From the IMG/VR virus record IMGVR_UViG_3300024313_000600: a stretch of 64,000 bases of DNA; one strand, written 5' to 3'. Every line of letters starts with the position of its first letter. Within the stretch, counting starts at the first letter, position 1. The position numbers and the translations under genes are program-made. Below, in pieces: positions 1-64,000 of the stretch. The notes below the pieces were generated by a model, which saw only the letters and a list, made by a program, of their open reading frames with translations, made no database searches and was not told the origin of the DNA. The stretch is from an uncultured virus (IMG/VR IMGVR_UViG_3300024313_000600). Its lineage: Duplodnaviria > Heunggongvirae > Uroviricota > Caudoviricetes.

Positions 1-2
1 CT

Positions 3-71
3 GGATTCCACCCAGAAACAATGTATTACACATTAGGTTTTAATTTCGAAGCTGGTACTAGTATCATCTAA
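3..71 (+). CDS. C-terminal fragment of an upstream gene, probably the major capsid protein (gp23-like)
   Basis: Frame 3 reads GFHPETMYYTLGFNFEAGTSII*. It resembles the C-terminus recalled from large T4-like phage capsid proteins and is followed by a strong terminator. Partial at the window edge. Confidence 0.45.
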   Translation, partial: GFHPETMYYTLGFNFEAGTSII

Positions 72-95
72 GAATAAAAACTTTAATATAGTTTT

Positions 96-126
96 AAAAG
101 GTTCGCTTAACGGCGGACCTTTTTTT
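96..126 (+). terminator. Rho-independent terminator
   Basis: Hairpin AAAAGGTTCGC-ttaacg-GCGGACCTTTTTTT followed by a T-run. Confidence 0.8.
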
Positions 127-140
127 GTCTTATATCAATT

Positions 141-150
141 GAATATATAA
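141..150 (+). promoter_or_regulatory. Putative late promoter (RAATAWATA class)
   Basis: GAATATATAA; the same motif precedes the sheath, tube, terminase and leader-bearing genes. Confidence 0.6.
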
Positions 151-168
151 AAAAATCAATAACTAGAT

Positions 169-1356
169 ATGAAAAGAGTAAAATCATACAATCAATTTAT
201 AGCCGAATCTAATAAAGGTGTAGATGAAGGTATTACCGATATTAAAGGTATTATGAGTAATCCTATTAAATATAAGAAGATTAAAAATAATGCTAAGAAG
301 TATCAACAAACTAAAGTTCAGATAGCTTTAAATAATGTTGATGCTGCTAAAAAGACTCAGGCATCCTCAGGTAAAATGGATCCTAAACAAAAAGAAACTT
401 TAAAGGCTGCTAATGCTGCTAAGAATCAAGCACTAAAAGATAAAGCATCTGCAATTAGTCAAAGAATGAAAGATCTAGCTACAACCGATCCACTTAAACA
501 AGTAGTAACTATTGCAACTACAAAATCAAACCTAGCAGCAGCAGAAACTGCGCTGAAGGCGGCAGATGGTGAAGAATCAAAACAACTTAAGATTAGAATT
601 AAAAAATTAGCAGGTAAAGCATCAGATGCTCAACAAGCATTAAAGGATTATGAATCTGACGGTGGAGATAAAGAACAGGTTGAATTACCAGGTGAAAAGG
701 AAAAGGCTGCTAAAGCAGAAAAGGAAAAGTTAGATAAAGCTAAAGCTGATAAGGCTAAAGAAGCTGTTGATGGCGAGATTACTAAAGCTAAAGCTGCATA
801 TGATGCTGTAAAAGATGGTGAAGATGAAAAGGCCAAATTACAAGCAGAGATTAAATTTAAACAAGCTCAACAGAAAAAAGCTAAATTAGATGCTAACGAT
901 GAATTGTTTCAAGGTCTAGGAGATGACATTGGAGAGATAATGAAAAAGGTAAAAGCACTTGATCCAGATTCTAATACTGAAACAGATACTGATACTGAAA
1001 CAGATACTGATACTGAGGTAGATGATAATACTCCTGATGATCCGGCTGCAAAATTAGAAGCTGATATTAAAGCCTTTAATAATAACATAGAAACTGAAAG
1101 AACTACAATGAATAAAGCTACTAAAGATTTAGAACAGGCTAAAAGAGATCTAAAAACTGGTAGAGGTTCTGAAGAAAAGGTTCAAAAACTACAAAAGGCA
1201 ATTGAAGATAGCAAAGAGGATATTGCTGAGCTTAAGAAAAAGGAAGCTGATGCTAAAAAGAAAGTAGCTGCACTATCTAAACCTAAAGGAGAATCATTTC
1301 AACCACTTGAAGAAACTGTTTCTGAAAAGTTTAGAAGGTTAATGAATAATGTATAA
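169..1356 (+). CDS. Coiled-coil internal head/core protein with capsid-targeting-like leader
   Basis: N-terminus MKRVKSYNQFIAE, Lys/Ala/Glu-rich coiled coil, follows the putative capsid gene, late motif upstream. Confidence 0.6.
   Translation: MKRVKSYNQFIAESNKGVDEGITDIKGIMSNPIKYKKIKNNAKKYQQTKVQIALNNVDAAKKTQASSGKMDPKQKETLKAANAAKNQALKDKASAISQRMKDLATTDPLKQVVTIATTKSNLAAAETALKAADGEESKQLKIRIKKLAGKASDAQQALKDYESDGGDKEQVELPGEKEKAAKAEKEKLDKAKADKAKEAVDGEITKAKAAYDAVKDGEDEKAKLQAEIKFKQAQQKKAKLDANDELFQGLGDDIGEIMKKVKALDPDSNTETDTDTETDTDTEVDDNTPDDPAAKLEADIKAFNNNIETERTTMNKATKDLEQAKRDLKTGRGSEEKVQKLQKAIEDSKEDIAELKKKEADAKKKVAALSKPKGESFQPLEETVSEKFRRLMNNV
974..1016 (+). repeat. 18-bp tandem repeat encoding a (TETDTD)n linker
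   Basis: ATACTGAAACAGATACTG, about 2.4 copies. Confidence 0.8.
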
Positions 1357-1840
1357 AGTCCGTAAGATAAACTTTGGATGGTATAAAAGGAGGCATGGTA
1401 TTCTATTGGAGAATCTGCCTCCTTTGAAGCAAAAACTTTTATTAGAAAATAATCATATGAAATGGTTAGATTCTGATGTAGATGCTTTTGAGATTATATT
1501 TAAGGTTGAGGATATGAATGAGCATGAAAAAAATCCTAACCGTATACTTTGGAATCCTTTTAGAGAAACTTTTACAAATATTAAAGAATTAGAAAAAGAC
1601 TCTGATCTTGTTGATTGGAATTGTGGTATTTGTAAAACTGAGATTAAATCAAGGATGGACTCTAAGAAGGTTGAAAATTTTGTTTGTAATAAGTGCTCAG
1701 AGTCCCATAACTCATCAAATAAAAGGATTGACAAAAGAATAATAGATTCATCTGTTAAATTTATGAAACACTGTAAATCGTTACTAAAAGGAGAACAGAG
1801 AGAGTTTATGACTTATGTAAGGAGATCATCTAAGTCTTAA
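1349..1840 (+). CDS. Hypothetical zinc-finger protein
   Basis: CGIC...CNKC pairs. Confidence 0.6.
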   Translation: MYKVRKINFGWYKRRHGILLENLPPLKQKLLLENNHMKWLDSDVDAFEIIFKVEDMNEHEKNPNRILWNPFRETFTNIKELEKDSDLVDWNCGICKTEIKSRMDSKKVENFVCNKCSESHNSSNKRIDKRIIDSSVKFMKHCKSLLKGEQREFMTYVRRSSKS

Positions 1841-2620
1841 TGCTTCTTCAATACTTATCTTTCTAAATGTATCTAAATTACTTGTAGGGCATGCATTAAA
1901 AATCTGTATACCTTTTCCTTTTATTTCTTCTTTTAAAATTTCAAAACCAGGTAAAAATTGATCTTTATAAATTTTATGGCTAGTTGCATTAACTGGATAT
2001 CCATTATGAAAATGCGTTGATGTTCCGTTACTTCCCATATCATATCCTAATAAAACTATTCTTTTTGCGCCAAGATGTATGGCTAAATTAATAGCTGCAT
2101 ATCCGCTATTGTTGCCATGCGAGATAATATCTTTACTGGTTTCTAATCCAAACTTTTTTCCTCTCTTTAGTATTGTTACATCACTAGGATAATTCTTAGG
2201 CCTAATCGTATACTTTAAACCTTTGAATTTATTAATCTCTTTTTCAAACCAGGTATATACTCTACCATCAGTCCAATAAACTGCATCAGCATTAGGGTAA
2301 AATGTTATGGCTTTATTAATGGCTATAGTTTTTTTACCTTCTAGTGAATTCCATTTAAAGTTTTTTAAAGAAGGTCCACCACCTATTAAGTATACAGTTT
2401 CCCCAGTCCATATTTCATCCACCTTACCGTATTTATAATTAGGCTTTTTGCCATTAGAAATATATCCTCTATTATCTTTAGGTAATGTAGCTGCATTTCT
2501 TACATGTTTTATGTCTTGGTTAGCTATCTTACCTCTACTTATGCTACTTTTAGTATTTTTAGAAACCTCAGTAGGAACAGTAATCTTAACAATTTTTCTT
2601 ATTTGTCTGGATCTTCTCAT
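1826..2620 (-). CDS. DUF115/Maf (MptE-like) family putative sugar transferase
   Basis: IGGGPSL, AINKA, NNSGYAAINLAIHLGAKRIVLLGYD motifs; the only credible minus-strand gene. Confidence 0.7.
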   Translation of the reverse strand: MRRSRQIRKIVKITVPTEVSKNTKSSISRGKIANQDIKHVRNAATLPKDNRGYISNGKKPNYKYGKVDEIWTGETVYLIGGGPSLKNFKWNSLEGKKTIAINKAITFYPNADAVYWTDGRVYTWFEKEINKFKGLKYTIRPKNYPSDVTILKRGKKFGLETSKDIISHGNNSGYAAINLAIHLGAKRIVLLGYDMGSNGTSTHFHNGYPVNATSHKIYKDQFLPGFEILKEEIKGKGIQIFNACPTSNLDTFRKISIEEALRLR

Positions 2621-2691
2621 AGTGGATATTAATATTTATTTGCCTAAAACAAATACATTTTTATCCATATAAAAATAAATCTAACTAATAT

Positions 2692-3654
2692 ATGAAGAAT
2701 ATCCAAAATATACTACTAACAGAGAAGTATAGGCCACAATCCTTAGATGATTTAATTACTCCTAAGAGGGTTGGCGAAAAATTAAGTAAAGGAGTTTATC
2801 AACATTTACTATTACATGGCAGTCCAGGTACAGGTAAAACCTCAGCTGCTAAAGCATTAGTAAAGCATTTTAAACATCCATACCTTTATATCAATGCATC
2901 AACAGATACATCCGTAGATGTTGTAAGAAATAGAATTACTGATTTTTGTGCTAATCGTTCTATAATGGATGAGCCAGGAAAAATGAAGGTAATTATACTT
3001 GATGAGATTGATGGTGTATCAGATCAATTCTTTAAAGCATTAAGAGCCACAATGGATCAGTTTGCTGTAAATGCAAGATTCGTTGCAACATGTAATTATA
3101 TTAATAAAGTACCAGATCCAATTCAGTCTAGATTTGAAATGATTGATTTTGATTTTTCTAAAGAAGAAGAAACCGAAATAATGAAAAGTTACATTATGAG
3201 GATTTTACAAATCTGTAAAGAAGAAGGTATAGGTATTGATAAACATGCAGCTGTTGAATTAGTAAAAAGAAAATTTCCTGATTTAAGAAATATGTTAAAT
3301 CAACTACAAGGATTTAAATCTCAGGGTGTAGAAACTATAACAGTTGAAAACATTAAACAATTTAGTTCAGTATATAAAGATATTTATGATCTTGTTATTG
3401 ATGGAGAAGATCCTGTAAAAAATTATCAGTATATGCTATCTAATTATGCAAATAGAACTGATGATGTTTTATCTTCTTTAGGTGCTGAATTTATAGATTT
3501 TATTAAACAAGATAGGCAATCATATACTACATTCATTCCACAGATAATTGTAACGGTTGCAAAATACCAAGCACAAAGACAACATGTAATTGATCCTGCT
3601 GTATCAATGCTTGCTTGTATTTATGAATTACAAACAATAGTAAACGGAGCATAA
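2692..3654 (+). CDS. Sliding-clamp loader AAA+ subunit (T4 gp44/RFC-like)
   Basis: EKYRP, GSPGTGKT Walker A, LDEID Walker B, IQSRF arginine finger. Confidence 0.92.
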   Translation: MKNIQNILLTEKYRPQSLDDLITPKRVGEKLSKGVYQHLLLHGSPGTGKTSAAKALVKHFKHPYLYINASTDTSVDVVRNRITDFCANRSIMDEPGKMKVIILDEIDGVSDQFFKALRATMDQFAVNARFVATCNYINKVPDPIQSRFEMIDFDFSKEEETEIMKSYIMRILQICKEEGIGIDKHAAVELVKRKFPDLRNMLNQLQGFKSQGVETITVENIKQFSSVYKDIYDLVIDGEDPVKNYQYMLSNYANRTDDVLSSLGAEFIDFIKQDRQSYTTFIPQIIVTVAKYQAQRQHVIDPAVSMLACIYELQTIVNGA

Positions 3655-4310
3655 TGGCATACGGTGTATATAAAAACACAGAAGAATTTGAATCACAGTT
3701 AGCACAATACACTGGTTCTAAATATGCAGTGGCATTAGATAATATGAGTAACGGTTTATTCCTTGCTTTATATTATGAGAAGCATGTTAACAAATCAATA
3801 GTAGATGATTCTATAATGATTCCCAATAGAACTTACCCATCAGTCCCTTGTGAAATAATTCATGCAGGATTAAAGGTTAAGTGGAATAAAAAACACCCGC
3901 AGGTTTTTAAGGGTAAATTAACCGGCTCATATCAGTTAAAGGGATCTAATGTTTGGGATTCGGCATTATCATTTACGGCTGATATGTATAAACCAGATAC
4001 TCATATGTGTGTATCATTTACTGGACCTTTTAAACATTTTAAATTATCTAAAGGTGGTGCAATACTAACTGATAGTCTAAAAGCATATCATTGGTTTAAA
4101 AGAGCAAGGTATTCAGGTCGTAGAGAATGTTCTTATCATGATGATAATTTTGATATGATTGGTTGGAATTTTTATATGATGCCAGAACTAGCAGCAAGAG
4201 GATTATTATTAATGAATCAATTTTACAACCAGGACGGTACAAAAAGGCACCAAGAAGATTTAACTCTACCTTACCCTGATTTATCAAAATTTAAAATATA
4301 CGAAAAATGA
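3654..4310 (+). CDS. Short DegT/DnrJ/EryC1/StrS-family PLP aminotransferase
   Basis: FE..LAQYTGSKYAVAL, DSA, SFTGPFKH..GGAILTD, GWNFYM; only 218 aa. Confidence 0.75.
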   Translation: MAYGVYKNTEEFESQLAQYTGSKYAVALDNMSNGLFLALYYEKHVNKSIVDDSIMIPNRTYPSVPCEIIHAGLKVKWNKKHPQVFKGKLTGSYQLKGSNVWDSALSFTADMYKPDTHMCVSFTGPFKHFKLSKGGAILTDSLKAYHWFKRARYSGRRECSYHDDNFDMIGWNFYMMPELAARGLLLMNQFYNQDGTKRHQEDLTLPYPDLSKFKIYEK

Positions 4311-4462
4311 GAGCACAATTTTTAGAAAAACTAATAAATAAGTTTCCTAATTATTTAGAACTAGGTGGAGCAGTTAAAAGATACTATGATTTGCGACAAT
4401 CAAAAATGAGCAAGGAAGAATGTGAAGAAATTGTTTTAAATTCTTCTTTCAGAATTCTTTAA
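4307..4462 (+). CDS. Small hypothetical protein (51 aa, not in the ORF track)
   Basis: ATG overlaps the upstream TGA (ATGA); reads MRAQFLEKLINKFPNYLELGGAVKRYY... Confidence 0.6.
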   Translation: MRAQFLEKLINKFPNYLELGGAVKRYYDLRQSKMSKEECEEIVLNSSFRIL

Positions 4463-4478
4463 TCTTTGTTATAATTAT
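4447..4478 (+). promoter_or_regulatory. Putative early sigma70-type promoter (TTTCAG-N17-TATAAT)
   Basis: Same architecture at about 22008, 31013 and 59331. Confidence 0.5.
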
Positions 4479-4493
4479 ATTAAATAACACATT

Positions 4494-5717
4494 ATGAAAA
4501 AAACAGGCAGACATACATTTGTCATAGATGGAAACTATTTTCTATTTAGAACCTTATATGTAATTCCTAGCAGATCTAAAAAGGCAGGTTTATTAGGTAC
4601 AGATGAAGACGTACAAACATTCGTTAAAAAATTGGCAACTGACTTTGCATATCAGATCAGATTATTCGAAGGACTTATCGATAAGGTTGTTTGGACAGTA
4701 GATTCAAGATCATGGAGAAAGGACTTTTACCCAGAAGCAGAATACAAAGGTAATCGTAAACAAAATGATGCTCTTAACTGGGAGAATTTCTCAAAAGCAA
4801 CAGCTGACTTTATTTCTATCCTATCTAAGCAAGGTGTTATTATTTCTAAAATTGACGGTGCTGAAGGTGATGATTTAATGTATGCATGGAATACTGAATG
4901 TCTTGCAAATGACAAATCAGTTATTATGTTTACTGGTGATAGAGACTTGGTTCAATTGGTAGATAAGAGTACAAATAATAATACTCATACTATTCTATTT
5001 TCACCAGCTCATAAAAAATTATATACTTACCAAGGTTTTTCTGAATGGATGGATTCTCAAACTGAAGAAGAACAATCTAATGATATATTTGATGTACTAA
5101 AAACCTCTGTGTCACCAGAGAATCAGGCTAAAAAATTACTTAAAGCATTAGTCGCAAAGAAAAAGGTTTCTATTATAGAAGTTGACCCTGAAGACTTCCG
5201 TTTTCGTAAAGTACTTACAGGAGATGCTGGTGATAATGTACCACCTGCTTACTATTACAAAAAAGGTAATAGGAGATACGGTATTAGTGAAAATAAAGCA
5301 ACTGCTATTATCGCCGAGTTCAAAGAAAAGCATGGTCACTTATCTCACATGTATCTTTATAATGATGATTATATTACTGACCTTGCAAATATGACAGTAA
5401 GAGTTATGAATGCAAAGCATATGAGCAGAGAACAGATTATTTCTAATCTAAAATCTAATGTCAATCTTATGGTACTTGCTGCTGAATCTATACCAGAAGG
5501 TATCCTAGACGAAATGTTCAAATCAGTTGAATCTAAAATGAATGTAAAAGGTTTACAGTTAAAAACAATTTCTACAATGAAATCTATTTTAGAGAATACT
5601 GAATATGCTAAAGAGACCGATAGTTCATTTAAAGCATCGTTCTTTAAAGATGATGATAGCAGTTCAGATGACATGTCTTTTATTAAAGGTAGCAAATCAC
5701 AAGATAAGATTTTTTAA
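4494..5717 (+). CDS. RNase H / 5'-3' flap exonuclease (T4 rnh-like)
   Basis: IDGN, SWRKDFYPEAEYKGNR, EGDD, TGDRDLVQL, GDAGDNVP motifs. Confidence 0.88.
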   Translation: MKKTGRHTFVIDGNYFLFRTLYVIPSRSKKAGLLGTDEDVQTFVKKLATDFAYQIRLFEGLIDKVVWTVDSRSWRKDFYPEAEYKGNRKQNDALNWENFSKATADFISILSKQGVIISKIDGAEGDDLMYAWNTECLANDKSVIMFTGDRDLVQLVDKSTNNNTHTILFSPAHKKLYTYQGFSEWMDSQTEEEQSNDIFDVLKTSVSPENQAKKLLKALVAKKKVSIIEVDPEDFRFRKVLTGDAGDNVPPAYYYKKGNRRYGISENKATAIIAEFKEKHGHLSHMYLYNDDYITDLANMTVRVMNAKHMSREQIISNLKSNVNLMVLAAESIPEGILDEMFKSVESKMNVKGLQLKTISTMKSILENTEYAKETDSSFKASFFKDDDSSSDDMSFIKGSKSQDKIF

Positions 5718-5741
5718 ACCTTTTTCTTTTTCTTCATATAA
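5715..5741 (+). promoter_or_regulatory. TAAAC-N17-TATAA promoter
   Basis: One of about 11 fixed-spacing copies in intergenic regions. Confidence 0.65.
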
Positions 5742-5756
5742 ATATAAAATAACTTA

Positions 5757-6173
5757 ATGAAATTATTTGATTATATAAAAGTACTATTTGGCAAAGATGC
5801 ACAATGGGAAAAGACAAGCAATTATGATAAATCTAAGAATTCATTTATGACTAATAGATTTATGAGTATTAAGTTTCCTATTCAAGGAAACATGTTTAAT
5901 ACATTAAAAATAGATCCAGTAGGACAAGCAGAATCATGGAGGTTAATATCTTCTAAATTCAATAGAGTACCTGGTTTTATTTATACTAAAGTAAAAAAGT
6001 CTGCAAAACAAAAAGCAAAAGAATGGAATGCTAATCCTAAGGCTTTAGAACTTTATATGAAATTTAATGAAATAGGTGAACGTGAATATAAAGAAGCACT
6101 AAAATATAACCCATCAGAAGTTCAATCCTCGATAGATAAACTAGAAAAACAAATGGGCAAAGATGTTAATTGA
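5757..6173 (+). CDS. Probable clamp-loader small subunit (gp62-like)
   Basis: Size, LFDYIK...FMTNRFMS...IYTK...REYKEAL pattern, proximity to the gp44-like gene. Confidence 0.5.
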   Translation: MKLFDYIKVLFGKDAQWEKTSNYDKSKNSFMTNRFMSIKFPIQGNMFNTLKIDPVGQAESWRLISSKFNRVPGFIYTKVKKSAKQKAKEWNANPKALELYMKFNEIGEREYKEALKYNPSEVQSSIDKLEKQMGKDVN

Positions 6174-6828
6174 TAATACTTTTGAATTAGGAATACCTAC
6201 ACATATAAAATTTACTTTATTTAAATATGATTACTTTGATAGTATAATTATTAACAGAGTAAAAAAAGAATGTAAAAATTATTCTAAAATATCAGGCGAA
6301 TATTGCATTAAGAAGTCTTCATTCCTTAATGCAATTAAAACTAGTAAACGTCTAAACAAAGAGATAATTAAATCTTCTGATTTTGGCTATGTACCTTCAC
6401 CATCATTAAAGCCTAATTCAATTTATTTTCTTTGGTCTATTTTTGGTAGATTAGAAAACCTAGAATGGTTAACTTTCAGTGTTAATGATGATAAGAAATA
6501 TACGCGCCTAATTAAAAATGAATCAGGTCTACCGATTCTTAGTTTTCATTTTAGTATATTAGAAGGCATATTTGATTTAACTCAACTATTAGATAGAAAA
6601 GAATTGGATCTTTTTAATAAAACACTTATTGATTTTAAAATATTAGAAAATAAGTATTTGGAAAGGAAGCCCTATTTCTATATGAAGGCAACTGCAATAT
6701 TAGATATTTTAACTTCAATGGAAGTAGAAGGTAAATTATCAACATTTCATTTAATAGATCATATTGATCCTAAGTTAGAAGAAGACGACCCTATCTTAAT
6801 TGTAAAGACAGACTATACTCCATATTAG
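6163..6828 (+). CDS. Hypothetical protein
   Basis: 221 aa ORF overlapping the upstream gene. Confidence 0.6.
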   Translation: MLIDNTFELGIPTHIKFTLFKYDYFDSIIINRVKKECKNYSKISGEYCIKKSSFLNAIKTSKRLNKEIIKSSDFGYVPSPSLKPNSIYFLWSIFGRLENLEWLTFSVNDDKKYTRLIKNESGLPILSFHFSILEGIFDLTQLLDRKELDLFNKTLIDFKILENKYLERKPYFYMKATAILDILTSMEVEGKLSTFHLIDHIDPKLEEDDPILIVKTDYTPY

Positions 6829-6854
6829 TAGCTGAATATATAAACAAATAATGT

Positions 6855-7286
6855 TTGTATATGAAATCATTTCTTAATCGTTGTTGTGAATCAAAACGCG
6901 AATGTGTTACTTATTTAGTAGTCTTTTTATGGGTGGCCGTTGGTGTTACCGCAACATACTTTGATACTGACTTTACTCAACTGGCTGGATATTTTATTTC
7001 TTTAACTGGATTCGTGGCATCATATATTTTTGGTGAAAGCATGAGACCAAGCAATGATAGTTCTATTTTCAGAAAAGGAAAAAATAGCAAGAGAGAAAAT
7101 CTCATGTATATTACAATTGCTTTATGGACTATTATAGGAGTATGGGTAATTGTTAAAAATGCTGATCTTATGGGAGCGGCTGCATATTTTGCTGCACTCA
7201 CACCATTCGTAGGTTCCTATATAATTGGAGAAACTTTTAAAAAGGAAGGCAATCCAAAAGATTCATACGAACAAATAAATTCATAA
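6855..7286 (+). CDS. Four-TM membrane protein with internal duplication (holin-like candidate)
   Basis: Two homologous halves KRE..Y....LW...G...D....A.YF..LT.FV.SYI.GE; late motif at 6834. Confidence 0.6.
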   Translation: MYMKSFLNRCCESKRECVTYLVVFLWVAVGVTATYFDTDFTQLAGYFISLTGFVASYIFGESMRPSNDSSIFRKGKNSKRENLMYITIALWTIIGVWVIVKNADLMGAAAYFAALTPFVGSYIIGETFKKEGNPKDSYEQINS

Positions 7287-7289
7287 TCA

Positions 7290-9251
7290 ATGGCAGTTAA
7301 TGGAAGAAAAACAGATGCTAATGGCGATGCTATATTAATAAGCTTACAAGAACCTTATAAGAATGTTGTTGAAGTTGTTGGATATACTGATGTCACTAAA
7401 GGTGAAACTACCAGTGTTTACTATAATAAACAATTTAGGTGGGGTGTTGATGGAGTGACATATTCTGATTATATTGATCTTACTAATGTGAATCTAGAGG
7501 CTTTATTATTAAATCCTAATAAACCATTTTGGATAGAGTATAGGTATGAACAGGTAGGTGATGGTGACTTAGAATTCGAATCAATTGCATTAGAGATAGT
7601 AACTGATGGCGGTATTATTTGTAGAGTACCTCAAGTTGAATGTGGATCCGAAGGGTGTGTTGGTACACCGAATTTAGTTGTTGATTGCTGTGGTGATTCA
7701 TGGAATCCTTATGACTTATCTAAAGCCAGTTCAATGTACAATCAATTATCAGCAATCACATCTAACATGTTTGGTTTTTGTGTTGATTACTTTAAGACTA
7801 AGGCAGATCAAAGAAGTAGAGATGTTATTTTAAAAGAGTATTCTTTATTTGATGTCATTAAAGAAGCTGAGGTAAAAATTCTAATTCCTGATAATGAATT
7901 GCCTACAAGGGAAATACAGTTTAATCCTATGATGATGGATTTTCCTGTTCAATTTGAAATTCATATTGTTAAATCTGCGTTTGAGGCAGTATTCGGTTTA
8001 GGTGCTAAGCCAGAGATGAGAGACTATTTATATTTTAAACAATATATGAATAGGATGTATGAAATAGATGCTATAGCAGAAGCTGATGATTTTCTTTATA
8101 CAGGATCTTATTGGAGAGTTAGTTTAGTACCTTATCAAAAAAGAACAGCTGTAGGTTATGAAAATACCACAGAAGGAATACAAGCAGAAGCTAGCACAGA
8201 AGCATTAACTTCCAACGTAGAAGATAAATTTAGAGTTGAGAGAGAAAATGAATTTAGAGATGTAAGAAAAGACAATCAATACAACACAATAGGTACACAA
8301 TGTAATGATTATATTAGAAGACGATTAGATAAAAGATTAATTATTAAAGAAGAAAATGTTTATAATCAATGGACAATAATTTCTAAATATCATTATGAAT
8401 TAAATTCTATAAAAAATGGAGATGAATCTATTAAATATCAGTATGAGGACGGTTGGTCTAAAGAAGATGATAGAGCCTTTACGTTCTGGGTAAGACCACA
8501 ATATAAAAAACCGATAGGTAATAATATACTGATTTTATCAATAGTAAATAAAAATGGTAAAGTACAACTTAATACTGGTGTCTTACCTACTTTTGGTAAT
8601 GCTATTCAAATTGGTGATTGGGTAGACATAAGAGGAACGCAATCATATAACGGTATTTCAAAGGTAATTGAAATCATAGGAGATTCAATTGTAATTGATG
8701 AAACTTATGTTGATGATATTACTTTAACAGGATCCCCTAGCTTTAATAAAGAGGCTAGTAATAATTTTATGATTTACGAAAATACTTTACTTCCTCCAAC
8801 ACAATTCGTATCATTAACATATACTACTAACTGGGTCATAATGAAAATTAATGATTCTTATTATAAGTGGAAAATATCACAACCCTTTATAAAGAATAAA
8901 TGGTATGCATTTGTAATTAACTTAAATGCTACTGCTAATCAATTAGGATTATTTATTTATAATACACTAGAAGATTTAGGCGCAGTTAATCCTGAGAATA
9001 CTTCTACATTAAATCTCATATTTAATCAAACAAAAACATATACTCCAGTTGATGTAATAGATAATCAATCTTGGAAATTATTAGGATGTGAAACAGATTT
9101 AACTAATATAAGAATTTGGTCAAAGCCAATAGAAGAAGAATTACAAACTCTTATTCTTAGCCAATATGTTGTAAAAGATACACACTTATCTTTACTATTG
9201 GATAATGCATCACCACAATTAATGTTACCAGATGTAACGGATGCCAGATAA
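7290..9251 (+). CDS. Virion structural protein, neck gp14-like domain plus C-terminal LamG/ConA-like domain
   Basis: FEAVFG..AKPEMRDYLYF...RMYEI (gp14-like); WYAFVIN...NIRIWSKPI (LamG-like); precedes the terminase genes. Confidence 0.55.
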   Translation: MAVNGRKTDANGDAILISLQEPYKNVVEVVGYTDVTKGETTSVYYNKQFRWGVDGVTYSDYIDLTNVNLEALLLNPNKPFWIEYRYEQVGDGDLEFESIALEIVTDGGIICRVPQVECGSEGCVGTPNLVVDCCGDSWNPYDLSKASSMYNQLSAITSNMFGFCVDYFKTKADQRSRDVILKEYSLFDVIKEAEVKILIPDNELPTREIQFNPMMMDFPVQFEIHIVKSAFEAVFGLGAKPEMRDYLYFKQYMNRMYEIDAIAEADDFLYTGSYWRVSLVPYQKRTAVGYENTTEGIQAEASTEALTSNVEDKFRVERENEFRDVRKDNQYNTIGTQCNDYIRRRLDKRLIIKEENVYNQWTIISKYHYELNSIKNGDESIKYQYEDGWSKEDDRAFTFWVRPQYKKPIGNNILILSIVNKNGKVQLNTGVLPTFGNAIQIGDWVDIRGTQSYNGISKVIEIIGDSIVIDETYVDDITLTGSPSFNKEASNNFMIYENTLLPPTQFVSLTYTTNWVIMKINDSYYKWKISQPFIKNKWYAFVINLNATANQLGLFIYNTLEDLGAVNPENTSTLNLIFNQTKTYTPVDVIDNQSWKLLGCETDLTNIRIWSKPIEEELQTLILSQYVVKDTHLSLLLDNASPQLMLPDVTDAR

Positions 9252-9281
9252 CCTGGAATATATATTACAAATTAACTATTA

Positions 9282-9890
9282 ATGGAAGATAACTCAAAAG
9301 ATAAATTTAGAGATAGTATTGGAGATTTACTTAGTGAATTGCCAGATGAAGTACCTGGTTTAAATCAAACGCCAGAATTATCAAGAGTAAAAATTGAAAG
9401 TACACAAGCAGTTGCTTTAACAAAAGCTAAAGGAAAGGCCAAAAAGGTAATGTCTAGTTTACTTAAGTTTTATTTAAGTGAAGAGATTATTGCTGAGCAT
9501 GAGTATATTCAAGCAAAATCTAATTTAGATGAATATGCATTAGGTATGCTTATTAGGCAGATGGAGAATAGCGAAGTTGCAATTTCACAATTAATGGATA
9601 TTATTAATGAAGGCGATGTATCCCCAAGAATGTTTGAAGTACTTAGTGATTTACAAAGAACTTTATTGGATATTATTAAAAGCCAAACAATGTATATGGT
9701 GGCTATTGAAGAAAATGCCAAAAAGACTTCTAGAGATATTGATGTTTATCATGGAAATTCAGAGAGTAGCAATAATAAAAAACAAAGCGGTGTTAAGTCA
9801 AGAGGTACTAAAGATTTAATGCGAGCATTACAAGAAACAATTAACGAAGAAGATATACAAGATGTCGATAGCGATGAAAATGAAGAATAG
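9282..9890 (+). CDS. Terminase small subunit (gp16-like)
   Basis: SPRMFEVL and C-terminal GTKDLMRAL motifs; upstream of TerL. Confidence 0.7.
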   Translation: MEDNSKDKFRDSIGDLLSELPDEVPGLNQTPELSRVKIESTQAVALTKAKGKAKKVMSSLLKFYLSEEIIAEHEYIQAKSNLDEYALGMLIRQMENSEVAISQLMDIINEGDVSPRMFEVLSDLQRTLLDIIKSQTMYMVAIEENAKKTSRDIDVYHGNSESSNNKKQSGVKSRGTKDLMRALQETINEEDIQDVDSDENEE

Positions 9891-10149
9891 TTATATTCTT
9901 ACACAAGAAATAGTAAAGGGGGAAAGAAGAACTGATAGTGGCTTAATACTCCCCGATGAAAAATATAATAGGATAGCTTTAGTAATTGAAGCAGCCGATG
10001 ACCTTGAAGTAAAGAAAGGTGATAAAATAGTAAAAACAATAGGTAAGGGTACTGAATATACATTGGATGGAGATAAGTTTGAAATCCTTCATATAAATCA
10101 TGTTCTTGCTGTAATAGAAGAAGATGGCACAGAAACCACAAGCACCTAG
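9862..10149 (+). CDS. Co-chaperonin GroES-like (true start may be a downstream ATG)
   Basis: RTDSGLILPD mobile loop, VKKGDKI, GTEY, VLAVIE. Confidence 0.8.
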   Translation: MSIAMKMKNSYILTQEIVKGERRTDSGLILPDEKYNRIALVIEAADDLEVKKGDKIVKTIGKGTEYTLDGDKFEILHINHVLAVIEEDGTETTST

Positions 10150-11941
10150 CGCAGGATTTGATTTTAATGTTGGTAAAGCTAAGCAAGCATTTTCATGGTC
10201 AAGTGAAAGTGTAGAACAGTTAATGTTTGCAATAGAAGAAGGTTATAAACCAGCATCTACTCCATTCTATGAAGGTAATCCTAATTTAAGAAAAGGAAAT
10301 ATTGTATTTAATTATTCTTCTGAAGAAATAAAAGAAATTAAAAAGTGTGCAAAAGATATTGTATACTTTGCAAATACATATTGTACTGTAATGACCGATC
10401 ATGGTTTACAGACAATTAATTTAAGACCTTACCAGGAAGATATGTTAAGGCAATTTCAAGCAGAAAGATTTAATGTATGTTTAGCAAGTAGGCAAGTAGG
10501 TAAAACTATTTGCTCATCTATTTTTATTGCTTGGTATTCATTATTTAATTTTGATAAGAATTCTTTAATACTTTCAAATAAAGGAGCAACTACAAGAGAG
10601 ATCATTGATAAAGGTAAAACTATATTAGAACATTTACCTTTCTTTTTAAAACCAGGTACACTTAAATGGGATGTATTTAATTCTAAGTTTGATAATGGTT
10701 GTAGAATAATTGGTCAGACTACTACAAAGAAAGCAGCAATCGGTTTTACTATTCATTTATTATTTATGGATGAGTTTGCGCATATACCTGCAAACTTTGT
10801 TGATACTTTTTATGAAAATGTGTATCCAACAGTATCCGCATCAACAAACTCGAAAGTAATAATAACAAGTACACCTAATGGCTTTAATAAATTCTATGAC
10901 ATATATACTGCCGCCGATAAAGGATTAAGTGAATATACACCCTTTAGAGTTGATTGGTGGGATGTACCTGGGCGAGATGAGGCCTGGATGAAACAGGAGG
11001 TTGCTAACTTAGGTAGTGATGAAGCATTTAATAGACAATATGGAAATCAGTTTATAGCAGGATCATCATTACTATTAGGTGCTGATAGCCTTAAAAAATT
11101 GACAACTAATCAGATAGATTTTGTACACAGAGAGATGATTGCTTTTGAAGACGAGCAAGTAGATTATTCTGGTTTATTATGGGATCCTGAATTTAATTTA
11201 GATGATGCTGAAGAAGATGAAAATTACTGGTGTTTTTCTGTTGATATTGCTGAAGGTACTGGTGGGGACTATTCTATTATTAATATATTTAAGGTGGAGA
11301 TAATGGAAGAAGTAGACTGGAAAAAAGTAACCTCACCAGGTAGCTTTATTGATTTTTATAGAATTAGACAAGTAGGAAGATTTAGAAGTAATGAACATAC
11401 TATTGAAGAATTTGCGAAATCTCTTTATATTTTAGCTTATGATGTTTTTTACTCTGAAAATGTAAAGCTAATTATAGAATGGAATTTATTTGGTGGTGAG
11501 TTAATAAAAAGAATGGAAACTGTATTTCCGCAAAGAAACGATTTTGATGAAGAATCGGTTGTTAAATTTAAACATCGAATAGATGCAAAAACAAAACAAT
11601 TTGGATTAAAGGTTAAAAAAGATAACAAACCTATATTTTGTCAAAACTTTAAAAAATATATTACACAAAATAAAATTGTAATAAAAGATAAGCAGACTGT
11701 TTATGAAGCGGCAACCTTTGGTAAATTACCAAACGGAACCTATGCTGGTCAATTAGGTCATGACGATTTAATAATGACTTGTATAAATAGTTCTGAATTC
11801 TTTTTTACATTAGACTTTTCAGATTTTGCTGAAGAGATTCATGACGTCGCTGAACAAGATATTCAGAATAAAATTGATGCTATCTTAGAACAAGATGCAA
11901 AAGGAGGACAACTGAATTTTGATATCTATGACCTGGTATAA
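10124..11941 (+). CDS. Terminase large subunit (gp17)
   Basis: LRPYQ, SRQVGKT, FMDEFAH, TSTPNG, VDIAEG, HDDLIM. Confidence 0.95.
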   Translation: MAQKPQAPSAGFDFNVGKAKQAFSWSSESVEQLMFAIEEGYKPASTPFYEGNPNLRKGNIVFNYSSEEIKEIKKCAKDIVYFANTYCTVMTDHGLQTINLRPYQEDMLRQFQAERFNVCLASRQVGKTICSSIFIAWYSLFNFDKNSLILSNKGATTREIIDKGKTILEHLPFFLKPGTLKWDVFNSKFDNGCRIIGQTTTKKAAIGFTIHLLFMDEFAHIPANFVDTFYENVYPTVSASTNSKVIITSTPNGFNKFYDIYTAADKGLSEYTPFRVDWWDVPGRDEAWMKQEVANLGSDEAFNRQYGNQFIAGSSLLLGADSLKKLTTNQIDFVHREMIAFEDEQVDYSGLLWDPEFNLDDAEEDENYWCFSVDIAEGTGGDYSIINIFKVEIMEEVDWKKVTSPGSFIDFYRIRQVGRFRSNEHTIEEFAKSLYILAYDVFYSENVKLIIEWNLFGGELIKRMETVFPQRNDFDEESVVKFKHRIDAKTKQFGLKVKKDNKPIFCQNFKKYITQNKIVIKDKQTVYEAATFGKLPNGTYAGQLGHDDLIMTCINSSEFFFTLDFSDFAEEIHDVAEQDIQNKIDAILEQDAKGGQLNFDIYDLV

Positions 11942-11995
11942 AAAGTTATAGGTTAGTGGATATATAAAAAAAGCAAATAAAAAAAATAATATAAG

Positions 11996-14900
11996 ATGGC
12001 ACTAGATCCGAAAATCGCTTCGATTAAAGCAGCAGGAACTTACAGATTTGAATTTGACAAATCTCAAGTAGTTAGTATTCCTGCTAATCAGACAAGGTTA
12101 ATTGTCGGTTTCTCTAAAACAGGTCCTTTTAATACTCCGGTATTTGTACCTGACACCGCATTCTTTAAGCAAGTTTATGGTGATATTGATAGAAACTTAG
12201 AAAGAAAGGATTCATTTTTCCACAGAAGCTGTTTGGCTGCGTTGGAAAGAGGACCGATTCTTGCACTTAACCTATTAAATTTAACAGCTGCCGATAAGGT
12301 AGAGTATATTAAATTTGGTACAGCAGCAACACCTGATGTTCAGGGTAATGCTGGAGCCTTAGGAGAATATCAAAAAATGTATAACAGAGATAAATTCTTT
12401 TATCCTGATTCAGACTCATTCTTAGATAATGTAGGTGCTGATAAATTAGCATTTAGTTCTTCGAGTACTAATGATTTATTAGATTTTACTAATTTAGGTC
12501 AAAAACCAGTTTCAGTTATTGTAAGAAAGGCATCTCAAGCTAATTCAACAGGTTTTAATGTAACGGCCGAAGAATGGTACGGTGCTGCAAATGTACCTGG
12601 TTTTTTAGATAAAGACAGTTTAGTATCTGACTTTTTAGTAGATGTATTTTTAATAGACGGTAATTTTGGTGGAGATTTTAATTCCGCTACCCCTTATGAA
12701 AGGTTTGCGGCAGATCCAACATTCCAAACTTACTTTGACAAGACACAAGGTTTAAAAAGAAGATTCTTTCAAGCAGATTCATCTGATACGATGATAGCTG
12801 AATTCTTTAATGAATCTGAAGTTGATGTTATTGCAACATATACTGCATCTCTTATTCCTAACTTTACAGATTTACTTGGTAATAACCTTTTTGTAGAAAA
12901 AGTTATTAATGCTGACACTGCATCTACCGGTATATTTGTCGCTGTGAATGAAGATCTTTTTGATGGTGATACATTAATTGATGGAGTTGCCGGTGGAATT
13001 GATATGATAGGACATAACTTAGAATGGACACAAGCAAATAATTTACAAAAAGATGTTAATTTCTTATCTTATAGTGGATCAATCGTATCTGACTTAAGTT
13101 ATGCTGGTACAGGAACAACACCAAACTCAGTTGAACAAGTTGCTGAAATAATTAACACAGTAGAATTATCAAGTGGAAATATACAAATACAGATACAAGG
13201 TACTGTAGGCGATGCTTTATTCGATGCAACTGCTGGATTTACCGCAAACTCTGATACTGTAGTAGGAACTTATATACTAGGCGCGGTTTCTGGAGAATAT
13301 ATTCCTGTAATAAATGTAAACGTTGTAGGTAATACTGTAACTTTAGTATTATCAGGTGCAGGAAATACAACATTAGCTGACTTCCCAGCAGCCTTTCCAA
13401 TAACTTATAATTATATAAATGAATCAGACTTTGGTTTTGTTACTGATGAAGCTATATTAGCCGATCCTAATAATTCTAATATTATAGGTGGATATGGATC
13501 TACATTATATAGCCAATTCTCAAACGGTACTCTTACCGATGGTGATGAAGCGGTATATTTGAATGGTGGTAATGAGTTTTTAAGTTATTTGGTTTTTAAC
13601 GCTGTTGATTATGGATATGTTCATACAGCTACACCAACTTCTGCAATCTCAACTATCGCAATATCTGATAGTGATTATTATTTGCCATCTGTTCAGGTAA
13701 CACCATACCAGGAAGATGCATTTACTAATACAACACCGCATGCTGAATTTACTTTAGATCCTGCTGGTGGTGGAGTTTTTATCGATACCGATTATGCAAC
13801 AACTGGTGTAACTTATCCGGTAGGAACTTTAGGAATACAAACACTAAAAGGTGCTAATAACGTTTCTATAGATATTATATCAGATTCAACTACTGAGCCT
13901 TCATTAAAACCTAACCAAGTATTAATCGTTAGTGATAATCCTGATGCAGCCGATGTTAAAGTTGGTAATTATCTAATACATTCTGAAGGTTCTCCTTCCG
14001 TGCCACATTCAAGATTAACTAGAATTAATGTTGTTCAAGGTGGATTAACTAATGCTGAATACGGTACTATTCCGGTAGGTAAAAATGCCTTATTAGTAAC
14101 ATGCCAAAGTGAAATATCAACAACAACTGCCGCAGGTATTGTTAAGGTAGAGTTATATTATCCTATTGATGCATGGGTTGATTATTTAAATGTATTTACT
14201 TTAGATGGATTTAAATTAACTCCTTCACATGTACCTAATGGAACTAATGAAAGACAAAATGAAATCTTAAACGGTACTTTAAATGGAACTAATTTATTTA
14301 AGGCATTAACTGATAGAGATGTAATTAACTTTAGATATATTGTAGATACATTCGGAAACGGTATTGAAAGTGGATCTAAGGCGATCTATACAATATTAGC
14401 TTCTACTAGAAAGAATGCATTCGCAATATTAAATGCTCCGTCTGCTAAAGACTTTAAGAGCAATACAGATCCTTCGTTTAAAGATCTAACCGGAAGCTTA
14501 TCATCTAGATTTATTTCTACTGGTGGTGATCTTGCAAAGAATCCTACGGTAAGATACTCATTACCATCTCAAACACAAGGTGCGAGTTGGGGAGCATTCT
14601 ATTATCCGTTTATTACTGTTAGGGATTTAGGTAGAAATATAAATGTTGTACCGGCTGCATACATTTCAAATAACTTTATTGCAAAATATGAAAACGCTTT
14701 ACCGTGGTCATTAGTTGCAGGGGTTCGAAGAGGTGTTGTAGGTGGAACTGGAGTTGTAGGATTAGAACTTAATCTTGGAAAAGAGGACAGAGAATACTTA
14801 GAACCATTTGGATTAAATCCAATTGTATTCCAAAGTGGAACTGGTCCAACAATCTTTGCAAATAAAACTGCACAGCAGACTACAAAATCTGCATTAAGTT

Positions 14901-15223
14901 CTATTAACTGTAGAGAGGTTGTAATTTACATTCAAGATGGAATTGATGCAATTCTTAGAAATTATCTATTCGAATTTAATACAGCACAAACAAGATTAGA
15001 AATTAAAACACTTGCTGATAACTTCTTAGCAACTGTTCAAAATGATGATGGTGTTTATGATTATAAAAATGTAATGGATGAAACTAATAATACTCCAGAG
15101 GTTATCGATCAAAATGTTGGTATCTTAGATACATACATTGAACCGGTAAGAGGAATGGAAATTCTCGTACAGAGAACAACAATTTTGAAAACAGGAGCTA
15201 TTAGTGCAGGAAATTTTGAATAA
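11996..15223 (+). CDS. Contractile tail sheath protein (gp18-like) with a large insertion
   Basis: VGFSKTGPFNTP N-terminus; PWSLVAGVRRG, LNPI, SINCRE, FEFN, DETNNTPEVID C-terminus. Confidence 0.92.
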   Translation: MALDPKIASIKAAGTYRFEFDKSQVVSIPANQTRLIVGFSKTGPFNTPVFVPDTAFFKQVYGDIDRNLERKDSFFHRSCLAALERGPILALNLLNLTAADKVEYIKFGTAATPDVQGNAGALGEYQKMYNRDKFFYPDSDSFLDNVGADKLAFSSSSTNDLLDFTNLGQKPVSVIVRKASQANSTGFNVTAEEWYGAANVPGFLDKDSLVSDFLVDVFLIDGNFGGDFNSATPYERFAADPTFQTYFDKTQGLKRRFFQADSSDTMIAEFFNESEVDVIATYTASLIPNFTDLLGNNLFVEKVINADTASTGIFVAVNEDLFDGDTLIDGVAGGIDMIGHNLEWTQANNLQKDVNFLSYSGSIVSDLSYAGTGTTPNSVEQVAEIINTVELSSGNIQIQIQGTVGDALFDATAGFTANSDTVVGTYILGAVSGEYIPVINVNVVGNTVTLVLSGAGNTTLADFPAAFPITYNYINESDFGFVTDEAILADPNNSNIIGGYGSTLYSQFSNGTLTDGDEAVYLNGGNEFLSYLVFNAVDYGYVHTATPTSAISTIAISDSDYYLPSVQVTPYQEDAFTNTTPHAEFTLDPAGGGVFIDTDYATTGVTYPVGTLGIQTLKGANNVSIDIISDSTTEPSLKPNQVLIVSDNPDAADVKVGNYLIHSEGSPSVPHSRLTRINVVQGGLTNAEYGTIPVGKNALLVTCQSEISTTTAAGIVKVELYYPIDAWVDYLNVFTLDGFKLTPSHVPNGTNERQNEILNGTLNGTNLFKALTDRDVINFRYIVDTFGNGIESGSKAIYTILASTRKNAFAILNAPSAKDFKSNTDPSFKDLTGSLSSRFISTGGDLAKNPTVRYSLPSQTQGASWGAFYYPFITVRDLGRNINVVPAAYISNNFIAKYENALPWSLVAGVRRGVVGGTGVVGLELNLGKEDREYLEPFGLNPIVFQSGTGPTIFANKTAQQTTKSALSSINCREVVIYIQDGIDAILRNYLFEFNTAQTRLEIKTLADNFLATVQNDDGVYDYKNVMDETNNTPEVIDQNVGILDTYIEPVRGMEILVQRTTILKTGAISAGNFE

Positions 15224-15265
15224 GAAGAAACTAAATAAGAATATATAAAAAAAATAAAATAAACT

Positions 15266-15820
15266 ATGCCACTACCACATTATACCCAATCAAGGGCCAG
15301 TAGCCAAAGGTACGAACCTGTTCAGCCTAACCTATTCGAGGTGACTGTATTTTCACCACTAGGGGATGATACGGGTTTAATCTTGGAGCAAGTTAAAACT
15401 ATCGGAGGTTTAAATAACTTAAACCCTGCTGTAGATGCAATCGGACAGAAATATAAATTTGCTGACCGTTCATTTGCAAGTATGCCAGGTCAAACATTTA
15501 TGGATCTGACTGTTAACTTTAGTCTTAACTTAAACGAAGCTAATGAAAACTACATTTACAATACATTCCGTAATTGGTACAAATTAATCTATGATCCATT
15601 GACTGGTGAAATGGGATTAAAGAAAGACTATGTTGGAAGTATGATCATTGTACAATATAACAGAGCAGGAGATATCTTTAGAAAGATCACCTGTAAAGAT
15701 GTATTCCCTACAGGTCAACCTGATTTTGTAGATGAATTATCTTATGAAACTCCAGACGCAGTTGATTTAACAATGACTTATCGTTGTGATCACTGGGTTG
15801 AAGAAAATGTAGGAGCATAA
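15266..15820 (+). CDS. Tail tube protein (gp19-like)
   Basis: Follows the sheath gene; NLFEV, FRNW...YDP.TG, KDY, QYNRAG, VFPT motifs. Confidence 0.85.
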   Translation: MPLPHYTQSRASSQRYEPVQPNLFEVTVFSPLGDDTGLILEQVKTIGGLNNLNPAVDAIGQKYKFADRSFASMPGQTFMDLTVNFSLNLNEANENYIYNTFRNWYKLIYDPLTGEMGLKKDYVGSMIIVQYNRAGDIFRKITCKDVFPTGQPDFVDELSYETPDAVDLTMTYRCDHWVEENVGA

Positions 15821-15842
15821 TAAACTCTTAAATATTTTATAG

Positions 15843-15869
15843 AAAACTGGCTCTAGGGCCAGTTTTTTT
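15843..15869 (+). terminator. Rho-independent terminator
   Basis: AAAAACTGGC-tctag-GGCCAGTTTTTTT. Confidence 0.8.
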
Positions 15870-15912
15870 GTCTTCACTCTAATATATATTATAAATTATA
15901 TAATCTAAACAT

Positions 15913-16383
15913 ATGACAATCTTTAAAGTAATTAATGAAACAGATGGAAAAGTTTATGTAGGTTATTCAGTTAATGATAATCCTAATAATTTAGGAGCAG
16001 GTAAATATATTAAAAGAGCAGTTAAAGATTTTGGAACAAGATCTTTTCAAAAAACTATTCTTGAAGAATTTGAATCTGAAGAATCATTAAGCCATATAAT
16101 GGAAAGGCTAGAATTTTGGATAAAAAATTATAAAGCCGATAATCCTAAATATGGATATAACGAAAGCGTACAAGAATTAATTCCACAAAAAAAGAGACTT
16201 ACTAAAAAACTACAAGTACTCTTAACTCCAGAAGATGAAGACAATTTAAATGCAATTATTATCGAGAAATCAATGGAGAATAAAACAAAACCGCTGCCAG
16301 TATCCAGATATGTACGACAATTAATAGTTGAACATATAGTAGAGGAAACCGCACCTGAAAAACAATTAATAAAAACTAAATAA
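15913..16383 (+). CDS. Degenerate GIY-YIG (Seg-like) domain fused to a ribbon-helix-helix-like C-terminus
   Basis: TIFKVIN...KVYVG, G.G..IKRAV..FG...F.K.IL, GYN; C-terminus KKLQVLLTPED...VSRYVRQLI. Confidence 0.6.
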   Translation: MTIFKVINETDGKVYVGYSVNDNPNNLGAGKYIKRAVKDFGTRSFQKTILEEFESEESLSHIMERLEFWIKNYKADNPKYGYNESVQELIPQKKRLTKKLQVLLTPEDEDNLNAIIIEKSMENKTKPLPVSRYVRQLIVEHIVEETAPEKQLIKTK

Positions 16384-16385
16384 TT

Positions 16386-17390
16386 ATGAGTAGTCACGAA
16401 GACAACATTAAAAAAGAATTTGAGGCAGCTGAAGGTATAATAGATACTACCGCTGAAGTAAAAACAAATGCCGATGGTAAAATTACCGAGTTAGGCAAGG
16501 TAGATACCAGTAGAGGATCTGGTGTAACATCTATAGACGACCCAGAAATACAAAGAATACAATCATTAACAGGATATGTTAAATTGGATTTAGTAAACTT
16601 TCCATCTGGTGGACAATTTTATAGAGAAGATTTTGAAATTCATATTAGAGCCGCAAGGGTTGGTGAGATTAGAGAATTCTCTACATTAGATGAAGAAAAT
16701 ATTTTAGATGTAGATGAAAAGCTAAACTCACTTCTAGTGAACTGTACAAAAATTATGTATGGTAACCAAAGGGGATCGTATAGAGATGTATTAGAAGAGG
16801 ATAGAATATACTTAATCTTATCTATTAGAGAGTTAACATTTAAAGATGGTGAAAATAAACTGATGATGCCAGTTACAAAAAAGAATTGTAAAACAGGAAC
16901 CTGTAAATCACAAGAGTCAGTAGAGCTTAGAACAGGCAATCTTCAATTTAATGATAAAGATGATTTATTAGAAAAGTATTATGACCATGAAAATAAATGT
17001 TTTACTGTTACAACTAAAAATCATGGTACATTAACAATAGCACCACCAACAATTGGAGTTATGAGATCTGTTACTGATTGGATACGAAAAAGAGAAGAAG
17101 AAAATAAACCTTGGGATAAATCATCCTTAGGTATCTTACCTTATATTCAAAGAGAATGGAGAGGATTTAATGATAAAGAAATATTTTCAGCTATTACAAA
17201 TTTTCAAGGCTGGGATTCTAGCAAATACTCAATTATTTATAGATTGGTAGAAAAAGCAAAAATAGGTGTAAAGCCGGAATTTTCATTTCCGTGTGAAAGC
17301 TGTGGTGAGGAGGTCGCAGTCCCGCTCACGTTTCCCGGCGGGATCAAAGCTCTCTTTATTATTCAAGATATCTCTTCTGAACTTTTATAA
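16386..17390 (+). CDS. Baseplate hub / tail assembly protein (gp26-like)
   Basis: FPSGG..Y, EDRIYLILSIRELT, C-terminal CESCG; lies between the tube and tape-measure genes. Confidence 0.7.
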   Translation: MSSHEDNIKKEFEAAEGIIDTTAEVKTNADGKITELGKVDTSRGSGVTSIDDPEIQRIQSLTGYVKLDLVNFPSGGQFYREDFEIHIRAARVGEIREFSTLDEENILDVDEKLNSLLVNCTKIMYGNQRGSYRDVLEEDRIYLILSIRELTFKDGENKLMMPVTKKNCKTGTCKSQESVELRTGNLQFNDKDDLLEKYYDHENKCFTVTTKNHGTLTIAPPTIGVMRSVTDWIRKREEENKPWDKSSLGILPYIQREWRGFNDKEIFSAITNFQGWDSSKYSIIYRLVEKAKIGVKPEFSFPCESCGEEVAVPLTFPGGIKALFIIQDISSELL

Positions 17391-17640
17391 AGTACGAGTA
17401 CTATTATTAGAAAAGTTGCATCTCCAGCCTTCAGAGCTGGATTTGCTTCCTTTCTATGAGTATGAATATACTTTAGAAATGTTTAATGAGATTCTTAAGG
17501 ATCGTAACGACGAGGATAAACAGAATACTCAATCCTATTCGGATAAATATAATACGGACAGCATGTCTAAGTCTATGAATAAACAGATGAGTTCATTTAA
17601 AGCTCCATCTATGCCAAAGATTAGTATGCCGAAGTTCTGA
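17293..17640 (+). CDS. gp51-like baseplate hub assembly chaperone, probably expressed by frameshift from the upstream gene
   Basis: SLLNFYK...SELDLLPFYEYEY pattern starts inside the gp26-like ORF in the +1 frame; no ATG there. Confidence 0.55.
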   Translation: MKAVVRRSQSRSRFPAGSKLSLLFKISLLNFYKVRVLLLEKLHLQPSELDLLPFYEYEYTLEMFNEILKDRNDEDKQNTQSYSDKYNTDSMSKSMNKQMSSFKAPSMPKISMPKF

Positions 17641-17656
17641 TAAATAAATAGATTGA

Positions 17657-20600
17657 ATGGCTGCTGTAACTCTTAAAGATTTAATGGACCCTCTATCAAA
17701 AATAGAGGCCGCTGCACAGAGCACTAATGAAAAATTAGATGCTCTTATTGCAGTTTCTACCGGTAGTGACGGTGGCGGTAATTTTACGAAGGAGGTTGTT
17801 AATCAGTTAGAAAAACAAACTGACTTACTTAGAGTAATAGCAAACTCTGGTGGTGATTCATCCAATGCAAATCAAGTAGGTTTATTAATAGATGAAGCAT
17901 TTACACAAACTCAATTACTAACTGCCATTGAAGCAAACACCTCTAGAAATCCTTTAGGTGGAATGTTTAGTAAAAAAGGTGGTAAGGCTAAGAAAAGTAA
18001 TGCTGGTGCTACATTAGAAGATTTAGGTCTTGGTGCAAAACTAACAGCCAAAGCCATGATGCTATGGTTATTAGTACCTAAGAAATCTTTAAGTAAATTT
18101 AAAGGTTTTGTAACAGATACACTTGATGCCTTTCAAGGTATAAAACCTAAAAAAGTAAAAGCAGGTGCTGATGCTCTTGCTGTTGCTTCTGGTGCTGCAA
18201 TGATATCTGCAAAGGCATTAATGATTTGGGCTTTTGTACCTGAATCAGCTATTGATAAATTTACAGCTTATATAACTAAATTAGATAAAGCTTTATCTAA
18301 GACTACTCCTAAAAAGGCTAAGAAAGGTGCAGAAACTTTGGCCTTAATGGGAGATGCACTTTTAAAATTTGCAAAAGGATTAGCTTTATCTGCAATATTA
18401 GTTCCATTAGGTTTAATAGCAATACCGTTTTTATTATTAGCTGTGACTGCCGTTGGTGGTATTATGGCTCTAATAGGTGGTAAGAAATTTTCTAAAAGAA
18501 TAGGTAGAGGAGCAAAGACTTTAGATAAAGTAGGAGATGCATTAAAATCTTTTGCAATAGGAATTGGTTTATTTGCACTTTCTACAATGTTTATAATAAT
18601 GGCTCCTGCTATTTTAATAGGTATGGTAGCTTCGCTAGTATTAATACCTGGTGCCATTGCAATATTAGGTGGTAAGAAAACGTCTAAAAGAATTAGAAGA
18701 GGTGCATTAGGCCTAGCTCTTTTGGGTGTAGCATTAATACCTTTTGCTTTAGGTTTAGTACTCTTTTCAATGGCTACAAAAGGAAATGGTATTGGTGATG
18801 TTCTTATACAAGGTGCTACAATACTAGCAATAGGTGGAGCTGCTGCATTAGTTGGTAAGATGGGTATGAAGAATATTTTAATGGGTGCCTTGGCTATGGC
18901 AGTAAACGGTTTAGGATTAATGGTATTTAGTTTGGGATATGTGCCATTTGCAGACTCTACAAAAGGTATGTCTTTAGGTGATGTTGGTGTTCAGGCATTG
19001 GTGCTCGTAGCTGTAGGTGGAATTATGGCACTGGCAGGATTAGCCGTTGGTGCAACTGCTGGTTTAGCTTTGGCAGGGCCTGCTTTATATGCAGCTGCTG
19101 GTTTAGCTTTACAAGAATTAGCCCCTGGTTTACAGGCAATGAAAAAGGTAGACTTTAAAGAAAAAGAAGCTAAAGATTTATCATATACATTAGGTGCTGT
19201 TGCGATGGCTTTTGCTGGCGTTGATCCAGAAGCAGGATTCTTTGCAAATATTGGTAATGTATTTACTAGAGTTGTACAGAGTGGTGCAGGTGTTGCTGCC
19301 GCTGCGATGTATGGTGCTGCTGGTATGGCATTACAAGAATTATCAGTAGGTCTTACTAAATTTAAAGCAATAGGATTTACTGAAGATGATTCACAAGAAC
19401 TTGCAATTGCATTAGGTTCTGTTAGTGGAGCATTTGCTCAGGCAGGTGGAGAACCTGCAAGTCCTGGCGGATTATTTGGTGCAGTATTTGGAAATACATT
19501 TAGTCCTAATGCTACTGAAAGAGGTATTGATTCTGTGATGGATTCAGGTGAAGCTCTTTCTTCTATAGTTAAAGGCCTTGCTGCATTTTTAGATCTTAAG
19601 AAGAAATATAAATTAGATGCAAAAGCTTTTCAAGCTGAAGGTTTCTTAAATGTAGCAATTACAGATACTTTAGGTTTCTTAAGTAAATCATTTGCCACAA
19701 TTGGCGGAATGGAAGTTGAGGATGGTTGGGGTCCATTTAGCTGGGATGAGAATTTAGTTGAAAAAGGTATTGATGCCGTAAAAGGTTCAGGTAGAGCTTT
19801 AACAGATATAACTACAGGGCTAAAATCATTCTTAGATTTACAAATAGAATATGGATTAACTTCCGAATCTTTTAAAGATGGTGGATATTTACAAGTAGCA
19901 GTAGAGGATACATTAGGTTTTGTTAGTAAAGCTTTTGCCACAATAGGTGGAATGGAAACTGAAGATTCTTGGGGTCCATTTAGCTGGGATGAAAATGCCG
20001 TAGAAAAAGGTGTGGATGCTGTTAAGGGTGCAGGTAAAGAATTAACAAACATTGCAACAGGCTTATCATCATTCCAAGAACTAGTAGAGAAAAAGATTGA
20101 CTTCAGTCCTGGTGGTAAACTTGGAATGGCTGTAAGTAATTCACTATCTTTTGTATCAACCGCATTTAGTGCGATTGGAGGAATGGAAGAGGAAGATGGA
20201 TGGTTTATATTTAGTTGGGATGAGAACACTGTAGAAAAAGGTATAGATGCCGTAAAAGGAGCTGGTAAAGAACTTACTAATATAGCAACAGGGTTAAAGA
20301 CATTCGCAGAAATGGGAGACATTGATTTCGGTAAAAAAGGTAAGCTTGCTACGGCAGTTAAAAATTCTCTGTCATTTGTAGGTAGTGCCTTTATGAAAAT
20401 TGGTGGAATGGAAGAGACTGATGGTAATTGGTTATTTTCTTGGGATGAGAACTTGGTTCAAAAAGGTATTGAAAATGTAGATGGTGCTGGTTCTGCACTG
20501 ACTGATATTGCTGAAGGTCTTCAGGCGTTTGCAGATTTAGAAAATCCTGCAGGAATAGCAGAAGGTATTGAAACTATATTTACTTCTATAGGTGATACGT

Positions 20601-21070
20601 TTGCTAAGTATTATAAAGACACTGCATTCCGAACTGACTTAGATCATATGCAAGGTTTTATAACGGAATTATCTACTTATGCACAGGATGGTTCATTAGC
20701 AAAAGCTGCTACTGATATTCAATCAATTTCTAATGCTGTAAATTCTATTGATTCCATGAAAGCGGAATCGTTTGCAAATCTATTTAAAGGAGCAGGGGAA
20801 TTAAGTTCTAATAAAAAGGCATATGCCGCACTAGCAGATGCAGTAGAAGAGATAAGAGATATTTTAGGTAACCAAGGTTCAAGTATTGGTGATGCAGTTG
20901 GTGGAGCTATTAATAACGCATTCAGTGGCGGTGGGGATGAAAAGAAATCAGCAAACAATAATGGTGGAATAAACAGGTCAATGAATAAAATTAATTCTAC
21001 ACTATCTCAATTAAATAGTACAATGAAACAATTACCTGTATCCATATCTAATTTGATACCAGAGGATTAG
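17657..21070 (+). CDS. Tape measure protein
   Basis: 1137 aa, Ala/Gly-rich, central hydrophobic helices, ~75-81 aa repeats, follows the chaperone genes. Confidence 0.8.
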   Translation: MAAVTLKDLMDPLSKIEAAAQSTNEKLDALIAVSTGSDGGGNFTKEVVNQLEKQTDLLRVIANSGGDSSNANQVGLLIDEAFTQTQLLTAIEANTSRNPLGGMFSKKGGKAKKSNAGATLEDLGLGAKLTAKAMMLWLLVPKKSLSKFKGFVTDTLDAFQGIKPKKVKAGADALAVASGAAMISAKALMIWAFVPESAIDKFTAYITKLDKALSKTTPKKAKKGAETLALMGDALLKFAKGLALSAILVPLGLIAIPFLLLAVTAVGGIMALIGGKKFSKRIGRGAKTLDKVGDALKSFAIGIGLFALSTMFIIMAPAILIGMVASLVLIPGAIAILGGKKTSKRIRRGALGLALLGVALIPFALGLVLFSMATKGNGIGDVLIQGATILAIGGAAALVGKMGMKNILMGALAMAVNGLGLMVFSLGYVPFADSTKGMSLGDVGVQALVLVAVGGIMALAGLAVGATAGLALAGPALYAAAGLALQELAPGLQAMKKVDFKEKEAKDLSYTLGAVAMAFAGVDPEAGFFANIGNVFTRVVQSGAGVAAAAMYGAAGMALQELSVGLTKFKAIGFTEDDSQELAIALGSVSGAFAQAGGEPASPGGLFGAVFGNTFSPNATERGIDSVMDSGEALSSIVKGLAAFLDLKKKYKLDAKAFQAEGFLNVAITDTLGFLSKSFATIGGMEVEDGWGPFSWDENLVEKGIDAVKGSGRALTDITTGLKSFLDLQIEYGLTSESFKDGGYLQVAVEDTLGFVSKAFATIGGMETEDSWGPFSWDENAVEKGVDAVKGAGKELTNIATGLSSFQELVEKKIDFSPGGKLGMAVSNSLSFVSTAFSAIGGMEEEDGWFIFSWDENTVEKGIDAVKGAGKELTNIATGLKTFAEMGDIDFGKKGKLATAVKNSLSFVGSAFMKIGGMEETDGNWLFSWDENLVQKGIENVDGAGSALTDIAEGLQAFADLENPAGIAEGIETIFTSIGDTFAKYYKDTAFRTDLDHMQGFITELSTYAQDGSLAKAATDIQSISNAVNSIDSMKAESFANLFKGAGELSSNKKAYAALADAVEEIRDILGNQGSSIGDAVGGAINNAFSGGGDEKKSANNNGGINRSMNKINSTLSQLNSTMKQLPVSISNLIPED
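19660..20540 (+). repeat. Four ~225-243 bp imperfect repeats in the tape measure gene
   Basis: IGGME.ED.W..FSWDEN.V.KG...V.G.G..LT.I..GL at about 19700, 19943, 20174 and 20399. Confidence 0.85.
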
Positions 21071-21172
21071 TGTTGTAATAATCATTTTACAAAATCTTAA
21101 AACCTTTTTACTTTTTAGCTATATAAAATATAACAGAGAGATTCTGGAAATAGTATAGTTTAAAAGTATAAT

Positions 21173-21970
21173 ATGGAAAATGTAAAAAACATAGTTTGGT
21201 TTGATTTAGAAACCACAGGAGTAAACACAAGTAGCGATAGAATTATCGAGATCGCAATGATAAAAACCGATTCTGAAGGAAATGAAATAGATTCTTTTCA
21301 GTCATTAGTTAATCCCGGCCCAGATGCAGTTATGAGAGAAGAAGCTCAAGACAAGCATGGCATATCACCAGAACAGTTAAAAGATGCACCACAATTTGAT
21401 TTAATAGCAAAAGAAGTTTTAGACTTTATTGATGATAGTGACTTAGGTGGATATAATGCTCTTTACTTTGATGTACCAATGCTCGTAGAGGAATTTATGA
21501 GAAGTGGTATTGCATTCTCGCATCGCCAAAGAGCTGTAGTAGATCCTTTTTTAATTTATTCAAAATATGAACGTAGAGATTTGAGTACTGCATATAAAAA
21601 ATATACAGGAAAAGATTTAGAAGGCGCTCATAGAGCCGATGTTGATATTCGTGCAACAATGGAAATATTTCAAAAGCAAAAAGAACTTTATGATATGCCT
21701 ACAACAGCAAAAGAAATTGATGATGTTGTAAATGAATCAAGAAAAGATCAAGTAGACCTTAGCGGTAAATATAAATTTGCTGAAATAAACGGTAAACGAG
21801 AAATCGTATTTAACTTTGGTAAAAATAAAGGCAAACCGTTTAAAGAAGTTTATGAAACAGATGCAAGGTATATTCAATGGATTATTGATAAGGGTGAATT
21901 CTCAAAAGAGGTAAAAATCATATCTCGTAAACTCTTAGAAAAAATGAGAGCTGAAAATCCTGTTATTTAA
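21173..21970 (+). CDS. DEDDh 3'-5' exonuclease (DnaQ/epsilon-like)
   Basis: FDLETTG, GYN...FD, AHRADVD, C-terminal FNFGKNKG. Confidence 0.9.
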   Translation: MENVKNIVWFDLETTGVNTSSDRIIEIAMIKTDSEGNEIDSFQSLVNPGPDAVMREEAQDKHGISPEQLKDAPQFDLIAKEVLDFIDDSDLGGYNALYFDVPMLVEEFMRSGIAFSHRQRAVVDPFLIYSKYERRDLSTAYKKYTGKDLEGAHRADVDIRATMEIFQKQKELYDMPTTAKEIDDVVNESRKDQVDLSGKYKFAEINGKREIVFNFGKNKGKPFKEVYETDARYIQWIIDKGEFSKEVKIISRKLLEKMRAENPVI

Positions 21971-21985
21971 ATTGTTAATAACTTT

Positions 21986-22038
21986 TAGAAAAAAGATCTC
22001 ATTTTATTTTCAATTCCCAATTAAATTGATTATATTTA
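21986..22038 (+). promoter_or_regulatory. 53-bp conserved upstream element / early promoter, copy 1
   Basis: 43/53 ungapped identity to 30991-31043. Confidence 0.7.
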
Positions 22039-22062
22039 TAATATAATTAAAAAACACGGAAT

Positions 22063-22359
22063 ATGTCTAAATATCAAGAACTACTACAAAATCCTCCACG
22101 GTTAATCGTAAAGAAAGAAGCAAGAGAGGTAATTATCAAGACGGTAAGTTGTATGTGTGACAATATACATTACCTAAGATTTAAGAAAAATTCAGAAGGT
22201 GATTTTAAAATGTCAGGCAACGGTCATGCTTTATCAAATTGGCAAATGAAACATAAACCTCATGACATTGAATGGATTGCTGATGAAGGTAAGTGGAACC
22301 AAGTATTTAGAATGATCAATACCGGTACAGAAAAAATTGAATCTTTAAAAAGTAGATAA
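22063..22359 (+). CDS. Hypothetical protein
   Basis: 98 aa ORF behind the conserved element. Confidence 0.6.
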   Translation: MSKYQELLQNPPRLIVKKEAREVIIKTVSCMCDNIHYLRFKKNSEGDFKMSGNGHALSNWQMKHKPHDIEWIADEGKWNQVFRMINTGTEKIESLKSR

Positions 22360-22592
22360 TGGCAATAACAACAAAACCAATGCCTGGATCCGAAGAGATC
22401 CACGTAGACTTAAGTGGGCCAGATGGTAATGCATTTGCATTAATTGGATTGGCACAAAAATTAGCAAAACAACTTCACTATCAACCGGAAGAGCGAGGAG
22501 AACTTACGGCAGAAATGATGGGTGGAGATTACGATAACCTGTTAGAAATATTCGATAAGCACTTCGGAGAATTTGTAACATTACATAAATAA
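22359..22592 (+). CDS. Hypothetical phage protein (GPDGNAF motif)
   Basis: DLSGPDGNAFALIG...GDYDNLL. Confidence 0.65.
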   Translation: MAITTKPMPGSEEIHVDLSGPDGNAFALIGLAQKLAKQLHYQPEERGELTAEMMGGDYDNLLEIFDKHFGEFVTLHK

Positions 22593-22593
22593 C

Positions 22594-22779
22594 ATGAAAG
22601 AACCGACACCATACCGAATGATCACCGAAGAAGAACACATTGAAGAAATTCTAACAGAAGCATCTGCTTATGGCTTAAGAGCCGAGGTAAAGCAGTATGC
22701 AGAAAACCTATTAGATGAATCTCCAGAGATGGATCCAATTGATGCCTATACTCATGGGTTTGAAGAGTGGATTAAATAA
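22594..22779 (+). CDS. Small acidic hypothetical protein
   Basis: 61 aa, tightly packed with its neighbours. Confidence 0.6.
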   Translation: MKEPTPYRMITEEEHIEEILTEASAYGLRAEVKQYAENLLDESPEMDPIDAYTHGFEEWIK

Positions 22780-22782
22780 ACT

Positions 22783-22929
22783 ATGGAAAAAGATAACGAA
22801 GGCAAAAAACTAAAAGAAGTTAAGTTAACTCAACAAGAATGGTTTGATGCTCTTCGTGTCCCAACACCTGTAAGAAATAAAAAGAAGTATAGGAGAAAGA
22901 AAAAACATAAAGGTAAAGATGATCAATAG
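22783..22929 (+). CDS. 48-aa basic protein, ArfA-like ribosome-binding candidate (not in the ORF track)
   Basis: MEKDNEGKKLKEVKLTQQEWFDALRVPTPVRNKKKYRRKKKHKGKDDQ*. Confidence 0.55.
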   Translation: MEKDNEGKKLKEVKLTQQEWFDALRVPTPVRNKKKYRRKKKHKGKDDQ

Positions 22930-23182
22930 CGGAAAAGAATGGGATTGGATGGATAGCAATCAAAAATTAAAAAGAGCTATGAACTTTGTAGACATTAAAG
23001 ATGATATGAAATGGGTAGAAAAAGCTATCTTAAATAAATCTAATACTAATTTACATTACCCAGGACTTAAGCAGTTAATCAACATATTTTATAATAAATG
23101 GAAGTCAAAGGATACTATTAAAATTTTAGACTCCTACAAACTTTATCTTAGGTCATTATTAAGAAGTGAACTTGGTAGGTAA
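22919..23182 (+). CDS. Hypothetical protein
   Basis: 87 aa ORF. Confidence 0.55.
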   Translation: MINSGKEWDWMDSNQKLKRAMNFVDIKDDMKWVEKAILNKSNTNLHYPGLKQLINIFYNKWKSKDTIKILDSYKLYLRSLLRSELGR

Positions 23183-23225
23183 TTAAACCTTTTAATATTT
23201 TTCAATATAAAAATAAATCTAAAGA

Positions 23226-25103
23226 ATGGCAGTAAGCATTGAAAAGAAATATCAGAAACTTACAGATACAGAACATGTATTACTTAGACCAGGTATGTAC
23301 ATTGGTTCTGTTAAGCCGCATACTGAGGAAGTTTATCTGTTAGATAGAAGAAGTTGGAAATTAATCCCTAAAGAGATTACCTACAATCCAGGTTTCCTTA
23401 AACTCTTTGACGAGATTGTTTCTAATTCTGTAGATGAGCATAAGAGAAATGTTAAACTTAATCAAGTAAAGGTTAACATTGATATTAAAACAAATAAGAT
23501 ATCAATCTGGGATAATGGTGGTATTCCTGTAGAAATTCATAAAGAGTATAATGAGTGGGTACCTGAAATGATTTTCAGTAACCTAAAGACAGGAAGTAAT
23601 TTTGATGATACTGAAGAAAGAACAGTTGTAGGAACTAATGGTGTAGGTAGTACATTAACAAATATATTCAGTAAAGAATTTACAATTGATACCTGTGATA
23701 AGAAGAAAAGATTTACACAAACCTTTTCAAATAATATGGCAAAGAAAACTAAACCTGCCATAAAACCACAAAAGAAAGGATTTACTGAAATTTCATACAT
23801 TGCCGATTTTAAAAGATTTGGTATGAGTAAGATTGATAAAGCTTCAATTCAAATGATTGAAAAAAGGCTTTATGATATTGCTGCATGTAATCCTAAATTA
23901 AAAATCTGGTTAAACGGAGATCCTATTACATTTAAATCTTTTAAAGAATACTCTGAATTATATACCACACCAGTATTTTATGAACAATCAGAAAATTGGC
24001 AAATAGGAATAGGTCATTCTACCTCAGGGTTTAAAGCTATCTCATTTGTAAATTCTGTTGAAACAAAAGATGGTGGTAAGCATGTAGATAACATCACTTG
24101 GCAAATTACACAATTTCTTAGGGATAAGATTAAAAGAAAGCATAGAGTTGATGTAAAGCCATCAGAACTAAAAAATCACTTATACCTTTTTATTAATAGT
24201 ACAATTATTAACCCAGCCTTTTCGTCTCAAACAAAAGAGAAGTTAATTACCGAACCTAAAGACTTCGGTAGTATTCATGTACTTTCTGATAAGACACTAA
24301 GGCAAGTTTTAAATTCAGAAATAATTCAATCAGTATTAGATTGGATTAAACAAAAGCAAGCTGCTGATGAAAGATCCAAACTTAGAAAGTTAAATAAAGG
24401 TTTAGATAAGAAAAAGGTTGTAAAATTAATTGATGCAAAAAAGAGAGGTGATAGAAGCAACTGTACTCTTGCAATCTTTGAAGGCGATTCTGCATCATCT
24501 GCATTTAGACAATATAGAAACCCAAATATGCAAGGTGCGTTTCCACTTAGGGGTAAATTTGTAAATGTGAGAGAATCTATTCCGTCTAAAGTTGTACAAA
24601 ATAAAGAAGTGCAATCTCTTATGGCTGCATTAGGTTTAAAGATAGGTCATGAACCTAAAGACTTAAGATACGGTAAAATATTATTATACACTGATGCTGA
24701 TGTAGATGGTAATTCTATTTCTGCTCTATTAATTAATTTCTTAGGTAAGTATTGGCCAGAGTTATTTGAACAAGGGAGAGTACTAAAAGTAGAAACTCCT
24801 CTTATGGTTGCTAAGAAAGGTAAAGAGACATTAAGTTTTTATTCTGATGATGATTATAAAGAATGGGAATCTAAACAAAGATCATTATCATCATGGTCAA
24901 TTGAATACAAGAAAGGTCTTGCTGCCTTGGAGAATGAAGAGTACCAGGAAATTATTAGTAATCCTAAAACCTTTACTTTAACTAAAGACAAAGATTTTGA
25001 TAATACATTAGATACATGGTTCTCAAAAGATTCTGAACCAAGAAAGAAAAAGATTCTAGGAGAAGAATTAATTTATAAGAAAAGTAATAAATCATTATTT
25101 TAA
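23226..25103 (+). CDS. Type II DNA topoisomerase ATPase/TOPRIM subunit (gp39+60-like)
   Basis: HVLLRPGMYIGS, EIVSNSVD, DNGGIP, GTNGVG, EGDSA, PLRGK, DADVDG. Confidence 0.95.
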   Translation: MAVSIEKKYQKLTDTEHVLLRPGMYIGSVKPHTEEVYLLDRRSWKLIPKEITYNPGFLKLFDEIVSNSVDEHKRNVKLNQVKVNIDIKTNKISIWDNGGIPVEIHKEYNEWVPEMIFSNLKTGSNFDDTEERTVVGTNGVGSTLTNIFSKEFTIDTCDKKKRFTQTFSNNMAKKTKPAIKPQKKGFTEISYIADFKRFGMSKIDKASIQMIEKRLYDIAACNPKLKIWLNGDPITFKSFKEYSELYTTPVFYEQSENWQIGIGHSTSGFKAISFVNSVETKDGGKHVDNITWQITQFLRDKIKRKHRVDVKPSELKNHLYLFINSTIINPAFSSQTKEKLITEPKDFGSIHVLSDKTLRQVLNSEIIQSVLDWIKQKQAADERSKLRKLNKGLDKKKVVKLIDAKKRGDRSNCTLAIFEGDSASSAFRQYRNPNMQGAFPLRGKFVNVRESIPSKVVQNKEVQSLMAALGLKIGHEPKDLRYGKILLYTDADVDGNSISALLINFLGKYWPELFEQGRVLKVETPLMVAKKGKETLSFYSDDDYKEWESKQRSLSSWSIEYKKGLAALENEEYQEIISNPKTFTLTKDKDFDNTLDTWFSKDSEPRKKKILGEELIYKKSNKSLF

Positions 25104-25105
25104 AT

Positions 25106-26449
25106 ATGAGTAAAAGAACAGTAACAGATTTTTTTGATAAGGAATATCTTGAATATGCTAAGTATGTTGTTGAGAATAGGGCTATACCTAGTTGCATAGA
25201 TGGATTAAAGCCTACACAAAGAAAGGTAGTTTATATTGCAAACAAAATTTGGAAAAGTGGTAATGAAAAACCTATGAAACTTTTTCAACTTGCAGGTAGA
25301 GTAGCGGCCGAGGCATATTACCACCACGGTAATACATCTTTGGAATCTTCTATGGTAGGTATGGCGCAAGAATTTAAAAACTCTTTACCTCTTTTAGATG
25401 GGATAGGTCAATTCGGTTCTTTAAGATCTCCATCCGCAGGTGCACCTCGATATATTAGTGGAAAGTTACATCCTAATTTTAGGTTACTTTATAAAGACTT
25501 TGAATTATTAGAAAATAAAATAGAGGAAGGTGAAAAAATTGAACCTGAATACTTCTTACCTATTATACCAACTGTAATTTTAAATGGTTCATCCGGTATT
25601 GCTGTAGGTTTTGCTACAAATATTTTAAATAGAAATCCTAAGGATGTTGTTAATGCATGCATTGCTGTTCTTAAGGGCAAAAAGATGCCAGTCTTAGCAC
25701 CTTGGTTAAAAGAGTTTAGCGGCACTTTTACTAGAGATACAGTTAATCCAAAAACATGGAAGATAAGTGGGTTATATGAGGTGCTAAACACAACAACAGT
25801 TAAAGTAACTGAAATACCTCCAGGATTTACTTATGAAAGGTATGAAGAACATTTAAATAACTTAACCGAAAAAAGAATCATATCAGGATACGATGATAAT
25901 TCATCAGGACAAGTAGAATATGTACTTAGGTTTCAGAGAGCAGTTCTTAAAGATTATGTAAGCAGAAATAAATTAGAAGCTCTATTAAAAATTAATACAC
26001 AAGAAACTGAAAATCTTACAACGATAGACGAAAACGGTAAACTTAAAATTTTTAATAAGGTAGAAGAAATAGTTAGTCACTTTGTAGGAGTAAGATTAAA
26101 ATGGTATGATACTAGAAAGGCTTATCTGATTGCAAAGTTAGAGAGAGAATTACTTATTATCTCAAATAAAGCAAGATTTATAAAAGATATTATTGATGGT
26201 AAACTTACAGTAAACAATGCACCTAAGAAATCTATTATAATTTATTTAGAAGCAAATAAGTTTGATAAAATTGATGGTTCATATAACTACCTTTTAAATA
26301 TGCCTATCTATTCTTTAACGAAAGAAAGATTTGATGAGTTACTAAAACAAGAAGCTGATAAGAAAGCTGAAAAGAAAATTATAGAAGGTACTGATCCTAA
26401 AGATATGTATCTTTCTGACTTAGAAACTTTAAAGAAAGCAATAAAATAA
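25106..26449 (+). CDS. Type II DNA topoisomerase cleavage subunit (gp52-like)
   Basis: RAIP..IDGLKPTQRK, YHHG, APRY (catalytic Tyr), GIAVGFAT. Confidence 0.95.
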   Translation: MSKRTVTDFFDKEYLEYAKYVVENRAIPSCIDGLKPTQRKVVYIANKIWKSGNEKPMKLFQLAGRVAAEAYYHHGNTSLESSMVGMAQEFKNSLPLLDGIGQFGSLRSPSAGAPRYISGKLHPNFRLLYKDFELLENKIEEGEKIEPEYFLPIIPTVILNGSSGIAVGFATNILNRNPKDVVNACIAVLKGKKMPVLAPWLKEFSGTFTRDTVNPKTWKISGLYEVLNTTTVKVTEIPPGFTYERYEEHLNNLTEKRIISGYDDNSSGQVEYVLRFQRAVLKDYVSRNKLEALLKINTQETENLTTIDENGKLKIFNKVEEIVSHFVGVRLKWYDTRKAYLIAKLERELLIISNKARFIKDIIDGKLTVNNAPKKSIIIYLEANKFDKIDGSYNYLLNMPIYSLTKERFDELLKQEADKKAEKKIIEGTDPKDMYLSDLETLKKAIK

Positions 26450-26492
26450 CTTAAACCTTTTAAGAAAAAGCAATATAAAAATAAACAGTATT

Positions 26493-26645
26493 ATGGCAAG
26501 ATTTAAATTCACAACAAAAGGCGGTACAAAGGTATCAGCATGTGAAACTCTTAATGAGTCCAACGCATGGAAATGGATTGCACAAACTAAAAGGCTAACT
26601 ATTGAACAGGCTAAAGATCTTTATAATATTATAAAATTAAAATAA
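26493..26645 (+). CDS. Small hypothetical protein (50 aa, not in the ORF track)
   Basis: MARFKFTTKGGTKVSACETLNESNAWKWIAQTKRL...; behind the TAAAC-N17-TATAA motif at 26452. Confidence 0.55.
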   Translation: MARFKFTTKGGTKVSACETLNESNAWKWIAQTKRLTIEQAKDLYNIIKLK

Positions 26646-26872
26646 TGATGATAGAACAAAATTCCTCAGTAGACTCTTCAATGATAAACAGAGTCATTTA
26701 CAATTTTCCTAACAAGTCTTTAAAAATTGAATTTAATTCAGGTGCACTTTATGAATACAATAATGTAGAACCAGATGTTTATGACAATTTATGTAAAGCA
26801 GAATCTCAAGGTAAATTCTTTAACGAACAAATAAAAAATAATTACGATCACACTCAACTTTTAATAAATTAA
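26645..26872 (+). CDS. KTSC domain protein
   Basis: VDSSMI..V.Y....L.IEF.SG..Y.Y..V....Y..L..A.SQGKFFN..IK. Confidence 0.9.
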   Translation: MMIEQNSSVDSSMINRVIYNFPNKSLKIEFNSGALYEYNNVEPDVYDNLCKAESQGKFFNEQIKNNYDHTQLLIN

Positions 26873-26875
26873 ATT

Positions 26876-27121
26876 ATGGCAAATAATAACACAACTAACG
26901 TGCTTTATGAAGCATTAAAATCTCAATTTGAAGCACAAAGAACAAAAGCTTTGGCTACTATAACTGTATACCTAACAAACCCGGTAGGTATTGGTGAGCA
27001 TCCTCAAATATTAGATGAAATAGTAGAACAAACAAAATCATTAGCTGAAGCAATCGATTGTTTAAATACTCTTAAAGACAATTTTGAACAGGGCGCGCCA
27101 CAACCAGAAGTGAATGAATAA
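26876..27121 (+). CDS. Conserved phage hypothetical protein (PVGIGEHP motif)
   Basis: YLTNPVGIGEHPQI. Confidence 0.65.
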   Translation: MANNNTTNVLYEALKSQFEAQRTKALATITVYLTNPVGIGEHPQILDEIVEQTKSLAEAIDCLNTLKDNFEQGAPQPEVNE

Positions 27122-27593
27122 AATTATCTTAGTAGGTAAGGCTGCTGCTGGAAAAGATCACATGAGAAAGATCCTTAGCGGTCGAGGTTTTCAATATGGA
27201 ATTTCATATACTACTCGACCGCCTAGAGAAGGCGAAATTGATGGTAAAGATTATTTCTTTTTAACGGAGAGTGATTTTAAACAAAAAATTAACCAAGGAT
27301 ATTGGTATGAATGGATTGAATTCAACGGTTGGTATTATGGAACTAGCCAACGACAATTTACTACGAGCTGCAATCTTTTTATTATGACACCTAAAGGTAT
27401 AAGTCATATTGATCCTGTTGATAGAAAAGAATGCACTATCATATATTTGAATGTTGATGAAAAGATCCGAAGAAAGCGGTTAGAGGCTAGAGAAATGCCT
27501 GGTGATTCTATTGACCGTAGAATGGATGCAGACAACATAGACTTTGAGAATTTTACTGATTTTGATTTAGAAATAAACAATTCCAACTTTTAA
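27114..27593 (+). CDS. gmk: Guanylate kinase-like
   Basis: GKAAAGKD, SYTTRPPREGEIDGKDYFF, YYGT. Confidence 0.88.
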   Translation: MNKIILVGKAAAGKDHMRKILSGRGFQYGISYTTRPPREGEIDGKDYFFLTESDFKQKINQGYWYEWIEFNGWYYGTSQRQFTTSCNLFIMTPKGISHIDPVDRKECTIIYLNVDEKIRRKRLEAREMPGDSIDRRMDADNIDFENFTDFDLEINNSNF

Positions 27594-27611
27594 CTATATA
27601 AAAATAAAACT

Positions 27612-28205
27612 ATGAGTAAATTTATTATCATAGAGGGTACTGATAACACAGGTAAAGACACTCAACAAAATCTTATTATTGAAAAAGTAAATAATTTAGT
27701 ATTTCAAAAATTACATTATTCTTCTTTACCGTTTAAAGAAGATAAAGAAAAACATGTTTTATATTCACAAAAGCTATATGACGATATGTTTAAGCTTATG
27801 ATGGCATCTAAAGACAAGGATATTAATATTATCTTTAATAGATCTCATTTAGGTGAAAGCGTTTACTCTCCTCTTTATAGAGAATATTCTGGTGATTATG
27901 TTTTTGATATTGAAAAAAAATATGTTAAACAATTAAGAGAGGAGCTTTATTTAATTACTTTAACAAATGATCCTCATACCATTCTAAAGAGAGATGATGG
28001 TTTATCTTTTTATGGCAATGAAGAAGAAGTAAAAGCAGAGATCGATGGTTTTAATAGAGCCCATCGTTTAAGTAAAATTAAAAACAAATTAAAAATACAT
28101 CTAGGCACAATGAGTGCTGAAGAAGTATCTAATATTATTATAGATTTTCTAAAGCATGAAAATACTATCAGCGGATCACCTAAACAATTAAATTTATTTC
28201 AATAA
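27612..28205 (+). CDS. Deoxynucleoside monophosphate (thymidylate-like) kinase
   Basis: IIIEGTDNTGKDT P-loop, FNRSHLGESVY. Confidence 0.75.
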   Translation: MSKFIIIEGTDNTGKDTQQNLIIEKVNNLVFQKLHYSSLPFKEDKEKHVLYSQKLYDDMFKLMMASKDKDINIIFNRSHLGESVYSPLYREYSGDYVFDIEKKYVKQLREELYLITLTNDPHTILKRDDGLSFYGNEEEVKAEIDGFNRAHRLSKIKNKLKIHLGTMSAEEVSNIIIDFLKHENTISGSPKQLNLFQ

Positions 28206-28378
28206 TGTCAGCAGAAGATATACTTTACCAAGCACACTATGAAGGTATTAAAGAATTAGTTTTTGCAGAATCTAAAAGACTAAGATCAGAAAATCCTAAG
28301 AAATGGAAATATGCAGAATACGGAGACGTAGTAGAACAAGCATACAAGAACGTAAAAGAAAAACAAAAAAAGAAATGA
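28205..28378 (+). CDS. Small hypothetical protein (57 aa, not in the ORF track)
   Basis: MSAEDILYQAHYEGIKELVFAESKRLRSENPKKW...; its stop overlaps the next ATG (ATGA). Confidence 0.6.
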   Translation: MSAEDILYQAHYEGIKELVFAESKRLRSENPKKWKYAEYGDVVEQAYKNVKEKQKKK

Positions 28379-29283
28379 GAGTTTATAACGGAGAAACATT
28401 TGCCGATGCATACGAGCTAGCATTAAATGATATCTTACACAACCCCCAACATATTTCCTCTCCTAGGGGTATGAAAATATTTGAAGTATCTGATGCAGCA
28501 TTAGTTATCGAAGATCCTACTTATTGTCTATATGAGAATTCTCGTAGGAGTAGTCAATTTAAATATATCGCAGCAGAGTTAGTATGGTATTTTACCGGTC
28601 GTAATGATGCTGATTTTATTACTCCTTATGCAAAATTCTGGGATCAGATTAAAAACAAAGATGGCTCAGTTAATTCTGCTTACGGTAATCTTATCTTTAC
28701 TGAAAATTTAAAAGACGGTAGAAATCAATACCGATGGGCATTAGATTCCTTAATTCAGGATAAAGACTCAAGACAAGCAATCATACACTTTAATAAACCT
28801 ACCCATCAGTGGAATGGTAATAAAGATTTTGTATGTACACTTAATGGTATATTTCAAATAAGAGATAATAAATTAAACTTTACTTTAGATATGAGATCTA
28901 ATGATCTTATACTAGGTACACCTACTGATGTTGCATTCTTTTGTTTACTACAAATTCAAATGTTAGAGCATTTAAGAAAATATTATCCAGAATTAGAATT
29001 AGGTACTTATACTCATATTGCACATTCATTACATTTATATGAAAGGCATTTTAACTTAGTAGGTGAAATGTTACAAAAGTCATTTAATCCTCAGTCATTT
29101 CCAGATATGACAGAATTCTTAATTGATCCAAATGGCAAAGCATTAGATGGTTTAAATCAATTAGAAGAAGAAATGCTTCAAATGAATGATTTAGTTTTTA
29201 AAGGTAATGCAAGCTACACTGTAGATAAACATGATGATCTTTTACATCAATGGATATCTGATGCAATCTTTGGAAATATATAA
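28375..29283 (+). CDS. Thymidylate-synthase-family enzyme, probably dCMP hydroxymethylase/methylase
   Basis: SRQA, KDFVCT, MRSNDLILGTPTD (Asp at the specificity position), SLHLYERH; start revised to ATG 28375. Confidence 0.8.
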   Translation: MRVYNGETFADAYELALNDILHNPQHISSPRGMKIFEVSDAALVIEDPTYCLYENSRRSSQFKYIAAELVWYFTGRNDADFITPYAKFWDQIKNKDGSVNSAYGNLIFTENLKDGRNQYRWALDSLIQDKDSRQAIIHFNKPTHQWNGNKDFVCTLNGIFQIRDNKLNFTLDMRSNDLILGTPTDVAFFCLLQIQMLEHLRKYYPELELGTYTHIAHSLHLYERHFNLVGEMLQKSFNPQSFPDMTEFLIDPNGKALDGLNQLEEEMLQMNDLVFKGNASYTVDKHDDLLHQWISDAIFGNI

Positions 29284-29300
29284 ACAAAATAAAATTTGTT

Positions 29301-30989
29301 TTGAAATACTTAAAATTATTTGAACAGTTCATAAGTGAGAAGAAACCTGCAGGTGCACCTGATTGGCATGACTCTGATGCACCTGATGCAAACGGTAGAT
29401 TTAAAGATCTCTCTATAAAGGATTTAGCCGCATGGTTAATAAAAACTAGAAATAAAGATGTTAAAAAGATTAGCGGTTCTTTAACTCAGCAAGTAGTTTT
29501 TAATAGAAAGAGTGATCCTAAGTATGCTGAAAAGATGGAGAAAACCAGAAAAGAAGTTTACAAACAATTAGGTAGAGAAGATTTATTAGAATCTATATTA
29601 AATGAAGGTTATCAGTATTTCGATGGCAAAATGGCAAGAGGTATTAAAGGTGACTCTGGTGTTAAGTTTAAAAAAGGAGATAAGGTTACTTTAGAAATTC
29701 AGCCTAACTATTATATTATTTATGGACCTAATAGAAAACAAATCAGTTTAGATAAACAAGATTTTGATCCAGAGACATTACAACAGTATGTTATATATGA
29801 ATCAGCTGATATTACCATTGGTGGTAAAGAATATAAGCTTATTCAAAAAGGAAGTAAAATTACTCTAATTAATACTAAGTTATCAGCTGATAAGTTTATA
29901 TTTAGAAATGAAAAAGAATTTAAAGCATGGGCTGATGACCAAGTAGAACCAATTGGTGGAACTCAATCATCTCATTTTGGTATTAGTGAATCAGTTAATA
30001 ATGAAGACTATCTTAAGAAGGTTAATTTTATATTAGCAGGAGAAAAGATAGAAGGTCTTACTGGTAAAAACAATAAAAGAATTTATGGTAAAATAAACGA
30101 CGTATGTTTAGACAACCTATTTAATTCATTTTATGCAAAGGGTGATTATAAAAAAGACCTTGATGTTGATCCGAAGCTACCTCTTATTTATTATGGTGGA
30201 AATTCAAAAGAAGGTTTAGATTTTCTAAAGAGATACAATGTATCAGAGGATGTTATGTACAACTTACCAGAAGCAATGAAGGTTAGCGGTAATAAGAGTG
30301 ATTTTTATAAAATGTTTAAAGATACTGATTTTATACCAAAGGCAGTTTATAAAAAGGAAGATGCAAAAGATTTAGAATTTCCTATTATTGCAAAACCAGA
30401 TGATGGTCATTCTGGTTTAGGTATTGAGATTTTTGATACTTATGAAGACTTAGAAAAAAGTAAAGGTAAATTTGAAAACTATTCTGAGGCAAAAGACCTA
30501 GATAGAGAATTTAGAGTTTTACTAATGAATGAAGATCCTGTATTAGTTCATGAGAGAGTATCATTAAATGAAAATGAAATTAAAGATAAAGAAGCTGATG
30601 AACAAACTGAATTTACTTATGTAGATCAAGATATGAGTAAATTAGATTTTATGGATAAAGTAAATGACATCTGTAAAAAAGTTAGAGAAAAATTAAAACT
30701 TGGTCTTTGGTCAATAGATTTAATGATTGATAAGAGTGGAGATTGTTGGGTTGCCGAAATTAACTCAGCATCTGGTATGGCAGCAGATAAAATGGCAAGA
30801 GTATATGTTAAAGTATATGAAGATTTTTATGGAGAGAAATTGCCACAAGAGTTTAAGACTCATTTAAATGAAGAATACATTAAGCCTATTTATAAAATTA
30901 ATCTTAAAGAAAACAAGGATCAAATTAAAAGATCTAAGTGCTGCGTTAATTATCAGGATATTATTGATGGAAAGGAAACTATTCTTTAA
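29301..30989 (+). CDS. Leader-bearing multi-module protein with a C-terminal ATP-grasp (RimK-like) ligase
   Basis: TTG start, MKYLKLFEQFISE leader; FPIIAKPDDGHSGLGI, REFRV, SIDLM, EINSASG. Confidence 0.75.
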   Translation: MKYLKLFEQFISEKKPAGAPDWHDSDAPDANGRFKDLSIKDLAAWLIKTRNKDVKKISGSLTQQVVFNRKSDPKYAEKMEKTRKEVYKQLGREDLLESILNEGYQYFDGKMARGIKGDSGVKFKKGDKVTLEIQPNYYIIYGPNRKQISLDKQDFDPETLQQYVIYESADITIGGKEYKLIQKGSKITLINTKLSADKFIFRNEKEFKAWADDQVEPIGGTQSSHFGISESVNNEDYLKKVNFILAGEKIEGLTGKNNKRIYGKINDVCLDNLFNSFYAKGDYKKDLDVDPKLPLIYYGGNSKEGLDFLKRYNVSEDVMYNLPEAMKVSGNKSDFYKMFKDTDFIPKAVYKKEDAKDLEFPIIAKPDDGHSGLGIEIFDTYEDLEKSKGKFENYSEAKDLDREFRVLLMNEDPVLVHERVSLNENEIKDKEADEQTEFTYVDQDMSKLDFMDKVNDICKKVREKLKLGLWSIDLMIDKSGDCWVAEINSASGMAADKMARVYVKVYEDFYGEKLPQEFKTHLNEEYIKPIYKINLKENKDQIKRSKCCVNYQDIIDGKETIL

Positions 30990-30990
30990 T

Positions 30991-31043
30991 TAGAAAAAAG
31001 TTCCTTAATAATTTTCAGTTCCCAACTAATTTGATTATATTTA
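30991..31043 (+). promoter_or_regulatory. 53-bp conserved upstream element / early promoter, copy 2
   Basis: 43/53 identity to 21986-22038. Confidence 0.7.
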
Positions 31044-31075
31044 AATTATAACAGTTAATCTGTAAACAAAAAAAT

Positions 31076-31618
31076 ATGCTTAACGATTTAGAAAACTTAA
31101 AAGACTTTTTTATTACTTCTGATACATGGTTCGGAAGGCCTCAGATTTTACAAATAGCTAATCGTCTTCAATTTAATAACATTGAGGAGATGGATAAGCA
31201 ATTAGTAAAAAATTGGAATAAAAAAATAAAAAAGAATGATATTGTTTTTCACCTAGGCAATTTTGCATGGGATCCTCAAACTGCCAGAAAAATTCTCAAA
31301 AAGCTAAACGGTCAAATTTATTTTATGATTGGTAGTAATGATGAAGCGTTATTAGACGTCCAACATGAATTTGATAATTTATCTATAATAGAAGATCAAC
31401 TCGTAGAGATTCCACAATATGATTCTATACTTTGTCATTATCCATTAGAAGTATGGAATGGCAAAGATTCCGGTACTATTCATTTTCATGGTCATACTGT
31501 ATTTTCACATAAAACTGATTTAGTAAAAATGAATCGTATTAATGCATGTACAGATTTCTGGGGATTCGAACCAATTAAATTTTCAACCATCAAAGATTTT
31601 ATAAATGACAAAAATTAA
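31076..31618 (+). CDS. Calcineurin-like metallophosphoesterase fold with degenerate metal ligands
   Basis: SDTWFG, HLGNF, GSNDE, CHYP, FHGH. Confidence 0.75.
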   Translation: MLNDLENLKDFFITSDTWFGRPQILQIANRLQFNNIEEMDKQLVKNWNKKIKKNDIVFHLGNFAWDPQTARKILKKLNGQIYFMIGSNDEALLDVQHEFDNLSIIEDQLVEIPQYDSILCHYPLEVWNGKDSGTIHFHGHTVFSHKTDLVKMNRINACTDFWGFEPIKFSTIKDFINDKN

Positions 31619-32246
31619 AAAGAAGACTTACAAAGAGTTAGCAACAGAGTTTAAAAAGACTAGAAAAGAAAGTGTTTACAATGAGCTTTATCATAAAATG
31701 AGACCAGGCTTAAGATCTTATGTTTATAATATTATTAAAGATCCTTTAATTACTGATGATATTGTTTCTCATACACTAACCACAGTTTATTTGAAGATTG
31801 ATCAATATAATGAAGATTACCAAATTACTACGTGGGCTTATCGTATAGCATATAATGAATGTATAGGTTGGATTAGATTCAGAAACAAAAAGGTAAGTAT
31901 GAATGTTTTTACTGATGCTGGTGTTGAGCCATCTGGTATGGACAACGTATATACAATTAATGAAGATACTGGTTTATTAAAATCAGAAAGTGATTGGCTA
32001 GAAGAATCCACTTTATTGGATCAACAAGTCCGAATGACACATGAAGCAATTAATGCATTGCCTCCAATGTACAAGAGATATATGGTAGAAAGATTTTTAA
32101 ATCATAGATCATATCAGGATATTTTAGACATTATGATAGAGTCCGAAAAGGGCATAAATTTACAAACAGTTAAGAACAGAATATTTAGAGGAAGGAAAAT
32201 AGTTAAAAAACAGCTCGAAGGAATGAAACTATTTTCTGAAGTCTAA
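31605..32246 (+). CDS. ECF-type RNA polymerase sigma factor
   Basis: Region 2 TTWAYRIAYN; region 4 INALP..Y...SYQDI...TVKNRIFRGR. Confidence 0.88.
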   Translation: MTKIKKKTYKELATEFKKTRKESVYNELYHKMRPGLRSYVYNIIKDPLITDDIVSHTLTTVYLKIDQYNEDYQITTWAYRIAYNECIGWIRFRNKKVSMNVFTDAGVEPSGMDNVYTINEDTGLLKSESDWLEESTLLDQQVRMTHEAINALPPMYKRYMVERFLNHRSYQDILDIMIESEKGINLQTVKNRIFRGRKIVKKQLEGMKLFSEV

Positions 32247-32267
32247 ATACATAAATAACAAACGATT

Positions 32268-32720
32268 ATGTACATAAGTAAACTTTATAAAGAACTCAAG
32301 ATTTGGTGGCAAATAAGAAAGGTTGCTAAGTCTGAGGAAATTGCCTTACAAGAAAAAGGCTTTAGGGTAGATTGGATTGGAAGAATCTACACCGTGATTA
32401 ATTTACCGGAAGAGGTTGCAACAGCGCCAATTTCGCAAGAAGGTTATGTCTTGATGAAACTAAGAGAACATGATAAATTTTTATTGGAATTAGGTATTGC
32501 AGATTATGTATCACCTGAATTTGAAAAAATTAGCAATACAGATTCTTTTCTTTTAGTGCTATCAGCAGATAGAGAATATTTTAAATTATGGCCATTCTTA
32601 ATATCAGTACTTAAGACTACTGGTTTTATTTTATTACTAAGAGTCCTATATCTTCTATTTAGCCATAACCAAGAAAAAATTACTGAACTATGGAACAAAC
32701 TGATGATCCTAATATTTTAA
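32268..32720 (+). CDS. Hypothetical membrane-anchored protein
   Basis: RVDWIGRIYTVINLP; C-terminal hydrophobic segment. Confidence 0.6.
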   Translation: MYISKLYKELKIWWQIRKVAKSEEIALQEKGFRVDWIGRIYTVINLPEEVATAPISQEGYVLMKLREHDKFLLELGIADYVSPEFEKISNTDSFLLVLSADREYFKLWPFLISVLKTTGFILLLRVLYLLFSHNQEKITELWNKLMILIF

Positions 32721-32941
32721 GAAAACAGGTTGATAAAATTGATAAAGAACTTGATCAATTAGAAAAAGTAAAAGAAGAAATACAAAATGAATGCAAACAC
32801 AAAGGAGAAACGTTTGTACAATTTGATAAATCAAACTCTATGAAAAAATACTGCTCTGAATGCAAAAGAGAATTAGGTTATCCTACAAAAGCAGAGCAAG
32901 AAATATTTCTAGGCAATAAAACAAAATATGGCAACAGCTGA
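32690..32941 (+). CDS. Small coiled-coil / Zn-binding protein
   Basis: CKH...CSEC. Confidence 0.6.
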   Translation: MEQTDDPNILRKQVDKIDKELDQLEKVKEEIQNECKHKGETFVQFDKSNSMKKYCSECKRELGYPTKAEQEIFLGNKTKYGNS

Positions 32942-33677
32942 ATCACTAGCAACAACAGAAACTATAAATGGTAAAAGATACTATAATATAGGAGAAGGTA
33001 AAAAATACCCATCAGTAACAACTATCTTAGGCGCAATGACTGATAAATCAGGAATTGATAAATGGAGAAAGAGAGTAGGAGATGATGAAGCAGATAGAAT
33101 TTCTAAGTTCTCTGCTAACCGAGGAACCGTAATGCATCAGTTCTGCGAATACTTTTTAGGATCTGAAAAGGAAACTGTTAGAGAAAGGTTAATGGAGGCA
33201 CAAACTCTCATAGGACCTTTCGTTGAAGAAAACGGTTTTACTGAAGCTGAAACTAACGTAGGTAGAAAACTATTTTTTAATTTTTATAATAATGAATGTT
33301 TTGATAGGATAGCTAAAGTAGTGTCCATAGAAGATACATTACATTCACCTCAGATGGGTGGTTATGCAGGTAGAGTTGATATTATTTACGAGAATAAGAA
33401 AGCTCATCTAGTCGTCTTAGATTTTAAATCTTCAAAGAAACCTAAAAGAGAAGATTGGATTGAAAATTATAAAATGCAAATTGCGGCATATTCTTTAGCT
33501 TATTGGGAAATGAACGGAGTAAAACCAGAAGGTGGTGAAATATGGATTAGTAATGAAGCTGACGCATTTCCACAAGTATTTGAAATGACATTTGACGATA
33601 TATCATTTTATGGTAAGAAATTCCTTACATTAGTAAAGGAGTTTCATGAAAAGTATCCATTAAACGAGAATATATAA
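32928..33677 (+). CDS. PD-(D/E)XK exonuclease (Cas4-like/ExoA-like phage type)
   Basis: YPSVTTIL, RGT.MH, AGRVD, DFKSS, QIAAY. Confidence 0.85.
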   Translation: MATAESLATTETINGKRYYNIGEGKKYPSVTTILGAMTDKSGIDKWRKRVGDDEADRISKFSANRGTVMHQFCEYFLGSEKETVRERLMEAQTLIGPFVEENGFTEAETNVGRKLFFNFYNNECFDRIAKVVSIEDTLHSPQMGGYAGRVDIIYENKKAHLVVLDFKSSKKPKREDWIENYKMQIAAYSLAYWEMNGVKPEGGEIWISNEADAFPQVFEMTFDDISFYGKKFLTLVKEFHEKYPLNENI

Positions 33678-33694
33678 AAAAATAATAAATTTAA

Positions 33695-33982
33695 ATGGCA
33701 ATTAAATCATTTAAGGATTTTATAACAGAGGAGCTAAATCATGTAAGACATAAGAAAGTTAAGCATGTGGAAGATCATAATCCAGAAGATGGAAAGAATA
33801 AGGAAGCTGAGGTTAAAGCTGAAGAATATTTAGAAGACGTTAAAGAAGATTGCCCTAGATGCGGTGAGCATGTAAATGATTGCCAATGTGAAAAAGATGA
33901 TCCTTGGTCAACTCAAAATTATCATAGAGTACCCAAAGGAGAAGAGGAAAAAGCAAAACCAAAACAAGAATTTAAAAAATAA
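33695..33982 (+). CDS. Small leader-bearing protein with a Cys cluster
   Basis: MAIKSFKDFITEE; CPRC....C.C; late motif at 33668. Confidence 0.65.
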   Translation: MAIKSFKDFITEELNHVRHKKVKHVEDHNPEDGKNKEAEVKAEEYLEDVKEDCPRCGEHVNDCQCEKDDPWSTQNYHRVPKGEEEKAKPKQEFKK

Positions 33983-33986
33983 AACA

Positions 33987-34274
33987 ATGAGTAAATTTAA
34001 CAAATTTTTTGCAGATCATGGAATTAAAATAGTTTTAGCATTAATGTTGCTAACTTATTTTAAATCATGTAGTATTGATTCAGAAGTAGAAAGAATCAAA
34101 AAAGAACAACGAATTTTAACTACGGAGATTGATACATTATCAACTCAAATAGTAAATGAGGAGGAAATGATATATCTTATCAAAACCGTTCCTGCTTGGA
34201 AAACTCTAAGAATTGAAGAAATTTCTGATAAAGAAAGAATTTCTATTAATGCCTTAGAAGAAAAAGAAGACTAA
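33987..34274 (+). CDS. Membrane-anchored coiled-coil protein
   Basis: Start revised to ATG 33987 (MSKFNK); N-terminal TM helix followed by a coiled coil. Confidence 0.55.
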   Translation: MSKFNKFFADHGIKIVLALMLLTYFKSCSIDSEVERIKKEQRILTTEIDTLSTQIVNEEEMIYLIKTVPAWKTLRIEEISDKERISINALEEKED

Positions 34275-34276
34275 AT

Positions 34277-34852
34277 GTGGCTGGTAGAGTACCTATAATC
34301 CCAGGAGTTCCTACTCCAAGTGACCCTCAATGTTCTTTAACGTATTGTGGTAGAATCATTGCTCAGGTAGACTGTATTAAGTACATAATGCAAGGAACTA
34401 CCGCATGCATAGATATTCAATTATTTGGAGCTAATGATTTACCTTTAAACTTAGACAATATTTGTGATATTCATATCCAGTTAACGAATGAACTAGAATG
34501 CGTGGTAGCTAATTTTTGGTACCCGGATATTCCTTCAGGGTCAAAAGGATTTCTTATAGATGTTTTACAATTCACAGATACTTCAGGTGTCATTCATAAT
34601 GAAGGATTAATAAGAATATGTTTATCTGCTGAATGTACTAAGGTAAGCCCTGGTAATATTTTTGCAGAAATTTTATTAACCGAATGTGCAAATGAAAATA
34701 CAGGAGATCCTACTGGTTACTTACCAACAGGCACAGCCGAAGTATACGGTATACCATGTTTATGGGTAGCAACAATCCTAGAATCTAAAATTAATAAAAA
34801 TGGCGGTTCTTCCGGTTGTGGTACTGGTGGATTAGTTACCGGGAGTATATAA
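34277..34852 (+). CDS. Cys-rich beta-sandwich putative virion protein
   Basis: GTG start; many Cys, beta-strand pattern. Confidence 0.5.
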   Translation: MAGRVPIIPGVPTPSDPQCSLTYCGRIIAQVDCIKYIMQGTTACIDIQLFGANDLPLNLDNICDIHIQLTNELECVVANFWYPDIPSGSKGFLIDVLQFTDTSGVIHNEGLIRICLSAECTKVSPGNIFAEILLTECANENTGDPTGYLPTGTAEVYGIPCLWVATILESKINKNGGSSGCGTGGLVTGSI

Positions 34853-34864
34853 ATAAATTGAATT

Positions 34865-35635
34865 ATGAAAGATAAATTAGTACATATAAGTATAATTAGC
34901 ATTTTTGTTAGTTTATATTTTTTAGTAGCTACAATATCAATGATTAACTCTGTGGCCTTTTTTGATTTAGCACACGACGGCTTTATGAACTGGGCTTTAG
35001 CTATTGGTTTTGAATTAGGGGCAGCGGCCTCTCTTGCAGCAATAATTATTTTAGACAAAACAAACAAGACAATGGTATGGAGTTTATTTTTACTTCTTAC
35101 TGCATTTCAAATGATGGCAAATTCATATCATGCATTTGTTAACTTAGAAGAATATATGGGATGGATAGAACTCTTTGGTTTAGAGGAAGAAGAGCCTATC
35201 ATTCAGAAAAGAATTTTGTCTGTAGTTAGTGGAGCTATACTTCCATTAGTTGCATTAGGTTTTATAAAATCTCTTACTGATTATATAAAGCCCGAAGAAT
35301 TAGAAATAGAAGATATTGCTACAGAAGAAGTTAATACAGAAGTAAAAGAAATTACCACAGAAATAGAAATAAAAAAAACTTCAGAAAATCTAACTGAAGA
35401 GATTGATAATAAACCATCCGAAAACTTGGAAGAGGTTATTAATGAATCACAAGAAAAGGACGAAATAATACCTACGATTGATAATTCTGTTATAGATGCA
35501 TCAAGAGTTAGTAAAGCCACTGTTCATCATGTGGAAAAAGTCCCAAAGGAAAAAAATGATTCAGAAATAAAAAGCCCAGGCAAACAGGAGCGAACACATG
35601 TAATCAGTACGAGTAATTCGTATACCAACTCTTAA
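34865..35635 (+). CDS. Multi-TM membrane protein with an acidic C-terminal tail
   Basis: Four hydrophobic segments, LAIGFELG. Confidence 0.6.
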   Translation: MKDKLVHISIISIFVSLYFLVATISMINSVAFFDLAHDGFMNWALAIGFELGAAASLAAIIILDKTNKTMVWSLFLLLTAFQMMANSYHAFVNLEEYMGWIELFGLEEEEPIIQKRILSVVSGAILPLVALGFIKSLTDYIKPEELEIEDIATEEVNTEVKEITTEIEIKKTSENLTEEIDNKPSENLEEVINESQEKDEIIPTIDNSVIDASRVSKATVHHVEKVPKEKNDSEIKSPGKQERTHVISTSNSYTNS

Positions 35636-35670
35636 GAAACTAAACTCTTAGAGTAAAAAAAATATTCGCA

Positions 35671-36372
35671 ATGCCAGCAAGAACATATGATGACGATGTC
35701 TTTCGTCAAAAAAGAGTTATCAAAAATCCAATTAAATTTAATATACAACTAAACGAGGAACAAAAAAGCGCAAAAGAACAAATACTACAAAATACAATAA
35801 CAGTATTATCAGGTAAAGCAGGGAGTGGTAAAACTCTATTAGCATGCCAAGTAGCATTAGATGGTCTTTTCAGAAGACACTATGAAAAAATCATAATAAC
35901 ACGACCAACGGTATCAAAAGAAGAGATTGGATTTTTGCCTGGTGATTTACACCAAAAAATGGATCCTTGGGTTCAACCAATATATCAAAACATGTATACT
36001 TTATATGGTAAAGAACGTGTAGATCCTTTTATAAAAGATGGTAAAATAGAAATAGTACCAGTGGCTTTTATGAGAGGGAGAACATTTTTAGATAGTGTTG
36101 TTATTGTTGATGAAGCACAAAATGTTACGATGAGCCAAATGGAAATGATTGCAACCAGAATAGGTTTAAGATCAAAAATGATTGTATGTGGAGATGACGG
36201 GCAAGTTGATTTAAAAAATAGCAGAGATTCAGGTTTTAGATTTTTATACAAATTAGGAAAAAAGATAAAGAACTTTGTTTCTATTACATTATTTGAAAAT
36301 CATAGGGATCCTATTGTAGATGATCTTATTGAAGCATATGAAGAGTTCTATGATAAGAGAAAGAATAAATAA
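35671..36372 (+). CDS. phoH: PhoH-family ATPase
   Basis: GKAGSGKT, IGFLPGD, FMRGRTF, DEAQN, GD..QVDL, HR.PIV. Confidence 0.93.
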   Translation: MPARTYDDDVFRQKRVIKNPIKFNIQLNEEQKSAKEQILQNTITVLSGKAGSGKTLLACQVALDGLFRRHYEKIIITRPTVSKEEIGFLPGDLHQKMDPWVQPIYQNMYTLYGKERVDPFIKDGKIEIVPVAFMRGRTFLDSVVIVDEAQNVTMSQMEMIATRIGLRSKMIVCGDDGQVDLKNSRDSGFRFLYKLGKKIKNFVSITLFENHRDPIVDDLIEAYEEFYDKRKNK

Positions 36373-36389
36373 ATCAAATAACTATAACT

Positions 36390-37265
36390 ATGATATTAAA
36401 GCAAGGATCTACTGGACCTGAAGTTGCTGAAGTACAAACCTTCTTAAAGATTAATGCTGATGGTAAATTTGGTCCGAAAACTCATAATAAAGTATGCGAA
36501 TGGCAATCTCAAAATGGACTGGTGGTTGATGGTATTGTTGGTCCTGCCACTTGGGATTGTATGGGTCTCGCTAGCACTGATAATTCGGAGCTTACTTACG
36601 AAACGAAATGTGGATTAATAATTCATAAACATTTTTTACCACAGCACGAATATTTTACAGGTAGTAAACCAGAATATGTATTTCTTCATCATACCGCAGG
36701 TTGGAATAATCCATTCAAAACAATTGATCATTGGGCAGGTGATACCAGAGGTAGCGTTGCAACAGAATTTGTTTTAGGTGGGCAATCAATAAAAGGTAAT
36801 GATAATCAATATGACGGTGAATTAGTACAGTGTATGCCAGCCGGTGGTTGGGGATGGCACTTAGGAACAGGAAGAAGCTATATGCACCAAAACTCTGTAG
36901 GAATTGAAGTAAATAATTTTGGATGGATTAAAGATGGTAAAACATATGCAGGTACTCGAGCCGATGCATCTCAACTTGTTACTTTAGCAAAACCTTTTAG
37001 AGGATATAAAACATGGCACAGGTATTCTGATAAACAAATAGAAGTACTAAGAGATTGGATACTTTGGATTGGTGATAGAGATAACATTGATGTTAGAGCC
37101 GGTTTACCTGCTCTTATTAAAGAAAAAGGTGCTGATGCATTTGAATTTAATCAAGAAGTATTAGAAGGAAAGCATAAAGGATTATGGACACACAGTAATG
37201 TTCGTACAACTAAATCTGATATGTTTCCTCAACCTGAACTAATGGATATGCTAATGTCTTTATAG
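36390..37265 (+). CDS. Endolysin: peptidoglycan-binding domain plus N-acetylmuramoyl-L-alanine amidase
   Basis: LKQGS.G..V..VQ..L...DG.FGP.T; LHHTAG, SVGIEV, THS...KSD. Confidence 0.85.
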   Translation: MILKQGSTGPEVAEVQTFLKINADGKFGPKTHNKVCEWQSQNGLVVDGIVGPATWDCMGLASTDNSELTYETKCGLIIHKHFLPQHEYFTGSKPEYVFLHHTAGWNNPFKTIDHWAGDTRGSVATEFVLGGQSIKGNDNQYDGELVQCMPAGGWGWHLGTGRSYMHQNSVGIEVNNFGWIKDGKTYAGTRADASQLVTLAKPFRGYKTWHRYSDKQIEVLRDWILWIGDRDNIDVRAGLPALIKEKGADAFEFNQEVLEGKHKGLWTHSNVRTTKSDMFPQPELMDMLMSL

Positions 37266-37275
37266 ACATTTAACC

Positions 37276-37288
37276 TGACACAATGTCA
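37276..37288. promoter_or_regulatory. Palindromic operator/enhancer TGACA-N3-TGTCA upstream of Hsp20
   Basis: Perfect inverted repeat. Confidence 0.45.
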
Positions 37289-37320
37289 TAACCAAACATA
37301 GAAAGATGACAATATTTCCG

Positions 37321-37356
37321 AAAAACCGTGCTATTTCACTTGTGGCACGGTTTTTT
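37321..37356 (+). terminator. Hairpin terminator of the endolysin gene (overlaps a sigma54-like TGGCACG box)
   Basis: AAAAACCGTGC ... GCACGGTTTTTT, 11-bp stem. Confidence 0.65.
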
Positions 37357-37411
37357 CAGTATATTAATTAAATAAGGAATAATCCTTGTTATAACTAAAA
37401 ATAATTAAACT

Positions 37412-37771
37412 ATGTTTACATTTAAATCAAATTTTGATGAGATCCTAAAGGACCATCCGTTTTGGGGAGAATTGGATAAAATCAAAAATCCCTTTAAAGA
37501 ATACCACTTCGATAAAGAAGATGGTAAATACATTTTAGAAATGCCAGTTCCTGGTTTTGATAAAGAAGATATTAAAATCAAACTTATTAAGAATGACCTA
37601 AGTGTTGTAATTGAAAGTGAAGATAACATGTGGACTCCACCTTTAAGTAAAAGGTTTGGTCTACCTGATGATTTTGATAGAAAGAAAATCAAAGCAAAAG
37701 TAGAAAAAGGTATACTATATGTTACTATACCAACCAAAAAAGATTTAGAAAATGATATCGAAATATTATGA
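37412..37771 (+). CDS. Small heat shock protein (Hsp20/alpha-crystallin)
   Basis: LEMPVPGFDKEDIKI, F.LP, A..EKGILYVTIP, C-terminal IEI. Confidence 0.88.
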   Translation: MFTFKSNFDEILKDHPFWGELDKIKNPFKEYHFDKEDGKYILEMPVPGFDKEDIKIKLIKNDLSVVIESEDNMWTPPLSKRFGLPDDFDRKKIKAKVEKGILYVTIPTKKDLENDIEIL

Positions 37772-37817
37772 AACTAAATTAATTTAAGGTATATAATAAT
37801 AAACAAATTTATAAATT

Positions 37818-38045
37818 ATGTCAAAAGAAACTAACGAGATGAATCAAGGGCAAGCAGTTAATGTACTTATACAAGCTGCGCGCATTGCACAAGGTAAAGG
37901 CGCATTTACATTAGAAGACGCTGAAATGGTTGCAAAAGCTATTAAAGTTTTTGTACCACCAACAACAGAAGCTGAAGGTGAAGATGCCAACGCAGTAGTT
38001 AATGAAGAAGGGCCTACTGAGCCTGTTATTGAAAAAGTTAAGTAA
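37818..38045 (+). CDS. Hypothetical protein
   Basis: AQGKGAFTLEDA motif. Confidence 0.6.
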   Translation: MSKETNEMNQGQAVNVLIQAARIAQGKGAFTLEDAEMVAKAIKVFVPPTTEAEGEDANAVVNEEGPTEPVIEKVK

Positions 38046-38066
38046 CTTACTTCTCATAACATTTAG

Positions 38067-38094
38067 AAAAGGGAGAAGAAATTCTCCCTTTTTT
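38067..38094 (+). terminator. Rho-independent terminator
   Basis: AAAAGGGAGAA-gaaa-TTCTCCCTTTTTT. Confidence 0.85.
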
Positions 38095-38126
38095 AGTATG
38101 AATAAATAACAAAATAACTTATCTCA

Positions 38127-39575
38127 GTGCGTAAAAGAAGAATACCTAAAATTTTAATAAACCCTAATACTGTTGACAAGGCACCACAGAATAGGAGGAC
38201 GATAAGACCTTTAAGGTCTAGGGAGACTCCTAGAAGTAAAGACTTGTTATTTCCTGCTACATTAAATAAATTTTACAAGCCTTACGTAGAAAGGAATAGA
38301 GTTTTTATAATTGGTGGCGGTCCTTCCGTTAAAGGTATGAACTTAGATTTATTAAAAGATGAGGATACTATTTGTGTTAATGCTTCCATAAATAATGTAA
38401 TTAACCCTACATATTTCATAACAATGGATTATAGTTATTTTGATCCAAGAAGAAATATTAATACAGTAAGCCAAGTAACAGAGAAAGCTAAGTATAGTTA
38501 TTTTATTGTTAATACCGGTAATGCTTATATAAAAACAATTAATGGGGAAGTAATAGATACAAGAACTAACACCGTATATAGAGAGCTAAATAAATTTTCT
38601 GGGATTGTTTATTCAAATCATGAAAAAATACCTACAGGGTTTTCATTAGATGAAAATAAATTTGTGCATGGTAACAATAGTGGATTTTGCGCCATACAGC
38701 TAGCAATCTTATTAGGATATAAAGAAATATATCTAATAGGATTTGATTTAAGCGTAACTCAAAAACATCAACACTATCATACTAAATACGGTAACACATC
38801 AAACATTAAAAATCTGATAGAAAGCTATAAAGAATCTTTATTAGATGCAATAAGTAGCTATAAAAAAACATCAGCAAAATTTAAGTCTGTTTTAAGTACT
38901 TTAACCCCATCTCCATTAGAATCATTAATAAAAAGTAGCAAACTAAATAATATTCTAAAAAAGACTGCTGTTCTAAATAATAAAAAACCTTATATTATTG
39001 TTTCTTACTATACAGTTAATACTCCGTATGAAAAAGAAGCAGCAAAACTTAAATCATCTTTAGATAAATTAAAAATACCTTATGATATTGTTGGTGTAAA
39101 AAACTTAGGGGATTGGCAAGCTAATACTAGATTTAAGGCTAAGTTTATGGGCCAAATGTTAGATAAGCATATAGGTAAGAGTATTGTTTGGGTGGACAGT
39201 GATGCTATCATTCATTCATATCCTAAATTATTTGACAATTATAATTACGACATTGCTGTAAGATGGCAAGATTTTAGGTGGAGAAAAAATGAGTGTTTAA
39301 GTGGTACTATTTATATGGCAAATAATTCTCATATGAGAGATTTATGTAAAAGGTGGGAAGGGGAAAATATAGCAGAAGGGCCTAATGCAAAAACATTTGA
39401 GCAATGGAATTTAGGAAAGTCTATTATTGAAATGAGAACTGAAGGAAAGATTAAAGATGGTAATCTTCCACCAGAATATACCATGATTTTTGATAGTATG
39501 AGGGCCATGTATCCAGATGTTAAACCTATCATAGAGCATTTTCAAGCAAGCAGAAAATTAAAAAATAAATTGTAA
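38127..39575 (+). CDS. DUF115/Maf-like domain fused to a GT-A glycosyltransferase domain
   Basis: IGGGPSV, NNSGFCAIQLAILLGYKEIYLIGFD; C-terminal WVDSDA (DxD), LPPEY, IEHFQASR. Confidence 0.75.
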   Translation: MRKRRIPKILINPNTVDKAPQNRRTIRPLRSRETPRSKDLLFPATLNKFYKPYVERNRVFIIGGGPSVKGMNLDLLKDEDTICVNASINNVINPTYFITMDYSYFDPRRNINTVSQVTEKAKYSYFIVNTGNAYIKTINGEVIDTRTNTVYRELNKFSGIVYSNHEKIPTGFSLDENKFVHGNNSGFCAIQLAILLGYKEIYLIGFDLSVTQKHQHYHTKYGNTSNIKNLIESYKESLLDAISSYKKTSAKFKSVLSTLTPSPLESLIKSSKLNNILKKTAVLNNKKPYIIVSYYTVNTPYEKEAAKLKSSLDKLKIPYDIVGVKNLGDWQANTRFKAKFMGQMLDKHIGKSIVWVDSDAIIHSYPKLFDNYNYDIAVRWQDFRWRKNECLSGTIYMANNSHMRDLCKRWEGENIAEGPNAKTFEQWNLGKSIIEMRTEGKIKDGNLPPEYTMIFDSMRAMYPDVKPIIEHFQASRKLKNKL

Positions 39576-40231
39576 TGAGTATCCAAGATAATGATCAATT
39601 AATAATATTCACTAAAGTTTTTGATGAAGAGAAATGGTCTAATCATCAACAAGAGTCTGTGTCAGGTACTGGTTCTACTTTAAGTAATACTGAAACTCTT
39701 AGATTAGAATTGCCTAAAATTTGCAAAAAATATGGAATTGAAAATATAGTAGATATTGCATGCGGTGATTTTAATTGGATGAAAGAGATCGTAGATCAAT
39801 TTAAATTATACCGTGGTGTTGATATTGTAGATGATTTAATAAAGTCAAATAAAGATAAGTATGAAAAGAAAAATCATATAGAATTTATTAAAGCCGATGT
39901 TATTAATGATTTTTCCAAATGTATAGAAGGTAGAAATTTTGATGCTATTATTCTTAAAGATGTTTTAGTACATTTTCCAAATGAATATGTATCAAAGGTT
40001 TTAGAATCTTTACATAAATCATCTATAAGATATGTTTTTATTACTCATTTTAATTCTATTGAGGTAAATATTGATATTGAAGAGTTTAATGGTTGGAGAC
40101 CGCAAAATTTTATATTATCACCTTGGAGAATGGATAAACCATTAGAATGCATTGCATCCCCAACGGAAAAATATAAATGGGGAGATGATTATATTGCTGA
40201 CAAAACATTATCTCTCTGGCAACTAAAATAA
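39575..40231 (+). CDS. Class I SAM-dependent methyltransferase
   Basis: SGTGS, DIACGDFNWM, GVDIV, KDVLVH. Confidence 0.85.
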   Translation: MSIQDNDQLIIFTKVFDEEKWSNHQQESVSGTGSTLSNTETLRLELPKICKKYGIENIVDIACGDFNWMKEIVDQFKLYRGVDIVDDLIKSNKDKYEKKNHIEFIKADVINDFSKCIEGRNFDAIILKDVLVHFPNEYVSKVLESLHKSSIRYVFITHFNSIEVNIDIEEFNGWRPQNFILSPWRMDKPLECIASPTEKYKWGDDYIADKTLSLWQLK

Positions 40232-40238
40232 TAATAAT

Positions 40239-40931
40239 ATGATAAATAATTACTTTGATAAAATAATTTGTATAAATTTAGATAAAAGAAAAGATAGGTT
40301 AGAAGAATCCTGGAAACAATGGAGTGCTAATAATCTTATCGTAGAAAGAATGTCAGCAGTAGAAGGAAATCCTATGGGATGGAAACATGTAACTGAAAGA
40401 GATGCAGGTATTAATGCAATTAGGCGAGCTTCTTGGAACGGCGCAGCAGGGTGTATGGCAAGTCATGTAAATATTTGGAAAAGAGCAAAGGCAGAAGGCT
40501 GGAAGAATGTTTTAGTAGTTGAAGATGATTGTGATTTTGTACCAGAATTACATAATAAGTTTAGTAAATTAATAAAGGAAGTTCCTGCTGATTGGGATAT
40601 GTTGTATTTTGGAGGAATTCATGAAGATCGTGGGGGAAGATTCATTCCAGAAAAAATTAGTGAAAATGTAGTAAAGTGTGCAAGAATGATTACCACTACA
40701 TGTTATGCTATTAATGAAAGTTGTTATGATTTAGCAATAAATTCTGTTCTTGCTGAAGAGCCTTGGTTTTATACTGCAGTTGATGGTTATTTAGCAGCAG
40801 TTGTTCAACCTAAGTGTAATGCTTATGCTTTCAATCCACCTCTTGCTTGGCAGAGAGGAAGTCACAGTGACATTCAAGATGGGTTTAGAGATTATAGTAC
40901 AAGAATGAAAGTAAAATATAATGCTAAATGA
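40239..40931 (+). CDS. Glycosyltransferase family 25-like
   Basis: CINLDKRKDR, GC..SH...W, VEDD, DWDMLYFG. Confidence 0.85.
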   Translation: MINNYFDKIICINLDKRKDRLEESWKQWSANNLIVERMSAVEGNPMGWKHVTERDAGINAIRRASWNGAAGCMASHVNIWKRAKAEGWKNVLVVEDDCDFVPELHNKFSKLIKEVPADWDMLYFGGIHEDRGGRFIPEKISENVVKCARMITTTCYAINESCYDLAINSVLAEEPWFYTAVDGYLAAVVQPKCNAYAFNPPLAWQRGSHSDIQDGFRDYSTRMKVKYNAK

Positions 40932-41707
40932 TAACTTGTAGACTAAAAGGTGGGTTAGGTAATATGATGTTTCAAACTTCTTTTATACAATATGAAGGTT
41001 TTATGGGAAATCTTAAAACAGGGTATTGGAATATTGATCAAAATCTACAGCACCTAAATAATGATAAAGTACATAATCCTAAATTAAATCATGCTACTGA
41101 TTATTTAAAAATTTTTAAAAATTTTAATTGGCCTAAGATAGAAAAACCACCAACTAATAGAAAAGCTGTACCTTTCCACTATGAATCTTTTAAAGTTACA
41201 GATGATACTTTATATGATGGTTTTTTTCAATCAGAAAAATACTTTCCAAATAAAACTCTAATTTTAAATTTATTTGAGCCTAGTGAATTTACAAATCATC
41301 AATTAATAAAATATGATAATCTATTAAAAGGCGTAACTTGTAGCATTCATATAAGAAGAGGTGATTACTTAAATTATGGTTTACACGCAGTAAGAGACAT
41401 GGATTATTACCAAAAAGGAATGGACTGTGTAGGTGAGGTAGATAGGTATTTAATTTTTAGTGATGATTTAGATTGGTGTAAGAAAAATTTTATTGGAGAT
41501 AAGTTTGTATTTATTGATAATGAAAAAGATTATGTAGAAATGTTTTTACAATCTAAATGTACACATAATATAATTTCAAGTTCTTCATTTTCTTGGTGGG
41601 GTGCTTATTTAAATAAAAATGCAAATAAAAAAGTAATAGGCCCTGCTCAATGGTTTACTTCAGTAAGAGGCAATAATATAATACCCGAAAGATGGCAAAC
41701 TATTTAG
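40928..41707 (+). CDS. Alpha-1,2-fucosyltransferase (GT11-like)
   Basis: GGLGNMMFQ, GFFQSEKYF, HIRRGDY, FSDD..WC, SSFSWWGAYL. Confidence 0.9.
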   Translation: MITCRLKGGLGNMMFQTSFIQYEGFMGNLKTGYWNIDQNLQHLNNDKVHNPKLNHATDYLKIFKNFNWPKIEKPPTNRKAVPFHYESFKVTDDTLYDGFFQSEKYFPNKTLILNLFEPSEFTNHQLIKYDNLLKGVTCSIHIRRGDYLNYGLHAVRDMDYYQKGMDCVGEVDRYLIFSDDLDWCKKNFIGDKFVFIDNEKDYVEMFLQSKCTHNIISSSSFSWWGAYLNKNANKKVIGPAQWFTSVRGNNIIPERWQTI

Positions 41708-42573
41708 CAAAAAATTCAAGATATTGGTTAATGGTAAATTTACCTTTTCCTTCTGTTTTAGTTCGTAGGCAATATCAGCCTCAGCAAGTTCAAAATCTAA
41801 GAAACACTAATCCTGGCGCAAAAATATTCTTTATACATTTTGAAGAACCGTTAAGAAATAGTAAACCTTCAGCAGATGTTATACGTGATGCTCATTTATT
41901 TGATCTTATTTTTACCACTGATAGAAATATTGTTAATGCAGTTCCTCATGCACATTGGTCTCCTTTAGCAGAATGTTGGACAAATGGTAGTATGACATGC
42001 CATAGCAAAATTGATAGAACTCATGAAGTTACAGAAAAAGAATTCAGTGTAAGTTTTAATAGTACATCTAAAATGTATCGAGGTGGCCCTTATGCTATAA
42101 GAAAGGATATTTGGGAAGCTTCAGATAAAATTAATATTCCTATAAAATTCTTTGATAGTAATGAAAGCCCTACGTCTGCATTTGGTACAACCAAAAAATT
42201 CCCATTACTTCCACAAGGTAAACAGTTTGAAATCAGTGATAAGATTATTTTATATAAATCTATGTTTAACATATGTCCTGAAAATAATGATGATGAAAAT
42301 TTTAGCCAAAGATTAATAGATTGCTTTATTAATAAAACTATACCTATTTATAAAGGTTACAAAAACATTCATGAACATTTTAATAGAGAAGGGATGATTA
42401 TAGTAAAAGATGGTGAGGATGCTATTAATAAAATTAATCAACTAACACCTGATTATTATAATAAAAGATTAGGAGCTATAGAAGATAATTATAAAAGATG
42501 TTTACTAAACCAATATCATTTATCACCAGGGGATAGGATATCTAATAAAATTAAAAAAATATACGGAGTATGA
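41692..42573 (+). CDS. GT10-like (alpha-1,3/4-fucosyltransferase-type) glycosyltransferase
   Basis: MFNICPEN....FSQRLIDCF..KTIPIY.G. Confidence 0.65.
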   Translation: MANYLAKNSRYWLMVNLPFPSVLVRRQYQPQQVQNLRNTNPGAKIFFIHFEEPLRNSKPSADVIRDAHLFDLIFTTDRNIVNAVPHAHWSPLAECWTNGSMTCHSKIDRTHEVTEKEFSVSFNSTSKMYRGGPYAIRKDIWEASDKINIPIKFFDSNESPTSAFGTTKKFPLLPQGKQFEISDKIILYKSMFNICPENNDDENFSQRLIDCFINKTIPIYKGYKNIHEHFNREGMIIVKDGEDAINKINQLTPDYYNKRLGAIEDNYKRCLLNQYHLSPGDRISNKIKKIYGV

Positions 42574-43178
42574 ATGAAGTAGCAAAGTTCTTAGCCGAAA
42601 AGGGCGACTATACCCTTAGGTTAAATTATAACTTAGATAAAGATTCTATAGTTATAGATGCAGGTGGTTATAAAGGTTGGTTTGCCGAAAACATATATAA
42701 CAAATATAAATGCAATGTTTATGTATTTGAGCCTGTAAAAGAATATTATGATTTAATAGTAAATAAATTTAAAGGTAATTCAAAGATAAAAGTTTTTCAT
42801 TATGGATTAGGTGGATTGACTCAATCTCTTAAAATAAACTTACAGGGTGATGGAACCTCTGTGCATACTACAAACGGTAAATTTACCGGCACAGAATTAA
42901 TAAAAGTTGTAAATATTTTAGATTGTTTAAATGAATTAAAATTAGAAAAGGTAGATTTACTAAAGCTAAATATAGAAGGGGAAGAATATTCATTACTTGA
43001 AGCTGTAATTAAAAATAATGAACTAAAAAGATTTTCTGATATTCAAATACAATTTCATAATTTTATTGATAAGGCAGAAGAAAGAAGAGATAGTATAAGA
43101 AAGACCCTTAGTAAAGATTTTACTTTAGAGTATGACTTTAAATTTGTATGGGAAGGTTGGAAAAAAATAATTAAATAA
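42570..43178 (+). CDS. FkbM-family methyltransferase
   Basis: IDAGGYKG, FEPV, DLLKLNIEGEEY, QIQFH. Confidence 0.85.
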   Translation: MNEVAKFLAEKGDYTLRLNYNLDKDSIVIDAGGYKGWFAENIYNKYKCNVYVFEPVKEYYDLIVNKFKGNSKIKVFHYGLGGLTQSLKINLQGDGTSVHTTNGKFTGTELIKVVNILDCLNELKLEKVDLLKLNIEGEEYSLLEAVIKNNELKRFSDIQIQFHNFIDKAEERRDSIRKTLSKDFTLEYDFKFVWEGWKKIIK

Positions 43179-43179
43179 T

Positions 43180-43791
43180 ATGGAAAGATATGATGTCATA
43201 CAAACAATAATTAATAAAACTAAAGCCGAGTATTATTTAGAAATAGGTGCAGGTGGCGGTATTAATTTTAATGAAATTAAATGTAATAAAAAGTTTTTAG
43301 TAGAACCTTTTCCAAAGCTATTATCTGGCCTTGAAGATAAAGTAAAAATAACTCATAAGCTTACTTCTGATGATTTCTTTAAACAAAATAAAGAAACCTT
43401 TGATGTTATCTTTCTTGATGGTTTACACACAGCAGATCAAATAAGTAAAGATATTATTAATTCTTTAGATGTATTAAATGAAGGAGGTTATATTATTTGT
43501 CATGATATGAATCCAACATCTGAATTGATGCAAAGAAATCCACCTTTAAATTTAAATATGCCGTGGACTGGAGATGTTTGGAAATCATTTGTAAAATTAA
43601 AATCTAACAGAAAAGATCTAAGCATGTTTGTGGTAGATGCATGCTTTGGTTGTGGTGTTATAAGTAAAGGAAACCAAAAATTATTAAAAATTAAAGAAGA
43701 ATTAACTTATGAACTATTAGAAAAAAATAGAAAAGAGTTATTGGATCTTCTTTCAGTAGATGAATTTCTCAGTCGCATAAATAAAAAATAA
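43180..43791 (+). CDS. Class I SAM methyltransferase (Methyltransf_24-like)
   Basis: YLEIG, TSDDFF, FDVIFLDGLH, GGYIICHD, WTGDVWK. Confidence 0.85.
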   Translation: MERYDVIQTIINKTKAEYYLEIGAGGGINFNEIKCNKKFLVEPFPKLLSGLEDKVKITHKLTSDDFFKQNKETFDVIFLDGLHTADQISKDIINSLDVLNEGGYIICHDMNPTSELMQRNPPLNLNMPWTGDVWKSFVKLKSNRKDLSMFVVDACFGCGVISKGNQKLLKIKEELTYELLEKNRKELLDLLSVDEFLSRINKK

Positions 43792-43794
43792 ATT

Positions 43795-44211
43795 ATGGAA
43801 AAAATATATTCAAAAGTAGATCCTACAAAGCTATTACATATAGTACAAAGATTGGATAAAATAACAGAACCTAGAGTTGATTTAATACCAGAAGAACATT
43901 TCATTCAATGCTCTACTTTAAAAATGGAAAATGGTAAAACATTTAAACCACATAAACATATTTGGAAAAATAGAACTAGAGATGTTATTGCACAAGAATC
44001 ATGGATTGTAATAAAAGGTAAAGTTAAATGTATTTTTTATGATATTGATGATCAAATTATAGCAACTCCTATATTAAATCCAGGTGATGCTTCTTTTACC
44101 TTAGAAGGTGGTCATACATATGAAATATTAGAAGATGATACTTTAGTGTACGAATATAAAACTGGGCCTTATGAAGGGCAAAAATTAGACAAGACTTTTT
44201 TAGATGAATAA
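43795..44211 (+). CDS. WbuC-like cupin (sugar isomerase/epimerase)
   Basis: PHKH, QE..IV..G, GGH, EYKTGPY. Confidence 0.75.
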   Translation: MEKIYSKVDPTKLLHIVQRLDKITEPRVDLIPEEHFIQCSTLKMENGKTFKPHKHIWKNRTRDVIAQESWIVIKGKVKCIFYDIDDQIIATPILNPGDASFTLEGGHTYEILEDDTLVYEYKTGPYEGQKLDKTFLDE

Positions 44212-45148
44212 TTTTTATAATATATCACCAACATGTTATGGGTGGGGTTACGGATATGGATTCTTTTCAAATTATAGAATGTGTTTGGAGCAAATCATAA
44301 TACATCATAAAAATAAAGAGAAGACAGTACCTTATATTGATTGGAGTAAAACAACTTTTGTTGATGGTTTTAATCCTTTTGCCGATTCTTCATATAATGG
44401 TGTTGGTAGGCATGGATCTAATGTAATTATACCTAAAGGAAATCCTTTTGATTTATGGTTTGATCAACCAATACCGCAAGATAATGATAAAATTGATTAT
44501 TGGAAAGGTACAGATATCATGTCTGTAATTGATCACGGTAAACATTATTATAATGAACCATCTAAATTAAAAGAACAACAACATATTGATGAACTTTACA
44601 TAAAGCCTAAAAAACATATACTAAATAAGATTAATGAAATATATGAAAAGGAATTTAAGGATCATGTAGTACTAGGTGTAATGGCCAGAGGCTGTGAATA
44701 TAATAGTAAAGATTATAAGAATAATATTGATGCAGACCATCCAGTGTTCGGGCAATTTTTAGTAAAAGATTATATAAAAGGTATAAAGAAAATCCTTAAA
44801 GAAAATCCTGATATAACTAAACTATTTTTTGCAAGTGAAGAACAAGAATATGTAAATGAATTAAGTAAAGAATTTCCTAATTCTTATTTTATGAAAGATG
44901 TATTTAGAAGAACAGATGAATCTATGGATTACATAACAAAATATATGTGTTGGCCTAATATATCAGCTAAAAGAAATAATCAATGTAAATTGTTAGGAGA
45001 AGAAACAATTATTCAAACTAAGCTTTTAGGTATGAGTAATTATTTTTATGGTAGATTATCAGGTATATTTACAGGGACTATGTTATGGGGCAAAGAATTT
45101 AATAAAGTTTATAAAACATGTTCAACTAATGGAAGCAAAGAAATATAA
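44204..45148 (+). CDS. NodZ/O-fucosyltransferase-like glycosyltransferase
   Basis: GFFSN, LGVMARG.E, LFFASEE. Confidence 0.65.
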   Translation: MNNFYNISPTCYGWGYGYGFFSNYRMCLEQIIIHHKNKEKTVPYIDWSKTTFVDGFNPFADSSYNGVGRHGSNVIIPKGNPFDLWFDQPIPQDNDKIDYWKGTDIMSVIDHGKHYYNEPSKLKEQQHIDELYIKPKKHILNKINEIYEKEFKDHVVLGVMARGCEYNSKDYKNNIDADHPVFGQFLVKDYIKGIKKILKENPDITKLFFASEEQEYVNELSKEFPNSYFMKDVFRRTDESMDYITKYMCWPNISAKRNNQCKLLGEETIIQTKLLGMSNYFYGRLSGIFTGTMLWGKEFNKVYKTCSTNGSKEI

Positions 45149-45968
45149 ATTAGAGTTTATTAAAATAGCACCTTCTTTTGAATTCGCAGGGGTTGGTTTT
45201 GCAGGTAATGTGTTTATCACTCTTAATGCATTAACTTATATTAATGATTCCGATAGAATGTATGTGGATATGGAAACTAATGAATGCTGCTGTACTGAAA
45301 AGGATTCATTTTTACATGACACTTATAATTCATGGGAATATTATTTTGATCAAATATCAATAAATGAAAAGGATGATTTAAAATATATGAATAGTAAAAC
45401 CAGACCGAACATTCATTATGACATACAAAAAGATTTTTTAAATCCTAATAATTACATAGACTTAAAAAATAAATTCTTTAATAACTTTAAAATTAAAGAT
45501 TATCTAAAATCAGAAATAGATGATTTTTATAAAACTAACATTAAAGATAAACCAACATTAGGAGTACAGATAAGACTAACTGATTACAGTGCTCTTTTAG
45601 GATCTAACCCTAAAGTTAATAAATTTGCTGATAAGATTAATTCCATTTTAAAAGAAAATTCTGATATTAAACAAGTATTTTTAGCTACAGATGATCACAG
45701 AGCGATTAAAGAATTACAATCTCTTATAAGTGTTCCTGTTATTTATTGGCCTAATATGTTTAGAGCTGATGATGAAAATTTACATTCTACTCCTTATGAA
45801 AGATTTACTGCTGACCGAGAAAATCATAGGTATAAGTTAGGAACAGAGTGTATGAAAGAAATATTTACATTAACCAAGTGTAAGTATTTTTTAAAGGCTC
45901 ATAAATCATCTGTCTCTATAGTAGCTACTATTTTATCAGAAAACATACAAAAGATTTACGGAGTATGA
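45129..45968 (+). CDS. NodZ/O-fucosyltransferase-like glycosyltransferase
   Basis: Start revised to ATG 45129; NSWEYYFDQ, LGVQIRLTD, FLATDD, SSVS. Confidence 0.7.
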   Translation: MEAKKYKLEFIKIAPSFEFAGVGFAGNVFITLNALTYINDSDRMYVDMETNECCCTEKDSFLHDTYNSWEYYFDQISINEKDDLKYMNSKTRPNIHYDIQKDFLNPNNYIDLKNKFFNNFKIKDYLKSEIDDFYKTNIKDKPTLGVQIRLTDYSALLGSNPKVNKFADKINSILKENSDIKQVFLATDDHRAIKELQSLISVPVIYWPNMFRADDENLHSTPYERFTADRENHRYKLGTECMKEIFTLTKCKYFLKAHKSSVSIVATILSENIQKIYGV

Positions 45969-46651
45969 TATATGTAATAGGAGATAGTCATTCAAGTTTA
46001 TTCAACGGTTATGATGGTAAGAAAGGTCATTTTATTCAGCCTCAGTATGGATATTGTTATAAAATACAAAACGGTAAGTTTATAATTCTTAATCAACCAC
46101 ATAATCCTTTTTTACAAAACGATCCTAATTTTACAGCGATAAGGACTGGTCCTAATACAGCATATAACATGATAACAAAAACTGGAATGGTGGATGAAAT
46201 TATTAAAGAATATAAGATATGCAAAGAAAAGGATTATATTTTATTTGTATATGGCGAAATTGATACGCGTATGCATATAGGTAAACAAGAAGAATTAGGA
46301 AGAAATGTTAGAGGTGTTATAAATGAAATTACAGATCGCTATTTTAATTTTGTAAAAAAATACAAGAATGAAGGATATAATGTTTTGGTATGGGGTGTAC
46401 CTCCTAGTGGCATTAGTGACAATAAAGCTCATCATTTGTATAATTCACCAAAGAAAAGAAATGTATTATCTAAGCTAATGAATGAGCAGTTTAATAATAG
46501 GTGCGAAGCTTTAGACATTAACTTTATAAGTATATGGGATAATATAGTTAGTGAAGGCGATTATTATCATTATTTCCAAGATGCCATTCATTTAAGTTAT
46601 GTTGCATGTAAAGACTTAATTAATCAAAAACTAAAATCTTACTATGAATAA
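45965..46651 (+). CDS. SGNH/GDSL-fold hydrolase or O-acyltransferase
   Basis: IGDSH, GEID.R, DAIH. Confidence 0.75.
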   Translation: MIYVIGDSHSSLFNGYDGKKGHFIQPQYGYCYKIQNGKFIILNQPHNPFLQNDPNFTAIRTGPNTAYNMITKTGMVDEIIKEYKICKEKDYILFVYGEIDTRMHIGKQEELGRNVRGVINEITDRYFNFVKKYKNEGYNVLVWGVPPSGISDNKAHHLYNSPKKRNVLSKLMNEQFNNRCEALDINFISIWDNIVSEGDYYHYFQDAIHLSYVACKDLINQKLKSYYE

Positions 46652-47477
46652 GATTATACAATTTCATAAGATAGGCCAGTCTCATAGATTTGCTGGAGCA
46701 GGCTTTGGTAGTAATATAACAATTGCTCTTAATATTATTAACAACTTATCAACGGATGATACTGTTTACATAGATATGGAAACTGTACCTTGTGTATGCA
46801 CAGAAGAAAATTTTAACAAATTTAATACTTCTAATTGTTGGGAATATTATTATGATCAAATATCTTTACCTAAAGGTGCCGAGATTATAAGTAGTTTAAA
46901 AACAGACTTTGATAAACCTAACTTTGATTATAGAGATGTTAACCTATCTGATTATTCTAACTTACAATACAAATTTAATAAATCATTTAAACTTAAAGAT
47001 TATATTAAAGAAGAATTAGATCTTTATTATAATAATGTATTAAAAGGAAAACAAACTTTAGGTGTTCATATAAGATTAACTGATATGGCTCATCATAATA
47101 ATCGCTATTACAATAATAAAAACCCTTTGGATAGTTACATTAATAAAATTAAATCTATCTTATCAGAAAACCCTAATATAAATCAAATCTTTATTGCAAC
47201 TGATGATAGCAAAGTATTACCTATAATAGAAAAAAGTTTTAATATACCAGTAGTTTATCATAACCTTTATCGTGCCACTAACGAAAGGAATCATATTGAT
47301 CCTTATGAGAGATATGAAGATGATAGAAAATTTCATAAATATTATATGGGTTTAGAATGTATTAAAGAAATTTACACTTTAAGTAAATGTAATTACTTTT
47401 TAAAAGCACCAGTATCTGCCATTTCAAATACTGCTGTTTATTTAAGTACTTCAATTAATAAGCTATACAAATTATAA
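46644..47477 (+). CDS. NodZ/O-fucosyltransferase-like glycosyltransferase (paralog of 45129-45968)
   Basis: NCWEYYYDQ, LGVHIRLTD, FIATDD. Confidence 0.7.
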   Translation: MNKIIQFHKIGQSHRFAGAGFGSNITIALNIINNLSTDDTVYIDMETVPCVCTEENFNKFNTSNCWEYYYDQISLPKGAEIISSLKTDFDKPNFDYRDVNLSDYSNLQYKFNKSFKLKDYIKEELDLYYNNVLKGKQTLGVHIRLTDMAHHNNRYYNNKNPLDSYINKIKSILSENPNINQIFIATDDSKVLPIIEKSFNIPVVYHNLYRATNERNHIDPYERYEDDRKFHKYYMGLECIKEIYTLSKCNYFLKAPVSAISNTAVYLSTSINKLYKL

Positions 47478-47508
47478 ACAAAATATAGTTAGAGCCATAT
47501 AATTAATA

Positions 47509-47940
47509 ATGGATAAAAAAATAATATTTAGAAAAGTTGAAAGAAAAGATTTAGATAAAGTCTTTCCTTTATTACAGCAATTAACAAAGATAGATTATTC
47601 TTCTAGGGATAAATCAGAATGTTGGGATTCATTTATTTCTAATACTTCTTCTAACTCAATTGTAGGTATATATGATAATGAAATTGTTGCTTACGGTGCA
47701 GTTGTAATAGAAAGTAAAATTAGAGGGGAATCTGCTGGCCACATTGAAGATATAGTTGTTGATAATAAAGTAAGAGGAAAAAGAATAGGTGTTGATCTTA
47801 TTAAAGAATTGGTTAAAATTGCAAAAGAAAAACGATGTTACAGAGTAACTTTATTTTGTGATGAGTCTCTGGTTAATTTTTATGATAAGAATGGTTTTGA
47901 GGTAAGTGGTACTGCTATGAAAGTTCATTTAGTTAATTAA
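47509..47940 (+). CDS. GNAT N-acetyltransferase, glucosamine-6-phosphate acetyltransferase (GNA1)-like
   Basis: LLQQLT, GHIEDIVVD...RGK.IG, CYRVTL.C, FY.K.GF. Confidence 0.8.
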   Translation: MDKKIIFRKVERKDLDKVFPLLQQLTKIDYSSRDKSECWDSFISNTSSNSIVGIYDNEIVAYGAVVIESKIRGESAGHIEDIVVDNKVRGKRIGVDLIKELVKIAKEKRCYRVTLFCDESLVNFYDKNGFEVSGTAMKVHLVN

Positions 47941-47975
47941 ATTTACTATAATATATAATAAAATAAAAATAGTAT

Positions 47976-48608
47976 ATGAGTTTTGAAAATGTAACAAAAT
48001 TAGAAGAAAGGCTTGCAGAATTTTTTGGAGCACCGTATGCAGTCTGCTTAGATGCATGTACACACGGAATTGAATTATGTTTAAGATTACAAAACATTGG
48101 AACAATTACAGTACCAAAAAGAACTTATATATCTGTTCCTTTCTTGGCTAATAAATTAAATATTAATTTAGAGTGGAGAGATGAAGAGTGGCAAGATTAT
48201 TATAAAGTTAATGAACATTTCAAACCTATTTATGATGCAGCAGTATTATGGAAAAAAGATAGTTACATCCCAGGATCATTTATGTGTTTAAGTTTTCAAT
48301 TCCAAAAACATTTATCTTTAGGAAGAGGCGGTGCTATTCTTTGTGATACTAAAGAAGATGCAATTGCTTTAAAGAAAATGTCATATGATGGAAGAATTCC
48401 TAATATACCGTGGAGAGATCAAGATATAGAAACATATGGGTATCATTATTATATGACACCAGAAACTGCTCAATTAGGTTTAGATAAATTTGATGATGCA
48501 GTTAAAACGAAACCTAAGCAATGGGTAATAACAGATTGGCCTGATTTAACCAAGATGGCTGTGTTTAATAAAAAAGAAGAGGTAGATCCTTATTTACAAA
48601 CTCGATAA
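47976..48608 (+). CDS. Short DegT/DnrJ/EryC1/StrS-family aminotransferase
   Basis: LAEFFGAPYAV, DAA, SFQFQKHL..GRGGAIL, GYHYYM; 210 aa. Confidence 0.78.
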   Translation: MSFENVTKLEERLAEFFGAPYAVCLDACTHGIELCLRLQNIGTITVPKRTYISVPFLANKLNINLEWRDEEWQDYYKVNEHFKPIYDAAVLWKKDSYIPGSFMCLSFQFQKHLSLGRGGAILCDTKEDAIALKKMSYDGRIPNIPWRDQDIETYGYHYYMTPETAQLGLDKFDDAVKTKPKQWVITDWPDLTKMAVFNKKEEVDPYLQTR

Positions 48609-48624
48609 TTAAAATAAAAAGAAA

Positions 48625-49617
48625 ATGAAAAAAGCATTTATTACAGGAATTAATGGTCAAGATGGATCATACTTATCAGAATATCTATTAAATTTAGGTT
48701 ATGAAGTACATGGTATTGTAAGAAGAAATTCAACATCTGAAAATCAATCAGCAAGATTAAAGACTGCTTATGATAGTGGTCAATTAACAACACACTATGG
48801 TGATCTTTCAGATCAAGGAAGCATTGAAAGATTATTAGAAGAAATTCAACCAGATGAAATTTATAACATAGCAGCACAAAGCCATGTAAGAGTTAGTTTT
48901 GATGTTCCTCAATACACAGTACAAACAAATGCATTAGGAGTTTTAAATGTATTAGAAGCATATCGCCGAGCATGCCCTAATGCTAAATTTTATCAAGCGT
49001 CTTCTTCTGAAATGTTTGGGCTAACTGTCGAGGATGATGGATTCCAAAGAGAAACTAGTGTTATGAATCCAGTATCACCTTATGGATGTTCAAAGGTATT
49101 TGGGTATAATATTGTAAGACATTACCGAAGAGCACATAACCTTCATGCAGTAAATGGTATTTTATTTAACCATGAATCTCCAAGAAGAGGAAGTAACTTT
49201 GTAACTAATAAAGTTGTAAAAGCTGCATGTTCTATTAAATTAGGTTTACAAGATAAACTTGAATTAGGTAATATGGATTCTTATAGAGATTGGGGACATT
49301 CCAAAGATTATGTAAGAGCAATGCATGCTATTCTAAATCATGATGAGGCTGATGATTTTGTAGTATCAACAATGGAAACGCATTCAGTTAGAGAAATGTG
49401 TGAATTGGTATTTAAATATTTAGATTTAGATTATAAAGATTACATTGTACAAAATCCAAAGTTTATGAGGCCTGAAGAATTACCTTATCTTAAAGGGGAT
49501 TCTACAAAAATTAGAGAAACTTTAAAATGGAAACCAGAATATACTTTTGAATCAATGATGCATGAAATGTGTGATCATTGGATGGATGTTTTACAAGGCA
49601 AAGAATCATTAAGATAA
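48625..49617 (+). CDS. gmd: GDP-mannose 4,6-dehydratase
   Basis: ITGINGQDGSYL, AAQSHV.VSF, YQASSSE, SPYG.SK, FNHESPRRG, RDWGH. Confidence 0.95.
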   Translation: MKKAFITGINGQDGSYLSEYLLNLGYEVHGIVRRNSTSENQSARLKTAYDSGQLTTHYGDLSDQGSIERLLEEIQPDEIYNIAAQSHVRVSFDVPQYTVQTNALGVLNVLEAYRRACPNAKFYQASSSEMFGLTVEDDGFQRETSVMNPVSPYGCSKVFGYNIVRHYRRAHNLHAVNGILFNHESPRRGSNFVTNKVVKAACSIKLGLQDKLELGNMDSYRDWGHSKDYVRAMHAILNHDEADDFVVSTMETHSVREMCELVFKYLDLDYKDYIVQNPKFMRPEELPYLKGDSTKIRETLKWKPEYTFESMMHEMCDHWMDVLQGKESLR

Positions 49618-50282
49618 TGGAAGAATCTATTAAAGAACTTATCCAAAAGGAAATAGAAGCAATAAGTAATATCCCTATTGATTTTTCTTTTGAATTAGCA
49701 GTAAATAAAATAAGAAATAAAGTACATAGTCTAGGACCACGAGGCAAGGTTGTATTATCAGGGATGGGTAAGGCTGGTCAAATAGCCTTAAATATTGCAA
49801 CTACTTTATGTTCAACTGGAACTCCTGCTGTATATTTACACCCAAGTGAAGCTCAGCATGGCGATTTAGGAATACTTCAAGAAAACGATGTTCTTATTCT
49901 TTTATCAAATTCAGGTAAGACTAGAGAAATACTAGAATTAATTGAGTTATCTAAAAACATGTATTCTAATATTAATATTATATGTATAACAGGTAAAAAA
50001 CAAAGTCCATTAGCAATGAAGTCTGATGTAATTTTACATACTGGTGATGCTAATGAAATATGCCCTTTAGGATTAACTCCAACAATATCAACAACTCTTA
50101 TGACGGTTATAGGAGATATCTTAGTAGTAGAATTAATGAAAAAAATTAAATTTACAAAGAAGGAATATTCTAAAAGACACCATAGCGGTTACTTAGGCCA
50201 AAAAAGTAAAGTAGAATCTAATCACACACCAGGCAGTTTACTAAATGAACTACCTCCTTCTGATTATCAAATGGGTAATTAA
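49617..50282 (+). CDS. kdsD: Arabinose-5-phosphate isomerase, SIS-only KdsD/KpsF type
   Basis: Start revised to ATG 49617; SGMGKAG, STGTP, HPSEAQHGDLG, SNSGKT, PT.STT, RHHSGYLG. Confidence 0.88.
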   Translation: MEESIKELIQKEIEAISNIPIDFSFELAVNKIRNKVHSLGPRGKVVLSGMGKAGQIALNIATTLCSTGTPAVYLHPSEAQHGDLGILQENDVLILLSNSGKTREILELIELSKNMYSNINIICITGKKQSPLAMKSDVILHTGDANEICPLGLTPTISTTLMTVIGDILVVELMKKIKFTKKEYSKRHHSGYLGQKSKVESNHTPGSLLNELPPSDYQMGN

Positions 50283-50995
50283 TGAATAAAGTAATTGCAA
50301 TCATACCGGCAAGATGGGGTTCTACAAGACTTCCTGGTAAACCGCTCGCTGATATAAACGGTAAGCCAATGATTCAATGGGTCTATGAAGCTGTTAAAAG
50401 ATCTGATGTTGATAAAGTTGTAGTTGCTACTGATAATGTGGAAATAAAGATAGCTGTTAAATTATTTGGTGGTGAAGCTATAATGACTGATGTAAAACAT
50501 TTGACTGGAACAGAGAGAGTGTTAGAAGCATATCAGCATTATAAAGAAGATTATGAATATGTTATTAATGTTCAGGGTGATGAGCCTATAATAAATGAAA
50601 ATGATATTAATCTCTTAATTTCTGTACTTAAGAAAAATCCTCTCAATATTGCAACTTTAGTAGGTTCATTAACAAAATCACAAGCAAGTGATAGAAATAC
50701 AGTAAAGGCATTACTTGATAATAATAAAATAATAATGTTTACAAGGAGTCCTATTTTTACTATCCAATCATTATATGTTAAAAGGCATATAGGAATTTAC
50801 GGATTTAGTAAGGTAATGACAGAAAAGATTGATAAAAACATTATGATTGAAACTTCCAACGAAATAGTAGAAAATCTGGAACAGATAAGATGGGGTGATA
50901 ATGGAATAAGTTTTAATTATGCTAGAGCAGCTGGTTTATATAAAGGTATAGATACACAAAAGGATTTAGATTACGTCCGTACATTCTTAAACTAA
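50282..50995 (+). CDS. kdsB: CMP-Kdo synthetase (3-deoxy-manno-octulosonate cytidylyltransferase)
   Basis: IIPARWGSTRLPGKPLADI, VATD, TGTER, NVQGDEP, HIGIY, LEQIR. Confidence 0.9.
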   Translation: MNKVIAIIPARWGSTRLPGKPLADINGKPMIQWVYEAVKRSDVDKVVVATDNVEIKIAVKLFGGEAIMTDVKHLTGTERVLEAYQHYKEDYEYVINVQGDEPIINENDINLLISVLKKNPLNIATLVGSLTKSQASDRNTVKALLDNNKIIMFTRSPIFTIQSLYVKRHIGIYGFSKVMTEKIDKNIMIETSNEIVENLEQIRWGDNGISFNYARAAGLYKGIDTQKDLDYVRTFLN

Positions 50996-51029
50996 TATTA
51001 AAAAAGCTATATAATAATAAATCACTATT

Positions 51030-51164
51030 ATGGAAAACCAAGGAAAATCTAAAGAACAACTAAAAAGTAGTTATATAGGTGCATTTATAGGTTTTATAGG
51101 AATTATTGCTCTTATAGGTTTTATAGGAATCAGTGCAGTAATAACATACTTAATGCCAAACTAA
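51030..51164 (+). CDS. 44-aa single-TM protein (not in the ORF track)
   Basis: MENQGKSKEQLKSSYIGAFIGFIGIIALIGFIGISAVITYLMPN*; behind the TAAAC-N17-TATAA motif at 50988. Confidence 0.6.
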   Translation: MENQGKSKEQLKSSYIGAFIGFIGIIALIGFIGISAVITYLMPN

Positions 51165-51421
51165 TGAAAAAGGAAGGAATGAACATGGCAAATTTAGATA
51201 TTGCTACAAAAACAACTCCTATTGTATGTGAAGCATGTGGAAATGAAACCTTTAAACCTATTTTCTTTTTAAGAAAGATTAGTAGGTTTCTTACAGGCGA
51301 AGATACAGATAGAGTATTGCCCATGGACAGTCTAGCATGCGTAAAATGTAATAATGTAAATAAAGAATTTAATCCAAACCCAAATCCAACAAAAGTAAAT
51401 AATAAAAAAGAAGATGAGTAA
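51164..51421 (+). CDS. Zinc-ribbon protein
   Basis: CEAC...CVKC. Confidence 0.65.
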   Translation: MKKEGMNMANLDIATKTTPIVCEACGNETFKPIFFLRKISRFLTGEDTDRVLPMDSLACVKCNNVNKEFNPNPNPTKVNNKKEDE

Positions 51422-51965
51422 AGAAACTGAAACTAAAGTAGTTGATATGACTACAGAAAAAGCTCCAAAAACAGTAGAGCAATTAAAGACAAGAGAATCT
51501 GAATTAGATCAAATTAATGAAAATCTAATTAAAGAAATGCAGGAAAGAGAATATCCAGTAGATTTTAAAACCAAAAAAGTTTTTGATAAACTATTAAAAT
51601 TCTTAGAGAAAGATGCTCCTTGGGGACATACTACTGCAACCGGTTTAATTATGCTATATCATAATTTAAGAGAAGCCAAGGAACTTGTTAAGGATAAAGA
51701 ATTTGATGGTATTGTAGCTGTAAGATCTACTAGTGTTACTATTCTTTGGCAAATGGTTACCAAGATGACTGGTTCTGGTTTTTATGAAGCAAAATCATTT
51801 GTTGAGTTAATGGCTAATGTTGGTGAATCATTATCTGAAGCCGTACAAAATGTACAAAAAGATAATCAATCTCTTAGAGATAATCATTCTGAGTTGGCTA
51901 AGGTACAACAGGAATTATCTGATTTAGAAACACAAACATCTGTTGAAGGGCCAATTAATAAATAA
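51414..51965 (+). CDS. Hypothetical coiled-coil protein
   Basis: 183 aa ORF. Confidence 0.6.
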   Translation: MSKETETKVVDMTTEKAPKTVEQLKTRESELDQINENLIKEMQEREYPVDFKTKKVFDKLLKFLEKDAPWGHTTATGLIMLYHNLREAKELVKDKEFDGIVAVRSTSVTILWQMVTKMTGSGFYEAKSFVELMANVGESLSEAVQNVQKDNQSLRDNHSELAKVQQELSDLETQTSVEGPINK

Positions 51966-52213
51966 TGGGATTCCACAAAAGACATATAAATAACGAACAG
52001 GTTATTAATTTATATAAATCTGGTGGTGTGGAAAATGTTATTAAATGGTATACTGGCAAGGTTGATGCTCTTATCTTAGAAACCGGTCTTGCTAGTAATA
52101 TTAATTCTATTCTATGTGATCCTGATTGGCAAGTATTTGGTTCAGTTAAAATAAACGAGGAAATCGTTAGCTTAATTAATAAAGAACTTGGTATAGAGGA
52201 CTTAAAAACGTAA
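51965..52213 (+). CDS. Hypothetical protein (MGFHKR start)
   Basis: 82 aa ORF. Confidence 0.6.
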   Translation: MGFHKRHINNEQVINLYKSGGVENVIKWYTGKVDALILETGLASNINSILCDPDWQVFGSVKINEEIVSLINKELGIEDLKT

Positions 52214-52218
52214 CTTAA

Positions 52219-53103
52219 ATGAAAATCTGCAAAATTATTTTTTCTACTAATAGGCTGGAATTTTTAGTTCCTACGCTTAGTAGCTGTAATGAAAATATAG
52301 ATTGGGGAGACCATGAAGTAGATGGATTATTTATAGACGATATGCCAAAAGATCGTAATGATGACCAGATAACAGAATTAGCAAACATGTATGGCTATAA
52401 TAATGTTATTTTACATAAGGAAAATAAAGGATTAGGTTACACTTGGCATGAAAGTTATGAGTGGTTAAAAGATAAAGGTTATGATTATATTTTACACCAA
52501 GAAGATGACCTTATATTAAAAGGGCCTATAAAGATTGATGATTTTATAGATGCAATGTCTTATAAGTCGGCTTATGGAGTAAGTGTAAAATATCAAGATG
52601 ATTGGTATTGGAAAGATAAAGTTATAGAGTATACTTGGGTAAAAGATAATCCAAATTTTAATTATAATTTTAATCTTGAAATAACTAATGATATTAATAA
52701 ACATTATGACAAACCACCAGTAAAAGATGATAATGAATTTCATATAATGTTTGATACTTCATTTTCTTTTTATCAATGCAATTTAATTTTAGAAGGTTAT
52801 AAATTAGCTGTAGCTGATGGTCGTGGTTTAAATAATGATGATTGGATTGCTGAAGGTATATTTGGTAGGTATATAAGAGATATACTTAAAACTAATAGAC
52901 TGTGTTTAATTATTGTGGATAAAAACAATAAGGATTTAGTAGAGCATATTGGTGAATGGTCATGGGGCCATAGGTCAACATTAAAAAGTATTATTAATGG
53001 AAGCTATAATGAATATCAAAAAACTAAAATGAAAGAAATGCTTGATAACCCTTATGCAAAAATAAATTCTAGGACTTGGGCAAATTGGACATCTTCAGAT
53101 TAA
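52219..53103 (+). CDS. GT-A fold (GT2-like) glycosyltransferase
   Basis: STNR.EFL..TL, FIDD, N.GLG, LHQEDD, VEHIG. Confidence 0.7.
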   Translation: MKICKIIFSTNRLEFLVPTLSSCNENIDWGDHEVDGLFIDDMPKDRNDDQITELANMYGYNNVILHKENKGLGYTWHESYEWLKDKGYDYILHQEDDLILKGPIKIDDFIDAMSYKSAYGVSVKYQDDWYWKDKVIEYTWVKDNPNFNYNFNLEITNDINKHYDKPPVKDDNEFHIMFDTSFSFYQCNLILEGYKLAVADGRGLNNDDWIAEGIFGRYIRDILKTNRLCLIIVDKNNKDLVEHIGEWSWGHRSTLKSIINGSYNEYQKTKMKEMLDNPYAKINSRTWANWTSSD

Positions 53104-53141
53104 CTAAATCCTAATGAATAAATAAAAAAATACAAATTTTT

Positions 53142-53936
53142 ATGAGATTCGTTAATAACTTCAAACAATTTATTACAGAGAAGAAAAAAGAAAGCTTTGA
53201 AGATAACATCAAAGACCATGGATATTTTAAAGATCTATCCACCTCCACTTCAAGAAAGAAGGCAGACCAAATGAAAGATCAAGCTTCTAAGGCTGATGAT
53301 GATCCTTCTGCTTACAAAGAATTACCTGGTGATACTAAAGGTAAAAAACTTTTAAAGAAATCTAAACACACAAAAGCATTTGATGATTTATACGCTGAAG
53401 GATTAGAAGAAATGATAATCAATGAAGGTGTAATGAGTGAATTGCATATAATGATGGAAGAAGCTAAAAACTTTGCAGAATTTAAGAAAAGATTCTATAA
53501 AGAATTTAGTGATAAAGTTAAACCTAATAAAGATTTAGATAATTGGCTAAAGGAACTTTATTCTGATGGGTTAGGAGAATCTTTAGATGAAAAGGCTAGT
53601 GGTGATCGTGGACCTATAGGCGGTAAAGGTATTGAAACTGGTCTTAAGAATAAATCAAAACAAACTGGTGTATCATTACCTCTATTAAGATTAGTAATGA
53701 GAAGAGGTATGGCTGCATGGAAAGCTGGTCATAGACCTGGTGCTGGCCAAGAACAGTGGGGTTATGCTAGAGTTAATTCATTTTTAACTAAAGCTCCTGG
53801 TACTTGGGGTAGACCTTTAGATGATCCTAAAAAGAATGGACCTAAAGGTTCTTATGGAGCTGATGCTGATATTGCTAAAGAAGTAATAAAGAAAGGTGAA
53901 GATAAGAAATTAAAAACAACAGGGTTACCTAAATAA
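53142..53936 (+). CDS. Leader-bearing multi-module putative internal head protein
   Basis: MRFVNNFKQFITE; IINEG and ESLDE linkers; C-terminal RRGMAAW..GHRPGA..EQWGYARVNSF module. Confidence 0.7.
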   Translation: MRFVNNFKQFITEKKKESFEDNIKDHGYFKDLSTSTSRKKADQMKDQASKADDDPSAYKELPGDTKGKKLLKKSKHTKAFDDLYAEGLEEMIINEGVMSELHIMMEEAKNFAEFKKRFYKEFSDKVKPNKDLDNWLKELYSDGLGESLDEKASGDRGPIGGKGIETGLKNKSKQTGVSLPLLRLVMRRGMAAWKAGHRPGAGQEQWGYARVNSFLTKAPGTWGRPLDDPKKNGPKGSYGADADIAKEVIKKGEDKKLKTTGLPK

Positions 53937-53937
53937 T

Positions 53938-54483
53938 ATGAAATTTGTAAAAGGCTTTAAAGATTTTGATAAAGTATCTGAAGAACTTAAATACCATATA
54001 GATAATGGATTAGGTTTAGAGGATACTGTTTTCCGTTTAGGTTCAGATGCTCATGCTAAATTATTTGAAGAAGCAGAACAGTATTGGGATAAAGGAAATA
54101 TAGTATTAAACGGTAAGAGTGGATGGATGGCAAAAAACTTAGAAGTAGGAAAGAAGGCTATTTATAAAGATCGAAAAACAGGAAGAACTAAAAAAGTTAA
54201 ATTAGATTCACCAGAACGAGGAGGTAATAGAAAGTTTATTGTTTATCGTAATACTGGTAGAACTGATAAAGAAACTGGTGAAATAGTAGCAAAGAAAATT
54301 GAATGGGGAGATCCAGGATTAACTGTAAAGAATGATGATCCAGGAAGAGCTAAAAGTTTCTGGGCTAGACATCAATGTGATCAAAAGAAAAAGATGGATC
54401 CTAATAAGACAGGATTCTGGGCATGTTATGGACCTTCTCTGTTTGGAAAGCAGTTAGGTTTAAAATCAACTAACCCTTGGTAA
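53938..54483 (+). CDS. Leader-bearing putative virion protein
   Basis: MKFVKGFKDF..VSEE; C-terminal WGDP....KNDDP.RAKSFWARH.C...GFWAC module. Confidence 0.65.
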   Translation: MKFVKGFKDFDKVSEELKYHIDNGLGLEDTVFRLGSDAHAKLFEEAEQYWDKGNIVLNGKSGWMAKNLEVGKKAIYKDRKTGRTKKVKLDSPERGGNRKFIVYRNTGRTDKETGEIVAKKIEWGDPGLTVKNDDPGRAKSFWARHQCDQKKKMDPNKTGFWACYGPSLFGKQLGLKSTNPW

Positions 54484-54513
54484 ATAAATAAAACAATAAA
54501 AATAAACAAAGAT

Positions 54514-55872
54514 ATGAAATTTATTCCAAATTATGGAGATTTTAAGAATTCATTGAATGAAGCTGCATTTAATTTTAATGACAGTTTAGATGAAACTAAA
54601 CTAGGACAAGCTGCAAATATAATCTGCTCCTTTTTAAATAAGAAAACTAAATTAGATTTTAAAGTCTTTCCCTTTGGTGTTAAATCAAATGGTGTTGAAG
54701 GTGTTATGCTATATAGTGATAAAGGTACCGCTGCTGTTAGGGTAGGTGGTAAAGGAATGAATAGAGGTCCAGGTATTGTTGGTGATCTTGCTTTCTTTTC
54801 TGACGCAGGAAGTAGAAAGGCTGATTTTGTTATGAGTAGTGATTCCTTTCCTATTACTGCTTTGGTTAGTGAATTTGCTAAATTAATCAGTGAACCTTCT
54901 TATGCTAAAGAAGTTGAAACTTTACAAGAATCTGTTAATGAAGGTAAGCGTGGTGTATTAACTGCACAAGAACAGAAAATGGTAATGAAACAATTAAAAT
55001 CTGGCAAGAGTGCTGCAAAGATCTCTAGGGATCTTGGTATATCATACGGTGCAATTCTTAAATTAAAAAGAAATGAAAATGTTACTTTAGAAGAACCTGC
55101 TGCGGTAAAAGTAAATGAAGAAACTTTAGCAGATAAGGTTAAATTCTTAGATGAAACATTACAAGATATTTATGATATAGCCAGAAAGGTTGCTGCAGGC
55201 GCATTTAATTCATTAATGATATCTGGTAGAGCCGGTACTGGTAAAACCTTTAGTGTAGAGAAAGCACTAACAGATGAAGGGCTTGTTGCAGATGATGATT
55301 ACATTATGGTGTCTGGCGCAGTATCAACAATTATGATGTTTAAGAAAATGTATCAATATAGAAATAAGGTTTTAGTATTTGATGATTGTGATGCTGTCTT
55401 TAGAGATGAAAATGGTCGTAACATATTAAAGGCTGCACTTGATACAAAAGCAGTAAGAAGAATATCTTATCTTAAGAAGAGTGGATTAGTATTTGATCCT
55501 AAGGATTTTGAAATGGATCCTGAAGGGGAATTTAATATGATAGAAAACGGTATGGTACCAGCATACTTTGATTTTGTAGGTAGAGTAATATTTATTTCTA
55601 ACCTTGCAAAAGATAAGGCTGATCCTGATGGAGCTATTCGTTCAAGGTCTATTCTGATGGATGTTAATCCAGATGATGCTACTCTTATGGAAAGAATTAA
55701 AACTTTACTCCCTTATCTTGATCCTAAGGATATGCCTTTAGCAGATAAAGAAGAAATTTATGACTTTATGAAAAAGGCCAACGACGTTTCAATGAGAACC
55801 TTTGTTAAAGCCGCAGGACTTAAACAAGCAGGTTTAAAGAACTGGGAAAGAATGACAAAAAGATATTTATAA
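54514..55872 (+). CDS. Leader-bearing protein: N-module, ESVNEG linker, HTH, AAA+ ATPase
   Basis: MKFIPNYGDFKNSLNEA; SAAKISRDLGISYGAI HTH; GRAGTGKT; VLVFDDCD; AIRSRS. Confidence 0.78.
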   Translation: MKFIPNYGDFKNSLNEAAFNFNDSLDETKLGQAANIICSFLNKKTKLDFKVFPFGVKSNGVEGVMLYSDKGTAAVRVGGKGMNRGPGIVGDLAFFSDAGSRKADFVMSSDSFPITALVSEFAKLISEPSYAKEVETLQESVNEGKRGVLTAQEQKMVMKQLKSGKSAAKISRDLGISYGAILKLKRNENVTLEEPAAVKVNEETLADKVKFLDETLQDIYDIARKVAAGAFNSLMISGRAGTGKTFSVEKALTDEGLVADDDYIMVSGAVSTIMMFKKMYQYRNKVLVFDDCDAVFRDENGRNILKAALDTKAVRRISYLKKSGLVFDPKDFEMDPEGEFNMIENGMVPAYFDFVGRVIFISNLAKDKADPDGAIRSRSILMDVNPDDATLMERIKTLLPYLDPKDMPLADKEEIYDFMKKANDVSMRTFVKAAGLKQAGLKNWERMTKRYL

Positions 55873-55874
55873 TT

Positions 55875-57482
55875 ATGAAATATATTAAATCTAAATCTGA
55901 TTTTATAGCTGAAAGTAAATCCTATAAATTAAACGAAGGTCAATTTTCATGGATGACTCATGATACTGACGAACAAATTGGTTCAGAAAAACAAAATACC
56001 ATTGATGTCTATATGTATGACAACGAAGGTAATAAATGGAAGGAAACTAGATATGATGGTTACGGTAACTTTGGTGGACAGGATTATTATGATCTTGTTG
56101 CTACTATGAATGGTTATGATGCTGATAGAGAAAAAGGAGTTGATTTAGCTTTCGGTAAATTGAAAACTAAAGATAAAAAGAGAAAGACTTTATTTCCTGC
56201 ATTAGTTACAGATCCTAGGTATAATTGGAAAAGGCACGATTTTACAGAAGAGGCTGATGGCGATCCTAACCAATCATGGTACCAAGAAGAAGAAGACGAT
56301 CGATATGGGTATGATGATTATTATGAATCTACAGTTACTGAAGGTAAAGGGTGGAACGACGTTGCAAGAGTAATGGATGCTGGATTAAAAAAGGCCATAA
56401 AGAAAGGGATAACCAATTTAAGGTATGCACAAGATTATGTTAAATCATTAGAAAGAATGGCAAAGAAAAATGCTAAACAGTTCTTTAATGATTATGGAGA
56501 TTTTACTGAAGATGATTTTATTGAAGATGTAAGGTATAATATGGCTAATGAAAAAGTCAATGAAGCTAGAAGAGCTGCCGCTGATAAATTACTTAAAGAT
56601 GTTATAAATGGTAATGCATCTGAAGTTGAAGGTATTAAATTATCTAAGGATATGGCACAAGGCTTTGCGGATTGGTTACGATATTCTACTTACGGTAAAA
56701 AGTTTGGAGCTTTACCTTTTGATAAATTATTTACTGCTTCATTTAATTGGGGATTAGATAGATTTGTTAAAGGTGCCAATACTAAAGTAAAGGATGAGTT
56801 TAAAGAACTTAAGGCTAAAGCCAAAGAAATGCGTAAGGCTGAAATGAAAGGTGAATCTATTACTGAAGCTAAAGAAATGAGCAAGAAAGAAGTTCGTGAT
56901 CTTAAGATAAAGATTAATAATGCAAGAACAATTGGTAAATATTTTACAAAGGATGAGGTAGAATTTTTACAGTCATTATTTGAATCAGTTAATGAAGGTA
57001 AAGGAGATAAGGCTGTAAGCATGGCTCAGAAAAAATTAGATAAGGTTATGACAGATCTTAAAGCTAATCTTTTAAAATTTAAAGGTGCTAAGACCGATGC
57101 AGATAAAGAAACATTTAAATCTGAAGCAAAGAGATTAACTAAGTTAAGAAAAGATGCGCATGATAATTTAGAGCAAGCTATTAAAGATGCTTATGCTGAT
57201 GTTGAATTAGTAGTAATGGAAAATTACGATAATGATCAAAGAAAAGAAATGGCAGCAAAAGGATTAGCATTACCTGATGGTAGCTTTCCAATTAAAAACT
57301 TAGAAGATTTAAAGAATGCTATTCAGGCATACGGTAGAGCAAAAGATCAGGCAGCCGCTGCTAAGTTTATAGCAAAAAGAGCAAAGGCTTTAGGTGCTGA
57401 GGATTTAATTCCAGACACTGAAGATTTTCAAAAAGCTTTAAAAGAAGCATCATTCGGAAGAATACCAAAATTTGGAAAGTAA
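55875..57482 (+). CDS. Leader-bearing polyprotein-like internal head protein (about 6 modules)
   Basis: MKYIKSKSDFIAE; linkers LNEG, ESTVTEG, EKVNEA, ESITEA, ESVNEG, VMEN; last module ALPDGSFPI..LKNAIQAYGRA. Confidence 0.72.
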   Translation: MKYIKSKSDFIAESKSYKLNEGQFSWMTHDTDEQIGSEKQNTIDVYMYDNEGNKWKETRYDGYGNFGGQDYYDLVATMNGYDADREKGVDLAFGKLKTKDKKRKTLFPALVTDPRYNWKRHDFTEEADGDPNQSWYQEEEDDRYGYDDYYESTVTEGKGWNDVARVMDAGLKKAIKKGITNLRYAQDYVKSLERMAKKNAKQFFNDYGDFTEDDFIEDVRYNMANEKVNEARRAAADKLLKDVINGNASEVEGIKLSKDMAQGFADWLRYSTYGKKFGALPFDKLFTASFNWGLDRFVKGANTKVKDEFKELKAKAKEMRKAEMKGESITEAKEMSKKEVRDLKIKINNARTIGKYFTKDEVEFLQSLFESVNEGKGDKAVSMAQKKLDKVMTDLKANLLKFKGAKTDADKETFKSEAKRLTKLRKDAHDNLEQAIKDAYADVELVVMENYDNDQRKEMAAKGLALPDGSFPIKNLEDLKNAIQAYGRAKDQAAAAKFIAKRAKALGAEDLIPDTEDFQKALKEASFGRIPKFGK

Positions 57483-57483
57483 T

Positions 57484-57696
57484 ATGAAATCATTTAAACA
57501 ATTTAACGAAAACAACCAAATACCTCTAAATGAAGGTAACGGTCAAACACTTAAAGAATTTGGAGATCTTTTAGCTATGCTTAGAGATGATACATCAAGT
57601 ATAGAAAAATCTATTGGAGAGATGGATGGTAAAAAGGCTAGAACTTTACAAAAACAAATAACTACACTTTACAATAGTTTATTTAAATTAAATTAG
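57484..57696 (+). CDS. Small leader-bearing protein
   Basis: Start revised to ATG 57484: MKSFKQFNE...PLNEG. Confidence 0.65.
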   Translation: MKSFKQFNENNQIPLNEGNGQTLKEFGDLLAMLRDDTSSIEKSIGEMDGKKARTLQKQITTLYNSLFKLN

Positions 57697-57705
57697 ACAG
57701 ATAAT

Positions 57706-58935
57706 ATGAAATATTTTAAAACATATGAAGCATATAGATATGGTGTTAATGGAGTAGGATCTCTTAGGAATTCATTAGCTGCATTAAAAAGACAAAATAT
57801 TAATGGTCGTTATGTAGATCCTGAAATATTGGCAAAAGCAATCCGTAATGAATATGAAGCTATCACAGGCGAGAAATATGAGGATGAAGTTCAGATGTCA
57901 ATGGATAACACTATTGCTGATATCATTGGTCATTATAAACTAGATGGACCAGATTTTATGGCAGCATGGGATAAAGTAGTTAAAGAATCAATTAATGAAG
58001 CTAGTGATCAACAAAGATTAACTCATTTAAGAAAATTTGGAATTGCACCTAATAACCAACCACAAAACGGTGCTTATATAAAACGAGTAGCAAAACCTGG
58101 AAAATTCTTCGTGGATTGGAAAGATGCTTTTGATCTAGGTGACGTTGCATTAGAATTTATTAAATCAGCTGGAAGTGAATCTGTATTTGATATTATTGAT
58201 CTTAACACAATGAAACGTACAGGAAAACAATACTTCATTAAGAAAGGTGATTTAAAAAACTTAAGAACTACTTATGGCGTTCGAGTTAATGAATCTATTA
58301 CTGAAGCTAAAGGAGGTCAAATTATGCCAGGAGATTATGTTAAAAGCCAATATGGCGATATCTACCTAAGAGTAGATGGAAAGGTTGGTGGAGCTGATGC
58401 TTATGTAAGAGTTACTAAAGGTAAAGCTGGTAAAAGAAAAACTAGTTTACATGACTCTGTAAAATTAACATTAGTAAATAAGGACGGATTAGAAGAATCG
58501 GTTAATGATGCTTCTAATAATTTAGAAAAGATATTTGGAACTGATCAAGAAACAATGGATATGTTTCAACGCATTGAAGATGAAGGTACTGTAAAGGATA
58601 TGATAGAATTTATTGATGAATTCGGTAATGAAGAAATGTTATCACGTTATGGAATAAAATCAACAGCTCAAGTAAAAAAGCTTGCTAAAACTATAATGAA
58701 TGAATCTTATGAAGGTAACTTTACCGATTTTAAATATGATTTAGAAATGGCTATAGATAATATGGATCTTTCTCCTAAGGCAATTAAATCAGTCAAGAAA
58801 AAAGGTAAAGGATATGAAGTAAGACTATCTTCTTATATGAGTGATAAATCTACATGGGAAAAGATTGGTGATACAATCGGAGCCACGCTTATATCATTTA
58901 AACCTGGTAGTATTAATATTGGAATATACGAATAA
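57706..58935 (+). CDS. Leader-bearing polyprotein-like internal head protein (about 5 modules)
   Basis: MKYFKTYEAY; linkers ESINEA, ESITEA, ESVNDA, NESYEG. Confidence 0.72.
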   Translation: MKYFKTYEAYRYGVNGVGSLRNSLAALKRQNINGRYVDPEILAKAIRNEYEAITGEKYEDEVQMSMDNTIADIIGHYKLDGPDFMAAWDKVVKESINEASDQQRLTHLRKFGIAPNNQPQNGAYIKRVAKPGKFFVDWKDAFDLGDVALEFIKSAGSESVFDIIDLNTMKRTGKQYFIKKGDLKNLRTTYGVRVNESITEAKGGQIMPGDYVKSQYGDIYLRVDGKVGGADAYVRVTKGKAGKRKTSLHDSVKLTLVNKDGLEESVNDASNNLEKIFGTDQETMDMFQRIEDEGTVKDMIEFIDEFGNEEMLSRYGIKSTAQVKKLAKTIMNESYEGNFTDFKYDLEMAIDNMDLSPKAIKSVKKKGKGYEVRLSSYMSDKSTWEKIGDTIGATLISFKPGSINIGIYE

Positions 58936-58938
58936 GCA

Positions 58939-59280
58939 ATGAAAGATTGTAAATGTAAATCGTGTAAGTGTAATGAATTAACTAATGAGCAAGTAATTAA
59001 TCAGATGGAAGATCAAACTAAACCTTTTACACAAGAAGATTATTCTACTGATACGGTACTACGACACTTTGACAAAAGTGCACCAGATCATTTATATAAA
59101 TGGCATGCCGATGATGAAGATCGTTTTGTAGAATCTCTTAACGAAAACGATTGGCAATTTCAATTTGATAACGAATTACCACAATCAATAGAGCCAGGTA
59201 AAATTATTCACATACCTAAAGGCTTAATCCACCGCCTAATTAAAGGCACCTCCGAATTAAGTATTTCAATTAAATCTTAG
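58939..59280 (+). CDS. Cupin-fold protein with a Cys-rich N-terminus
   Basis: CKCKSCKC; WHADDEDR, WQFQFDNELP, IPKG..HRLIKG. Confidence 0.65.
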   Translation: MKDCKCKSCKCNELTNEQVINQMEDQTKPFTQEDYSTDTVLRHFDKSAPDHLYKWHADDEDRFVESLNENDWQFQFDNELPQSIEPGKIIHIPKGLIHRLIKGTSELSISIKS

Positions 59281-59382
59281 CTTAAACCATTTTCTTTTTT
59301 TAGGTATAATTAATATAGAAACATTAAGGCTTTCAGAAACCTAAAAATGTTGTTATAATTATTTTATAAATCAAAACTAACT

Positions 59383-61401
59383 ATGGGAGAAATATATCCA
59401 GACGAGGAGAATATCAAAAAAGGAAAAAGGAAAGGGCAAAAGGTTAATAATTTAACAGTACTTGAAACTTATGGTACCAATGTAACACAGTTAGCAATAG
59501 ATAATAAGCTTGATCCTGTTATTGGTAGAGAAGATGAAATATTAAGAGTAGTACAAATTTTAGGTAGGCGAAGAAAAAACAACCCGGTTTTAGTAGGAGA
59601 ACCTGGTGTAGGTAAAACTGCGATAGTTGAAGGATTAGCATCTCGTATAATTGAAGGTACTGTTCCTGTTACATTACAAGGAAAAATTATATACACATTA
59701 GAATTATCAACAATAGTTGCAGGTACAAAATACCGTGGTCAGTTTGAGGAAAGAATGAAAGCCATTGTTGATGAATTGGTAGAAAACCCTGATGTAATAA
59801 TCTTTATTGACGAATTACATACTATCATGGGGGCTGGTGGTTCTACTGGATCTTTGGATGCTTCAAATATTATTAAGCCTGCATTAGCTCGTGGGGAAAT
59901 CAGATGTATAGGTGCAACCACCTTTGATGAATTTAGAGAAAGTATTGAAGAAGATGGTGCATTAGATAGAAGGTTTCAGAAGGTTGTAATTGAGCCTCCA
60001 ACATTAGAAGAAACTATTGAAATTTTATCTCACCTAAGACATAAGTATTCTGATTTTCATAACGTGAATTATTCTGATGAAATTATTCAAATGATAGTAA
60101 AGGTTGCCGATCAATATATGATGGATAGGTACTTCCCTGATAAAGCTGTTGATATTTTAGATGAGGTAGGTTCTTATAAACATTTAAAACATATTAAGAT
60201 TCCTAAAAAGATAAAATCTCTAGAATCTAAATTAATAGAAAAGGAAAAGGAAAAGAAAGATGCAGTTAAATCTCAGAGTTACGAAGTAGCTGCTAGGATG
60301 AGAGATGCATGTTTAAATTTAAAAGGCAAAATTGAAGAAGAATACAAATCTTGGAAGACTGAATTGGCCGAAGTAAAAATGGAAATTACCGAAGATGATA
60401 TTCTTTATGTAATATCTAAAGCAACCGGTATACCAGTAGAAAAGATTACTGATAAAGAACACAAGAACTTATTAGGAATCAATAAACATTTATCCTCAAA
60501 GGTAATTGGTCAAGAAGAAGCTATTAATAAAATATCGATGACCATCCAAAGAAACCGAGTGGGTATTAGAAAACGAGATAGGACTATGGGTAATTTTATT
60601 TTCTTAGGACCTACTGGTGTTGGTAAAACTCAATTGGCAAAAGAGTTAAGTTCTTATATGTTTAATTCTAATGAAGATCTTATTAGAGTGGATATGACTG
60701 AATATATGGAATCTCATTCTGTTTCTAAATTGATTGGATCACCACCTGGTTATGTAGGTCATGAATCTGGTGGGTTTCTAACAGAGCAGGTGAAAAGAAA
60801 ACCGCACTCTGTTATATTATTTGATGAAATAGAAAAAGCTCATCCAGAGGTCTTTAATGTATTACTTCAAATGTTAGACGATGGTTACTTAACAGATTCA
60901 CTAGGAAGAAGTATTGATTTTAGAAATTGTTTAGTTATCTTAACATCTAATACTGGATCTAGAAAAGTACAAGATTTTGGGAGCGGTATAGGATTTGGTA
61001 CAAAAACAGTAGCCGAAGAACAACAAGCAGAAAAAGATATTATTAATAAAGCATTAAAGAAAAAGTTTGCACCAGAATTTTTAAATAGAATAGATGAGGT
61101 TATAGTTTTTAATTCCTTAACTAAAAAAACAGTAATGTCAATTTTAAATAAAGAATGTAAAGAACTTGCAGAAAACTTAAATGATGTAGGTGAATATGTT
61201 CTTAAAATAAATAAAGCTGCAAAGAATATAATCTTAGAACAAGGATTTGATCCAAAGTATGGGGCAAGACCATTAAGAAGGTCATTGGAAAGATTAATTG
61301 AAAATCCTGTTGCAGAAATGATTCTTAAAAAGGAAATTTCTGAAGGTGACATTATAAATATAACTGCAACAAAAGGAGAACTTAAAATAACTAAAGGTTA
61401 A
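59383..61401 (+). CDS. clpC: ClpC/ClpA-type AAA+ unfoldase lacking the N-terminal domain
   Basis: LDPVIGR, GEPGVGKT, GTKYRGQFEER, DELH, UVR-like coil, GPTGVGKT, GSPPGYVG, IGF ClpP-docking loop, GARPLRR. Confidence 0.9.
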   Translation: MGEIYPDEENIKKGKRKGQKVNNLTVLETYGTNVTQLAIDNKLDPVIGREDEILRVVQILGRRRKNNPVLVGEPGVGKTAIVEGLASRIIEGTVPVTLQGKIIYTLELSTIVAGTKYRGQFEERMKAIVDELVENPDVIIFIDELHTIMGAGGSTGSLDASNIIKPALARGEIRCIGATTFDEFRESIEEDGALDRRFQKVVIEPPTLEETIEILSHLRHKYSDFHNVNYSDEIIQMIVKVADQYMMDRYFPDKAVDILDEVGSYKHLKHIKIPKKIKSLESKLIEKEKEKKDAVKSQSYEVAARMRDACLNLKGKIEEEYKSWKTELAEVKMEITEDDILYVISKATGIPVEKITDKEHKNLLGINKHLSSKVIGQEEAINKISMTIQRNRVGIRKRDRTMGNFIFLGPTGVGKTQLAKELSSYMFNSNEDLIRVDMTEYMESHSVSKLIGSPPGYVGHESGGFLTEQVKRKPHSVILFDEIEKAHPEVFNVLLQMLDDGYLTDSLGRSIDFRNCLVILTSNTGSRKVQDFGSGIGFGTKTVAEEQQAEKDIINKALKKKFAPEFLNRIDEVIVFNSLTKKTVMSILNKECKELAENLNDVGEYVLKINKAAKNIILEQGFDPKYGARPLRRSLERLIENPVAEMILKKEISEGDIINITATKGELKITKG

Positions 61402-61442
61402 ACAAATTAAGTTTTTTACATATAAAAATAAACAGTAATACA

Positions 61443-61589
61443 GTGACAAGCACAGATCAACAAAACAATGGCAATCCTCATACACACGAGACGAGAAATA
61501 CTTTTAATAAAAAGGTTGCTAAGTATAGTATGCTAGGTAAGAGTAAGAAAGTTCAGTGGAGTGATAAGAGAAGATTTCGTAACATTTAA
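61443..61589 (+). CDS. Small basic hypothetical protein (48 aa, GTG start, not in the ORF track)
   Basis: Open frame fills the gap behind the TAAAC-N17-TATAA motif at 61399. Confidence 0.4.
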   Translation: MTSTDQQNNGNPHTHETRNTFNKKVAKYSMLGKSKKVQWSDKRRFRNI

Positions 61590-61600
61590 TCTAAATAAGA

Positions 61601-62626
61601 ATGACATATTTAACATATGATGACATACAATTAGTACCTGCATTCTCAGGTATTAAATCAAGACAATCAATTGATCTTACAACAAAACTTTCTAAAAAAT
61701 ATTCAATTCGTATACCTATAGTAGGATCTCCTATGGATACGGTTTGTGAAAGTGAAATGGCATTTAAACTTTATCAGCTAGGTGGAGTTGGATGTATTCA
61801 TAGATTTAATACTATTAAAGAACAGTGTGATGAGATAACTAAACTCATAACTTTAATTAATTCTTATCATAATAATAAAGTACCTTTAACTATTCCTATT
61901 ATGGCTGCAATTGGAGTTCAAGAAGATGATAAGATAAGGGCTAAAGAATTAGTAATTAATGGAGCTAAGGTTCTTTTAATTGACGTTGCACACGGTGATC
62001 ACCAAAATGTTATAGATATGACAAAATGGTGTAAAGATAATTTACCTAGTCATGTAGATATTATTGCAGGTAATATTGCAACAGCAGAGGCAGCCGAACG
62101 ATTACAAGATGCAGGTGCAGATGGTTTACGGGTAGGTATTGGTGGTGGCTCTTTATGTACTACAAGAATCAAAACTGGATTTGGTGTACCTAATGTTACT
62201 TGCCTTGAAGAAATATCTAAAGTTGCAACAGTTCCTATTATGGCAGATGGTGGAATTAGAAGTAGCGGAGATATTGCAAAGGCATTAGCAGTTGGTGCTG
62301 ATAATGTAATGTTAGGTTCTCTTCTCGCTGGTACTTTAGAATCACCAGGCCAAATGGTTGAAAAAGGTAATGCTCTTTATAAAAGATACAGAGGATCTGC
62401 TTCTTTAGAAACAAAGACTACTCATGGGCAAGCACAAAGAAATGTAGAAGGAGAATCTACAATTATTCCATTTAAAGGTGGTGTCAAATATATAATCAAA
62501 GGTTTAACCGATGGTGTAAGATCTGCTTTATCATATGCAGGAGCCAAAGAAATAAAATCATTTTTCCCCGAATATGTACAAGTTACTAATGCTGGGCAGA
62601 ATGAAGCAAAACCACATCTATTATGA
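61601..62626 (+). CDS. IMP dehydrogenase / GMP reductase family (no CBS domains)
   Basis: SPMDTV, GG.G.IHR, IDVAHG, GIGGGSLCTTR, ADGGI, YRGSAS, VEG. Confidence 0.9.
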   Translation: MTYLTYDDIQLVPAFSGIKSRQSIDLTTKLSKKYSIRIPIVGSPMDTVCESEMAFKLYQLGGVGCIHRFNTIKEQCDEITKLITLINSYHNNKVPLTIPIMAAIGVQEDDKIRAKELVINGAKVLLIDVAHGDHQNVIDMTKWCKDNLPSHVDIIAGNIATAEAAERLQDAGADGLRVGIGGGSLCTTRIKTGFGVPNVTCLEEISKVATVPIMADGGIRSSGDIAKALAVGADNVMLGSLLAGTLESPGQMVEKGNALYKRYRGSASLETKTTHGQAQRNVEGESTIIPFKGGVKYIIKGLTDGVRSALSYAGAKEIKSFFPEYVQVTNAGQNEAKPHLL

Positions 62627-62832
62627 AAAACTTTTTAAATAACAAATATGTAAGATTGATTTTTAGTATAGCAATCATGGGATCTGCTATCCCTTCTATC
62701 TATGAAGATTTTACCTATGGGCACCAAGGAACCTGGACTCATTATGGTATGGGTTTAGTTGGAATTTTATACTTTATTGAATCATTACTTTGGACTTTAG
62801 ACTTATGGACAGACAACTCAAAAAAGAATTAG
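62623..62832 (+). CDS. Small two-TM membrane protein
   Basis: Two hydrophobic helices. Confidence 0.55.
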   Translation: MKNFLNNKYVRLIFSIAIMGSAIPSIYEDFTYGHQGTWTHYGMGLVGILYFIESLLWTLDLWTDNSKKN

Positions 62833-63182
62833 AAACCTTTGAAGATTTAATTTTCGATGGAAAGGAAATAAACACAGATGACTTTTATCTATTAAAGAAA
62901 AAGCTTTTAAAGAAAGAAGAATTAGAATTACTTGAAATTCATTTATTATTAGAAGCAATGCTAGATAAAAGAAATGATAAGTTAATGAATAGGAGACTGA
63001 ACATTCTTACTATTTGGTCAACTATATTTTTACCTCTATCATTTTATACTGGTTTATGGGGAATGAACTTTGATGATGTACCTTTAATATCAGATGATAA
63101 TGGGTTTTGGGTATTTTCTGGATTAACTGCAGTAACAGTTTTAGGAATGTGGTTATATTTTAAAAAGAATAAATGGATTTAG
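62805..63182 (+). CDS. Truncated CorA-family Mg2+ channel (stalk end plus two TMs)
   Basis: MNRRLNILTIWSTIFLPLSFYTGLWGMNF...KKNKWI: GMN signature. Confidence 0.85.
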   Translation: MDRQLKKELETFEDLIFDGKEINTDDFYLLKKKLLKKEELELLEIHLLLEAMLDKRNDKLMNRRLNILTIWSTIFLPLSFYTGLWGMNFDDVPLISDDNGFWVFSGLTAVTVLGMWLYFKKNKWI

Positions 63183-63186
63183 ATAA

Positions 63187-64000
63187 ATGAAAGTAGTTAA
63201 TTTTCCTGCACACAAATATGATTTATTAGAAGGTGGTTGGCCTGATGTATATTTTAATCTATGGAAAGCTTTTCATGAATTAGGGTGGGAAATTAGGATA
63301 AGCCCTTGGTTTTGTTCTTATAATAACGGCGTACAAGAACATGTGTATATAGAGAGAAAGATAAGAGATACTATTTTACCTGAATATGTAAATGTTGGGA
63401 TTACTGATAATCCTAATCACCTTTATATTTTTAATCATATTCATAAATATGGAATTAGAAAAAATAATAATCCTAAAGGAAACTATAATTTATTTATAAA
63501 ACCGTCAGGGCCAGGTGCTGATCATTTTACTATAGATGAATTAGGATATGCAGCACATAGCAGTATAACATACAAAAAGCCTAATTACGAATCAACACCA
63601 TACATAGATTTTTTTAATAATACACTACCTCATTGGATTAACGATAAGATAAACAAATGGGATACTGATAATAATGTACAAGAATTTTCTAAACCTTCTG
63701 TTGAATTACCAGAGAATCATATTTTATTTGTAGGGCAAATGCCAGGAGATGAAACATGTTCTATATTTTCATTTGGTGATCATTGGCATAAGTTTAAAAC
63801 ATTGGTAGAGGTTTTAGAAACCGATGATCCTGTAGTTATTAAACTCCACCCATATATGAAACATGAAAATGCAAAAGCTTGGGCAGAATCTGATATGATT
63901 CAATTAGATAATGTTATAAAACATTGGGAAAGTCTAGGTCATATTGTATTACAAGGATTTGAATCTATTCATGATGTTTTGCCTAAAAGTAAAGTTGCTA
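63187..64000 (+). CDS. KpsS/KpsC-like (Capsule_synth) beta-Kdo transferase candidate, partial
   Basis: Runs off the window edge; FTIDELGYAAHSS, ILFVGQMPGD (QxxxD), VVIKLHP, SIHDVL. Confidence 0.65.
   Translation, partial: MKVVNFPAHKYDLLEGGWPDVYFNLWKAFHELGWEIRISPWFCSYNNGVQEHVYIERKIRDTILPEYVNVGITDNPNHLYIFNHIHKYGIRKNNNPKGNYNLFIKPSGPGADHFTIDELGYAAHSSITYKKPNYESTPYIDFFNNTLPHWINDKINKWDTDNNVQEFSKPSVELPENHILFVGQMPGDETCSIFSFGDHWHKFKTLVEVLETDDPVVIKLHPYMKHENAKAWAESDMIQLDNVIKHWESLGHIVLQGFESIHDVLPKSKVA

Follow-up and report, generated by a model that had tools for sequence, protein, structure and literature searches.

Linkers between small modules in candidate head-cargo genes of a putative T4-like phage: probable cut sites and possible in-frame joints

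How does one short string of DNA come to lie, always in the same reading phase, in genes whose sequences around it are unrelated? The question is raised by a stretch of 64,000 nucleotides from an uncultured virus of the Caudoviricetes, the whole of which is called the window here. It makes an old question testable: are modules moved via conserved linkers, or are joins random and filtered by selection? In this case the 15-nt joint allows peptide and codons to be measured, and recoded, independently of each other.

Two modular genes and their linkers

Gene A (55875..57482; this and every feature located below is on the + strand) encodes a modular polyprotein of 535 aa. It consists of a targeting peptide and five modules, named, as are all modules here, by their first residues: GQFSW (55938-56324), GKGWN (56343-56549), ARRAA (56565-56852), AKEMS (56868-56981), and GKGDK (56997-57479). 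The N-terminus, MKYIKSKSDFIAE..KLNE (55875..55937), is like a capsid-targeting sequence, that of T4 IPII and IPIII being MKTYQEFIAE. The last ~80 aa have matches within genes for capsid maturation protease and portal in other phages. None of 50,697 phage records covers 80% of gene A, and no cultured close relative is among them. Gene B (57706..58935) encodes a modular polyprotein of 409 aa (239-693 aa across 19 related loci) made up of MKYFK (57706-57984), ASDQQ (58000-58284), AKGGQ (58306-58494), ASNNL (58510-58695), and SYEGN (58705-58932). Between the two is a single-module gene (57484..57696), a targeting peptide and LNE followed by GNGQT, a module that locus L088 carries fused onto gene A's end and that most relatives lack.

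Similar genes lie upstream. One (54514..55872) joins a targeting peptide and an N-domain, through the linker ESVNE followed by GK (54928-54947), to an HTH/AAA ATPase (phrog_1250). Two more, of 264 aa and 181 aa, have targeting-like starts (53142..54483), the former with linkers at 53418 and 53577 plus DUF5824. A distant member (29301..30989) has a targeting-like start, linkers ESILNE (29589) and ESVNNE (29988), and a C-terminal ATP-grasp domain.

The peptide encoded by the repeats is a linker, E-S-[VIL]-[NT]-E, between small modules. In gene A it takes the form ESTVTE between GQFSW and GKGWN (56325..56342), EKVNE between GKGWN and ARRAA (56550..56564), ESITE followed by AK between ARRAA and AKEMS (56852..56874, also the left end of an AKEMS indel), and ESVNE followed by GK between AKEMS and GKGDK (56982..57001), the last identical in register to the 56852 linker at 18 of 22 nt. 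In gene B there is ESINE after MKYFK (57985..57999), the most variable junction, with nine different downstream modules listed; a doubled linker, VNE-SITE followed by AK, between ASDQQ and AKGGQ (58290..58312); the variant ESVND before ASNNL (58495..58509); and a short MNE followed by SY before the terminal SYEGN (58696..58710). The linkers at 55929-55937, 56325-56342, 56550-56564, 58285-58293, 58696-58704, and 29589-29606 were missed by the first-pass annotation, which in this finding also made no mention of the peptide's fit to a head-protease site.

The first-pass annotation had drawn attention to a 23-nt exact repeat in two different genes, and there are indeed exactly two exact copies, at 56852-56874 in gene A and 58290-58312 in gene B. 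The copies of GAATCWGTTAATGAAGGTAA that it placed at 54928 and 56982 are there as well, with related copies starting at 29988, 57985, and 58495, and the reading phase is common to all: every copy opens on an in-frame Glu codon of its own ORF. The window holds three exact repeats of at least 23 nt, of which the 23-mer pair is one; the other two (974/992 and 19726/19969) are each inside a single repetitive gene. With up to three mismatches allowed, the 16-nt consensus has 18 matches, where 2.75 +/- 1.68 would be expected and none of 100 shuffles gets that far. The motif ES[VIL]1-2[NT][ED] occurs 7 times in the 2972 aa of targeting-peptide genes and once in the 17176 aa of other window genes, while [ILV][NT]E is mostly found at module borders. 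That two ESITEAK peptides should share seven identical codons has a chance of 0.0055-0.0079, given the codon usage of the clade.

It is too much, nonetheless, to call the 23-mer a special element: 6 of 515 within-genome linker pairs share at least 20 nt, and judged by these pairs the 23-mer is no more than the high end of how alike linkers are. It has no exact match in viral_contigs. Direct gene conversion of the 58290 copy from 56852 was considered and is unproven, no join of ARRAA to AKGGQ occurring in 54 proteins. The ITE form of the 58290 linker matches the ARRAA linker (19 loci), but in other proteins xTE often stands before AKGGQ, which weakens the case for conversion from 56852.

The linker as a probable cut site

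T4 gp21 cleaves after I/LxE (PMC12991175). Compared with T4 internal proteins translated from NC_000866.4, the N-termini of window genes 169, 29301, 33695, 53142, and 55875 are like those of IPII and IPIII, and those of 53938, 54514, 57484, and 57706 are more loosely so. Sequence comparison suggests that the linker is probably a prohead-protease site, because [ILV][NT]E also marks the capsid propeptide and the protease-scaffold of a relative. That relative, record G002, has synteny with the window start and carries a PF03420 protease and a Gp23 capsid gene; both of these genes, with their matching sites, belong to the relative and lie outside the window. In its capsid protein [ILV][NT]E appears three times among the first 50 aa and once in the remaining 593. 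Its protease-scaffold has eight and shares the linker motif ESINE, and the gene preceding the protease-scaffold, which I take to be the portal from its position and likeness, has none. No capsid gene was found in related records G001 and G004, and a DNA search of G001 against window positions 50000-64000 gave no match.

Some features count against cleavage. P3 of the linkers is often Val rather than Ile or Leu, and the expected P1 is Asp or Asn in two window linkers (58509, 30002). In phage SPN3US all protease cuts bar self-cleavage remove N-terminal propeptides (PMC10052503), so the release of many functional products is without measured precedent there.

What constrains the linkers primarily looks like the peptide of a protease site. 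At the linker of the AAA gene this peptide survives in distant homologues with altered DNA, and no swap is seen there.

Rearrangement across related loci

Gene B has 17 architectures in the 19 related loci, differing by gains and losses. There are also three flips of adjacent order, recognized as reciprocal adjacencies, and one duplication, in L096, where the identity of the duplicate stops inside the linkers. About 43 module families form 76 adjacencies among these loci, whose AAA identity is 83-100%, and they do so in chains of 3-9 modules with internal sites. Modules move between genes as well as change order; they are kept across contexts, and some also stand alone behind a targeting peptide.

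Random placement of breakpoints, fatal to the idea of shuffling at linkers, is not what is found. In the protein alignments 257 of 383 breakpoints fall no more than 5 aa from a linker, where position alone would predict 11.7%, and 30 of 44 do after collapse to module-end classes (breakpoint counts, like the codon counts below, share ancestry). That leaves 126 of 383 breakpoints, or 14 of 44 classes, farther than this from any linker as defined here; inspected by eye, about six of these 14 classes are K-ES overhangs or variant linkers, and allele swaps inside modules account for others. Mapping on DNA put 264 of 653 breakpoints within 15 nt of a linker against a null of 10%, a noisy result because divergence also ends alignments, and the protein-level mapping was therefore used instead. 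Across 50 proteins AKGGQ sits behind 27 different contexts, and all 27 end in Glu exactly at the start of the module, 23 of them in [ILVM][NT]E. A deletion scar off the linkers, with a 5-nt ATGAA overlap, distinguishes L079/L078 from L080. Breakpoints at domain borders are expected from selection alone too.

Contigs of run X15 contain a joint that skips AKEMS. A joint 57478-57701 occurs in runs X9 and X12, with a loose end at 57527 in X15; further loose ends lie at 58003 (X9, X15) and 58493 (X12, X15, X20). Runs X21-X23, in which no linker words were present, were left out. Where the first-pass annotation had looked to module deletions at the level of reads, what appears is co-occurring strains in contigs and no de novo deletion. 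No circular joint is among the joints listed for four runs, in contigs that drop rare variants.

Codon bias on a shared peptide does not fully explain the likeness of linker DNA: codon identity is 0.73-0.79, against 0.59 for context-matched codons (0 of 500 simulations in each of 20 resamplings). The excess over bias persists in linkers whose flanks are unrelated on either side. Linker Ser is TCN in 41 of 41 cases, against 244 of 335 control ES, and GAG is found at 0 of 24 linker Glu sites, all 24 being GAA, against 21 of 67 interior sites (p=0.0012). Orthologous linker pairs differ at the third position of Ser in 36% of cases and of Val in 25%, against 14% and 17% inside modules. A first codon test, with a stricter gene filter, was underpowered at nine linkers, only Ser TCA coming near p=0.03-0.05. 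The codon excess can stem from linker descent without selection on the DNA.

By what route are modules joined? That they are added, dropped, swapped, and reordered in frame at linkers stands. Ordinary T4-type homologous recombination, which had been supposed to do it, is doubtful, because the exact DNA shared at junctions has a median of 6-8 nt (range 0 to >20 nt, some 0-3 nt) and linker pairs are identical at a median of 13 of 21 nt. The junctions look more like microhomology joining that has passed through selection than like ordinary UvsX crossing-over. The fixed crossover in a conserved core that characterizes a site-specific array is not seen in the linkers: shared lengths are spread, and the scar noted above lies off the linkers. 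In keeping with the expectation that no integrase is needed, neither a tyrosine nor a serine recombinase turned up in the scanned window ORFs or in three partial related records, 13-65% complete (PF00589 and PF00239, 0 of 3 each). G002 carries a RecA-family gene.

A model, its rivals, and the modules

I propose that genes A and B encode head-cargo polyproteins and that their linkers are at once gp21-type cut sites and in-frame microhomology joints, a reading I consider probable. The source would be a T4-like jumbo phage (marine), and the chain would be guided into the prohead by its N-terminal capsid-targeting peptide, where a gp21-type protease would cut each [ILV]-[NT]-E linker just past its Glu to give proteins of 40-160 aa. 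With nearly identical Glu-Ser..Asn-Glu codons preceding and closing every module, in-frame microhomologies of 5-20 nt (core GAATC, ATGAA) would serve as joints at which modules are, on rare occasions, deleted, duplicated, or exchanged. Joints at linkers are observed; that they form during phage DNA replication and co-infection is the enzymatic route I infer. A join at a linker would survive selection because the frame is kept and the cut site regenerated on both sides. Repeated joining would then spread and homogenise linker DNA, and a dedicated recombinase would not be needed. The model may extend further, and here I am tentative. The cut site may have been co-opted as a dual-coded joint, giving an integrase-free, in-frame array of dozens of small injected counter-defence proteins, dealt out anew among genes and genomes at a pace above that of core-gene divergence, possibly via circles, with the GAA/TC codons held constant by recombination.

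T4 IPI, IPII, IPIII, and Alt have a capsid-targeting sequence and are processed by gp21 (PMC9958956, PMC5694885, PMC7411985, PMC12373910, PMC12991175). The likeness extends to a near-identical N-terminal peptide (MKTYQEFIAE vs MKYIKSKSDFIAE and MKRVKSYNQFIAE), a Glu-ending I/L-x-E site, and small variable cargo in a hypervariable locus. The T4 proteins, however, come from single-domain genes and lose only the N-terminal peptide, whereas here up to 8-9 modules follow one targeting peptide, joined by internal sites. Another near system is that of the PeSL cassettes and mini-circles of the T4-type phages RB49 and phi1, together with the Botstein-Campbell linker model: short conserved linkers steer the gain, loss, and exchange of small ORFans, and no dedicated recombinase has been identified (PMC2839356). 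As with PeSLs, breakpoints here fall at a repeated short element. PeSLs are intergenic promoter-terminator (stem-loop) elements that move whole genes, with circles shown (PMC2839356), but the linker here is 15-20 nt of in-frame coding sequence within an ORF and a probable protease site. The gp38/gp37 adhesins of T-even phages likewise exchange segments within genes, in or near conserved peptide motifs; each of those segments belongs to a single folded protein and keeps its place in the order (PMC3157838), whereas the unrelated modules here vary in number, order, and gene. The polyvalent proteins found in phages and conjugative elements are multi-domain, rapidly rearranged, virion-associated conflict proteins that have been likened to viral polyproteins (Iyer et al. 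2017, PMC5512222). They are defined by known enzymatic domains, often with an embedded zincin peptidase, and the word 'linker' is absent from that paper's text (PMC5512222); the modules here are unannotated and separated by a repeated site of head-protease type. A literature search, outside which most subscription journals lay, found no paper on module-shuffling cut-site linkers; what it returned dealt with T4, SPN3US, P1, polyvalent proteins, PeSLs, adhesins, or unrelated subjects.

Could selection do all the work? Illegitimate joins, independent of homology, might occur anywhere, survivors being those that keep their domains and the protease site, and linkers might be alike because they travel with modules. 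The short junction overlaps fit this account, as do varying linker length, remaining scars, the free third positions of Ser and Val, and the persistence of the AAA gene's linker peptide with no swap seen. I think it unlikely all the same: joins are codon-precise in all 27 AKGGQ contexts, linkers with unrelated flanks share codons beyond bias, the Glu codon never varies, and so many families and adjacencies at such high AAA identity suggest a high rate. A dedicated phage or host recombinase, recognizing a core GAATC..AATGAA and excising and reinserting module circles in the manner of integron cassettes or PeSL mini-circles, would account for order flips and moves between genes, and the invariant GAA and near-invariant TC of Ser could be its binding core. 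The wandering crossover, the off-linker scars, the lack of any PF00589 or PF00239 match in the scanned ORFs and partial records, and the lack of a circular joint among those listed make it highly improbable; duplication followed by loss, as the L096 duplicate illustrates, also explains the flips.

The model of cut, delivered cargo faces a different challenge if the linkers are uncut spacers or scaffold-like sites, and the chains act whole or as degraded core filler. T4 gp22, gp67, and gp68 are cut to small peptides that exit the head (PMC9958956), and the G002 scaffold bears the same ESINE motif. Nor has any module a known function: none of 44 module stretches from genes A and B and their relatives reaches a Pfam cut-off or a named PHROG, at the low sensitivity of profiles on pieces of 40-100 aa, and the label 'effector' is to that extent unsupported. 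Neither do these 44 stretches contain the two or more recognized conflict domains, often with a metallopeptidase, that define a polyvalent protein. ASDQQ had no usable match in the ESM Atlas, and an RHS-repeat identity for GQFSW, resting on sub-0.9 leads there, was not accepted. Yet modules are kept across contexts and found solo behind a T4-IP-like targeting peptide, and [ILV][NT]E sits mostly at borders, and the filler account seems very unlikely.

If the cargo reading is right, splitting genes at the linker turns just these 19 loci into a catalogue of some 43 small proteins, candidates for head cargo that whole-gene annotation misses. T4 Ip1-3 are inhibitors of type IV restriction (PMC12373910), and by analogy the modules are candidates for new counter-defence proteins. 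Some modules of targeting-peptide genes have enzyme folds (ATP-grasp, AAA), a further point against filler. A single-sequence AlphaFold model of gene B (mean pLDDT 44.5) is informative for the last module alone, which reaches ~70-80; the modelled part starts after its linker, and this likewise speaks against filler.

Rearrangement of modules at linkers

The 23-nt repeat reported by the first-pass annotation is present at 56852, in gene A (55875..57482, plus strand, 535 aa), and at 58290, in gene B (57706..58935, plus strand, 409 aa). A degenerate repeat of 20 nt lies at 54928 and 56982, and related copies occur at 29988, 57985 and 58495. Every copy starts in frame on a Glu codon, and the shared phase is as claimed. 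In translation the copies read E-S-[VI]-[NT]-E, then A or G, then K, and a 16-nt consensus finds 18 matches with at most 3 mismatches, where 2.75 are expected. The feature is real, and its interpretation as a set of module-shuffling sites served by T4-type recombination is right in part. Another exact 23-nt repeat lies within a 1137-aa tape-measure-like gene (17657-21070) that has internal repeats of 220-243 nt.

The AAA gene (54514..55872, plus strand), used as query, brought in 51 loci from metagenomes and 4 viral ones. Of 44 entries looked at, 20 (including the window) cover the array end to end and 19 were used, L117 being dropped (71% identity). Dropped beforehand were L092, whose proteins are the same as those of the window, and L004, L024, L026, L031 and L108, repeats of one contig. 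A start filter retained 44 genes and lost gene A of L104 and one 112-aa gene of L087. When the genes were cut at linkers, the pieces fell into 47 clusters (about 43 without composites) with 76 adjacencies; gene B ranges from 239 to 693 aa and takes 17 architectures over the 19 loci. Modules, named here by their first residues, are lost (L024 lacks AKEMS, the missing stretch being precisely 56852 to 56982), reordered (three reciprocal adjacencies), duplicated (L096 has KETLA twice, and identity stops inside both linkers) and move between genes (EKDFK and GNRYS are found in differing genes); GNGQT either stands alone or is fused.

The breakpoint test is not circular, because alignment ends were called blind to linkers. 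With a tolerance of 5 aa, 198 of the 383 ends coincide with [ILV][NT]E (null 8.0%), and 257 do so when a wider motif is used (null 11.7%). Linkers are where the first-pass annotation would have the breakpoints; merged into module-end classes, 30 of 44 lie at one. An independent protein search (50 of 54 matches parseable) gave 27 distinct upstream contexts for AKGGQ, every one Glu-ended at the first residue of AKGGQ, two of them a targeting peptide directly upstream. More distant phages (L006-L023) carry AKGGQ at 55-76% identity after other Glu-ended linkers (EAKNE, DINE, NITE, RVGE), and all but one of the 17 loci listed retain the codons GAA GCT AAA GGA GGT. The middle module GVMSE.. (53427-53576) of gene 53142 is, by eye, like one in gene B of L115 (2723-2872) and another in L025, a likeness that suggests exchange reaching genes other than A and B.

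In contigs of 4 seawater runs, coexisting strains fork at 57527, 58003 and 58493. One joint in these contigs skips AKEMS; there is no circular joint among the joints listed, and contigs lose rare forms.

Linker DNA and the formation of joins

Linker DNA is more alike than codon bias permits. Over 17 linkers with both flanks unrelated, same-residue codon identity is 0.815 versus 0.586 (0 of 2000 simulations). A wider set, 37-43 linkers taken from 172 in each of 20 resamplings, gives 0.73-0.79 versus 0.59 in dipeptide-matched controls (0 of 500 in each resampling); an earlier pass used 9 linkers and was underpowered. The Ser codon is TCN in 41 of 41 linkers versus 244 of 335 control ES pairs, and GAG occupies 0 of 24 linker Glu sites versus 21 of 67 interior sites (p=0.0012). 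The freer third base of Ser and Val speaks against a strict DNA element. At orthologous linkers, in pseudo-replicated counts, the third base differs in 36% of pairs for Ser versus 14% within modules and in 25% versus 17% for Val; per site, the figures for Ser are 7 of 10 versus 18 of 49 (p=0.08). Such variability is consistent with a mixing of linker halves by crossovers 3' of GAATC, or with plain free drift. The codon excess is explained by descent via repeated joining and is not proof of DNA-level selection.

The part of the linker 3' of GAATC often moves along with the downstream module. ASNNL retains ESV[TN]D after five different neighbours, AKEMS retains xTE, and other joins cross inside AATGAA or GAAG. 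The exact junction overlap has no single value (median 8 nt in 83 comparisons, 6 nt in 103). Within a genome, linker pairs have a median of 13 of 21 nt in common, and only 6 of 515 pairs reach at least 20 nt, so the 23-mer is the top end of a continuum. L079 and L078 keep the last 7 residues of EKDFK, matching the deletion expected at a 5-nt ATGAA overlap beside the linker. T4 recombination is said in PMC2839356 to require small (<50 bp) patches. Joining at linkers stands, but efficient strand invasion of the proposed T4 type is doubtful; overlaps so short, with medians of 6-8 nt, would suggest microhomology-directed slippage or homeologous exchange instead. A RecA-family gene is present in the related phage record G002. 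Searches for tyrosine and serine recombinases found none in 3 partial related records or in the window ORFs scanned.

Linkers as putative head-protease sites

I propose that the linker is a putative head-protease site and that genes A and B are candidate polyproteins, a reading drawn from sequence. In T4, a peptide of 10-20 residues targets proteins to the prohead and is cleaved off by the protease gp21 (PMC9958956, PMC5694885, PMC7411985), which cuts after the Glu of I/LxE (PMC12991175). Nine window genes, chosen by eye, have a capsid-targeting-like N-terminal peptide likened to T4's: the internal head proteins IPII and IPIII start MKTYQEFIAE, and window genes start MKYIKSKSDFIAE, MKRVKSYNQFIAE, MRFVNNFKQFITE and similar. 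These nine genes, 2972 aa in all, contain the long linker motif 7 times; the other window genes have it a single time in 17176 aa. The G002 capsid protein has [ILV][NT]E 3 times among its first 50 residues and once in the other 593; the G002 protease-scaffold has it 8 times, including just past the protease domain. The end of gene A matches sequence that is annotated in other phages as capsid maturation protease or portal. In phage SPN3US, the measured cuts described in PMC10052503, the protease's self-cut excepted, take off N-terminal propeptides only.

Which came first, the peptide or the joint? Eight distant homologues keep the AAA gene linker (54928) as a variable peptide (ESALYE, ESLTE, ESLILE, ESLVNE), and no module swap is seen there, which suggests that the peptide role came first. 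In G002 the prohead protease gene (L124:8183-9904) also encodes, in fusion, a long scaffold-like region that has ESINE twice with linker-like codons and is a possible source of the linker. A targeting-peptide polyprotein at 29301-30989 ends in an ATP-grasp ligase domain and is probably a head-carried enzyme. A distant phage (L051:8117-16600) has many single-module genes, its targeting peptides bearing a doubled site F[VI]NES[IV]..NE.

As to what the modules do, 44 module stretches have no match above the cut-off, and the only clear matches among 49 stretches scanned are the AAA domain and DUF5824/phrog_3041 pieces. Taking as analogue T4 Ip1-3, which inhibit type IV restriction enzymes (PMC12373910), I lean, if modestly, towards injected counter-defence or takeover proteins as the modules' likeliest identity.

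Known systems and genome setting

The window's chains are like T4 internal proteins as cargo, but are multi-module products. They share shuffling with PeSL or Botstein linkers (PMC2839356), but the joint here is coding and has no fixed crossover. Linker exchange resembles gp38 motif exchange (PMC3157838), and the modular chains resemble polyvalent proteins (PMC5512222). With multi-module products, a coding joint and no fixed crossover, the array fits none of these classes as defined. Among open papers and preprints, a literature search turned up none that describes shuffling at head-protease sites internal to a gene product.

The window is 30% GC, has nearly all genes on a single strand and encodes terminase, tail sheath, tail tube, topoisomerase II and thymidylate synthase. 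By terminase, the top match (49%) is an uncultured phage of 462 kb, followed by uncultured phages of 635-642 kb (35-40%) and by phages of Tenacibaculum and Sphingomonas (35-36%); contigs carrying relatives reach 218 kb. Twenty seawater or marine runs, of which one may be the sample of origin, contain 89-97% of the sequence words in 55800-59000. The first genes of the window have syntenic counterparts in G002, which carries the PF03420 protease-scaffold and Gp23 capsid genes directly upstream of them.

A large sugar-modification cluster (38127-50995 and 52219-53103) holds glycosyltransferases (GT25, GT11, GT2, NodZ-like), methyltransferases, GDP-mannose dehydratase, DegT aminotransferase, SIS and cytidylyltransferase; different genes occupy the equivalent region of L024. 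After the array (59383-63182) come ClpB-like chaperone, IMPDH/GMP-reductase-like and CorA-like genes. A sigma-70-like factor lies at 31605, and PhoH, HSP20 and Cpn10 in other parts of the window. A/T-rich motifs, GAATATATAAAAAAA and ATATAAAAATAAA, recur directly 5' of genes, some structural (141-156, 15238-15253, 33667-33683, 2667-2684, 23205-23222, 26473-26490, 61420-61437), and are a possible phage promoter consensus.
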